Positions 1 through 64,000 of a stretch of DNA of 64,000 nucleotides are shown in pieces. Position numbers and translations under genes: made by a program. How positions within the stretch are numbered: position 1 is the first letter of the stretch; the number at the start of each line of letters is the position of its first letter. The notes under the pieces are model-generated. The model saw only the letters and a program-made list of their open reading frames with translations. It was not told where the DNA came from and searched no databases. Source of the stretch: Eledone cirrhosa (lineage: Eukaryota); assembly GCA_964016885.1 (NCBI GenBank), contig OZ024752.1, positions 26,970,001-27,034,000 of the forward strand, in the 5' to 3' direction.

Positions 1-67
1 ATATATATATGTGTATATATATTTCTATATATATATATGTATATGTATGTATATGTGTGTATGTATG

Positions 68-144
<77 letters not shown>

Positions 145-174
145 TAAATTTAATGAAGATCTATCACCATGTCA

Positions 175-217
<43 letters not shown>

Positions 218-410
218 GGGCGGTAGATTGGCAGTATTGGTAGAGAGTCGGACGCCATGCTTTGCAGCAAAGAGTTACGGCCCTTTATGATATGAGTTCA
301 AATCTGGCCAAGGTTTACTTTGCCTCTCATCCTTACCGGGTCGATAAAATAAAGTACCAGTAATACACTGGGATAATTGCTGGCCTTGTGCCAAATGTGG
401 AAACAATTAT
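218..410 (+). mobile_element. tRNA-derived SINE, family A
   Basis: GGCGGTAGATTGGCAGTA head, B-box-like GAGTTCAAATC, central GCCTCTCATCC..GGGTCGATAAAATAAAGTACCAG, tail GCTGGCCTTGTGCCAAA..GAAACAATTATT; more than 10 similar copies in the window. Confidence 0.85.
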
Positions 411-429
411 TATATATATATATATATAA

Positions 430-1100
430 TATATAGTAAGAAACACAGTAAACCGTGTGTCTAAAATTACAAGGGTTGAAAAACTACATTTGTTTGAAAT
501 ATTTTCAAACAAATGTGGTTTTTCAACCCTTGTAATTTTAGACACACGGTTTACTGTGTTTCTTACTATATATTATTTATCAGCTCAGTATTTATACTTG
601 GAGCTTAATAGTTGCAGGGTTCCAATTGAGTGTTAACTCTAATTTTCTTATATATTTCTGCTCCCTCACAAGTTGAGCTTATTAAGTTGTGTGTGTTGGA
701 CTGTTATTTCTATTTCTATTCAATACACGCTTACTACGTTTGACTAGCGGAGCACGAGGTGACAAATTCATCTTTCTGTGTGAACGTTGGCAAATAGTGA
801 TTGTGGCATTTAATCAGAATCTCTCGCTGATGAAGCCCAGGGTTATCTGTTACAAACACACTCAGGGCGAAACAGATTAGGGATAATCTGTCCGAGAGAT
901 ATAATGGTTATTGAGGCGGTTTGTATATTTTATCATTCTGTCAGCTTCTTGGTTAAATATTTCAAACAAATGTGGTTTTTCAACCCTTGTAATTCTAGAC
1001 ACACGGTTTACTGTGTTTCTTACTATATATTATTTATCAGCTCAGTATTTATACTTGGATCTTAATAGTTGCAGGGTTCCAATTGAGTGTTAACTCTAAT

Positions 1101-1104
<4 letters not shown>
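430..1104 (+). mobile_element. Retrozyme-like element R1: short inverted arm plus ~1.3 tandem copies of a 457-nt non-coding unit, between (TA)n tracts
   Basis: 504-647 is repeated at 961-1104 (period 457); 430-500 is the reverse complement of the start of that repeat; one hammerhead in the unit; no ORF. Confidence 0.7.
819..900 (+). ncRNA. Type I hammerhead ribozyme, canonical core
   Basis: ATCTCTCG-CTGATGA-A-GCCC..GGGC-GAAA-CAGATTA(GGGA)TAATCTG-TC-CGAGAGAT: 8-bp helix I, helix II, 8-bp helix III, GUC site (C892). Confidence 0.92.
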
Positions 1105-1165
<61 letters not shown>

Positions 1166-1468
1166 TGTGTCACCTTTTCAACATATTGTATTTTAAAGAG
1201 CTCAGGATTCCGTCTCCTTTGAGCACATTATTGACAGGGAATATCGAGCGTCTGTGGCTCCGTTAATTTATCGTGATATATATACATAGTTTTAATATAG
1301 AAAAGCTTGTACAGGACTAGAACTGTCTCATTCGTGAGAAATCATCAGGAAGCCTCACGAATGAAACAGTTCTAGTCCTGTAGAAGCTTTTCTATATTAA
1401 AACTGTTATACGCTGCTATGTATTGAGTACCTTACTTACTGTGGTTACCTCCGATTCAACACGGAATA

Positions 1469-1500
<32 letters not shown>

Positions 1501-1504
<4 letters not shown>

Positions 1505-1872
1505 ACATTAAATTATGGTATGCCTTCATCAGACAAAATACAATATATAACAGTTTTACAAATAAGCTTTGACGTACCCTATTAAAATGCAACCATTATT
1601 TTTGGAAGCCATCCAAAATAATGGTTGCATTTTAATAGGGTTCGTCAAACCTTATTTGTAAAACTGTTATATATTGTATTTTGTCTGATGAAGGCATACC
1701 ATAATTTAATGTGGTATCCCTGAAATATGTATAATGAAATAAATATGGTTTTATAAATATAGTTTCCATTTATTAATATCGTATATCTACTCCAATACTT
1801 GTCGAGTGCTTTATATCAGTTATAAAAATATTTACTTGTTGTATCCCAACAATTTTAAATAGAACTTTTGCA
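1501..1872. mobile_element. Fold-back insertion, family F1 (related copies at 13345-13880, 15864-16333, 19148-19476)
   Basis: Inverted arms meet near 1610; common 3' end ..AAATAGAACTTTTGC-(AT)n; carries a hammerhead. Confidence 0.75.
1679..1739 (+). ncRNA. Minimal type I hammerhead ribozyme (F1)
   Basis: TTTTGT-CTGATGA-AGGCATACCATA..TGTGGTATCCCT-GAAA-TATGTA-TA-ATGAAA. Confidence 0.8.
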
Positions 1873-2156
1873 TATATATATATATATATATTTAATTTAT
1901 ATGTCGGCGATGAATTTGTTTTGCAATGTTTTTGATATGAAATTAATTATAAACATATAACATATACTAAAGCGAAAACCAACCCAAACCAATCAGTTTG
2001 TGTGTTTTATTGTATATTTCTGGCAATATTATAGCAACCTGACCCTCCCTAAATATCACAATAATGTATAAGTCACGTTTACGTAAATCTGCAACTATAA
2101 GAAATTTAATTATATATACACATATCTGACAGAAGCCAAACGACATATATATATAT

Positions 2157-2471
2157 ATATTAAAATACAAATATTAATAAAATCGATGTTCTTTTGATCA
2201 ATTACATTTTATTATACATATTTCAGAGGTACAACAGTACGTACTCATCAGACAAAATATAATGATACATGACATACCCTGAGATGTTAAATGGTTAAGA
2301 TTTAATTAAGGTACTACCTTGATTAAATCTTAACCATTTAACATCTCAGGGTATGTCATGTATCATTATATTTTGTCTGATGAGGACGTACTGTTGTACC
2401 TCTGAAATATGTATAATAAAATGTAATTGATCAAAAGAACATCGATTTTATTAATATTTGTATTTTAATAT
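2157..2471. repeat. Near-perfect ~315-bp palindrome carrying two opposed hammerheads (2207-2257 minus, 2371-2421 plus)
   Basis: Centre near 2314 (AAGGTACTACCTT); plus motif TTTTGT-CTGATGA-GGACGTAC..GTACCTCT-GAAA-TATGTA-TA-ATAAAA. Confidence 0.85.
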
Positions 2472-2674
2472 TAATAACTCTGGAAAATACTTACTTGTAG
2501 ATGCTTCCAATCTACTGTAAAACTCCTTCTTTGATGTACTCATTGAATCTTGTTTAGCTCTTTAATATATATATATATAGCGATGACATACCAATGAAGG
2601 TTGGAAAATCACTGACGAAGGACTATTTTTATCATATGTAACCCATGTGCAACCACGCAGTATTCTTTCTCCTC

Positions 2675-2721
<47 letters not shown>

Positions 2722-2876
2722 AGAGAGTGTAACGTGGAGTTACTGTAGGTTCATCTGGGTGAGCACTCGATGTTTAGGTTCATGTCGCTATCGAGGTGTA
2801 GAGCTAGCCAGAGTGCAGTATAGTAAAATAAAATAAAACAAGGACGTTTGGTTACTCCTTCGTTACGGTTATTGGT

Positions 2877-2963
2877 TGGTGACGCGCGTTTCGCTATTGA
2901 TCAACTCATGGTTCGATCTGTATCGATCTAGTCCGACTCTCTAATCAATGGCTCGTCGGATCT
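2877..2963 (-). ncRNA. Decayed hammerhead ribozyme, C4 variant
   Basis: Minus strand CCGACGA-GCCATTGATTA..TGATCAATAGC-GAAA-CGCGCG-TC; palindromic helix III, weak helix I. Confidence 0.55.
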
Positions 2964-3877
2964 CTGTGGTAGTACTAATATATATATAGTGTTTGGCTTA
3001 TGTCAGACGCTGTCAACCGGATGGAGCAGCTGTACCATTGGTAGGTGTTGAAACTGCCAAAGTCGATCTTTTGTATTTTTATTTTAAAAAAATAGTTTTT
3101 TAAGGTTTCAAAATTGTTTTTCGTTTTGTTTTGTTTCCGTTCGTTGTCTTATTCTCTCTTTGTTAATTTTCTTAAGTTTATCAACTATTGTGTCGTACAT
3201 TATAAAATAAACAGGATGGGTTGGGTTCTCAATATGTAGACTAAACGAATAATTCTGTTTTTTTTTAAAAATAAATCAACTAAGAACAACCTAGAAAAAT
3301 TAGAAGACTAGGAGACCTCCATATATAATAAAACGTTTAAGCTCTACTGGAATGGTTTGATTTCCTCGCCTGATGTTCTGACTGTTTCATTATGGGTAAT
3401 TTTATTATCCATAAATTATAGCTGTTTCCTGATGCTACTTTGCACCAGTTAAAACCAGTTTACATCAGTTAGCACCGGTATTCACTATTTTCGTAAATGG
3501 GGAAACACAGCAATTCAATAGCCTGATGTGTTATTAAACATAGTTCGAAGATGGAGTCAATAAAAGACAATTCAATCATTAAGATTATCACCGTCATCTC
3601 ATTAGAATGGTCCTAATCCGAATGATCTAATTGTCATCATTACCTTTAACATCTCTAGCGGCTTTATTATCACCCTGAAAAGCCACCAGCACCACCAGTA
3701 CCACCACCGGTACCACTATCCTCGCCGTCATCATCATTATCATCATCATCATCACCACCCTCTTTTTTCTGCTTTTCACGATCACCATCAATACCACTAT
3801 TATTACAATCATTTACACCAACACTATGTCCATTATCATCATCATTGTCATTGCCATCATCATCAACACCATTATTT

Positions 3878-4060
3878 GATTTGAAGTATCGGTAGAGGGT
3901 CAGACACCATGCTTTTCAGCATAGTTACGTCCCTTTACGGTCTGAGTTCAAATCCCATCGAGGTTAACTTTGCCTTTCATCCTTTCGAGGTCGATAAAAT
4001 AAAGTACCAGTAATGCACTGGGATAATTGCTGGCCGTGTGCCAAAAGTAGAAACAATTAT
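3878..4060 (+). mobile_element. SINE family A
   Basis: Matches 218-410 consensus. Confidence 0.8.
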
Positions 4061-4409
4061 TACCGTTATAGTTGTCATCATCATCATTTCGATCGGTTTC
4101 ATCATGTTTTTCCTCTCAACCCCAACCTCATCATCATCACATCATAATACCACCACCACCACCACCACACCATTACCACCATCACTAAATGAGCTTACCA
4201 CAAGTTCATCTGTTTAACCTAGAGTAATAAATGGTGAGCGCTTGGAACCTAGTGTTTCAGGTGCTCACAGCTCTTTGTATGCTGAACAATGTAGTCAGTA
4301 AAATCTCAACGTTTCTGTGGAAGGTTACTGGTTATGTTGTGTGTGTCGATGGAAATGCCTCCTTGGAGAACTATTGCATCGGGAATATGTATAATTATCA
4401 AAATTAATA

Positions 4410-4735
4410 AGGTGGTGAATTGGTAAAGTCGTTAGAACGTCGGATAGAAAGCTTTATGGTATTCGTTCCGGCTTTCTACTCTCAAATCCCGCCGAGGTCA
4501 ACTTTGCCTTTCATCGTTTCGAGGTCGATAAAAAAAACGTCCCAGTCTAGTACTGGGGTGTATTCTTCCTCTATATCTCTTTCTCATTTCCTCTCTTTCA
4601 CTTTCATCCTCTCACTGGAAGAAATCTGCTGTACTGAGGCATGGAGAGGGTTGGGCTCCGCCTGGCTTAAAATCCCCAAGAAACGTCGTATGTCAATACG
4701 GCGCCCCTACAACTCTATCAGGAGTTACCGGGCCG
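4410..4735 (+). mobile_element. SINE subfamily B with distinct long tail
   Basis: Same head and core, then ..TATGTCAATACGGCGCCCCTACAACTCTATCAGGAGTTACCGG, also at 56880-57160 and 23990-24301 (minus). Confidence 0.65.
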
Positions 4736-4749
4736 TACCATACCATTGT

Positions 4750-5620
4750 ATTGATAATAATCTATATAATATGTATGCAGTGCCCATTAGCACTATTTCC
4801 TGTAAGTTGTTCAGATTTCTAACCCCTGAATATTTGTTCACATATTTTAAGTCACCTACTATTATAATGATTATTTCCATTTCTATTACATTCTACTTAT
4901 CTGTATTTCCAGATCTATATATTTACATAATCTTTTCATTTCTTTGAGAGATACTTATCGTTTGTTTGGACTGATACATTATTTAGGAGACATGTTCATT
5001 TCAGGTTCTGCTTGATCGTTTAGCTTTATTCTCTTTGACTTTGAAGATTAGCATATTACAGTATACGGTCAATTTGTTATTCTCTGCAGTGTTTCTGTTG
5101 TATGTAATATCACCTTTTTTCTGTTGATAATGTCATCTTGGCTTCCATTTTATGAAACATCATTTCTGTCATGCCTGTATTATTGACTCTGACATGACAG
5201 CCACAGAAAATTTTGTTAATTGTTTCTTCTTAACCTTTCACATGTTAAGCCACAATCATGATTCTTTCAATTTTAGATTTGAGTCCTGCTCACCAAATGA
5301 TTTGTATGTCTATTTGCATTCTGTATATATATATTTTTTTCATGTACTAACTATCTCGGATGTTTTATTTGCCATAGCCACTTTAAACATCGTGTTCGTT
5401 TTTCCATTACAACTTTTAGGTTTTTGTACTTCTTACAGTTGTATTTCTTTGCAACATTTCTATTGTATTTGTTAGCATGTTTAGAGTCAGAAAACAGCTT
5501 TTTGTTTTATATATACAACATTAATAGCCCTAGTAGTTCTCTCAGTATAATTAGTCAGATTCTTCAAAAGCCACGAAATCTGTTTTGAATGTTTTCTGAG
5601 TTTGTTTGATTTAAGCGTGA
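4750..5620 (-). pseudogene. Heavily decayed 3' part of an R4/Dong-like non-LTR retrotransposon (restriction-like endonuclease region)
   Basis: Minus-strand pieces read CLLNNVSV..SLKEM, KYIDLEIQISRM, IIIIVGDL, NLQEIVLMGTAYI, matching the RLE-LINE C-terminal pattern IDVS..KE.EK..KY.DL..EI.RMW..PIIVGALG..QK.ALLGTAHIL; upstream boundary approximate. Confidence 0.6.
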
Positions 5621-6342
5621 AGGTTCAGATAAATAGAAAGACGACTTTAATCTAATTGTAATATATATATAATAAACAAGCTTATAACATAATTATATAT
5701 TATTAATAACTACTACAGCCATCACTCGTAATAGAGTATAACTTGGTAGTATGTATGAATATTTCACTAAATGTTTTAGGCACTCAAACAGTCGTAAGAA
5801 GATACAAATCCCTTCTGACAGCTGATAGAAGAGTGGGCTGGTGCTTCCATTATCGACTAGCTTTGAGCTGGTATTTTCTTTATCGATCCCGAAAGGATGG
5901 ATGGCTAAGTATTCTTGGCTGTATTTGAACTCAGAACGCAGAAAACCGGAATAAATCGACTGCCTTAATCGTAGTAACGAGAAGATTAATAGCTTGCAAA
6001 TCTATATTTAATGGAAGATAGCTTGTTATCAGTAAACTAAAAATCTTGATTGTATGGTAACAAGCTTCAATTATTGAAAAGACATCGATTTTCAATCAGA
6101 AGAGCAGCAGCAATTTGATTCGATTCAGTTGGAAATTGATGCAACAATAGTAAGAAAACAGTAAAAATAATAAATAATAACTTGCTGTATCGACACGAGG
6201 TCACAATTTTGGCTGTGTTAATGACGTTTAAATTGACCCCACTATAAGATTGTTCTTGCTTTCTGACATTCAACAGCTTCTGTCATCCACTGCCCTGCAT
6301 TATTGCCGCTGCTTTTGCTGCTGGTGATAATAATAATAATAA

Positions 6343-6450
6343 TTGTTTCTACTGTGCATTACTAGTGCATTACTGGTACTTTATTTCATCGAACCCCGTA
6401 AGGATGAAAGACAAAGTCTACCTCGGCGGGATTTGAACTCAAACCGTAAA
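6343..6450 (-). mobile_element. SINE family A fragment
   Basis: Reverse complement of the core and tail. Confidence 0.7.
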
Positions 6451-6841
6451 GGGCCAATGTTTTCTTATTTAGGCACAAGATTAACTTTTGGGGGGAGAGA
6501 AAAGTCGATTAAATCGACGCCAGTGCGTTACTGGTGAAAAGCTACTTATACAAAAGGTGCCTCTAATATGGCTATCTTAGGATAGTCTAACAAAACAGAT
6601 CGGATCTAAAGGAATAAACCTCTATAAAATCCTGCTTGTCTCACAGTAAGCAGAAGCTCATGCAACGATTATCAGTTTAATTAGATGATCTCGCCATCAT
6701 GAACACCAGTGGCTTCGGAGCTGATCGATTAATTTGACAATGGATTGGCTCGACTGCTCCAGTTAGCGGAGAAATCTCTGAGTATGCAGATATGGCGAAC
6801 CACAAATATTCTAGCTACTCTCAGACGTACTTGAACTCAGT

Positions 6842-7117
6842 ACTGCCGAGCTCCTCCGCAAGATCGGAGCGTCGGCGGCCCATCTGAGGAGAGAGCCCCG
6901 CGCATTTGGCTGGCTGCTGCAGAGGGTGTCACTGGCCATCGTCCGGTGGAATGCTTTTGCCGTCTTGTCCGCGGGCGCAGCACTCCTTCCACCTAGCCCT
7001 AGTCCCAGCCCATCCCTTTCCCATTCTTTTTTTTATTTTTTTCTCTTTTTTTTTTCTATATTTCCCTATTCGTTCTTTCCTTTTGTTTCCCCCTTTATTA
7101 TTTTTCTTACTAAATAA
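6842..7117 (+). pseudogene. 3' fragment of a CRE-like non-LTR retrotransposon
   Basis: Frame from 6842 reads TAELLRKIGASAAHLRREPRAFGWLLQRVSLAIVRWNAFAVL, resembling the CRE-clade C-terminal QRLSxAxxRGNA motif; GC-rich island followed by a pyrimidine-rich UTR. Confidence 0.65.
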
Positions 7118-7629
7118 GGTTTGTTTATTGCCTTTGAATACATTCATATTATTACTAGAAAAAGCAAAATGAATGTTTCACCTTCGAGGGAGGGATTACT
7201 CAAGAAGAGCACCTGAGATATTTTAAAATTTGTCCCTCGTTTACCTGCCCCACCCAACACGATTTCTCCCGGTGTTGTGTTATGTTACCGTGTTTCGTTG
7301 TAACATGTTCCACAATGTCTGATGGGTATCAAGGTTCATCATTTTCTTTTTTTTTTACAAACCACTTTGCGTTCTTTATCTCCCCATTCTTCCAATTCAT
7401 CTTTTCCCTGGGTTATTTGCAACATTTGCAAAGAAAATTCCCTTTGCAGATGTTTGGTTGCAACTATTATTATTGTTATTGTTGCTGCTACTGACGTCAG
7501 TTGGTTTCAAAATCATAATGATACTGGAGGAGGATCTGGTGACAGTGGTGGCGGTGATGTTATTATTTTCTTTTGGGTGGTGAAATTATGTCGCACGTTG
7601 GGGCAGAGGCTGAGCTGGTGGCATTTTTG

Positions 7630-7818
7630 CTGTCAGGATTGGCAGTATCGGTAGAGGGTTGGACGCCATGCTTTGCAGCATAGAGTTACGGCCCTTTATG
7701 ATATGAGATCAAATCCGGCCAAGGTTTACTTTGCCTTTCATCCTTACCGGGTCGATAAAATAAAGTACCAGTAATGCACTGGTATAATTGCTGGCCTTTT
7801 GCCTATATGAGAAACCAT
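7630..7818 (+). mobile_element. SINE family A
   Basis: Matches consensus. Confidence 0.8.
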
Positions 7819-8918
7819 TCTTGTTATCTGTTGCGCTGGTTTCAGTAGTAGGAAAACTAGTTAATTGGTTGCTTGTCTCTTTGTCTCTGTCTTGCTGTCT
7901 GTCTGGTTAGCTGCCCGTCTGGCTGGCTGCTTGTCTAAGCTGGCTTGTTGACATCGTCATTCTCATCGCCGTCGTTGTTATTTTACTTCCATTTGTTGTG
8001 GTGGTGTTGGTGGAGGAGAGATATATGCGGGCCTGATACATTTTTAATCGTTAAATTGTTTCCCGTTACTCTTTCTTGTTTTTGCTTTTCTCTCTATCTT
8101 TGAAAATTTTGTTTGAAAGAAGTCAAAGTTCATTTTCAAAATCTTGCTTTTGTTTTCGTTAATAATGCTGACATATTCATCAATGGTAGATTGTCTGTTC
8201 GCAGTGTAGTAGTAGTTGTTGTTATTGTAGTTAGTTTTAACCGTTGGATGGTGTCGGTAGCGGAGACTAGTGAGGGAAATGTCAGCTTGCCAGATACATT
8301 TCCACTCGTTGAACCAACCTTCAACTCCCCTCTCTTCTTGAATGGTTTCTTTATTGCACATACAATAAAGTGAAAGTTAAAAATATAGACGCGACAGTAT
8401 ATGCGCAGTTGAAAATTAAGTTTGATAACAGAGTTTGCAGATGGCGTTGTAAACGAGACAGTTTAAAATAGTGCATCATTGAAACAGTCTAATAAGTAGG
8501 TTATCTGAAAAAACACACGATTAAACTAGATATTAAAGAATAGTCAGGAACACGTAGATTAGGTCAGGGCACTCTCACAATTCTGATCATTTTTATTTTC
8601 CCAAACCCCATCGTTTAACTACTCGCAAGATAAATTCAGGTATCGGACTGGGCAAGAAAGCGACCACGTAGGCTGTTGCTTAAATACACCATTTCGTAAA
8701 TATAAAACAAACCATCTGAGGTGAATTTTACAAGCAACATACATCTGGAATGCTCCACATAGTGTAATCTCATCGTTTGAAATATCTGCACAGTTTCTGT
8801 CCCTAACGAGATGATCGACGAAGTAGAAGAATGAAAAGAAAAAGTGGTAAATATGAGGAGTGTGAATAAAAGATAGAGACGGCGTTGGTTTGTCTCACAA
8901 ATTGGCATTACATTACAC

Positions 8919-9105
8919 AAGGGCGGTGGATTGGCAGTATCAGTAGAGGGTTGGACGCCATGCTTTCTAACATAGTTACGTCCCTGTACAGTCTGAGTTC
9001 AAATCCCGCCGAGGTTAACTTTGCCTTTCATCCTTACGGGGTCGATAAAATAAAGTACCAGTAATGTACTGGGTAATTGCTGGCCTTGTGCCTAAAGTAG
9101 AAACA
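8919..9105 (+). mobile_element. SINE family A with target-site duplication
   Basis: TSD ATTACATTACAC at 8907-8918 and 9106-9117. Confidence 0.88.
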
Positions 9106-9435
9106 ATTACATTACACCTTAATGTGCGAAATTGCACGCCAGCAAGGTGGTTGATGGGATAAAAATGTGATTGTCTGTTCGTCGTATGTAATTGTTTTGT
9201 GTGCGTGTATGTATGTGTGTATATATATATATATTGATATTTATATACATATCCTCTTCCTATCTTTCCGTTGTTTACATGTCCCGCTCGCTTCACCCTA
9301 TTTTACGTGTCCCAATAACTTTATTTAGTTATTGCTCGCACCAACCAGAGGTATATGATCTTTAAAGCGAAGAAATACCAATGAAGGCTGGACGATCACT
9401 GATGAAGGACTAATTTTATGCATATATATATATAG

Positions 9436-9505
<70 letters not shown>

Positions 9506-9608
9506 TCGGCTCTGTTTAACTACATTGAGCTATACCTTTTACTGTCATTTCTATAATACGAAGAGGGTGTTTAACTCCAACACGCTCCAGTATTTTAACC
9601 TTTATATG

Positions 9609-9654
<46 letters not shown>

Positions 9655-9661
9655 TATATAC

Positions 9662-9706
<45 letters not shown>

Positions 9707-9713
9707 TATATAC

Positions 9714-9944
<231 letters not shown>

Positions 9945-9964
9945 CGTGTATATATATATATACA

Positions 9965-10000
<36 letters not shown>

Positions 10001-10015
10001 CACACACATACACAG

Positions 10016-10082
<67 letters not shown>

Positions 10083-10083
10083 T

Positions 10084-10171
<88 letters not shown>

Positions 10172-10763
10172 TTCGTTTTTTTAATTGTTTTGCAAGATTT
10201 CTTGGCTGAGAGCGTGTGTTGTAACAGATATTGTTGTGCTTTGGGAGGGTCATGCTGCCAGTAGAAATACACGCATCTGTAGATTTTCACTTCTATTTAT
10301 TCACTTCTATTTATTATACATTTCCCGTTGGTTGGTTGGTTCAATAACCGGATGGTCGTTTATATATTGTCGAGGCTCTTTCGTCACACTCTGTGATCTC
10401 CTCAGTGACTGTGTTTTTGTTTTGTGTCTCTCCTTTGTTCTGTCATACATCATCAAAAACAAGATGGCATAGGACAGAACAAAGGAGGGACACAAAATAA
10501 AAACCCAGTCACTGAGGAGGTGACAGAATGTGTGACGAAAGAGATTTGTCAATATATGAACAACTGTCCGGTTATGGAACCAACCAACCAAACAGAAATT
10601 TATAAATTTTTAAATTTATAAATTTAATTTATAATAAATTGGAGTGAAAGCTCTGGTGAGTGTGTTTCTTATTGGGAACATGACCCTCCCAAGGTATAAC
10701 ACTATCGGTTTCAACACACGTTTTCAGATAAAGAATCTTGCTAAACAAATTCAGAAACGAAAT
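10172..10763. mobile_element. Fold-back of two PLE family A 3' UTRs, with decayed hammerheads near 10365-10410 (minus) and 10507-10550 (plus)
   Basis: Both arms homologous to the UTR downstream of the GIY-YIG ORF at 60199-60706; flanked by (TA)n. Confidence 0.75.
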
Positions 10764-10818
10764 ATATATATATAGAGAGAGAGATTACAGTAATCAAAGT
10801 TCAGTTTAAGTCATTTAT

Positions 10819-10867
10819 TTGCTTACAATTGTTTCCTCCAAACCGAGGTTTGGATTCTTCGGAGCAA
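10819..10867 (-). ncRNA. Minimal hammerhead ribozyme, C4 variant
   Basis: TTGCT-CCGAAGA-A-TCCAAACC(TC)GGTTTGGA-G-GAAA-CAATTG-TA-AGCAA; second copy at 42727-42773. Confidence 0.8.
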
Positions 10868-10994
10868 CTATTTATAACATACTTGACCTCCTTTTCAACC
10901 CAAGAGACACATAAAACATATGCGCATGTTGATCAACAGTGGGGTGACATTCATCAAATGATATAGCATTATTATCAAATAATAGTACCCTTAA

Positions 10995-11025
<31 letters not shown>

Positions 11026-11356
11026 CGTTCCTTTGTCAGTATTGAACAAACGAGCAACGATGGTTGCTAGACACTACGGCTTAATACGGGATGTTTGTTT
11101 ACAAACACACCGAGCATTATAATACATTTTCGGTGAATCCATACGTACATATATATGTGTGTGCATGTATGTATATATATATACATACTACTGTACGTCT
11201 GTATACATATATGTATGTACGTGTACATACTTATATTTAAGTAACAGCCGTACTAAGAGTGGGAAGTGAAATTTCGTTTCATCTTTTCCGATTATATATA
11301 TATATATATATATATATTGATATTTATATATATATATATATATATATTGATATTTA

Positions 11357-11458
<102 letters not shown>

Positions 11459-11744
11459 AATAAATTATCGAGAATCTGAATTTCGGCCCACGAAATAACG
11501 AAACACAATCTTCGAAATGCGTGGCAAAGGGCTCAATAGTTTGGATAAACCAGAGCTATAACTATCGTTTAAATACCAACACACGGAGACAATGCTTAAA
11601 ATCACTCGCACAGCCGAAAAAAACGATCAGGAAAATTCGGGACAGACAAATAATAATAGAAATGAATGAAAAATCTTTACCCGGACCCGCTAGAATGATG
11701 GTAAATTCCAGCTTTTATATGTATATATATATAGATAGATAGAT

Positions 11745-12098
11745 ATAAAGAAAAGAAGATGAAATCGTAAATGCAACTGGAGTCTTATTTAAAAAAATAT
11801 ATATATATTTATTTGGTTCCTATACCGGTTTCGCAGTTGTTCTGCTTTTCAAAAGTAGAGTTGAGATGGAGGGTCTGTAGTTTTTCTCACATCAGATGTG
11901 AGAAAAACCACAGACCTCCCATCTCAACTCTACTTTTGAAAAGCAGACGAACTGCGAAACCGGTAAAGGAACGAAATAAATATATATATATTTTTAAAAA
12001 TAAGACTCCAGTAGCATTTTCGATTTCATCTTTTTTTCTTTATAGTTTCACTTTATAGACACCTCGGTTATTTTTCATTTTGTAAAAACACCCCTCAC

Positions 12099-12104
<6 letters not shown>
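11745..12104. mobile_element. Fold-back insertion family F2 with two U3-A8 hammerheads (11819-11856 minus, 11932-11969 plus)
   Basis: Arms centred near 11894; CTT-TTGAAAA-GCAG..CTGC-GAAA-CCGG-TA-AAG; second locus 55972-56315. Confidence 0.78.
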
Positions 12105-12141
<37 letters not shown>

Positions 12142-12158
12142 ATAAAATAAGAGATTAA

Positions 12159-12209
12159 AGTTTAAGCAAAGAATCGCTGCTTTCACCCTTTACGGGATCT
12201 TCTGAAACT
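12159..12209 (-). ncRNA. Hammerhead-like motif, A4 variant (family F3)
   Basis: AGTTT-CAGAAGA-TCCC(GTAAA)GGGT-GAAA-GCA..TGC-TT-AAACT; also at 37310-37360 and 55773-55821. Confidence 0.62.
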
Positions 12210-12252
12210 TATCGAGCCCTCTTTGGATTTTAGTCTTCAAGTTTATTAGTAT

Positions 12253-12288
<36 letters not shown>

Positions 12289-12289
12289 A

Positions 12290-12357
<68 letters not shown>

Positions 12358-12375
12358 AACGAGTATATTGATATT

Positions 12376-12437
<62 letters not shown>

Positions 12438-12668
12438 AATAAATTATCGAGAATCTGAATTTCGGCCCCCGAAATAACGAAACACAATCTTCGAAATGCG
12501 TGGCAAAGGGCTCAATAGTTTGGATAAACTGACGGCTGAGCTCAAGCCGTTTCGACGGCTAATTCAGCCGTCGGGGTCCTACTCGTTCCTATTACCCACT
12601 CTACTACCCTAAGTATTGAGTACTTTGGTGCGTTATGGTCCACCTGGTTCCTTACCATATTTCCTTCG

Positions 12669-12706
<38 letters not shown>

Positions 12707-12707
12707 A

Positions 12708-13055
12708 TACATTCACATGACCTATACCGACCAATCAAAATTGTTTTGACCACAAGAATTTTTGCAACACCATGTAGCGCTGGAGCCACTTTTTTAACAT
12801 AAAAACAGTCTTGGCGCAAAATCAGTTTTTTACATTCACATGACCTCTACCGACCAATCAAAATTGTTTTGACCACAAGAATTTTTGCAACACCATGTAG
12901 CGCTGGAGCCACTTTTTTAACATAAAAACAGTCTTGGCGCAAAATCAGTTTTTTACATTCACATGACCTCTACCGACCAATCAAAATTGTTTTGACCACA
13001 AGAATTTTTGCAACACCAAAGTAGCGCTGGAGCCACTTTTTTAACATGAAAACAG
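12708..13055. repeat. Tandem repeat, 123-bp unit, ~2.8 copies
   Basis: TACATTCACATGACCT starts at 12708, 12831 and 12954. Confidence 0.92.
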
Positions 13056-13280
13056 GTAGAATTCCCAAAACTAATCAGATCAGAGCAAACAACACGGACA
13101 CTATCTCAAAATTATTTTTGAAAAGCATTTAGAAATGCGCAACCGGTAAAAACTTAAAAACTTAAAACCACAACTGAATACTAACCCATACAATTACTAA
13201 TACTCTTTTATTCCTAATTAAACTATTTTTCAACTGTGAACAATTTGTCAGCATTTTCTATTCCGTTTACCAATATATAT

Positions 13281-13347
<67 letters not shown>

Positions 13348-13877
13348 AAAGTTCTATTTAAAGTTGTTGGGATACAACAAGTAAATATTTTTATAACTGA
13401 TATAAAGCACTCGACAAGTTTTTGGAGTAGATATACGATATTAATAAATGGAAATTATATTTATAAAACCATATTTATTTCATTATACATATTTCAGGGA
13501 TACCACATTAAATTATGGTATGCCTTCATCCGACAAAATACAATATATGACAGTTTTACAAATAGCTTTGACGTACCCTTTTAAAATGCAACCATTACTT
13601 TTGGAGGCTGTCTGGATGATGATTTGTTTATATTATTTTAATAAGTCATAGTGTTAAGCACAATTAGAAAAAGACGGAGAGAAAGAAAGTAAAAGAAAAA
13701 AGACAGCCTCCAAAAGTAATGGCTGCATTTTAAAGGGGTACGTAAAAGCTATTTGTAAAACTGTTATATATTGTATTTTGTCTCATGAAGGCATACCATA
13801 ATTTAATGTGGTTTCCCTGAAATATGTATAATGAAATAAATATGGTTTTATAAATATAGTTTCCATTTATTAATATC

Positions 13878-13916
<39 letters not shown>

Positions 13917-14021
13917 AATAGAATGAAACGAAATTTCATTTCTCACTCTTAGTACGGCACTTACTTAAATGTAGGTATTATGTATACGTAAATACATATA
14001 TGTATACAGACGTACAGTAGC

Positions 14022-14095
<74 letters not shown>

Positions 14096-14488
14096 CATGC
14101 TACTGTACGTCTGTATACATATATGTATGTACGTATACATAATACTTACATATATATATATACATACAGGTACACATATATATATATGTACGTATCAGTT
14201 TAGCGAACGTTTATTATAACGCTCGATTTGTCCGTTTGTAAACAAACAGACAGCCTGATTTATGCCGTACGGTGTTAAGGCAACCACGTCACCTTTTTGT
14301 TCAACACTGACACAGGACAAAGCGAGCGTTATAATAAACGGTCGCTAAACTGATACGTACATATATATATATGTGTACCTGTATGTATATATATATATAT
14401 ATACACATGCTACTGTAGGTCTGTATACATATATGTATGTACGTATACATACATACTTACATATATATATATTGATATCGATATATTT

Positions 14489-14574
<86 letters not shown>

Positions 14575-14594
14575 TGATATCGATATATTTATAC

Positions 14595-14637
<43 letters not shown>

Positions 14638-14758
14638 TCAATTTATATATATATATCAATATATATATATATATCAATATATATATATATATCAATATAT
14701 ATATATATATATATCATGTATACGTACATACATATATGTATACAGACGTACAGTAGCA

Positions 14759-14832
<74 letters not shown>

Positions 14833-14991
14833 TATATGCATACAGGTACACATACATATATGCACGTATCAGTTTAGCGGACGCTTATTATAACGCCGCT
14901 TTGTTCGTTTGTAAACAAACTGAACAGCCTGAATTTATGCCATACGGTGTTAAGGCAACCACGTCACCTTTTTGTTCAACACTGACACAGG

Positions 14992-15036
14992 AACGATGTA
15001 CTAGTTTCAAGCTTGTTAGCTATCATCAGCACCGTT
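14992..15036 (-). ncRNA. Minimal type I hammerhead ribozyme (R2)
   Basis: AACGGTG-CTGATGA-TAGCT(AACA)AGCTT-GAAA-CTAG-TA-CATCGTT; 7-bp helix I, palindromic ACTAGT. Confidence 0.88.
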
Positions 15037-15450
15037 TACCCATCTGACAGATAGTTGAACGTTCGAAAGTATATACTTTCCTTATGAAAATTAACGGCTG
15101 AGCAGCCTAATTTGCATATTGAATGAGTTAAATCGGTCAGGCATACCGAAAACGATAAATTGAAATAAAATGAAAACGAAATTTCATTTCTCACTCTTAG
15201 TATGGCACTTACTTAAATGTAAGTATGCATGTATACGTACATACATATATGTATACAGACGTACAGTAGCATGCATATATATATATAATATATATATATA
15301 TATAATTTCGTTTTCATTTTATTTCAATTTATCGTATTCGGTATGCCAGACCGATTTAACTCACTCAAGATGCAAATTAGGCTGCTCAGCCGTTAATTTT
15401 TATAAGAAAAGTATATACTTTCGAACGTTCAACTATCTGGCAGATGGGTA

Positions 15451-15495
15451 AACGGTGCTGATGATAGATAACAAGCTTGAAACTAGTACATCGTT
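15451..15495 (+). ncRNA. Minimal type I hammerhead ribozyme (R2)
   Basis: AACGGTG-CTGATGA-..-GAAA-CTAG-TA-CATCGTT. Confidence 0.83.
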
Positions 15496-15654
15496 CCTGT
15501 GTCAGTGTTGAACAAAAAGGTGACGTGGTTGCCTTAACACCGTATGGCATAAATTCAGGCTGTTCAGTTTGTTTACAAACGAACAAGGCGGCGTCATAAT
15601 AAGCGTCCGCTAATCTGATACGTGCATATATGAATGTGTACCTGTATGCATATA

Positions 15655-15693
<39 letters not shown>

Positions 15694-16137
15694 GTATGTA
15701 CGTATACATGCATACTTACAATTAAGTAAGTGCCATACTAAGAGTGAGAAATGAAAATTCGTTTTCATTTTATTTAAATTTATATATATATCAATATATA
15801 TATAATAAATATCAATATATATATATCAATATATATTTATATATTTATATATATATATCAATATACGATATTAAAAAAATGGAAACTATATTTATAAAAC
15901 CATATTTATTTTATTATACATATTTCAGGGATACCATATTAAAAATATGGGATGCCTTCGTCAGACAAAATACAATATATAAACAGTTTTATAAATAATT
16001 TTGACGTACCATAAATATAAGCGACCATTAAGATAGGAAGCTGGCTTGGTAGTGACTACCAAGCCAGCTTCCTATCTTAATGGTCGCTTATATTTATGGT
16101 ACGTCAAAATTATTTATAAAACTGTTTATATATTGTA

Positions 16138-16199
16138 TTTTATCTGACGAAGGCATGCCATATTTTTAATATGGTATCCCTGAAAGATGTATAATGAAA
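16138..16199 (+). ncRNA. Hammerhead ribozyme (F1), with opposed copy near 15908-15970 in a palindrome centred near 16054
   Basis: TTTTAT-CTGACGA-AGGCATGCCATAT..ATATGGTATCCCT-GAAA-GATGTA-TA-ATGAAA. Confidence 0.72.
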
Positions 16200-16407
16200 T
16201 AAATATGGTTTTATAAATATAGTTTCCATTTGTTTAATATCGTATATCTACTCCAAAAACTTGTCGAGTGCTTTATATCGGTTATAAAATATTTACTTGT
16301 TGTAACCCAACAATTTTAAATAAAACTTTTGCATATATATATCAATATATATATATAAATATCAATATATATATATATATATATACATATATATATTGAT
16401 ATATATT

Positions 16408-16452
<45 letters not shown>

Positions 16453-16487
16453 ATATTTATATATATATATATATTGATATATATATG

Positions 16488-16521
<34 letters not shown>

Positions 16522-16585
16522 CAATATATATATATATATAAATATCAATATATATATATAAATATCAATATATATATATAAATAT

Positions 16586-16628
<43 letters not shown>

Positions 16629-16637
16629 AATATATAT

Positions 16638-16683
<46 letters not shown>

Positions 16684-16897
16684 CAATATATATATATATA
16701 TATCAATATTTAATACAATAACAGAGATAGTTTAAAGCTAAATTCTGACTGGTAACCATCTCCCTCAACAAACATTAAGTTATATTAAAATATAAACCCA
16801 ATATAAGTGTTTGGGGTGCTAACAATATGTATAATGTTGAAAAACCAGTTGTATTATTTTATGAGATATAATTAAAGTTAAAGGATATCTCTCATAT

Positions 16898-16935
<38 letters not shown>

Positions 16936-17056
16936 ATATCAATATATATATATATATATATATATATATCAATATCAATATATATCTATATCTATATATA
17001 TATATATATATATATATTGATATTAGATATATATATATATATATATATTGATATTG

Positions 17057-17112
<56 letters not shown>

Positions 17113-17369
17113 ATTGATATTGATATATATATATATATATATATATATATTGATATATATATTTATATATATATATATATATATATTGATATATATATTT
17201 ATATATATATATATATATATATATTGATATTTATATATATATATATATATATATATTGATATTTATATATATATATATATATATATATTGATATTTATAT
17301 ATATATATATATATATATTTATATTGATATTGTTATTTATACATATATATTTATATATATATTTATATA

Positions 17370-17432
<63 letters not shown>

Positions 17433-17513
17433 ATATTGATATTTATATATATATATTGATATTGATATTTATATATATATATATATATATATATGTATTG
17501 ATATTTATATATT

Positions 17514-18125
17514 TCGTTTCTGAATTTGTTTAGCAAGATTCTTTATCTGAAAACCTGTGTTGAAACCGATATTGTGATACTTTGGGAGGGTCATGTTGCC
17601 AATAATAAACACACGCACCAGTGTTTTCACTTCAATTTATTATAATAAAGTTATAAATTTAGGAATTTATAAATTTCCGGTTGGTTGGTTAGTTCCACAA
17701 CCAGATGGTTGTTTATATATTGTCAAAGTTCTTTCGTCACACATTATGTGACCTCTTCAGTGACTGGGATTCTTTTCTTTGTTTTTGTGCCTCTCCTTTG
17801 TTCTGTCCTACGCCATTTTGTTTCTGTGTGTGTGTTGTGTGCTCAGTCTGCGCATGCGTCACATCCGGGTTTCTGTGTATGTTTATGTTCGTTTATTTAT
17901 TTGTTTATTTACATGTTACAGGTTGGTTGTTTGTTCTATGTGCGTGTGTGTTTTCATTTTGTCCTTAATTGTAACTTGTGATGTTGCTGTTCCACTCATG
18001 TTTTCTACTTAATTTTGGAAAGAACTAGGAATAAGGCTAATAGAGTAAACTCATGGTATGATAGCAATAAATACCAGAGTGTAATGTTCATCGATACAAC
18101 ACCTAGAGTGAATTAGCTTACAAAT
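17514..18125 (-). mobile_element. PLE family A: inverted 3' end (17514-18012, hammerhead near 17720-17765) fused to a short sense coding fragment (18013-18125)
   Basis: Minus strand ends ..KVEKHEWNSNITSYN*-UTR; plus piece reads NSWYDSNKYQSVMFIDTTP, as in 27057-27343. Confidence 0.8.
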
Positions 18126-18597
18126 TAGCTTTTTTAGAGTTGGGTTCAAAGTGATGTTAAGATCTAATTTATTAAAGAATTTTCTAATCCTTTTCCTTAA
18201 TCTTTCTAAGTTTTGATTATTATAGACTCGTTAATGACTATTCTGCTAAAAAGAAAATAGCAGTAAGCAGCAACGTATTTTTTTCTCTACATAGATAGGA
18301 GAATTCATACAATGAGGTAAATATCACTCTGAGTACTAAGTACCCATAAATATATATAGTGTGTCTATGATACCAGAACTATACAAATTAAGAAAAGCAG
18401 AACAAACAAAGATTAAACAATTCTTTGAAAATAATTTAAAATATGATTTAAATATTTACCCGTCCATAATTCTATTACCGGCGGTTTTGCTTTACAAAGG
18501 TTAGAGATTCAGAGAATTTCTAACGAAAAAGTAAAGTTCATCAGATAGCTATTTCCATACAGTAGGAATTAATCCCACCGTCTGCAAATAATTTGGC

Positions 18598-18662
<65 letters not shown>

Positions 18663-19852
18663 AGGGAGAGGGAAATGCATAAAAGATGTCTATAAAAGGG
18701 AGAAAAAAATGAGAAAGAGCGAGAGAAAAGAAATGAAAAAGAAAGAGTGTGTAAAATGTTGAAATAGTGATGGAATGACTATAACTTTAAATGGCTAAAC
18801 ATGTCACCAGGCGACGATTAAGCGATCACGTGACACTAATAAAACTAATAGTGACATTTATCGTCTGAATAAGCTCTTAACATTGTAAGCTATAGAATTA
18901 AATTCTTTTTATCCAGTCCGTAATTCCGATCTAAGCGATTAATGAGCACGAAATTATATTATTAAACGGACTATTAAGTTTATGTTGCAGCTGCTTAATT
19001 TTGTATTTTGTTATTTCTAAAATACAGTTTATATATTTCCATCAGTAATATGTCCCATTGTCATCAGGTGACATTAGGGCTGTGACGTTCCAGTCATGAC
19101 AGTCAAGCATTAATTTAGACATTATATATATATATATATATATATATACGATATTAACAAATGGAAACTATATTTATAAAACCATATTTATTTTATTATA
19201 CATATTTCAAGGACACCACGTTAAAGTATGAGGTGCTTTCATCACACAAAATACAATATAAATCAGTTTTATAAATAAATATTGACATACCCTTAAAAAA
19301 TACAACCATTACTGTTGGAAGCTCCCGGATAGTATATAATAAAATAAATATGGTTTTATAAATATAGTTTCCATTTGTTAATATCGTATGTTTACTCCAA
19401 CTACTTGTTGAGTGCTTTAAATCAGTTATAAAAATATTTGCTTGTTGATCCCAACAATTTAAATAGAACTTTTGCATATATATATATATATATAGGATCG
19501 CATTCGCCAAACTGTATCGCACACCTCCTCCTTCTTCTTCTTCTTCTTCTTCTTCTTCTTCTTCTTCTTGTGGTCGCCCTCTAGTCCTCCCCTCGTTCTT
19601 CGCTATATTCCTCACCTTTTCTCCCTCAATTCCCCTCTTTCTGTCTTTCATTCTCCACCCCCTCCCTCTCTATCCATCTCTATTTATATCTCTCTCATCA
19701 AATTTAACATTTCTGGAAGATTCGGTACTAAGATATTCTGTCGAAACATTTGACTCTTCTTATTAAGTAAGTTTTCATATTTCAGCAATTATTGAGCGAA
19801 AATAATCCTAACTGCAGTTGAAGCGAATGCCGAACCAGTAATATATATATAT

Positions 19853-20096
19853 AGTGGTAGAACATTGGAAGGTAATATCCGTAGTGGTAGAGCACTCAGT
19901 CCATGGGACGAGTTAGGTAGAAGTGATTACACAACAGTTAGATCACCATACCGAGAAAAATTGTTTCACCTTAGCGGATCCTCAGCTCGTAATGGGCATT
20001 GTTATACGGACCGTATAACCATGCCCATTACGAGCTGAGGATCCGCTAAGGTGAAACAATTGTTCTCGGTATGGTGATCTAACTGTTGTGTAATCA

Positions 20097-20099
<3 letters not shown>
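19853..20099. mobile_element. Fold-back insertion family F4 with two hammerheads (19952-19989 minus, 20031-20068 plus)
   Basis: CGAG-CTGAGGA-TCC(GCTAA)GGT-GAAA-CAATTG-TT-CTCG; same sequence as the 3' UTR at 32300-32470. Confidence 0.82.
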
Positions 20100-20151
<52 letters not shown>

Positions 20152-20364
20152 ATATATGTATGTATTTTTTCTCGCGAGTCAGTTCTTTCGTGGCTACGGA
20201 CCCCGCGGCTCAATTACCGGTCGCTATCTTCAATTTGCAAAGCCCTTTAAACTGTATGTTTTTACTCTGAGGTTTTATACCTTATCGAGTGCTTGGCTGC
20301 ACTTCTGAATGCCTTCGTCGGCTTAGCTGCGGGTCGAGCTTCGAAAATGCTGTACTTCTATTTG

Positions 20365-20425
<61 letters not shown>

Positions 20426-21554
20426 GTGTGTGTGAGTCTCTGTGTGCGTGTCTCCCTGTGTGCGTATGTGTTGTGAGTATGTGTGTCTGTGTGTTTGTAT
20501 GTGCATATGAATGTGTGACTATACTTACGTTTGTATCAGTGTTTGTGTTTATGTCCAGTAACTTAACATTTAAAGAAACAGGATCGATAAAATAAGTAAA
20601 AGAGTAACAAAAAATAAAATTTAGCTCTTCCATTTAGTAAAAATATACATCTGATTATTATCCAATATTTCCCTATCTCTCGATACGTTGTTTAAAAGAA
20701 AACAGTCCTTAAATACTATATATCCTTTGTATGTAGCGATTGTGTGTCCCAAACCTACATTCAAGGAAGGTAGCTTTTTCATTATCTTTAGTATTTAATC
20801 TATTATGGCCGAGTTTACACTCGCAAATAAGAAGAACCAGGGCCGTCCCTAGGAACATTGCATTTGGTGTACTACCTATTTGTTTCGGCTGCTTCTCCTG
20901 GAGGTCAATAGTTCTCTTCTAACTCTAGCGGGAGCGCCTTTCCATTGTTAATTTACATTGATCATCTGCAAAGCCGCTTTGTTCTCAGAACCACTATCTT
21001 TCTGGAATTACTGCCACCCATTGATTTGGCAGGATTTTCTTCTTCTTTTTTTAGATGGCCCTTGACTCTTACGAGTTCTTCCACCCTTTGTCAGGTTTTG
21101 TTTTTTGTCCTGCAGGGTGTCCAAAATCATCATCCTCACCAAGTAAACTTGGTGGGGTTGCCGGTTTAGTTGCCGACGACCCGACCATGCGACAGGTTGC
21201 ACTGGGTTACATACTGCCAGTAGCACTTATCTTTAGAGAGTGGGACAAATCTTTTGTTGTTTTGCAGCATTTGTTCTGACCCTTTATGTTCGAGTTCCGC
21301 CAACCAAATACTGGAACTGTTCGTTCAAATATCTCCATCTAAATACTGGAGTTTGTTTAATAGACCTCCACATTCAACAAAGAATGCTACATTGGGCATG
21401 AATTAGAAACCATTCAAACAAACACCCCACACACTCACCCACACACACATGCACACACACGCACACACATGCACACACTCACACTCACACATGCACAGAA
21501 GCGCATACGCACACGTACAGTTGGCTAGAAACAAGACCAGTCTAAATAATGGAT

Positions 21555-21680
21555 GAAGCCAATATATGGAAAACGTTTATCAATGTGTATGGTGATAAAG
21601 CAATTGTGAAAGAGCGCAATGTAAAATCAGTTTGGAAAAAATGGGACCGTACTTCTATTTAGAACATCTGTCTAGGAGTG
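21555..21680 (+). pseudogene. Possible decayed mariner transposase HTH fragment
   Basis: Pieces NVYGDKAI..AQCKNQFGK..LEHLSRSG resemble the mariner VYG..W F..F..L.D..RSGRP pattern. Confidence 0.35.
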
Positions 21681-22000
21681 GTGTGTATGCTTCATGGTGG
21701 AATTGGTTTCGCAATCATTTGATCCCGGGATAGAACTCTACTGTCATTTACCAAACTAGGACGACCCATGCCTTGTCAGTGAAATCGGGTACATGGAAAC
21801 TGTTTGGAATGCTAAGCCAATTATCAGTTAATTTAACTTATCGAACAACTGGAACACCGCTTGTTGCAGCCGATAGAAGCCAATTCTTAGGAAAGGGTGT
21901 TAGATATATTTCCAAAACCATGGTGGGATAAACTTTACACTGACCTGTTGTCTTTTGATAAATCCAAGACGACGAAGGATAGACGAATATACACGAATTG

Positions 22001-22478
22001 AATTACAGAGGCAATAAACATAAAAGAATTACAACCAAAATTAATTAGAAAATATGAGTGGAACAGCAACATCACAACTTACAATTAAGGACAAAATGAA
22101 AACACACACACACATAGAACAAACAACCAACCAGTAACATGTAAATAAACAAATAAATAAATGAACATAAACACACACAGACACCCGGATGTGGCGCATG
22201 CGCAGACTGAGCACCCAACACACACACAGAAACAAAATGGCGTAGGACAGAACAAAGGAGAGGCACAGAAACAAAGAAAGGAATCCCCAGTCACTGAAGA
22301 GGTCACAGAGTGTGTGACGAAAGAACTATGACTATATATAAACAACTATCTGGTTGTGGAACCAACCAACCAACCAGAAATTTATAAATTTATAAATTTA
22401 TAAATATATAATAAATTGAAGTGAAAGCAACTGGTGCGTGTGTTTCTTATTGGCAACATGACCCTCCCAAAGTATAAA
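22001..22478 (+). mobile_element. PLE family A 3' fragment
   Basis: ITEAINIKELQPKLIRKYEWNSNITTYN* plus UTR, ending in (TA)n. Confidence 0.85.
22289..22333 (+). ncRNA. Minimal hammerhead ribozyme in PLE-A 3' UTR
   Basis: AGTCA-CTGAAGA-G-GTCACA(GAGTG)TGTGAC-GAAA-GAAC-TA-TGACT. Confidence 0.85.
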
Positions 22479-22953
22479 TATATATATATATATATATACT
22501 GATCAAATAAATAAATATTCAAAGAGAATAACTGTAACAGTAAAACAATAACGTTTGATGTATTACGAATGCAGCAGAAGATATAGTCGGCCATATTGAA
22601 AGCTTTAAGTTTTATCCAAATGCGTACAGCTTCAAATGTTTTGTTATAACGTAAGAGCCGCCTGTAGACATATCAACGAAGCATATCTTATGATTTGAAG
22701 CTCCCTTTATTAAAGGCACCCTGAAATAGAATATGTGTATATCCTGCCATGTACATATATATTATACTGTATACACAACGTAGGGCGTACTTCACTACAT
22801 GCACGTGAGTATGCGTTTGTGAATTTGTTTCTATCTCAAAATATACACGCGCACAACACAGATTTATGTGTCCATGTTTAGTGGAGGAAAGTTTGCATAA
22901 ATATTCAGACATTTAAATACATAAACACACAACTATACATATGTGCGTGTATG

Positions 22954-23001
<48 letters not shown>

Positions 23002-23165
23002 CTGTGTGTGTGTGTGTGCGTGTGTGTATATATGTATTATGTTTATATATGTATGCATATATATATGTAAATATATAATATATATGTATATATATATATG
23101 TAAATATATAATATATATGTATGCATGTGTACATATATATATATCTGTATGTATGTATGTGTATA

Positions 23166-23212
<47 letters not shown>

Positions 23213-23231
23213 ATATATCTGTGTATATATA

Positions 23232-23306
<75 letters not shown>

Positions 23307-23989
23307 GCACGCAGATTTACACGCACATTCATACACATTCTATATCAAAATACATATGAATGATACATACCAGTGGAGGCAAAGGTTGGCGGCGGTGGTG
23401 GTGAGGGCGGAGGTATCTATATTTATTACTCACATTTTCTGTCTCTAGCATAAACGTTACGCTCTGTCTTATATTGATTTTATCGATTGTGTTGATTTTC
23501 TTAATAATTTTTCTAAAAATGTAAACTTATATTGATTTATCTACTTACTAGTGGATACTTCCCAGTCTAAGTGATGATGACGATATAGAAAATAAGATGT
23601 TTAAGGTTGGGAAGAAAATCAATGAAACAAACTTTTTAAATCTATTTAACAGATATGAATCAAAAGATACCATTATTGAGATAATATATGCTACTAAACA
23701 CTCAGTAATTTATTGAAAGTTTTAAAAGTAATTATGATCGCCAGCAAATGTTAATGAAGTCGACTGACATTTGAAATATCATTAGCTGGTAGGCTTAACG
23801 ACAGCCCGGTTTGCCCCTCCCAACTGCTTATAGCCGATCACTGTTTATAAGACCTGTGTGTTCCTTCCTATTGGTGTTGTTGCTATTATTTTGCTCTAAA
23901 TTATCGCTTTTGTAACAAACCTGTCATCAAAGATATTTATCCCGAACTACATTATTCAATGTCCTCCTTCTTTAAAACTGTACGTATGA

Positions 23990-24301
23990 TCCCGTAACTT
24001 CTGAGGGCCCCCGTATTGATAATGTTTCTATGGCATATTTTAAACCTCGTAGAGTCCCTCTCCTCTCCAGATCTCAATAGAATAGCTTTCTTCCAGAGAA
24101 GGATAGTAAGAATGAGGGAATGGCAGTAAAAAAGAGATATAGTGGAAAAATCGACACCAGTACTGAACTCGTACTTTTACCTCGGTAGGATGAAAGGCAA
24201 AGTTGACCGCAGTGGGATTTGAACTCAGAGTTCAGAGTGTCGGAACGAATACTGCAAAGCATTCTATCCAACGTTCTAACCACTCTGCTAATTCGCCGCC
24301 T
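23990..24301 (-). mobile_element. SINE subfamily B
   Basis: Reverse-complement head (..CTGCTAATTCGCCGCC), core and subfamily-B tail. Confidence 0.65.
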
Positions 24302-24517
24302 TTTTAAAGACTGTACGATGTGGTTAAAATAAATTTAGATGTTATATCTAACGATATTACAGCCAAACTCCTTCATTGGGTGTTGAAAACCAAGCATTAA
24401 AACTGAGTGTAAGCAATATAAATTTAACCTAACGGATGCCATTTACCATTTCCCTCCTCCCATAATTAAACATGGAAAAAAATCACAAATTAAGAATCAC
24501 TTAAATGTTTCCAGTGT

Positions 24518-24680
24518 GTCAGACACCATACTTTGCTGCATAGAGTTACGCCCTTTACGATCTGAGTTCAAATCCCGCTGAGGTTAAATTTGCCTTTCAT
24601 CCGTACGGGGTCGATAAAATAAAATGCCAGTAATGCACTGGGATAATTGCTGGCCTTGTGCCAAAAGTAGATACAATTAT
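24518..24680 (+). mobile_element. SINE family A, 5'-truncated
   Basis: Matches consensus. Confidence 0.78.
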
Positions 24681-25339
24681 TTATTCAATAGTAAAGAAAA
24701 TTAATATTTTAAATTAAAATCATACATATTACATATACGGGACTGTTTCTACATTGAGGTGGTGGTATAAGACCCGTTTACAGCTAGTTGGGCCGCTTCA
24801 ACAGCTATTGAGACTACTTTTCTTGGAAGCTGATAGGATCAGAAGCATCAATGTTTTGGGCCGGCCATGTATAAAACATTTTTAATATTTAACAAACAGC
24901 TAATTAATTGATTAATCAATGGTTAATTAATTAATGTAAATTATCCATATTGTGTTAAATAGTCTGGTTTGATAAATATTCGTCAGAAAATCGTTCTGAA
25001 CAATAATTTTCCAAAATTATTAAATTATTGCTGCCAAATGCAGACTTAAGATTCTCCTGCCCCAGATATGGACTCCAGCAATTTAGCTTCCGTAGAAGAT
25101 CAATAATATAACGTATACGATTTAATAATGATTATTATGAGGAAATCGGTTTGGGTGATTACAAATTACGGTGCTGAATCATATAATTCTATATCAATAA
25201 TGGGTTCAGATCGAGGCACAAGGCCAGCAATATTGGGGGCGGGAAAAGTCGAATAAAAGCAAAATTGGATGAAAAGCAAAGTTAATCTTGTGATTTGAAC
25301 TCAAAACGTAAAAGGCGATATTGTCTCTGTTAATATATA

Positions 25340-25373
<34 letters not shown>

Positions 25374-25440
25374 GATATAGATATATATTTATACATACAT
25401 ATGTATATGTATATTCATACATACATATCTATATATATAT

Positions 25441-25947
25441 AAATGTAAGTATGTATGTATACGTACATACATATATGTGTACAGACGTACAGTAGTATGT
25501 ATATATACACATACATGCACACATATATGCACCTATCGGTTTACCGAACATTTCTTATAATGCTCGGTTTGTTTGTAAACAAACAAACAGCCTGAATTAC
25601 GCCGTACAGTGTTTAGGCAACCAGGTCACCTTTTTGTTCAACACTGACACAGGAACGATGTACTAGTTTCAAGCTTATTAGCTATCGTCAGCATTGTATA
25701 CCTTCCTGCCAGATGGTTGAACGTCTGAAAGTATATACTTTCCTTATGCATATTAACGGCTGAGCAGCCTAATTTACATATCGAGTGAGTTTAGTCGGCC
25801 GGGCGCACCGAAAACGATAAATGGAATAGAATGAAACGAAATTTCATTTCTCACTCTTAGTACGGCAGTTACTTAAATGTAAGTATGTATACATACATAC
25901 ATATATGTATACAGACGTACAGTAGTATGTATATATATACATACATG

Positions 25948-26020
<73 letters not shown>

Positions 26021-26260
26021 GCACGTATCGGTTTACCGAACATTTATTATAATGCTCAGTTTGTTTACAAACAAACCGAGCATTATAATAAATGTTCGGT
26101 AAACCGATACGTGCATATATATATGTATATGTGTGCATGTATGCATATATATACATACTACTGTACGTCTGTATACATATATGTATGTACGTATACATAC
26201 TTACATTTAAGTAACTGCCGTTCTAAGAGTGAGAAATGAAATTTCGTTTCATTCTATTCC
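25441..26260. mobile_element. Retrozyme-like R2: ~1.4 tandem units (minus) plus inverted arm; hammerhead at 25654-25697 (minus)
   Basis: AAATGTAAGTATG at 25441 and 25875 (period 434); strand switch near 26065. Confidence 0.75.
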
Positions 26261-26304
26261 AACTATATACATATATATATATATAGATATATATTTATAC
26301 ATAC

Positions 26305-26363
<59 letters not shown>

Positions 26364-26369
26364 CATACG

Positions 26370-26419
<50 letters not shown>

Positions 26420-26424
26420 CATAC

Positions 26425-26543
<119 letters not shown>

Positions 26544-26553
26544 CATACATATG

Positions 26554-26587
<34 letters not shown>

Positions 26588-26588
26588 T

Positions 26589-26639
<51 letters not shown>

Positions 26640-26767
26640 CATACATATGTATATATATATATATGTATATATAGATATATATTTTTACATACATATGTAT
26701 ATATATATATATGTGTATATATAGATATATATTTATACATACATAGGTATATATATATATATATATA

Positions 26768-28338
26768 GTTTTGCGAGGTTTTTTTTATATGAAATCGTGT
26801 GTCGAAACAAATATTGTTATACTTGGGGAGGGTCATATTTGTGTAATATTGCCAGAATTAATAACAGAACACACTCACTGTTTGGTTGGTTTTCGCTTTT
26901 CGCTTCTGTGTCCTTTATATCGGTAATCTAATTTATTCGGTCCTCAATGTTGCCATTGACTGACCGACGGTCAAAAATAATACAGATACAATATAGACAC
27001 AAACACATATATATAGTTTATCAAAGTTCTTTCGTTGCACATTTGCAACATCGTCAACCGCATGCAGTTCTCTGGCTACAACCAAAGAGACAGAGTCAGA
27101 GTATACGAAGGAGCCATGGAGAAGTATAAGACCCTCATAGAACTGGACATGAAAGGAATTTGCCCATTATACAGGAGCAAATCATGGAATAGCTTAGATA
27201 GGGCTAGACATAAGATAGGGAAAGCCACCTCATGGTACGACAACCAGAGATACCAGAGTGTCATGTTTGTGGACGCTACCCCCGGAGGGAAATTAGCTAA
27301 CCAGTGTAGAAAGGCCCTGAGAAAGACCCACTTAAAGATTTAGGTGGTAGAAAAGCCAGGAACCACCATAAAATCCCTGATCAGCAAAACCTACCCTTTT
27401 AAGAAAACCACTGTACTAATAGGAAATGTATCATATGTAAGGTAAACCCCCGGATAAATTGTAAAACTAGAAACGTAGTCTATAGCATAAGATGTACAGA
27501 GGCTACTTGCAGAAACATGACAACAACATACATAGGCGAGACAGTCCGTAGCATAGATGAAAGGATAGACCAACACCGGGGGGAACTAAAAGGACGAAAA
27601 AACGGATCAGTACTATACGAACATGCCAGACAACAACACGACGGTAACATAGACAACATAGAAATTAGAATAATATCTAAACATAGAAATGACCCAGCAG
27701 ATAGGCAAATCAGAGAGGCCAGTGAAATAGAACTTAGAAGGCCAAGACTAAACAGAAAGAATGAATGGAATAACAAAAACACCTAAACAAACAACACTGA
27801 CCTAAGAGAAGTATAAATAAATAAATAAATAAATAGATAAATAAATAAATAAATACATACACAAGCACAATAACAACAAACACATATAAACACACACTAG
27901 TAAAGATAGAATACATTAACCGATACACAGTCACCCAATCACGAACACAGATCAAACAAAACACTATACACACACGCAAACGCATGAGCAAAGAAGACAA
28001 AATAAAATAAACAAACAAATAAATAAATATATAGACAGACTAATTAAAAATGGCGTAGACATACAATGTAACGGGAGGAAACAATAGCACCACTGACGAT
28101 GTTGCAGATGTGCAACGAAAGAACTTTGATAAACTATATATATGTGTTTGTGTCTATATTGTATCTGTATTATTTTTGACCGTTGGTCAGTCAATGGCAA
28201 CATTGAGGACCGAGTATATTAGATTACCGATATAAAAGACACAGAAGCGAAAATCGAAAACCAACCAAACAGTGAGTGTGTTCTGTTATTAATTCTGGCA
28301 ATATTACACAAATATGACCCTCCCCAAGTATAACAATA
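26768..28338 (+). mobile_element. PLE family A relative: inverted 3' end (26768-27056) plus 5'-truncated sense copy, in (TA)n
   Basis: 26810-27056 is the reverse complement of 28094-28338; hammerhead CTGACGA-T-GTTGCA(GATG)TGCAAC-GAAA-GAACTT at 28089-28130. Confidence 0.88.
27057..27786 (+). pseudogene. PLE thumb/linker plus GIY-YIG endonuclease, disrupted
   Basis: PLYRSKSW..SVMFVDATPGGKL..*VVEKPG, Cys-rich linker, NVVYSIRCTEATC..YIGETVRSIDERIDQH..RQIREA..LNRKNEW; stop at 27341-27343 and a frameshift near 27410. Confidence 0.85.
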
Positions 28339-28598
28339 TATATATATATATATATGGGAACGAGTAGGACCCCGACGGCTGAGCTCAAGCCGTTTCGACG
28401 GCTAATTCTGGACTCATACGCATATATATATATGCGTATGTATATACATAGAAGTAGTTCCACAACGGTTAGTTCACCATACTATACATTTGTTCTCGGT
28501 ATGGTTCTATAACTGTTGTGGAACTACTTCTACCAAACTTGTCCCATGGACTGAGAGTGCTCTACTACTACGGATATAACCCTCCAGTCTTCTACTAT

Positions 28599-28654
<56 letters not shown>

Positions 28655-28657
<3 letters not shown>

Positions 28658-28850
28658 CGAAGGAAATGTGGTAAGGAACCAGGTGGACCATAACGCACCA
28701 AAGTACTCAATACTTGAGGTAGTAGAGTGGGTAATAGGAACCAGTAAGACCCCGACAGCTGAGCTCAAGCCGCCTCGACGGCCAACTCTGGTCCAGAGTT
28801 GGCCGTCGAGGCGGCTTGAGCTCAGCTGTCGGGGTCTTACTGGTTCCTAT
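28655..28850. mobile_element. Fold-back insertion family F5 (other pieces at 12530-12670, 28357-28420, 50247-50390, 55080-55200)
   Basis: Perfect arms about 28735-28850 centred near 28792; family carries the 3' half of a hammerhead (GAAA-CGGCT..AGCCG-TC-GGGGTC). Confidence 0.7.
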
Positions 28851-28953
28851 ATATATATATATATATATATATTTGTATGTATATATATATATATCTATGT
28901 ATGTATATATATATATTTGTATATATATATATATATTTGTATGTATATATATT

Positions 28954-29018
<65 letters not shown>

Positions 29019-29128
29019 TTAGGTTAGTAGGAGTTAGGTATTATATAATAATTAGCTCTATGCTTTGGAGCAGAGCCGTATATATGAAAAAGAACACAAG
29101 AGCGTCTACAACATCAAAAGATTTTTAT

Positions 29129-29179
29129 TGGCTAACAATATTTCTTCCTTACGTGTAACCGTAGGATTCATCAGAGCTA
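29129..29179 (-). ncRNA. Hammerhead ribozyme
   Basis: GCT-CTGATGA-A-TCCTACG..CGTAAGGA-A-GAAA-TATTG-TT-AGC then AATAAA. Confidence 0.7.
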
Positions 29180-29347
29180 TAAAAGGGGTTTGATTGGTGT
29201 TATGGACTCTACCAACCAAACACCCAAGAACAAAGAGTAAAGAGAGTAAAGAGCAAAAGTAGGGGACGATAAGTCTAATTTGTATGTATATATATGTGTA
29301 TGTATATATATATGTATATATATATACATATATAGATACTAATTCAA

Positions 29348-29402
29348 ACTGCCTGAAGAGGTCACAGCCAAAGATGGCTGTCACTGAAATATATATAGCA
29401 GT
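29348..29402 (+). ncRNA. Minimal hammerhead ribozyme
   Basis: ACTGC-CTGAAGA-GGTCACAGCCA(AAGA)TGGCTGTCACT-GAAA-TATATA-TA-GCAGT then AATAAA. Confidence 0.87.
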
Positions 29403-30000
29403 AATAAACGAAGCTAAATTTTAATCATTTGACTTTTATTTAACTTTATTTTATGTATATATATATATATATATAAATTTGTATATATATATATATAATT
29501 ATATAAAATACACATATCATTTTTCCCTAAACATTTTTCGATACTAATCTTTGGCCGGTAGTGAACATGAGTTTAGAGGACAGTGCATGTTATTTGGGTT
29601 TAGTCCAAGGTCAGTCCGGATCGAATAGATCTATAATCGAAGACATTCCATGATCGACCCGTCTCTTATATAAAGAGCGCGGTCTGAAGAAAAAGAAAAT
29701 TAAACATGATAGCCACGTTTGTCCTGAGGCTAATCATTTACAACCTGCGACTCAAAAAGGAAATCGATACAACCAACGAAAGAGTGATATTTTCTTCTGT
29801 TGCTCGACTTTCCAGAAATAATAGATCAATCCCTGTCATATCACATACTATCAACTTAATCAAAAAGAAAATTTAAATTATATTATTTTAGATATACAAT
29901 ATGTGAAATTAAACGGGATACTCGTGTTTGGATCACAGTTCAAAGACATTTTTGTTACTATTGATAAAGAACATTTATAATATGTCATCGTTGCGACGAT

Positions 30001-30205
30001 TATGATGATAATGATGATGAGGATGGAAAAGAAGTTGATGATGATGGTAATTATGAGGATGATGTTTATAATAATAATGACGATGATGATGATGATGATG
30101 ATGATGGATTTGAAGATGATGATGATGATCATCATCATCATCATGGAGAAGATGAATTTGATGACGATGATGATGATGATGATGATGATGGTGATGGAGG
30201 ATATG
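30001..30205. repeat. Degenerate (GAT)n microsatellite
   Basis: Direct reading. Confidence 0.9.
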
Positions 30206-30814
30206 TTTTAAAACTTAACTATACTTTACTACTTGTATTTGACATAATGGTTCAGATCTTTGAATTATTCTGTCTGGAAGAAAGCTGACATCTAGCACAG
30301 TGGGACCCTATCTGCTCATAATACAGAGAGATCGGGAGGTCGAGAGAGATGAAGCCGGACTCCCAATGTCATCGGGAGAGCCGGACTCCCGATGACATTG
30401 GGAGTCCGGCTCTCCCGTGTGCCAGTTTAATCTAAAACTTTAAATGTGAGAATCTTCTTCATCTTGTCAGATGATAGTGGACGAGTAAATATATTAATTT
30501 AATTTTATCAGAAAAAATATTCTTTTGAAAAGTTTTTGTTTTACAAAGAATTAGAAAATAACAAGCACAACATCCTATAAAACACCAAATGACAATGACC
30601 GAATAATGTGTATTAAAATTATTTTATATTCCTCGGAGTAGACACGGTGGTTATACAATATACCAAATAGTAGGTAGATCACACCATAACTTTGTATGGG
30701 ATCAAATCAGTAACACTTTTGAGGGTAAGCTTAAACGTTCACATACTGACTCTGAATGAGTGATGCTAGAGCTGTCAAATCTTGCATGCATTAATTTCAA
30801 TTCTCCTTTTAAAT

Positions 30815-30960
30815 AACTGTTTTGTCTCCTTCCAGGGACTACAGTATTTAGATAAATGCTTTGTTTCCTTTCAGGGTCTATGCTGTTTAGGTAAATGCTT
30901 TGTTTGTTTCCTTGGTCTATGGTGTTTAGATAAATGCTTTGTTTCCTTCCAGGGACTATA
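30815..30960. repeat. Minisatellite, ~39-bp unit, 3-4 copies
   Basis: TTTAG(A/G)TAAATGCTTTGTTT repeated. Confidence 0.8.
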
Positions 30961-31328
30961 AACTTCATTTGGTGATTCCATGAGAGTATCTTGGTCAGAC
31001 TATGAACTTTCGCATATATATCTGTCAACAATATATCTAATATTAAAGTTAGAAATGCCGCTGGGATCGACCAAATATATACTAATCAAATACTGGGTCA
31101 ATTAATTCTACTATAACCATTATTCTTATAAGTTATAGCTGTGTAGTTAAGAAGTTCGCTTCGCAACAACTTGTCTCAAGTTTAATATCATTGGGCACAA
31201 CCATGAGTAAGTATCTTCGACTACAGCCACGACTTGACCAGATCAAGTTTTTCTGGTCCCAATTTTTTAAATACATATATATAGCGCTTTTGTTCCGTGC
31301 ATGAACATAAATAAGTAATATAATATAA

Positions 31329-31517
31329 TTGTTTCTACTTTTGGCACAAGGTCAGCAATTACCCAGTGCATTACTGGTACTATGTTTTATCGACCCCGTG
31401 AGGATGAGAGGCAAAATTAACCTCGACGGGATTTGAACTCAGATCATATAGGGAGGTAACTCTATGCTTCAAAGCATGGCGTCCGACCCTCTAACGATAC
31501 TGCCACTCCACCGCCCT
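31329..31517 (-). mobile_element. SINE family A, full length
   Basis: Reverse complement of the consensus, ending ..ACTCCACCGCCC. Confidence 0.85.
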
Positions 31518-31599
31518 AATGATAATTAATATAATATAATATTATATATATAATATAATATAATATTATATATATGTATATATATATGTATATAGAAGT

Positions 31600-32045
31600 G
31601 CCCTCTCCCAGTTTTCCACCTTTAATTTACAAGCATATACTCAGAGGCCCATTCACTCGGGTCATTCTTGCCTCTCTCACCCATCTTTCAACAAAATGCT
31701 GGGAAGAGAGCACTTCCCTCTTTACCCTGATTTTCCTTTTCAAATGAAATTTGAAAAAGTTAATCAGAGCATCACCGAAGAGGTAAGTGCTTGTCTTCAG
31801 CCCTTTCAAACGCGTCCACCATACTATCTCTTTCACCATGGCCACCAAACAGATAAAAAATGCCTGCCCTTCCCGGCTAAAGGAAGGGGCGGGGAAATCC
31901 TCACGATGGACTCAGCTGATAGCCGGATCTGTCCTACACGCGACAGCAGGTGTTCGACATAAACCCACAAGTAAGCAATGCTCGAACACTGGACGAGTGC
32001 GGGCAGGATGGTTTCGTGCAGGACGAGTGGGTGCAGGACGGTGAA
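31600..32045 (-). pseudogene. L1/Tx1-like LINE ORF2 C-terminal fragment
   Basis: ETILPALVQCSSIAYLWVYVE (ETxxHxxxxC..W zinc-knuckle tail) followed by VAMVKEIVWWTR..FVERWV. Confidence 0.6.
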
Positions 32046-32049
32046 CGAA

Positions 32050-32466
32050 TACATATTCTAATGAGATTACGCAATAGCGATTGCCTAAACTCAAGAAATG
32101 AATTCTTCACACGTTGTCCACACATCTGGAAACAGTTCTTTCATAACTACAAAGCTCCGGATTGAATTACAACAATATCCCAATTTTCTTATCAACTAGA
32201 AACTTTCGGACCTTCGCAGTTATCTCCCTTACACCTCTCGCACGCAATTTAGCATTGCCTGAGTTAAGTGACCGTTTCAGCGCATGTGCGTTCGTACGGT
32301 TGTCCTTCCTGTTCCGTATAACCATGTCCATTAGGAGCTGAGGATACGCTAAGGTGAAACAATTGTTCTCGGTATGGTGAACTAACTGTTGTGAAACCAC
32401 TTCTACCTAACTCGTCCCATGGACTGAGTGCTCTACCACTACGGATATTACCTTCCAGTGTTCTAC

Positions 32467-32471
<5 letters not shown>
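32050..32471 (+). mobile_element. 3' end of a third PLE-type family (F4): ORF terminus plus UTR with hammerhead at 32335-32370
   Basis: DCLNSRNEFFTRCPHIWK..* resembles the LNxRxE..xCxH terminus of PLE GIY-YIG proteins; GAG-CTGAGGA..GAAA-CAATTG-TT-CTC; ends in (TA)n. Confidence 0.68.
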
Positions 32472-32531
<60 letters not shown>

Positions 32532-32624
32532 GTACGAGGTGAGTTTTATTGTAGCACAATAAAGCAATGCAAATATCGGATAAGTAGCACACTACAGTTT
32601 ATAGGACTGGAGTATAAATAATAA

Positions 32625-32945
32625 AAGATCAAAAGATGGTTAAAAGAGTTCCAAGTATTTTATTATGCGCATTTCAAAAACAAATATCATCATGGGATGA
32701 TATCTGCGTTCTCATCAGATAAAATAGGGAGACATGATATGAAGCTTAAAAAACACTTGTGAGCAGTGAAGTTTTAAATCAACATATGTTGATTTAAAAC
32801 TTCACTGCTCACAAGTGTTTTTTAAGCTTCATATCATGTCTCCTTATTTTATCTGATGAGAACGCAGATATCATCCCATGATGATATTTGTTTTTGAAAT
32901 GCGCATAATAAAATACTTGGAACTCTTTTAACCATCTTTTGATCT

Positions 32946-32946
<1 letters not shown>
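32625..32946. repeat. Spacer-less 322-bp palindrome with two intact hammerheads (32656-32726 minus, 32845-32915 plus)
   Basis: Centre AACAT|ATGTT at 32785/32786; TATTTTAT-CTGATGA-..GCAGATATCATC(CCAT)GATGATATTTGT..-GAAA-TGCGCA-TA-ATAAAATA. Confidence 0.92.
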
Positions 32947-32997
<51 letters not shown>

Positions 32998-33747
32998 TTT
33001 GCCAATTCAATGACTCTACCAACATAGTTTCTTCTATGAGCTTGACTGGTCTCGGATCAGTCAAAGACTGTTGCTTCTGACGGGACCAACTGGAAGGAGT
33101 GTTTGTGAAGAATAATTTGAAGTTCTTACTATTATATCCTCCTGTGTTTTCGTAAAATTCTGACATCAACTACTGAGATAGTTTTTTTTTCTCAAATTCT
33201 AGAAATGCCATTGATATTTTCCTTGTGTAAGTTGATCTTGTGTAACTTGACAAGTCTTTTTCTTTCCAGTTTTTGTTATAATTTGTCATTTATTTTATCA
33301 TATTTCACTGACATATTTCCCCTTCAGTGTCTACATTCTCCTTCTACCCCGATCTATCTATCTATATATCTATCTATCTATGGGCCTTCACTCTACATCA
33401 GACTATAGGTGAGGAAGATGAAAAACCAAGGGAGCACCCCCTCTCTGTGCTCCCGAGGAAAAGGGTTGCACACTTTTTTTCGGGGGTGTGTGCGACCCCC
33501 CCCCCCCCCCCAAGGCGCCTCCTCTCTATTGAGGACTTTGTTATAAATTTTATTTTTTGTTATATTTTATTTTATTTTTATATATTGTTATTGCCTCCTC
33601 CCTATTGAGGACGCCTTGTTTTGTAAACTCCCCCCATTGTACTTGTCCCACTTTTGATGCCCTGGTGGCAAATAAAAGAAACATATCTATCTATCTATCT
33701 ATCTATCTGCCTGCCTTCAATTCTGTCTGTCTGTCCCCCCTCTCTCT

Positions 33748-33787
<40 letters not shown>

Positions 33788-34177
33788 ATTCTGTCTAGCT
33801 AGCTATTATATCTAGTCCGAATATCTAACTATCTCAGCAGTTCATCTTCCTGGATTGATATTATATTTATCGACACGGAAAGGTTGACCTCGGCAAAATT
33901 TGAACTCAAAGCGAAGAAAGCAGGATGAAAGATATTAACCTCGACTGACTAACGTCTTTGTTTATTCAGTGCCTTTAACGATGTGTCTCAGTTATCTATT
34001 TACTTATCTGTAGAGATAATATTGGCCCGTTATTTGCTGGTGATTATCTCCATAGTGATAAAAGAACAAAGAACCATTTTAGTCGGTGAATAAGCTTCTA
34101 TGTGTTCCCACAAACTGCTAGAAATAGAACCTAAATATATCTCAGCAAGCTGAAAATACAATTCATTCATATAAACA

Positions 34178-34367
34178 TTGGTGGATTGGCAGTATCAGGA
34201 GAGGGTTGGACGCCATGCTTTCCAGCATAGAGTTATGTACCTCTACGGACCGAGTTCAAATCCCGCCGAGATCAACTTTGCCTTTCATCTTTATGGGGTC
34301 GATAAAATAAATTACCTGTAATGTACTGGGTAATTACTAGCCTTGTGCCAAAAGTAGAAACAATTAT
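34178..34367 (+). mobile_element. SINE family A
   Basis: Matches consensus. Confidence 0.82.
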
Positions 34368-34643
34368 TCTTAAAGGCGTCAATTATTCTTAAACGCGTCC
34401 AAATTTAAGACATAGGAGGACTTTGGAGTAAAGTTGGAATCTAATTTCAGATCAGCAAATAAAGTTTTTCTGGCAGACCATCCGGCGTCTTCGTAATACT
34501 AAATCCTCCTCCACCGTGAACGCGTCTGGGGTTCTCCTCTCTTCAGAGAGGGGCATTCGTCCGAGATAAAGAGAATATAAACATCATGTCTGATAAAAGA
34601 TGGGGTGGTCACAATTGGGGCGCATTTCACCATTGGTTTATAT

Positions 34644-35206
34644 CAGCGGTTGCCAAGCTTTTGGACTCCACGGACCACTAAATTTATAATTTCAAATCCC
34701 GTGGATCACTAATATGAATTAATGGTCAATGGTCGAAACAATACTGAAGCATATGTGTCATATTGTAGATAGATGATACATATGTGTAAAGTTCTTTCAT
34801 GGATGTTAGTTCTTTACCGAGAAACATTTTGTAGGGGTGTTATAATATATATTTTAACCGAATATTATTTTTGTTTTATTATTAATAAAACATAGGGCGG
34901 TGGATTGGCAGTATCTGTAGAGAGTCGGACACCATGCTTTGCAGCATAGAGTTACGTCCCTTTATGATCTGGGTTCAAATGCCACCGAGGTTAACTTTGC
35001 CTTTCATCCTTACAGAGTCGATAAGATAAAGCACCTGTAGCGAACTGGGGTCGATTTAATCGACTCCCCCCACCCCCAAAAATAATTGCTGGCCTTGTGC
35101 CTATACTAAAAATCATTATTAATAAAACATAAAAATTGCAAGTAATGTCCACATTTCTCTGCGGACCTCCAAATGTTTCTCTTGGATAACCGGTTGGCGA
35201 CCGCTG
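34644..35206. mobile_element. hAT-type MITE interrupted by a SINE
   Basis: TIRs CAGCGGTTGCCAA / TTGGCGACCGCTG; 8-bp TSD GTTTATAT / CTTTATAT. Confidence 0.78.
34895..35114 (+). mobile_element. SINE family A nested in the MITE
   Basis: 17-bp TSD ATTATTAATAAAACATA at 34878-34894 and 35115-35131. Confidence 0.88.
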
Positions 35207-35559
35207 CTTTATATTACATTCATGACATGGGATGCAACAGTTTAAAAACAAAGATCAACATTTATGAGCCGAAGTCTGATTTAGTAGGATTAGCAAGCAA
35301 GTCTTTCCAATACTTGCAATAACGACTTAAAAAGCAAAGTCATGTTGGGTAACATGATAGTTGCAGGTCAAATCTAAAAAATTAAATCATACATCACCTC
35401 GACTGAGGTTTACTCGACATTGAGTTAAACGATAACAACTACAACAATAACAACACCATTAACGACAATCCAAACACTTTTGTTGTCCTATGAAAATGTG
35501 AATAACGCAAATTGTAGTTCATTAACATAGTTGTGAACAACAGGAGTGTAAAAGAAATT

Positions 35560-35591
35560 ATATATATATATATATATATATTTAATACACA

Positions 35592-35622
<31 letters not shown>

Positions 35623-36129
35623 TTGTATATATATATATATATGTAAGTATATGAATATGTATATATATGCATATATATGTATATATATATCTAAGTATAT
35701 GAATATGTATGTATATATATGTATATATATGTATATATATATACATATATGTATATGAATATGTATGTATATATATGTATATATATATGTATATATATAT
35801 GTATATATATATGTATGTGTATGTGTATATATATATATGTTTGTATATATATATATATGTTTGTATATATATGTGTCTTTGTATATATATATATATATGT
35901 TTGTATATATATATATGTTTGTATATATATATATATGTTTGTATATATATGTTTGTATATATATATATGTATGTATATGTATATATAAATGTTTGTATAT
36001 ATATATATATATGAGTGTGTGTATATGTATATATATGTGTGTGTGTGTATATGTATGTATATGTGTGTGTGTGTATATGTATGTATATGTGTATGTATAT
36101 ATATATATGTAAGTATATGAATATGTATA

Positions 36130-36160
<31 letters not shown>

Positions 36161-36185
36161 GAATATGTATGCATATATAAATGTT

Positions 36186-36232
<47 letters not shown>

Positions 36233-36747
36233 ATGTATGTATATGTGTATGTATGTATATATATATATGTAAGTATATGAATATGTATGTATATATATGT
36301 ATATATATGTATATGAATATGTATGTATATGAATATGTATGTATATATATGTATGAATATGTATATATATGTATATATATGTATATATATGTATATATAT
36401 GTATATATATATATACATGTATGTATATGAATATGTATGTATATATATGTATGAATATGTATATATATGTATATATATGTATATATATATGTATATATAT
36501 GTATGTGTATGTGTATATATATATGTTTGTATATATATATGTTTGTATATATATATGTATATATATGTATGTGTATGTGTATATGTTTGTATATATATAT
36601 GTTTGTATATATATATATGTTTGTATATATATGTGTTTGTATATATATATATGTTTGTATATGTATATATATATATGTTTGTATATATATATATATATAT
36701 ATATGTTTGTATATATATATATGTATGTATATGTATATATAAATGTT

Positions 36748-36782
<35 letters not shown>
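35560..36782. repeat. Compound (TA)n/(TG)n microsatellite
   Basis: Direct reading; source of spurious IY-repeat ORFs. Confidence 0.95.
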
Positions 36783-36785
<3 letters not shown>

Positions 36786-37002
36786 GAAAGAGAGGAAAAT
36801 ACATAATAATAAGAGATTGAGATAAGGAGCTGAGGATGAAAATAAATAAAAGAATAAGAGAGAAAATATGTGGACAAAAACAACAAGAAACACATGTGAA
36901 AGCTAACATAACCAGAAGTGGGACATATACAGAGCATTGACGACATGGGAGAACATATAAACAGAACTCGTAAGTGGTGTAGCACAATAAAACTAAACAC
37001 TT

Positions 37003-37055
<53 letters not shown>

Positions 37056-37107
37056 TGTGTGTATATTTATATATATATATGTTTACACACACAAACTTAT
37101 ATATATG

Positions 37108-37201
<94 letters not shown>

Positions 37202-37436
37202 AATAATAATAAATGTGAAGACTAAAATCCAAAGAGGGCTCGATAAGGATAAATATATATCAAATATATAAGAACCGTAGAGCAAATATTTATTAAAATA
37301 ACAGATTAAAGTTTAAGCAAAGAATCGCTGCTTTCACCCTTAATGGGATCTTCTGAAACTAACAAAGTCAATCTGTAAACGCAGAAGTGGATATTTCAAA
37401 AACCGTTGCAAAAACTTTAATCTGTTACTTTAATAA

Positions 37437-37471
<35 letters not shown>

Positions 37472-37530
37472 TATATATGAATGTATGAATATATATATAT
37501 ATACATGTATGTCTATTTTTGTAACCAAGG

Positions 37531-37595
<65 letters not shown>

Positions 37596-37599
<4 letters not shown>

Positions 37600-37651
37600 G
37601 TAAGTATGTATGTATACGTACAAACATATATGTATACAGACGCACAGTAGC

Positions 37652-37686
<35 letters not shown>

Positions 37687-38359
37687 CAGGCACACATATA
37701 TATATGCACGTATCAGTTTACCGAACATTTATTATAATGTTCGCTTTGTTCGTTTGTAAACAAACGAACAGCCTGATTTACGCCGTACAGTGTTCAGGCC
37801 ACCACGTCACCTTTTTGTTCAACACTGACACAGGAACGATGTACTAGTTTCAAGCTTGTTAGCTATCGTCAGCACCGTATACCTTTCTGCCAGATGGTTG
37901 AACGTCCGAAAGTATATATTTTCCCTATGAAAATTAACGGCTGAGCAGCCTAATTTGCATGTCGAGTGAGTTCAGTCGACCAGGCGCACCGAAAACGATA
38001 AATGGAATAGAATGAAACGAAATTTCATTTCTCACTCTTAGTACGGCACTTACTTAAATGAAAGTATGTATGTATACGTACATACATATATGTATACAGA
38101 CGTACAGTAGCATGTATATATATATATATATATATATACATACAGGCACACATATATATATGCACGTATCAGTTTACCGAACATTTAATATAATGTTCGC
38201 TTTGTTCGTTTGTAAACAAACGAACAGCCTGATTTACGCCGTACAGTGTTTAGGCAACCAAGTCACCTTTTTGTTCGTTTGTTTACAAACGAACAAAGCG
38301 AACATTATAGTAAATGTTCGGTAAACTGATACGTGCATATATATATGTGTGCCTGTATG

Positions 38360-38416
<57 letters not shown>

Positions 38417-38518
38417 GCTACTGTACGTCTGTATACATATATGTAAGTACATATACATACATACTTACATTTAAGTAAGTGTCGTACTAAGAGTGAGAAA
38501 TGAAATTTCGTTTCATTC

Positions 38519-38522
<4 letters not shown>
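37596..38522. mobile_element. Retrozyme-like R2: ~1.5 tandem units (minus) plus inverted arm; hammerhead at 37835-37878 (minus)
   Basis: AAATG(T/A)AAGTATGTATG at 37596 and 38056 (period 460); strand switch near 38272. Confidence 0.78.
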
Positions 38523-38552
<30 letters not shown>

Positions 38553-38554
<2 letters not shown>

Positions 38555-38928
38555 GAAATGAATACAAAGTGTTTAAAACCATTAAAACAAGTTTATATAA
38601 TTGTGCACCTACGTACGTTTCGCCCTTAGCGGGCTTATCAAGGGCATGGAAAGCAAAATAATGTTCAATATAGGTCCCAGGAGAGAATATACGGTTAAAT
38701 TAACATCATCATTCATTTTCTCCGTGCATGTGTTTTTATTATCACACAGCCCTGCTCGGAGAAAATGAATGATTATGTTAATTTAACCGTATATTCCCTC
38801 CTGGGACCTATATTGAACATTATTTTTCTTTCCATGCCCTTGATAAACCGGCTAAGGGCGAAACGTACGTAGGTGCACCATTATATAAACATGTTTTAAC
38901 GGTTTTAAAATCTTTGTATTCATTTCCT
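38553..38928. mobile_element. Fold-back insertion with two U3-A8 hammerheads (38604-38646 minus, 38835-38877 plus)
   Basis: TGCCC-TTGATAA-GCCC(GCTAA)GGGC-GAAA-CGTACG-TA-GGTGCA. Confidence 0.83.
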
Positions 38929-39104
38929 TTATTATCGCTTTTCTTATTTTTTCTCGCTCACTAAATATTGACGCCTCTAATATTTAACCGTGTAGGCACG
39001 AGTATTGAGCACACATGCATAAACTATTGGCAACTAAATATATGTAACGACCATATTTCCATTCTCTTCTCTCTCTCGATACCTAATCATTCTCTCTCTC
39101 TCTC

Positions 39105-41879
<2,775 letters not shown>

Positions 41880-41952
41880 CATATATATATATGTATATAT
41901 TTATATATATATATATATATATACGTATATATATATATATACATATGTATAC

Positions 41953-42300
<348 letters not shown>

Positions 42301-42324
42301 ATATATATATACATATATATATAT

Positions 42325-42541
<217 letters not shown>

Positions 42542-42542
42542 C

Positions 42543-42602
<60 letters not shown>

Positions 42603-42612
42603 ATAGATATAT

Positions 42613-42643
<31 letters not shown>

Positions 42644-42644
42644 C

Positions 42645-42691
<47 letters not shown>

Positions 42692-42726
42692 TTATAAGAA
42701 TCAAAGAACTGTTCAAAACACTTTTA

Positions 42727-42773
42727 TGCTTACAACTGTTTCCTCCAAACCCAGGTTTGGATTCTTCGGAGCA
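42727..42773 (-). ncRNA. Minimal hammerhead ribozyme, C4 variant
   Basis: TGCT-CCGAAGA-A-TCCAAACC(TG)GGTTTGGA-G-GAAA-CAGTTG-TA-AGCA. Confidence 0.78.
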
Positions 42774-44009
42774 ATTTATTATTGAATGAACACTTATATG
42801 ACCTCCTTTTCACCCAAGAGACATACAGATACATATGCAAATATTGTGGGTCAACATTCATTACAGCATTTAGTGTGGCAGTACACATTTAGAGATTACA
42901 TTCATATTAAAAGATACAATCAAAAATACAGGTTAATTAAGCAGTTATAGAGTGCAATAGTTATACATGTGGCAAGCACGTGCGTCTTGTTTATATATTG
43001 TGGCAGAGAGTTACGTGTAATAGAAGCACTTAAGCTGGTAATCAAGAGTGTTAAGGGGGTTGATCTGGTAATGAATTCTTTATATGATTGTTATAGCCTG
43101 TGCGTGGAGAAATAATATAAGCATTAAAAATAATGTAAGCATTAAAAATATAAGCATTAAAAATATTGGAAATGCGTAGCGAAGCGATGATATGGATTTC
43201 ATGCACTGCGACATTTTCATAGTCCGGGGAGCGTATATTTCAGATTATATGCCCCTCACATAATCCACGACGATTCGATATTGGGCGTTTGACAATCCTC
43301 TTAGAGAATCGTAGTCTGATGTTCTTTAGCTCAATACAGCAGGTTCTTACGTTGCGAGAATCGACATCGAAATATTACCCGGAAGTGTGTGTGTGGCTAA
43401 GGGGAGTTAATGCATGAGGGGAGGTAACTCAGTGGTTTCTATTACTAACTATTAAATTGTGTCTCAAAATAGTCCCTAACTTCTATGGTTATGCGCAGTT
43501 TCTACAAATTTAATGTGTCTTAACTATAAAGTAGTCTATTAAGCTGTGCTGAAGGTGTTCATATTATGGTGATTATCCTCCATCGTAGAGTGCCACAAAT
43601 GAATATTTTACACGACGAGCGAGATTTCTAAATTAATGATCATTGTGATTGTAGTCTACTCATCGAACCAGGCAAGGTGATTCCAGAATCACTTCAACAC
43701 ACAATGATCCCTGGTAAGTTCCGGGTCAGTGCATGTTATATTGGATGTCGAAAGATAACTATCACTAGGGTAGACCAGAGGTCAATCCACACTCCTCATG
43801 TCACTAATCTGACCATCAAATCATACATAAATATATGTACAACCCATACGCCACTTGCAATACATTCACTGCACTCAGCATACCGGTCGTACAGCTCATC
43901 AACGTTCCTAGATTAATAAGTCTTCCATTTATCCAACGATGGCACTTCTTCCGCATAGCACCAACAATACAATCAATTCAATGCTTAAATTTTACATTAA
44001 CTATAAATA

Positions 44010-46965
44010 GCACCCGGAGACTTGCTCCTGAAAATCACTAAAGCAATCGACCAGTGCTACCACTCCAGAGTCCAATACGAGAAAAAACGGCTCAAGCGAA
44101 AATATGAGTGGATCTTGTCGAAACGCCACAACGAGAACATCGACACTAACGAACAGACGGACCAGCACCACGTGGAAAACAACAACTTAACAACCGCCAC
44201 CGCCGCAACCACCAACACAGAGCCATATCTCAACGATGCGACGCACCTGGTCACCGACCTAACCGGCACTCTCACGAGCGACGAGCTGAAACTGATACAC
44301 CTCGGACCTAAGTTCATCGTCACACAACATCTCGACGACAGACTGAAACTCAACATCGAGGCCAACTTTTGTCGAGCCGCTTACCAACTTAAATGGGTGA
44401 CCGCCATCAACAGCGCCACAGAAAATAACAGCGCCGACGCAACCCACCCCAAGTTCCCCACTTACCACCCCGACAACCCACTCCATCCCCCACCTACCAA
44501 CCACGAACTCGACACTAAACTCATCAGGCTAAAACACTCCATCTCGGATATACTTCACAAACACACACACACACGCACAACACATAACCTCACCAAATCT
44601 CAACTCACCACTCTCTCCAACCTAAAATCGAAGAACCTCATCTATCTCCCCTCCGACAAGGGAAAAGAATTCTGCGTCATCAGCAGAGAGGCCTACAACA
44701 CCCTGGCCCTCCAACACCTTGACGATGACAACCTTTACTCCAAGTTCACGGGAATCACTTCCGCGCAGATAGAAGAACACATCAACTCCGCCTGGACCAA
44801 CATCTGCGACCGGCGGAAGCTCCCGTAGAAGCTGAGATACAACCTCCTCACGAGGAACAGCAGACTACCCGCCTTCTACCACCTCGTGAAAACACACAAA
44901 CAGGGACCCGACCTGAAAATGAGACCCATCGTATCGAGCGTGGAGGGACCACTCTACAAAATTTCATGGCTCCTAGCCAGAATACTCAAACCCATCTTAG
45001 ACACCTTGCCGGGACACGTTAACAGCTCCGAGGAGGTGTTTAAGCGCCTGCATCAAATGGATCCCGACACCAGAAGGAATAACAGATATGCCTTCAGCCT
45101 TGATGTAGTCGCTCTCTACACCTCGGTCCCGGCACTCCCGGCCGTCAATATACTAATGGAACGCGTCCAATCCACCGACCTACACTGCTTCGGGCTCACC
45201 ACCACTGACATCCACCAACTCCTCTCCATCGTCGTCGACAACACCTATTTCGGATTCCTTGACCAATATACCAACAAACCTCGGGATTGCCCATGGGATC
45301 AAGCCTATCAGGTGTGCTAGCGATCTCTTACATGGACAACCTCGAACGCAAGGCACTCAACGCCTGCCACCCCAACGCCGTAGCCTTTTTCTCAAGGTAC
45401 GTGGACGATATCCTCATCCTCACATCTTCCCAAGACACGGCGAACAGAATCTATGTGACGTTCAACAACACGGACGAGAACATTGACTTCAGTGTTGAAC
45501 ACCCCAACGAAGACGGGTCACTTGCCCTCCTCGACTTTCGAATCAACATCACAGAACAGGGAAGGATCCACTGCAACTTCTACCGAAAGGCAGCCTGCAG
45601 GGACCTATTCGTTCACTACAAGTCCGCCCTCCCTAACAGTGCCAAAAGAGGATACATCACGAACGAGATCGCGCGAATCAAAAACAGATGCAGCGATCCC
45701 GCGAGTGGCGTCACTCATACCAAGCGATTCCTCGAGGTGTTGGAGACGAACGGGTACCCTACCTCGATCACAGACAGAATAGGAGACACCAGACGCAAGA
45801 GACAGAGAAGCACCCAAGGCAAGTGCTTCCTTAAAATGCCACACCTGGGCGAGAAAACCACCAACGCTATCCGCAAGGCTATACGGAGGGAGGGCCTCGA
45901 CATCCACCTGGCCCACTCGGGCCTCTCCCTACGAAGATGCCTCTCCAGGAAACCCGAAAAATCTACTGACGCATGCTCCCTCAGAGACTGCCCGATACGC
46001 CATGCGAACTGTTGCCTACGCACATACGTCGTGTATAAGATAGAATGTGACAGGTGCAACCAATACTACATAGGTAGCACAATTCGACCTTTGCACATCC
46101 GGATCAAGGAACACATTAAAACCAGGGCCTCGTCTTTCCGGAAACACATAGACAAATGCGGAAACAAAGACGGAAGGCCCATTGTCACAATTCTAGCGAC
46201 TGAAAGAAACGTCGGCACGTTACGTATCAAGGAAGCGCTTTTTATCAAACGACTGCAACCGCAAATAAACAATCGATCAGAGAGAAGCGAAATGAGACGG
46301 CTGGTTTAAGTTAACAAGCGATGCAACAACACACAACACACGCACACACACACACACGCAAACGAGACAACTACACACACACACGCACACACACACAGTA
46401 GCATTCCACCATACGAACATACTACACTGCCAATACAGAGGAACAAGGCAACAACACACGCTCACACACTCAAGCGAGACAACAACACACGCACACACAC
46501 ACACAGTAACATTTAACAAACAGGCAGAGAATGGACTGACAGCTAGCGCCATCCCACTCCCTCACTCGGCCGCTGACCTCTGTACGACCGACCCCATTTC
46601 ACGCGCACGCGCGCTCTGCCGAATACCTCAGATATTCAAAACAACAAACAGCGAAGGACGCGTTCCGGACTTGTCCGACAGACAACCTTTTCCCCCACCC
46701 CGGAAAAAACCCCCGGTTGCCGGTTGATGGATGTGAATCCGAAATATATAGGGACTATTAAATCTCTCCCAAGGTAACTCTCTCTTGTGTTGTTATTTTT
46801 ATTTTATCCTTTATACTGTTCCCTTCATTCTACACATCTCACACATCTTATACACACCACGCATCTCAACATAGACCCACTTTCATCTCTCTCTCCACCA
46901 CCGGACCTTGTTACCCGGAGATTTACCCATTTGCATCGTCGAGGCTTCCAAACGACTTAAAGATA
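44010..46965 (+). mobile_element. Near-full-length Penelope-like element ending in (TA)n
   Basis: GC-rich body, CA-rich 3' UTR, partial hammerhead at 46720-46755, then TA array; 5' boundary uncertain. Confidence 0.88.
44022..46309 (+). pseudogene. Penelope-like retroelement polyprotein: reverse transcriptase plus C-terminal GIY-YIG endonuclease
   Basis: LGPKF, PSDKGKEF, KTHK..MRPIVS, FSLDVVALYTSVP, GLPMGSSLS, RYVDDIL, LLDFRI, YRK, then Cys linker, VVYKIECDRCNQYYIGST.R.LHIRIKEH..KEALFIK..PQIN; in-frame TAG at 44826-44828 and a 1-nt frameshift near 45266. Confidence 0.95.
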
Positions 46966-50225
<3,260 letters not shown>

Positions 50226-50644
50226 ATAGACAGATACATAAATAGATATAACGAAGGAAGTGTGGTAAGGAACCAGATGGACCATAACGCGCCAGAGTAC
50301 TCAATACTTAGGGTAGTTAAGATAAATAGCGGTAGAGAGAAATAGCTGTCGATACGGCTTGAGTTCTGCCGTCGGGAGTAAACATTTTCCTATATATATA
50401 TATGTAGAGAGATATATGTGCATTCGCACCCGCATGTACCCCACATATATGTTACCCAACAATTCTTTGTGGCGTAATTTAAGTATTAATGTTACCATAG
50501 TAACCGGTGTTTATAAAACTACTAAAATTATTAGACTGACTGAAATTGAAATCCAAAAACAAAGCTTCTGTTATTTGACATTGTTTAGCGCGCTTATCAT
50601 AAACATCCGTCCATTCACTACATATACAATACATACAATACATA

Positions 50645-50695
<51 letters not shown>

Positions 50696-50972
50696 GTGTG
50701 TGTGTATTTACATATATATATATATTTCCGTGTACACATACATACATAAATACATATATGCATACATATATACATACATGTATACATACATATTCACATA
50801 CACACATGCATGCATGCTTAGTCGACAATGATAAAAACAAGCAAAACAAGATAGAATACAATAAAATTGAGAATATTATTTTAAAGCTGAGATTTGAGAA
50901 AAAGTAACTACATAACGTTTCAGGTTGCGTCCTTCATCGGGCGATAGAGAGAGGAATAAAAGGTGTAGAAAA

Positions 50973-51015
<43 letters not shown>

Positions 51016-51059
51016 TGAAAAAGAACAAAGGAACTATTATGACATTATAACAAGTTTAT

Positions 51060-51106
51060 TGCCGACAGCCGTTTCGTCCGACCACATGGTGGGACTTATC
51101 AAGGCA
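51060..51106 (-). ncRNA. Hammerhead ribozyme, U3-A8 variant
   Basis: TGCC-TTGATAA-GTCCCACCA(TG)TGGTCGGAC-GAAA-CGGCTG-TC-GGCA overlapping AATAAA. Confidence 0.86.
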
Positions 51107-51974
51107 TATAACATGTGATTGTAAGATCATTATTTACATCAACGTATCACTCAAGGCTAGCAGTTTGAAATTATGGTATACATCAGCAACTCCGCTTGTA
51201 TAGTTGGGGTCTATATTCTAAGGGGGCTCTTTTATATTAGTTGTCGGGGTCAGGGATTGAAGTTTAAAAATTAGATAATATATAATTTACGCATTAACAG
51301 TAAACTAAAAGACTTGGGGTCCCGTAGAAGCACCTCAGAAAATCCCTCAATAAGTGCATAAAGCTTACAGGCTCCAATAAACCTACTAGACTAGAAGAAA
51401 TTAGGAGGCTAATAAAATAAAAAATAAAAATATAAAGTTTCCCTAAAAATATATATAAAGTTTCCTATAAAATTCCTTCTAGAGAAAAAAAAAATTTTTC
51501 CCGAAAGAAAAAAAACCTTCTTCCCCCGAGATCACGTTTACAAAATTCAGAAAACTTACGAAGTTTTGATATTTCCTACTAAGTTGAAAGAAACTAATCA
51601 ATTAAAGGTTAATTCAGAGAGCCTTCTATAATTCTCTCAGAAAAGGCCCCTTTAATATTTTTAATAGGAACTTCTTCCGAGAGACCCTTCGAAGAATTAA
51701 AATTTTAGAGAGCCTTTAAGGATATATATAAAAACGAATTGAGGAAAATTATACACTAAAAGTTAAAAATTACGGTATTTTGGATATCCGAGGAATTTTC
51801 AAAGGGCTGCTTCAACAGATACAACTTAGGCATAATAGATACAATAATTTAAGTAATTTAAGTAATTTAATTAGGGAGCAATTCAAGGAGTTTATCAAGT
51901 TGGGCAAGATTAAAGAAAGTGCTAAATAAGAAAATACATAAGCAAAAAGACAATAATTATAAAATGTATTTTTA

Positions 51975-52870
51975 AGAAGGTATAAGGTAGCTTCAGTAAT
52001 CTAACAATGTATTATCACAAAAAATTATTATAAAATTATTGATACAGGATTAACAAAGACATAATAATATATATTCCTGCCTAGTTAAGGTATAAGGTAG
52101 CTTCAGTAATCTAATAATGTATTATCACAAAAAATTATTATAAAATTATTGATACAGGACTAAAAATTATTACAAAATTATTATAAAATTACCACAAAAT
52201 TATTACAAAATTATCAAATTATCATAAAATTACAATAAAATTATTACAAAATTATCAAATTATCATAAAATTATCATAACATTATTACAAAATTATCACA
52301 AAATTATTACAAAATTATCACAAAATTATTGATACAGGATTAACAAAGACATAATAATATATATTCCTGCCTAGTTAAGGTATAAGGTAGCTTCAGTAAT
52401 CTAATAATGTATTATCACAAAAAATTATTATAAAATTATTGATACAGGACTAAAAATTATTACAAAATTATTATAAAATTACCACAAAATTATTACAAAA
52501 TTATCAAATTATCATAAAATTACAATAAAATTATTACAAAATTATCAAATTATCATAAAATTATCATAACATTATTACAAAATTATCACAAAATTATTAC
52601 AAAATTATCACAAAATTATTGATACAGGATTAACAAAGACAACAATATATATTCCTGCCTAATTAACAAGTAATCGAAACACTATTAACAGTCAGGCAAA
52701 ATTAGCTCAGGGATATCCCGCGCTCGGATACTTTACACACACACAGCAACACATAGGATTTGCACAGACACAATGGTATATTCCTGCCTAATTAACAAAC
52801 AATCGATTAACAATTGATGGTCAAGAAAATGTACTCAGGGATATCCCGCGCACGGATATTTACATACATA
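51975..52870. repeat. Nested tandem repeats (110-bp and 290-bp periods, AAAATTATTAC-type minisatellite, two diverged ~130-bp units)
   Basis: AAGGTATAAGGTAGCTTCAG at about 51977, 52087 and 52377; CTCAGGGATATCCCGCGC twice. Confidence 0.85.
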
Positions 52871-53051
52871 CAACAGGATGAACAGTACTGGTGACCGTGT
52901 GGGCGCGATATCCATTATGCGTATGTAGTCATCTGCATATATATATCCTTATGTGGTTGACGATTAAAGGAAAAGAGCACACAATACCGAAATAGAGTTT
53001 TAATATTCATTTTATTAAGTGTAAAGAGTGAGTCTTGTTACTCTGGAGTTT

Positions 53052-53097
53052 TTGTCTGATGAACCTGTGATAAACAGGTGAAACTCCAGAGTAACAA
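53052..53097 (+). ncRNA. Hammerhead ribozyme in a small fold-back (about 53005-53125)
   Basis: TTGT-CTGATGA-ACCTGT(GATAA)ACAGGT-GAAA-CTCCAGAG-TA-ACAA. Confidence 0.87.
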
Positions 53098-53124
53098 GAC
53101 TTTCAATTTACCTTTAATAAAATG

Positions 53125-53157
<33 letters not shown>

Positions 53158-53246
53158 CTAAAATGAAAATATGTTGTAGTTGCTTAAGAGAGAAATACAA
53201 TTTTACTGAAAAGTCCGATATTTGTTTTATATAGTTTTTGCTTATA

Positions 53247-53290
53247 CTGCTAAACGTGTTTCGACATTGCTGTGGCTGCTCATCAGGCAA
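53247..53290 (-). ncRNA. Decayed hammerhead ribozyme
   Basis: TTGC-CTGATGA-GCA..TGTC-GAAA-CACGTT-TA-GCAG. Confidence 0.6.
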
Positions 53291-53775
53291 TTACAATATT
53301 AACAATATGGCGACTTACAAGAAAATGCGTGTAAGGAACAGTAATCTTGTTAGCTTTCTTCGCCGAGTTCTTTCCCTTGTTTGTCATTTCAGTTAAAATT
53401 AAGCTCCAGTTTTTCTCTCACGTAAATGTCCGGGGATTGGGAGATTTGAATATTTATGACTGTATTCTTGTATTTATTTTAGTGCTATGTGAGATTGTTT
53501 CATCTTGTATGTATTTCTATTTGGAGAGAAGTATGTATCTGTGAAAGTGAAATTATGGTTGTGAGCATGTCAAATCGTATTTGAATCTTCATCGTCCAAA
53601 CAAATTCGTCACAAGCACTACCCAAAACGATTTATAAACAAACACACGTTCATACACATACACAAACACTCACACAGACACATACAAACACACACGCACA
53701 GACAAACACATACACACTCACTCCACTCACACACCAACACTCACACAAACGTTCGCACACTCAGACTCTCTTTCC

Positions 53776-53807
<32 letters not shown>

Positions 53808-54837
53808 CATATGCACTCACATAACCACACTCTATTTCTCACGCACACAAACACACACAGTGCACACAAACTTTCTCTCTCTGTCCCTCACACAGACATA
53901 CACAGACACCTCACATATATATACACACATAGAGAAATCCCAATGTAAAACAAATTAACTGAACTGTATCTAATATCAGTAGCAGAGTTACATCCATGCA
54001 TAGATGCGTACAATTTCTGACCACTTTGTATTTACAGGAAATAAACACGATTCACGTGAATTTCAAATTACAAAAGCAACACTTAAGCACCCTGTCCCTC
54101 CTCTCTCCAGCAAACTGACAGTTCGAATGTTATACAAAGACAATTAAAATTCCTTTCATAGTGACATTGAACATCCACATTTGTGATTATCCACTAGGCG
54201 AATCTTGTATTACAACTAACTACCATTCAGTGATATCAAAGACATTTATCTCAATCTGCTCTGCCTTTAGATTTGTGCTATCATCTAATGTGTACAACCT
54301 GTAAAACATAGTAGTATGTCTTACAACAACTACACGGGTCTTCTTCTTCTTCTTCTTCTTCTTCTTCTTCTTCTTGAGAGGATTGTGAGGGCTGAGTCCT
54401 CAAACAGTCTTTCCAGCGCTTCTTGTCAAAAGCAACCCTCACCAACTCATCCGATTGGATACCCATCAAAACAAGCCGAGCTGTTACATGTTTCTTTCTT
54501 GTTGAAACACGTGTAACAGAAATAAAATGTCTTAAAATTCTTCATCTTGCTCCGCTATCCATATATATATATAGCTTAGTGGTTAGAGCGTTGGGCTTGC
54601 AATCGGGAGGTTGGGATGAAGAAAATAACATTATATAAACCCATTTCGGTAAGGAAACACCATACGTTTCTTATCTTGAATGTTCCCGTCAGAGGCACAA
54701 GCTGAGACAAGGTGTTTTTGTGGAAGACATGGAGTTGCCCACGGATGCTAGGCTCTATTCTCAAATCCTCTTATGTTGTCCAATGAAAAAGCAAAGGCCA
54801 GGACAATTTGGCACCAATGACGTTGCAACACACTCCT

Positions 54838-54962
54838 CCAGCTGAGTGAAGTGGAGCAACGTGAAATATAATGTCTTGCTCCAGAATAGATGCACCTCCT
54901 GGTCCGGGAACCGAACTCAGACTAGTGAACCCAGCGCTCTAATCATTAAGCCACGCGCCTTC
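54838..54962 (-). mobile_element. tRNA-derived SINE, second family (CORE-like)
   Basis: Minus strand GAAGGCGCGTGGCTTAATGATTAGAGCG..GAGTTCGGTTCCCGG..GAGCAAGACATT..TTTCACGTTGCTCCACTTCACTCAGCTG. Confidence 0.7.
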
Positions 54963-55324
54963 GCATATATGTATGCACACACATACACACACACACATAT
55001 ATATATATATACATATACACATTCTCACACGCACACACACAGACATATATATATATATATATATACATATTCACACACACGGCCGGAGCTCAGCCGTCGG
55101 GGACCTGGCTATTTTCCTATTACCCACTCTTCTACCCTAAGTATTGAGTACTCTGGTGTGTTATGGTTCACCTGGTATCTAATCACACCCTCTTTGTTGT
55201 TATATATATATATATATATATACACGGGTGTGTATGATTGTGTATATAAGATGTTAAATGATAATTGAACAAGTGTTCAATTTCAACTGTTGAAAATTGC
55301 AAACTTGACTGTCACCACTGAATA

Positions 55325-55362
55325 TGACTTGAAGATTGCGAAAGCATGAAAGTACTTGTTCA
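55325..55362 (+). ncRNA. Minimal hammerhead ribozyme (U3.G8)
   Basis: TGAC-TTGAAGA-T-TGC(GAAA)GCA-T-GAAA-GTAC-TT-GTTCA. Confidence 0.65.
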
Positions 55363-55498
55363 ATTAACATTTAACATTTAATATTCTACCATACTATTTC
55401 ATTATAATATCATTATAATTTTAAAGGATTTACAAGTTGGAATTCCTTTTATTAATATATATATATTATAAAATAACAGGAGGCTGGACTGGTTTATT

Positions 55499-55556
55499 AT
55501 ACTATGATCATTTCAATGACCGGGTTGACTGTGAATCCGGTGATATCATCAAGTAT
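55499..55556 (-). ncRNA. Minimal hammerhead ribozyme (U3.G8)
   Basis: ATAC-TTGATGA-TATCACCGG..CCGGTCATT-GAAA-TGATCA-TA-GTAT then AATAAA. Confidence 0.75.
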
Positions 55557-55749
55557 TCAAAATATAACAAAGGAATATAACAGATAAAATCCATGGGGCT
55601 GAAAATCAGAGACAAGAGGACGACCGACTATTTAGCAGCTTCTACCTCAGTCGGCCGCCCTCGAGTGTTGATTATTAAGTCTACTTCTACCATACGGAAT
55701 GACCAGTTCTATCCAGTGGTGAACCAAGAAACCTAAATATATATATATA

Positions 55750-55962
55750 TATTTATTAAAATAACAGATTAAAGTTTAAGCAAATAAACGCTGCTTTCAC
55801 CCTTAACGGGACCTTCTGAAAGGGTGAAAGCAGCGTTTCTTTGCTTAAACTTTAATCTGTTATTTTAATAAATATTCGCTCTACGGTTCTTATATATTTG
55901 ATATATATTTATCCTTATCGAGCCCTCTTTGCATTTTAGTCTTCCAATTTATTATTATTACT
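55750..55962. mobile_element. Fold-back insertion family F3
   Basis: Arms switch at about 55821; same family as 12138-12257 and 37198-37438. Confidence 0.75.
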
Positions 55963-55971
55963 ATATATATA

Positions 55972-56315
55972 TTAGAAAGTGAGGTTTATTTTTACAAAAT
56001 GAAAAATAACCGAGGTGTCCTACACGAGTGAAAGTATAAAGAAAAAGAGATGAAATCGAAAATGCAACTGGAGTCTTATTTTTTTTTTAAATATATATAT
56101 TTATTTGGTTCCTTTACCGGTTTCGCAGTTCTTCTGCTTTTCAAAAGGTGAGTTGAGATGGAGGGTCTGTGGTTTTTAACCACAGACCCTCCATCTCAAC
56201 TCACCTTTTGAAAAGCAGAAGAACTGCGAAACCGGTAAAGGAACCAAATAAATATATATATTTAAAAAAAAAATAAGACTCCAGTTGCATTTTCGATTTC
56301 ATCTCTTTTTCTTTA
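55972..56315. mobile_element. Fold-back insertion family F2 with two U3-A8 hammerheads (56111-56148 minus, 56204-56241 plus)
   Basis: CCTT-TTGAAAA-GCAG(AAGAA)CTGC-GAAA-CCGG-TA-AAGG; arms centred near 56176. Confidence 0.85.
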
Positions 56316-56879
56316 TATATATATATATATACATATATCATTCTATTGAAACTTTCATTTTGGAACCTTTGAAACGATCTCATATATATATACTTTAAAC
56401 TGTTTTCATCTGCGAGAAACGAGACTTTAAATAAAGTGAAAGAGCCATTACAAGTTAAGGGCGAATATTCAGGACGTGTCATGAATACATTTCTATCTTC
56501 TCTACAATATCTTTTCTGTAATTTTGATAAGTATATTGTATAGTGTATAGTATGTAATTTGTCTGAATACTATGGAGTAGTGATAAGCCACAGGGATAAA
56601 CATACAAGAGATGACTGCCTAATGTTATTTTGTTTATCTCTTACGTATACATATATTATATGTCATACTTATAATACATTGGTTATATTTTAAAATAAAG
56701 TAAATACAACAAACTAGTTTCACTTCTTTGTTGATAAGAATATTTATGTCACGCAACTGTACTGTTAGAAATAGCAGTCATGCATATTTCAAATGACGCA
56801 CATTTTCCTACTTTTATGCGTGCAGCGATTGCAACAAGCGTGGTGCAGCTATAACTACCCTAACTCTGTAGTGACTAGG

Positions 56880-57160
56880 TCAGTTAATTGGCAGAGTCGT
56901 TAGAATGACGGATGGAATGTTTTGTAGTATTCGTTTCGGCTCAAATCCCACCGAGGTCAATTTTACCTTTCATCCATTCAAGCTCGATGAAAAAGTACCA
57001 GTCTACTACTGGGGTCAATTCTTCCTTTATATCACTTTATCACTTCTATCCTCATTCTCTCTGTCCTCCTCTGGAGAAGATTGGGATGTGCCAGGTTTAA
57101 ATATGCACTAGAAATGCCCTATGTCAATACGGCGCACCTACAACTCTCAGGAGTTACGGG
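56880..57160 (+). mobile_element. SINE subfamily B
   Basis: Core plus tail shared with 4410-4735. Confidence 0.65.
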
Positions 57161-58393
57161 ATTATGCATGCATGTATAGCCGGAACAAATATTGAGAAAT
57201 TTAGCCTGACATTCGCACAATTCTGCTAATCCCCCAATCAGGGTAGAATAGTGATACTATAAATCGGCGGATGTAATTTTGAATATGTTTTACTTTTTCG
57301 GTGTTTTCTTTACCCAAAATTCTTAAGGTACAGATTTCATTTCGTTAACTATAACATTCTGTACTACATGAAAAAACATTACCAAAATGGTCTTTCAAAG
57401 TAGAATACTACACTATAAATGCATCATAGATTGTATTCTAATACTGAACAATTTTAAAAATTATCTATCTACTAGTATAGATACTATACACATTTGAATT
57501 ACAAAACTTCTTTTTACATAGTTTCTGCTAAATCGTTACAAGATGTTAAGAGTTAAACTTTATGAGAAACTTTAATAGGCATTTAAGCACAAAATTTATA
57601 CACACACACAAGACCACACACGCGCATATATATATATATACACACACACGGATATACGTACACAGCCAGGAAAAAACTAAAACTAAAACATGCGCAATAT
57701 GATAACATGCATACATTAATTTTCAGATAAAAATATAATTTAAAATTTAGCTCTTATCATGTTATGTTATATATATATATATATATATATATAAACATAC
57801 ACACAAAAATGAACTCAGAGACATAAATGGACGTAACAACCATTCAATGCCTTCAGTTCAACATTTAGTAGATTGATTAATAATTTCATCATGTATTGAT
57901 TGATTTTTCACCAGTTAAATAGTTGATCAGGTATTGATCATGTCATATATCGATCAAGCTACTTATCGATTTCACTAACACCAAACAATCAGCTTCTTCT
58001 GTATTTATTATATCCTCGTACAAGGCGGCGATAAGATGGAAGTCAGTAGAGATATTAAAAATTTTTTAAAAAGCTTTTATCATTGGGTCGACAAATAATC
58101 GCAGTAACAGCCACCCAGACGATTCTTTGAATCATAGTCTGCTCCAACATCCTGGCCTTATACAATTGCAAGAAAGTATTTGTTCGCTTCAAGATGGTGT
58201 GGTGACAGAAGGTGTTGTTCTGCTATATGTAAAATGACAAAGAAGTATCGAATGTTCTACGAAAAATACCAGCCAAATCTTCCTCAAAATACAACTTTAA
58301 AAAAGGCAGCTACAAGTATTATTCCTCGACAGGATTTTCAACTCTGGAATAGATTTGTTCAGAAAGCCTTCAATAGGGACTGACAACAATAAA

Positions 58394-58471
58394 CACTACT
58401 TTCTTAGTTCAAATTCCGTTGGATTCGAATCATTATTCGAATCCAACGGAATTTGAACTAAGAAAGTAGTG
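58394..58471. repeat. Perfect 37-bp inverted repeat with 4-nt spacer
   Basis: CACTACTTTCTTAGTTCAAATTCCGTTGGATTCGAAT-CATT-reverse complement. Confidence 0.92.
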
Positions 58472-59670
58472 AATCAGGAGTAATTGCATTGTGGAAGATT
58501 CCTTTTACTCATACAAAACTCACACAACAACTGTTAAATTGATTTTTCATTTTCGCGATGTTAACATATTCGTTGTATGTTTTGTGATCTGGTCACTCAC
58601 AATTAAACACTGCTGACTATCAATATATTTTTAATCTATGTTAAAAAAGTATTTGAAAAATTGATACAAGGTCCTTTCTTTTGTGTATGCATTCATCAAC
58701 TGCTATCTCGTTGAATATTAAATATCAAAGAAATTTATCGTTGTAGATTATTATGACAAAATGTGTTTGAGCATTAATATATTTGAACATATGTATTCTG
58801 CCCGACTGGTTACACCTGCAGTATCTGGAAGCATTTATATGTTGATAGTCGATGGTAAACAATTTCTGTTCTATGTTTTCTCGTAGCGAGAACATATGTA
58901 CAGGTGTGACATTTATAATCATCATCCAACAACATAACTTAAACTGTAGTAGCAGCTGATCTATGTGTAGTGTTGCAAGGTCTCTTTCCTATTCTGAAAT
59001 TACAATACAAACAAACATTGTTTCATACTCACCAGTATTAGGCCTAGTAAAAATCTGAACACGATATAACATTTGATATTTTCAAGATTAGAGTAGGAAC
59101 TTTGTGATAATGAAGACCTTTGCACAATGGAACAAAAGCTCTCCTGTCACCCCCCCCCCCCCCCCCCAAAAAAAAAAAAACAAGAAAGAAAAAATCACAG
59201 AACCAATAACTAGCTTATTGAAAATCTTTAGCCAACGCCGATATTGTCAAAACTTTGCGATATAAATGAAAATAAATGTCGGGTAGTACTGGTTTGGCAA
59301 GTGATTTGATGTGAATATATGTAATGAATCTGAAGTAATTGCATTGTGGAAGAATCCTTTTACTAATACGAAAACACACTCAACAACTGTTAAATTCATT
59401 TTCATGATGCAAACATATTCGTAGTCATTTTTGTGATCTGGTCATTCACAATCAAATATTTCCAAACTTGGTTACTTGCCAGTTTTATCGGCATCAGTTG
59501 GTATTTTTTCTACTCGGTTAATCAAGGATGTAGGTTCAGGGGTCACCCCAATAAAGTTGGAAAATACATTAAAGTTTATTATTTTTCCATCTTCAGAGAA
59601 ATACGTATATTGATGTATTGATGTATATTGATGTATTGATCAATATCATCATCAACATCAATACAACCCC

Positions 59671-60198
59671 ATCAATACAACCCCTAGAGGCGAACTAGCC
59701 TACAAATTTAGAAGGGCCCTAAAGAAACATAATCTCAATATTAAGATAGTAGAAACACCTGGTACCTCCGTAAAAACACTTATTAGCAAGACATACCCGT
59801 TCCAAAGACCCTCATGTATAGATAAGAAATGTATAACCTGTAAAATAAGCCCCCATATTAACTGTAAAACTAGAAATGTAGTATATAGCATAAGATGTAC
59901 TGAAGGACAATGTAGAAACAAAAATGTAGTGTACATAGGTGAGACAGCTCGTAGTATAGGGGAACGAATAAATGAACACTGGCGAGACCTCCAAGATAGT
60001 AAAGAATCATCTGTGCTCTACCAACATGCTAAGATAGAACACAGGGGTAAATTAGAGAGCATAGAAATAAAAATAGAATCCACACACAAGAAAGACGCAA
60101 TGTTTAGGCAAATTACAGAGGCAGTAAGCATAAAAGAATTAAAACCAAAATTAAATAGAAAATATGAGTGGAACAGCAACATCACAACTTACAATTAA
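59671..60198 (+). pseudogene. PLE family A linker plus GIY-YIG endonuclease; 5'-truncated but uninterrupted frame
   Basis: TTPRGEL..IVETPGTSVK..CIDKKCITC..NCKTRNVVYSIRCTEGQC..YIGETARSIGERINEH..SVLYQH..RQITEA..LNRKYEW. Confidence 0.88.
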
Positions 60199-60706
60199 GG
60201 ACAAAATGAAAACACACACACACATAGAACAAACAACTTACAATTGAAAACACACACAAAATGAAAACACACACAAGACAAAATGAAAACACACACACAC
60301 ATAGAACAAACAACCAACCAACAATAAATAAATAAATAAACAAACAAATAGAAAAATATAAATAGAAAAATAGAAAAATGAACACAAACACACACAGACA
60401 CCCGGATGTGGCGCATGCGCAAACTGAGCACGCAACCCACACACAAACAAAATGGCGTAGGATAGAAGAAAGGAAAGGCACAGAAACGAAGAAAGAAATC
60501 CCCAGTCACTGAAGAGGTCACAGAGTGTGTGACGAAAGAACTATGACTATATATATATAAACAACTATCTGGTTGTGGAACCAACCAACCAACCAGAAAT
60601 TTATAAATTTGTAAATTTATAAATATTTAATAAATTAAATTGAAGTGAAAGCAACTGGTGCGTGTGTTTCTTATTGGCAGCATGACCCTCCCAAAGTGTA
60701 ACAACA
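59671..60706 (+). mobile_element. 5'-truncated PLE family A copy with 3' UTR hammerhead (60504-60548), ending in (TA)n
   Basis: AGTCA-CTGAAGA-G-GTCACA..TGTGAC-GAAA-GAAC-TA-TGACT; end CCCTCCCAAAGTGTAACAAC-(AT)n. Confidence 0.88.
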
Positions 60707-60774
60707 TATATATATATATATATACATATATATATACATATATATATATACATATATATATTTATATATACATA

Positions 60775-60807
<33 letters not shown>

Positions 60808-60865
60808 TTATATACACATATATATATGTATATACATACATATATATATATATATATATTTATAT

Positions 60866-60900
<35 letters not shown>

Positions 60901-61266
60901 CATACTTATATATATATTTATATACCCATATATATATATATTTATATACCCATATATATATATATATATTTATATACACACATATATATATATATATATT
61001 TATATACATATATATATATATATATTTATATACACATATATATATATATTTATATACACATATATATATATATATATATTTATATACACATTTATATATA
61101 TATATATATTTATATACACACATATATATATATATTTATATACACATATATATACATATATATATATATTTATATACACATATATATACATACATATATA
61201 TATATATATTTATATACACATATATATACGTATATATATATATATTTATATACACATATATATACA

Positions 61267-61302
<36 letters not shown>

Positions 61303-61312
61303 CATATATATA

Positions 61313-61380
<68 letters not shown>

Positions 61381-62135
61381 TATATATATACATACATATA
61401 TATATGTGTATATAAATATATATATATATATGTATATATATATGTGTATCTAAATATATATATATACTATATATATATTTATATACACACATATATATAT
61501 ATTTATATACACACACATATATATATATATATATAAATATAAATTAGCGAGAATCGTTTTCAGGTCAGGAATTAACGAAAATCAACGTCCGATATGTGTG
61601 GCAAGCGCTCGATGAATCATATGAATCAGAGCTACAACATACGTTAAGGGCCAAACACACTGAGATGATGGTTAAATATATCATCCGCACAGCCAAAACA
61701 AAACGACCAAGTAATTCGGGTCAAACAATAAAAAATATATGTGTTGATACTTTCCCAGACCCTGGACTGATGGTAAAATCCAGTATTGGTTTCTGCGACT
61801 CCAAATCAGGTACTGTCCGCCTACATAAAGAATGTTGGGCTTCTGGTGAGATGATGAACAAGGCAGTCGTGTTATCAACGGGTTTTGCTCCAAGATGCTA
61901 TAGATAGTGTGGCTATTACTGACCCCTCGTGGGATTCAGCAAGGGAGGTAACACCTCTATTAAGCGAATGATTCAGTTGTGTATTATTGCGAGAATGCAA
62001 AATATCACAAATCGAATAAAGCTCTCGACAGAATGGTTAAATATAACAGAGCTATTCAACAGTCAATATAAGTAACTGAAAAAAATCAATAAAATTAACT
62101 GCTCAATAGCTAGACTCTGGAGATTAATATATATA

Positions 62136-62273
<138 letters not shown>

Positions 62274-62420
62274 CATATATATATATTTATATACATACAT
62301 ATATATATATTTATATACACACATATATATATATTTATATACACATATATATATATATTTATATGCACATATATATATATATTTATATACACATATATAT
62401 ATATATATTTATATACACAC

Positions 62421-62451
<31 letters not shown>

Positions 62452-62500
62452 CACATATATATATATATATTTATATACACCTATATATATATATTTATAT

Positions 62501-62557
<57 letters not shown>

Positions 62558-62678
62558 TATATATATATTTATATACACATATATATATATTTATATACAC
62601 ATTTATATATATATATTTATATACTCATATATATATATAGATATATTTATATACACATATATATATATATATTTATAT

Positions 62679-62723
<45 letters not shown>

Positions 62724-63244
62724 CAAAATTAAGATAAATCAAATGAATTTAATCTAAATTAAAATTATGGGTGTCATGCCAGAAAAAAATGCGCCATATC
62801 ACCCGCAAAATAAGCTCTAAGATTCTAACGAGTAGATCCGATCATTTTATAATAACTAGAGATTGATTAACATATAAATAAAGATGAATAATCACAGGAG
62901 ATAAGTTTTACAAGTGTGTAACCACACATAGCTAGGTAGGTAACTAAATAAAGTTGACCAGAACTTCAAAAATAGATACCTTATAATATGATTAATCTTC
63001 CCTGTATATATTCCATTAAAGAAATATATTTCACCAATTAATCAGATGGTAAACCACAGAAGTGGAGACGTGGATTTTCAACAAGGAAGAAGTGTCAGCA
63101 ATCCGTGTTTACACTTCAAGTTCAAATCAGCGACTGGCCAGCACCACGTGTTGTATTTTCTAGAAATACACACATCATACTAGCTTCGTCCCAGTGGCGT
63201 GAATAGGGTTATCGACAACTAGAAACAGCAGTATAGACATATAT

Positions 63245-63314
<70 letters not shown>

Positions 63315-63316
<2 letters not shown>

Positions 63317-64000
63317 TAGCCGAATTACCCGTGCCTTGCTGCGTTTCACACATTTTTGTTGTAGTAAAATGATGATTGATTTTAAATCAGTGATATAATT
63401 TGTGGAGAAAAACTCTGCATTTGAATATTACTCAATGTAAAATGTAATGCATGAAAAATTGGAAAACATTATTTTTTTGTAATGGCGGTGGATTGGCAGT
63501 ATCGGTAGAGGGTCGGACGCCATGCTTTGACGCATAGAGTTATGGCCCTTGCCATTCTGAGTTCAAATCCCGCCGAGGTTAACTTTACCTTTCATCCTTA
63601 TTGGGTCGATAAAATAAAGTACCAGTAATACACTGGGTAATTGCTGGCCTTGTGCCAAAAGTAGAAACAATTATTTTTTGTAATATATTAAATCAAAATT
63701 ACATTATTAAATCTTATTTTTATTTTGTTTCTTGAAAATCATTTTTTTCAAAATATCAATTCAAAACTTGACCATTTCATTTTTGTGTAAAGCATTTGAG
63801 TGTTCCAAAATTTTCACTATAGGGGGTTTAACCCCCATTAGGGTGTTTTAATATTATTGAAATTTGCTCAAATTTTGTGAATAGGGATCAAATCTTGTCA
63901 TTAAATTTCATATAATTCGAAGGGAACATTTTTTCAGCAAAGATGGGGGTTTGTGCCCCCGGGAAACCCTTTGATTAAAATGAAATATGCCTATCCAAGT
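63315..64000 (+). mobile_element. Possible non-autonomous Helentron/HINE (DINE-1-like) element, running off the window
   Basis: Starts ACTAGCCGAATTACCCGTGCCTTGC after (TA)n, typical of ACTAG..CCCG..TTGC termini; recognised by motif only. Confidence 0.45.
63484..63669 (+). mobile_element. SINE family A, full length with TSD
   Basis: TSD ATTATTTTTT(T)GTAAT at 63468-63483 and 63670-63684. Confidence 0.88.

Follow-up and report, generated by a model that had tools for sequence, protein, structure and literature searches.

An insertion of a Penelope-like element (PLE), a retrotransposon, can carry, adjacent to its 5' end, an inverted and 5'-truncated copy of the same element, with palindromic junctions and a bias towards (TA)n targets (PMC3846280, PMC8557442). 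In such insertions a tail of 30-40 bp, often present at one end only, extends the pLTR into the ORF's beginning (PMC3846280). The origin of the inverted pLTRs and of the one-sided tail has been called open (PMC8557442, PMC11167929), and it is the question raised by the insertion at 26768-28335 of the window, by which we mean the whole 64-kb stretch of DNA analysed. This focal insertion was initially described as an inverted 3' end followed by a truncated sense copy, which holds, with the addition that the tail (26768-26814) sits on the inverted arm and that the ORF-bearing arm is tail-less. The two pLTR arms (26815-27056 and 28094-28335) are separated by 1037 nt; the left one has the tail without the ORF, and the right one has 1 kb of ORF without the tail. 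With tail and ORF on opposite arms, neither arm can have been copied from the other, which argues against simple snap-back or self-priming.

The layout itself is not new. Our contribution is a counted rule, one long and one short end per insertion, together with arms that are not nested in each other; the rule is countable because many short insertions from many families lie in this window. Both observations speak for two primings rather than self-priming and render the origin of PLE inverted repeats directly testable, including in an existing in vitro system.

Head-to-head insertions in the window

The window is (TA)n-rich, with 30% GC. A self-comparison after masking of TA tracts was used to extract local inverted pairs, which were found at all 13 loci named in the initial annotation and at more than a dozen further ones (Table 1). 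At the 13 named loci the arms are 52-292 nt long, 82-100% identical and overlapping in every case. Element 3' ends point outward wherever a hammerhead or an ORF sets the polarity, and (TA)n adjoins nearly all outer ends; the left flank of 38553-38928 consists of (TC)n plus TATA, with no TA tract. The initial annotation had read each insertion as two 3' ends joined head to head and anchored in (TA)n: the outward 3' ends are confirmed and the anchoring nearly so, but the two ends are not equal, one being short and one long in 12 of the 13. Some of its boundaries also omit tails (2157-2471 extends to 2564, 32625-32946 begins at 32530, and the tail at 38553-38928 was missed as well), and instead of a single family the loci comprise at least nine unrelated ones.

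To call every insertion two-armed was likewise an overstatement. A second arm is not in view for the copies at 22001-22477, 32300-32469, 55080-55200, 28357-28413 and 11026-11292, nor for 59660-60703, which has just a small inversion at its 5' joint. Single-arm copies number at least seven, counting a second and unrelated PLE whose ORF is disrupted by one stop and one frameshift; no inverted arm was found for it, and its 3' side meets a TA tract near 46963. The loci are PLE insertions and hammerhead-bearing, non-coding PLE derivatives arranged head to head, the retrotransposon origin first proposed being supported. Our set, curated by hand within the one 64-kb window, holds 30 insertions covering about 13 kb; under hand curation symmetric pairs would be easier to see, not harder.

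Table 1. Coordinates of the focal locus and of other insertions in the window (S, short end; L, long end)
Feature	Position	Strand	Description
Focal: left target flank	26264-26767		degenerate (TA)n
Focal: 47-nt tail, inverted arm only	26768-26814	-	long (L) end at 26768
Focal: inverted pLTR arm, 242 nt	26815-27056	-	236/242 identical to 28094-28335
Focal: head-to-head junction	27054-27056		microhomology TCA (3 nt) common to inverted arm and ORF
Focal: 5'-truncated ORF, RT thumb/linker	27054-27343	+	49% to P0001, E 4e-32
Focal: Cys linker CX4CX2C and GIY-YIG endonuclease with CCHH	27403-27786	+	39% to P0001, E 3e-25
Focal: A/C-rich 3' UTR	27787-28092	+	
Focal: minimal type I hammerhead-like motif	28093-28135	+	CTGACGA, 7-bp stem II, GAAA; loose scan
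Focal: direct pLTR arm	28094-28335	+	ends at short (S) end, seven codons after ATG 28314
Focal: right target flank	28336-28355		(TA)n
Focal-like family	1892-2062		antisense tail piece and sense S arm, no overlap
Family A, copy 1	1503-1871		short arm left, L right
Family A, copy 2	13345-13879		L left, S right, 87-nt unassigned spacer
Family A, copy 3	15866-16332		S left, L right, 1-nt centre
Family A, copy 4 (not named earlier)	19149-19475		S left, at least 111 nt longer inward; L right
Family B	2161-2564		S left, L right (97-nt tail), 1-nt centre, hammerhead at 2377
Family C, sole L+L pair	10172-10761		arms 82% identical
Family C	17513-18117		antisense L arm of 506 nt with a sense ORF piece of more upstream origin attached
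Family C, 76-nt mini insert	47377-47452		tail piece and S piece, no overlap
Family D, copy 1	11748-12104		S left, L right, 1-nt centre
Family D, copy 2	55973-56313		L left, S right, 3-nt centre, arms 136/136 identical
Family G, copy 1	19854-20098		L left, S right, 1-nt centre
Family G, copy 2	28449-28598		S left; L right, 13 nt longer inward
Family H	28657-28847		L left (80-nt tail), S right, 1-nt centre, arms 55/55 identical
Family I	32530-32946		L left (95-nt tail), S right, 0-nt centre; both arms carry a hammerhead
Family J	38553-39104		short arm left by (TC)n-TATA; right arm runs on
Family K, copy 1	55753-55961		S left, 17 nt longer inward; L right; microhomology AA
Family K, copy 2	12139-12255		S piece and tail-only piece head to head, no overlap, microhomology CT
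Family K, copy 3	37197-37437		L left, 80 nt longer inward; 32-nt S arm right
Family M	429-1104		inverted S arm and 458-nt tandem unit; type I hammerhead at 827
Family N	13915-15780, 25442-26262, 37597-38523, 11026-11292		456-nt hammerhead-bearing monomer
Family P	41227-41879		tandem unit of about 460 nt; hammerhead -41382; ends 110 nt apart in unit
Second, unrelated C-terminal-EN PLE ORF	44007-46309		Pfam RVT_1 and GIY-YIG

Short, palindromic, non-coding, TA-flanked and multi-copy, such insertions look like MITEs of DNA transposons with TA target duplication, and palindromes of this kind risk annotation as MITEs or as microRNA hairpins (Rfam gave many sub-threshold microRNA matches in the window). 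Symmetric fixed TIRs with a fixed internal length are nevertheless not what the families display: the ends are asymmetric, centre and arm length vary among the four copies of family A, the two of D, the two of G and the three of K, and the tailed arm lies left in some copies and right in others. Since junctions vary between copies, these are not fixed MITEs, and the initial view that the junctions form de novo is borne out. With 20 hammerhead motifs against 0.2 expected, and a focal family that has an RT thumb and a GIY-YIG domain, a DNA-transposon origin is hardly credible.

A few other repeats were seen in the window. A perfect 37-nt inverted pair with a 4-nt centre lies at 58394-58471, without TA flanks. 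Two tandem arrays, both 98% matching, occupy 52021-52666 (period 290 nt, 2.2 copies) and 12708-13055 (period 123 nt, 2.8 copies). Where a truncated family C copy has its 5' joint (59605-59684), short direct and inverted micro-repeats resemble the product of repeated template jumps.

Pairing of a short and a long end

Every multi-copy family has two fixed outer ends, a short one (S) and a long one (L) that consists of S plus a tail. In families C, A, D, G, H, K and N, both ends recur within a few nucleotides across independent copies, so that the arms use two different fixed ends and not, as first supposed, the same 3' end primed on both strands. The tail (L minus S) measures 47-97 nt in ten named loci, 157 nt at 1503-1871 and at most 173 nt at 38553-39104. 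Exactly one tail, hence an S+L pair, is present at 12 of the 13 loci named initially (p 0.0017 relative to free choice at 0.5), in 19 of 20 insertions of multi-copy families (p 2e-5; 1503-1871 is excluded here, its short arm stopping at TAT, 68 nt inside the family A S end) and in 28 of 29 over all loci scored by hand, among which no S+S pair was found. In the sole L+L pair, at 10172-10761, the resemblance of each arm to its partner does not exceed that to other copies, a pattern that two templates or two events would produce.

These counts leave out 14165-14460 and 12520-12669, which are nested or damaged, and 58394-58471, which is not TA-flanked. The copy at 17513-18117, whose short end is not visible, was excluded from the pairing counts and included in the tally of inner sequence given below. 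Spacers at 13345, 38553 and 40410 were assigned to neither arm, and spacer counts exclude the extra whole monomers of families M, N and P. The 87-nt spacer of family A copy 2 (13614-13700) has no match elsewhere in the window; it is either upstream element sequence or captured filler.

In the focal family, the stretch by which L exceeds S is the PLE tail known from the literature, through which the pLTR reaches into the beginning of the ORF. There S falls after codon 7 of the frame and L at codons 23-27, and the focal tail extends a reading frame beginning MTLPKYN, the probable N-terminus of the ORF. From the ATG onward the tail frame is identical at 45 of 54 nt between two families, whereas the upstream pLTR matches at only 78 of 150. 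Just past S, the element matches the TA target over 3-7 nt in seven of 14 families (chance 0.119, p 5e-4), as at the focal S end, where the element sequence continues ATAT, the same as the target; the match is just 0-1 nt in families G, U, O, X1 and J. Folding of the S-L region in eight arms revealed no structure common to them (z between -2.07 and 0.99, below -2 in one of the eight). An exact search of metagenome and viral contigs for the conserved end motif returned 0 matches, and ten related loci in short metagenome contigs yielded one weak 34-nt inverted match.

Junctions, nesting and the route of insertion

The inner sides of the arms bear on how the two were made. In 11 insertions the tail-less arm has at least 10 nt of inner sequence that is absent from the tailed arm, against two with the opposite arrangement (37197 and 28449; p 0.022). 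The 11 include the focal copy with its 1 kb of ORF, and in three inserts (12139-12255, 47377-47452 and 1892-2062) the arms do not overlap at all. Microhomologies occur at several junctions: TCA at the focal one, AA and CT in family K and AAC in the mini insert. The focal TCA is deduced from ORF contigs of runs X1 and X5 that diverge just before 27054, the arm ending at 27056. In seven of the 12 named S+L loci the inner ends lie within 3 nt of each other, leaving centres of 0-3 nt, where re-pairing predicts 0.09 such loci. Young arms are mutual nearest relatives (97-100% identity against 81-95% to other copies), while in the old pairs of family D copy 1 (92%) and family A copy 2 (95.5%) an arm resembles its partner no more than it resembles other copies. 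The two primings appear to be coupled. A junction at the hammerhead cut site was considered and rejected, the junctions lying on both sides of the cut.

One cDNA, or an antisense RNA (PMC3846280), might instead fold back and be copied outward, the tail later being lost from one arm through endonuclease resolution or through deletion from the TA match at S to the (TA)n flank. This would suit the 0-3 nt centres, the near-identity of the arms and the TA match at S in half of the families, and palindromic junctions have been so interpreted in print (PMC3846280), the tail being ascribed to EN-mediated resolution. A copied arm must, however, lie within its template arm, and in the 11 insertions, three of the inserts having no overlap at all, it does not. 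The antisense self-priming model of 2013 (Arkhipova et al., PMC3846280) has the same snap-back topology and is open to the same objection, short of a subsequent loss of the tail from exactly one arm; the non-nested arms argue against it. Snap-back, which the initial annotation had offered as one route, thus fails as the general one. A later removal of the tail could rescue it, but the loss would have to strike exactly one arm almost always, even where the arms are 100% identical (55973, 28657 and 19149), and to operate also in the five families with a TA match of 0-1 nt. We regard fold-back as unlikely. Comparing the divergence of the arms, with identical arms taken as a sign of snap-back, does not discriminate, because near-identical arms occur even where neither contains the other.

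Dual priming has been postulated for L1 (PMC2837659). If it took place here on two separate RNAs, with each strand freely choosing its start site, the non-nested arms would be accounted for, as would the L+L pair at 10172-10761 with arms just 82% identical; transcripts of one master copy would also yield identical arms. But free choice gives S+L in at most half of the insertions, against the 19 of 20 observed, and for independent cDNAs ends no more than 3 nt apart would be far rarer than observed, which makes two RNAs a quite improbable source. That two independent single-arm insertions landed back to back in one TA tract is very unlikely as a general explanation. The TA tracts of the window have been hit repeatedly, and 10172-10761 and the nested family N may have arisen in that way; most junctions, though, have no TA between the arms, and the arms always belong to one family, are nearest relatives when young and obey the S+L pairing.

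We consider it probable that a two-armed insertion stems from two primings in one event, on both target strands, one at S and one at L. A GIY-YIG endonuclease, probably acting as a dimer, would nick a (TA)n tract on both strands. One 3' end would prime reverse transcription at S, often aided by the 3-7 nt TA match, and the other would prime at L, one tail length downstream. Both cDNAs would be antisense and point inward; their 3' ends would be joined almost end to end or through a microhomology of 2-3 nt, and the second strand of each would then be templated by the other. The product would consist, in order, of flank, inverted arm, junction, direct arm and flank, and would bear a single tail. 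From the pairing we infer that S was used on one strand and L on the other in the same event; a single RNA may have served both, and the mode of cDNA joining is that suggested by the junctions. Against this reading, the mechanism is read wholly from finished insertions in one 64-kb window, and the 0-3 nt centres in seven of 12 loci are also expected from snap-back. The inner excess on the tailed arm at 37197 and 28449, the old pairs and the single-arm copies count against it as well.

Priming from both strands of the break, already put forward in the initial annotation, is supported by the non-nested arms and the S+L pairing. The self-complementarity of (TA)n, invoked there as the cause, is not: the same layout has been published with 8-10 bp duplications in ordinary targets (PMC3846280), so (TA)n is not required. 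In vitro, a lizard PLE nicks and extends both strands and uses two start sites that bracket the tail (PMC11167929); its enzyme showed no strand difference in start site, so a strand-specific use of S and L is not shown for it.

A further step can be proposed only tentatively, namely that PLE integration would by default be a two-primer reaction on one RNA, in which a dimer would assign the strands to S and L, and the reverse transcriptase starting at L would trail, displace the S cDNA and jump onto it. A jump at the 3' end of that cDNA would give a perfect palindrome, and an earlier one via microhomology would leave the ORF in the tail-less arm. The loci 37197 and 28449, with their longer tailed arm, do not fit such a trailing enzyme simply. 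If true, one scheme would cover inverted pLTRs, the one-sided tail and MITE-like palindromes, and the self-priming model would be replaced.

Could the palindromes be fold-back chimeras of assembly or amplification? An identical 76-nt insert does occur twice: the twin of the mini insert lies at 48918-48993, 1541 nt away inside a 3.3-kb TA tract, by local duplication or by duplication in the assembly. Yet the arms are diverged by 0-18%, stop at family-fixed sites and are confined to these elements, and raw reads of another sample contain comparable junctions, so that an artefact is highly improbable. That sample, run X21, has the same species label and gave four further junctions of the antisense-to-ORF kind: 26884>27748 (106 reads), 26886>27762 (111), 26880>27739 (45) and 26907>27766 (42). 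Each joint has a single read start, so the support is weak and the reads may be PCR copies or library chimeras. Run X1 holds a near-perfect fold-back, 26879>28272, in 2 contigs. Joints on opposite strands in the sequencing runs were set aside, as their reads fit either arm, and no record among the reads and contigs of these runs was shown to bridge the focal junction.

Element identity, hammerheads and comparison with known systems

The focal thumb/linker and endonuclease align with P0002, which has the RT core; in the focal copy the core has been truncated away. Alignments with P0001 and P0002 indicate for the focal family a single ORF with an RT followed by a C-terminal GIY-YIG domain. A stop at 27341-27343 is absent from nearly all other copies in the sequencing runs, and the endonuclease part is out of frame with the upstream part through a frameshift near 27407. 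Pfam gave no match for the two focal ORF fragments alone and a GIY-YIG match (E 8e-5) on the related copy at 59632-60195. The CCHH of the endonuclease is present in the family: two His and, between the equivalents of GIY and YIG, a pair of Cys. The linker CX4CX2C, from 27412 onward, is conserved in P0001-P0003 and conforms to the CX2-5CxxC linker upstream of GIY-YIG that is characteristic of Neptune/Nematis (PMC8557442). Judged by these predicted linker and endonuclease motifs, the focal element is a C-terminal EN+ PLE of Neptune/Nematis type, and its family has the inverted 5' copy and the one-sided tail overlapping the ORF start. A target-site duplication, if any, is hidden within (TA)n at the focal locus.

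In the window, the strict scans returned 11 hammerhead motifs, where 100 shuffles gave 0.05, and the relaxed scan found the 20 mentioned above (30 shuffles). They sit in families A, B, C, I, K, M, N, P and U, oriented toward the outer ends. The focal motif at 28093, whose stem I is weak, was missed by the stricter scans; the related copies at 22294, 60509 and 17760 pass them. Neither scan found a motif in families D, G, H, J, O and X1, where just partial or degenerate ones are seen by eye; these six were classed by shared anatomy. No hammerhead family is among the Rfam matches listed, all of which are sub-threshold microRNA hits or other chance matches.

Families M, N and P consist of tandem non-coding monomers (458, 456 and about 460 nt) with type I hammerheads at +827, -15029, -37872 and -41382, the one at 827 being fully canonical with stems 8/4/7. 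Their monomer anatomy marks them as putative non-LTR retrozyme-like elements. The fold-back centre of family M lies at a short palindrome of the element. The family N monomer holds a TA run, so its copies nest, and its four fold-backs likewise pair a short with a long end. Non-LTR retrozymes, non-autonomous derivatives of PLEs, are also tandem, ORF-less and hammerhead-bearing (PMC7229834; bioRxiv 10.64898/2026.07.22.740005). Unlike those described in PMC7229834, from which the word 'inverted' is absent, M, N and P here also insert as head-to-head S+L pairs.

With EN+ PLEs the present loci share the head-to-head inverted copy, the tail at one end and, in part of the families, the pLTR hammerhead, and with the Cys-linker clades the (TA)n bias (PMC3846280, PMC8557442). 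The tails are mostly 47-97 nt here against 30-40 in published EN+ PLEs (PMC3846280), the one-tail state is near-obligate and counted, and most copies are non-coding stumps of many families. The Poseidon element PAc of Anolis likewise has two start sites and an AT-rich target in vitro (Frangieh et al. 2024, PMC11167929); its internal reverse transcription starts inside the ORF start, and a dimer is predicted (PMC11167929). PAc showed no strand difference in start site and no target homology, whereas S here often has a 3-7 nt TA match. The paper makes no link to inverted pLTRs, its sole 'inverted' referring to a dT block (PMC11167929). In the literature searched we found no two-primer model for PLE inverted repeats; older papers and supplements lay outside its scope, and such a model may be in print.

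Mechanistically, L1 twin and dual priming come closest: there, too, both nicks prime, and inverted pieces are joined by microhomology or end joining (Meyer et al. 2010, PMC2837659). In L1 twin priming the pieces do not overlap, an internal deletion results and the second site varies (PMC2837659); the present insertions have a fixed second site and, usually, overlapping arms, which yields inverted repeats. A product of the L1 type is seen only at 12139, 47377 and 1892, the arms of the 13 named loci all overlapping.

Further hammerhead-like motifs were noted in the window at 10862 (-), 42769 (-), 29353 (+), 29174 (-) and 55552 (-); those at 10862 and 42769 are alike.

Follow-up and report, generated by a model that had tools for sequence, protein, structure and literature searches.

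How does a short non-coding DNA unit come to lie in partial tandem copies that run through their own end back into their start? This question is raised by positions 37596 to 38523 of a 64,000-nucleotide stretch of Eledone cirrhosa DNA (the window). The original prediction read the repeat at this locus, designated R2, as a retrozyme family copied from a circular RNA template. One part of that reading stands: R2 is a non-coding tandem family with a hammerhead, and its two 3′ ends, inverted arms, and (TA)n surroundings indicate mobilization by Penelope-like elements (PLEs). The other part, the circular template step, did not hold up to the same degree. Overall, our analysis shows that R2 is a real and abundant family with recent activity, and that it is probably a retrozyme-like, non-autonomous PLE.

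R2 unit and its insertions in the window

We numbered the R2 unit as a 460-nt circle in which c1 is the first base after the predicted hammerhead cut. The unit has 37% GC, is non-coding, and contains an internal (TA)n tract. A tblastn search found no protein family match inside any arm, in agreement with the absence of an ORF noted previously. The reported unit periods of 460 (37596/38056), 434 (25441/25875), ~513 (14721/15234), and ~451 (15305/15756) were also borne out, and the junction from unit end to unit start is identical and seamless between R2 units, as had been claimed. However, the four places listed in the original prediction correspond to three insertions, as 14721–15304 and 15304–15774 are opposite arms of one, and the segments at 38272–38523 and 26059–26261 are inverted arms rather than tandem continuations. 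In total, the window holds five R2 insertions, including one at 13915–14465 that was absent from the original list.

The first insertion has a main arm of 1.48 units on the minus strand, extending from 38276 to 37596 (c26 through the cut to c246). It consists of a 5′-truncated upstream partial unit (38056–38276, minus strand, c26–c246; 95% identity to 37596–37820) that passes seamlessly into a full 460-nt unit (37596–38055, minus strand, c247 through the cut to c246), whose 3′ end lies at c246 (site A) and is followed by (TA)n. An inverted arm on the plus strand (38272–38523, c76–c297) is joined head-to-head with the main arm with a 5-nt overlap and has a site B 3′ end that leads into (TC)n. 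End mapping places a "tail" of 57–58 nt, c247–c304, between both 3′-end sites (37998–38055, minus strand).

The second insertion has the same arrangement, with a main arm at 25441–26065 (minus strand, c92 through one unit to c247; hammerhead at 25655–25697) and an inverted arm at 26059–26261 (plus strand, c81–c299). The third belongs to an older subfamily and comprises a minus-strand arm that ends near site A (14721–15304; hammerhead at 14993–15035) and an opposite plus-strand arm (15304–15774, c278 through one unit to c296; hammerhead at 15452–15494). The fourth, at 13915–14465, has no hammerhead and pairs a minus-strand arm (c7–c298, 13915–14317) with a plus-strand arm (c97–c247, 14317–14465). 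Finally, the decayed copy originally placed at 11030–11290 is present, with refined coordinates of 11026–11295; it is a single plus-strand arm (c4–c304) between (TA)n runs that begins 3 nt past the predicted cut and has no hammerhead.

Contigs from three of four runs of unrecorded kind cover 37712–38062 and contain variants and loose (TA)n ends at 37998; they are uninformative on cleavage, strand, and level. An intron in c247–c400, either retained or spliced, had been suggested by splice-like motifs and was rejected, as no recurrent deletion was found.

Ends and arms of R2 insertions

R2 ends were surveyed in the window, in 60 loci from the genome search, and in 58 random stretches, after merging of duplicates. 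We excluded three array loci, any arm truncated by the edge of its locus, and pieces below 74% identity. This yielded 105 arms in 62 insertions, most of them at loci picked by similarity to a young copy. The 3′ ends fall at c228–248 (site A) in 42/105 arms, at c295–305 (site B) in 48/105, and elsewhere in 15. The probability that 90 of 105 ends would lie by chance in 32 of 460 positions, here at two sites 57 nt apart, is ~1e-87. The earlier statement that the start and end points of copies vary around the circle is therefore correct for the 5′ ends, which are spread, and incorrect for the 3′ ends.

(TA)n follows 79 of the 105 arms and 76 of the 90 with classed ends. Head-to-head arms are present in 36/62 insertions, giving 37 head-to-head pairs and no tail-to-tail pair. 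By end class, these pairs comprise 23 A+B, 3 A+A, and 0 B+B, and in the other 11 an end is unclassed; the mixed A and B type thus accounts for 23/26 fully classed pairs (P about 4e-5). The joins between opposite arms mostly contain 0–7 bases of overlap. Taken together, the fixed 3′ termini, spread 5′ ends, and head-to-head arms indicate that the R2 family is polar.

Clusters of 5′ ends flank the hammerhead on either side (c7–10 and c406–424), and none of 26 read-through matches stops inside it. These clusters are perhaps attributable to pausing of the reverse transcriptase (RT) at structure.

Predicted hammerhead and sister family

A pattern search confirmed one type I hammerhead motif per R2 unit, on the minus strand. 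In the first insertion, the predicted hammerhead spans 37836–37878 (minus strand), with a predicted cut between 37842 and 37841. Its parts are a 6-bp helix I, a CUGACGA core, a 4-bp helix II closed by U-U, GAAA, and a palindromic ACUAGU helix III. Of 70 R2 hammerhead motifs listed, 51 are identical, and all 70 have U-U at positions 10.1–11.1, the base of helix II. G10.1–C11.1 is highly conserved in hammerheads (PMC4209133), and the R2 motif lacks the canonical catalytic geometry of this pair and the loop 1–loop 2 contacts. Published retrozyme members likewise vary in catalytic geometry (PMC7229834). The U-U at 10.1–11.1 lowers the odds of efficient cleavage while leaving family membership, as defined in a 2026 preprint, unaffected. 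The kind of hammerhead with a palindromic helix III requires a dimer (PMC4209133).

Folding predictions describe a monomer that is highly self-paired, with 63% of bases paired as a circle and the hammerhead core paired in an inactive register with a probability of 0.76–0.97. The dimer arrangement is predicted at −19.0 kcal/mol versus −13.0 for two monomers; free cofolding of R2 monomers (−20.9) gives another structure than the hammerhead dimer. The TA-free 345-nt part of R2 has a folding z of −3.75, and its antisense also reaches −2.84; for the whole unit, TA tract included, z is −7.1.

Searches against Rfam returned no hammerhead match at the gathering level or among 115 matches to E = 10, all weak and attributable to hairpin look-alikes. 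The R2 motif call therefore relies on the pattern search and on covariation of the helices between R2 and a sister family, relative to which 6 of 13 hammerhead pairs are changed on both sides, in a single divergence event. This sister family is non-coding, ~480 nt in length, and co-linear with R2 (L073 7260–7985 and L081 4940–6328). It has a palindromic helix III like that of R2, G-C at 10.1–11.1, inverted arms, and (TA)n ends. That it shares the same layout indicates that the non-coding layout is old.

Insertion of an anole PLE was unimpaired in hammerhead mutants, and the reads included none with an end at the cut (PMC11167929). Among Xenopus dimers, 1/9 was cleaved in vitro (10.64898/2026.07.22.740005).

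Abundance, age, and arrays

A search of the 3.0-Gb genome with R2 gave 3129 first-look candidates, of which 40 were scored, with 96–98% identity for full-length matches. R2 was also present in 8 of 58 evenly spaced 10-kb stretches, weighted to large chromosomes, as 8 clusters totaling 3528 bases or 0.6% of the sampled DNA; three further matches were dropped as sister family. Scaling gives an estimate of ~41,000 insertions (95% range 18,000–81,000). Copies from the random sample diverge from the majority letter by 6–12% and search-picked copies by ~1.4%, which indicates old and recent waves.

Arrays of R2 occur in both orientations on C14 at 25.07–25.14 Mb (L181, L173, L119, L120, and L174), with 47 hammerhead cores in an array of ~24 kb and 17 in 10 kb of another, longer than 10 kb. 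The array units are 6.3% apart, and some carry an 85-nt replaced segment. Variants that are rare among dispersed copies are present in these arrays and rule them out as the source of young dispersed R2 copies. The long arrays likely grew later by local duplication. Among the dispersed arms, two or more hammerheads were found in 9/105, and 96/105 have at most one.

Relation to coding PLEs

The original prediction called for a check of whether any copy extends into an RT ORF. We examined 116 R2-bearing loci (211 arms with repeats) by tblastn with 46 PLE protein queries and found no direct ORF link. A same-strand PLE protein match within 2 kb upstream of an arm was seen at 10 distinct places; in all of these, either the match and the arm are separated by an inverted R2 arm or a run of (TA)n, or the match is a weak antisense one. 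L146, L162, L210, L055, and L227 were considered as ORF-linked candidates and rejected as nested insertions. Upstream, R2 arms pass into the previous unit with no ORF or 3′ UTR in between. Rare ORF-linked copies are possible among tens of thousands.

Comparison of R2 with the repeats of coding PLEs, whose families were sampled unevenly and incompletely, gave no match in 30 GIY-YIG, 20 long-ORF, and 29 Hydra-type loci, nested copies aside. Coding elements with RT and GIY-YIG domains in the same genome have the same (TA)n targets and inverted arms. Young coding PLE families with long open frames are abundant in this genome, and their ends are unrelated to R2. The lack of an ORF link and the unrelated ends of the coding PLEs point to R2 being a non-autonomous PLE.

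Proposed insertion mechanism

We consider it probable (about 0.75) that R2 is a non-autonomous PLE, that is, a non-LTR retrozyme, copied into (TA)n microsatellites in trans by a coding PLE through its RT/GIY-YIG protein. The insertion anatomy has close precedents. PLE insertions are 5′-truncated partial tandems whose 5′ end carries an inverted copy; their tail of 30–40 bp often lies at one end only, and (TA)n is the target in several clades (PMC8557442). In vitro, a PLE protein cleaves AT-rich DNA and extends both strands, and reverse transcription starts inside the RNA at two neighboring sites, with the stretch between them forming the tail (PMC11167929). By analogy, c246 and c304 would be the two reverse-transcription start sites of R2, which would make the borders of its tail a pair of internal starts.

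A possible pathway would begin with the PLE protein nicking both strands of an AT-rich target. Reverse transcription would then start inside the R2 RNA, at c304 on one strand and at c246 on the other. Both cDNAs would stop at variable points and be joined 5′ to 5′ via a few overlapping bases. We lean slightly toward an RT that rolls around a religated 460-nt circle, with cleavage requiring a dimer or help from a protein; alternatively, the template would be an uncut transcript of two or more units. A more specific version, in which the PLE protein primes twice on a small circular RNA, rolls, and extends both strands, sometimes with two different RNAs, is doubtful at present. If true, R2 would be a genomic footprint tying animal retrozyme circles to PLE enzymes.

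Circular or linear template

A cut linear monomer is unable to template cDNA across the cut. The predicted cut is read through in 26 of 29 matches covering c25–100, among which two pairs share an insertion and one pair an arm. In 22 unselected arms, 18 read through the cut and 4 stop within 12 nt of it; 5′ stops near the cut occur at 0.0096 per nt versus 0.0016–0.0076 nearby, a weak hint of some linear cut template. No extra bases are found at the cut in any of the 70 listed hammerheads, and some arms reach at least three units.

Haplotypes at three polymorphic sites, compared in non-independent pairs, agree in 96/100 comparisons of tandem units and 92/95 of opposite arms, versus 8715/16017 between insertions. 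Rare private variants are common to all units or arms of one insertion (L010, 3/3; L212, 3/3). In L177 and L198, arms of several units seem to have arisen later by local duplication. Read-through and one haplotype per insertion fit a circle, but they also fit an uncut transcript of a young homogeneous multimer. Likewise, the copies look permuted because they are primed internally and truncated at the 5′ end, and both processes can also act on an uncut transcript of several units (PMC11167929). The insertion anatomy is by itself no proof of circular RNA. Judged from the sequence, a hammerhead-cut, religated 460-nt circle has marginally better than even odds of being the R2 template.

The closest alternative retains the non-autonomous PLE and dispenses with the circle: an uncut linear multi-unit transcript would be internally primed, the hammerhead would be weak or have another role, and tandems would be renewed by local duplication. 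We regard this as a plausible account that falls somewhat short of even odds. PLE insertion proceeds in vitro without cleavage (PMC11167929), the U-U at 10.1–11.1 and the predicted inactive monomer fold would suit an uncut RNA, most arms are under two units (96/105 have at most one hammerhead), and locally duplicated arms and arrays do exist. However, copies made in this way would shorten with each round, and a single haplotype with private variants across units and arms would need a homogenizing step. The arrays found are not the source of young dispersed copies. The hammerhead helices have also been kept by compensatory change.

Two other explanations would remove R2 from the non-autonomous PLEs. 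The first treats R2 as the pseudo-LTR of an as yet unseen coding PLE and its copies as 5′-truncated products of that element. Although the anatomy and the palindromic hammerhead are as in pseudo-LTRs (PMC4209133 and PMC8557442), and a small sample of ~41,000 insertions was examined against unevenly sampled PLE families, we find this improbable. It predicts ORF sequence upstream of the hammerhead, whereas the arms enter the previous unit there, up to at least three units; moreover, the 116 loci contain no direct ORF link, and the sister family, laid out in the same way, is likewise non-coding. Still less credible is a repeat of satellite or MITE-like type that spreads by copying at the DNA level and carries the hammerhead as a passenger. 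Arrays of more than 20 kb in both orientations, inverted arms that resemble terminal inverted repeats, and a microsatellite within the unit would be expected of such a repeat, but the polarity, unequal arms, and (TA)n targeting of R2 agree with target-primed reverse transcription and with what the coding PLEs in this genome show. For the dispersed copies, this explanation is largely refuted; for the growth of the arrays, DNA-level copying likely accounts.

Relation to known retrozymes and PLEs

A study defining animal non-LTR retrozymes showed circles in coral, mussel, and axolotl and put PLEs forward as strong candidates for the helper (PMC7229834). More recently, retrozymes were argued to be non-autonomous PLE derivatives, in a study whose accessible text includes no mollusc among its samples (10.64898/2026.07.22.740005). 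By its sequence, R2 would be classed with the non-LTR retrozymes. Like metazoan members, it has a non-coding unit of a few hundred nucleotides with GC below 45% and one type I hammerhead per unit (PMC7229834; 10.64898/2026.07.22.740005), and it ranges from dimers to long arrays in a genome where coding PLEs co-occur. Mussel retrozymes (350–390 bp) resemble R2 in lacking the usual loop–loop contacts (PMC7229834). At 460 nt, R2 is above the 170–400 nt of PMC7229834 and inside the 51–972 bp of 10.64898/2026.07.22.740005. R2, known here from DNA, differs from these retrozymes in being mostly dispersed two-armed insertions and in the U-U at the base of helix II. The accessible text of PMC7229834 and 10.64898/2026.07.22.740005 describes neither two fixed 3′ ends nor inverted arms of retrozymes. 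We found no report of a cephalopod retrozyme in the literature searched, which lay outside subscription journals and Repbase.

R2 also shares features with EN+ PLEs (Neptune, Hydra, and Poseidon), including 5′ truncation, partial tandems, an inverted 5′ arm, and a tail at one end (PMC8557442, PMC4209133, and PMC11167929), as well as (TA)n or AT-rich targets and a hammerhead with a small palindromic helix III. Unlike these elements, R2 has no ORF, its units join directly, and its tail is 57 nt rather than 30–40 nt; its sequence matches none of the pseudo-LTRs in the sampled coding families. MRC1 and other non-autonomous elements of Chlamys resemble R2 in being non-coding and derived from PLEs; they have pseudo-LTRs and multicopy insertions arranged head-to-tail (PMC8557442).

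The retrozyme kind is thus already known, and PLEs were already proposed as helpers on the basis of co-occurrence, shared hammerheads, and repeat phylogeny. R2 adds an end-by-end insertion anatomy that matches the in vitro PLE mechanism, in a young and very abundant family. With candidate helper ORFs in the same genome, the use of circular RNA by a PLE RT and the role of the hammerhead in mobilization become testable.

Other PLE-related sequences

Two coding PLE sequences lie in the window. At 44007–46309 (plus strand), a PLE ORF spread over three frames matches both RT and GIY-YIG, and a GIY-YIG fragment of another family occupies 59632–60195 (plus strand); the ends of both are unlike those of R2. 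Elsewhere, L215–L244 represent a very abundant young coding PLE family (76,815 first-look candidates) with DKT and CxCX5C motifs and 713-codon open frames in several copies, which belongs to the Hydra clade by PMC8557442. The named relatives of one coding PLE are bivalve or bivalve-associated records at ~50% identity. The 3′ ends of L152, L153, L160, and L162 belong to a young Neptune-type PLE whose repeat carries a hammerhead-like motif with palindromic ACCGGT; in this motif, U3-A8 replaces C3-G8, and two 3′ ends ~63 nt apart are seen by eye.

At two loci, an R2 arm is joined head-to-head to a 5′-truncated coding PLE, of Neptune type in L171 (~4800–8149) and of Hydra type in L081 (~1250–4796). 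Both joins are without (TA)n and occur via short fold-back sequences, and the coding PLEs end outward in (TA)n. They represent 2 of 31 unpaired arms, and LINE sequence adjoins other arms too. A later deletion or chance is a possible origin of these joins. If the PLE protein does prime twice on a circular RNA, they would instead be single insertions naming helpers from two clades.

Finally, we observed at least seven other type I hammerhead-like motifs in the window, at 827, 1685/15964, 2251/2377, 22294/60509, 29353, 32718/32853, and 53056. Several of them have a palindromic helix III and occur in inverted pairs, and, as sequence motifs, they point to many PLE-related families in the window.
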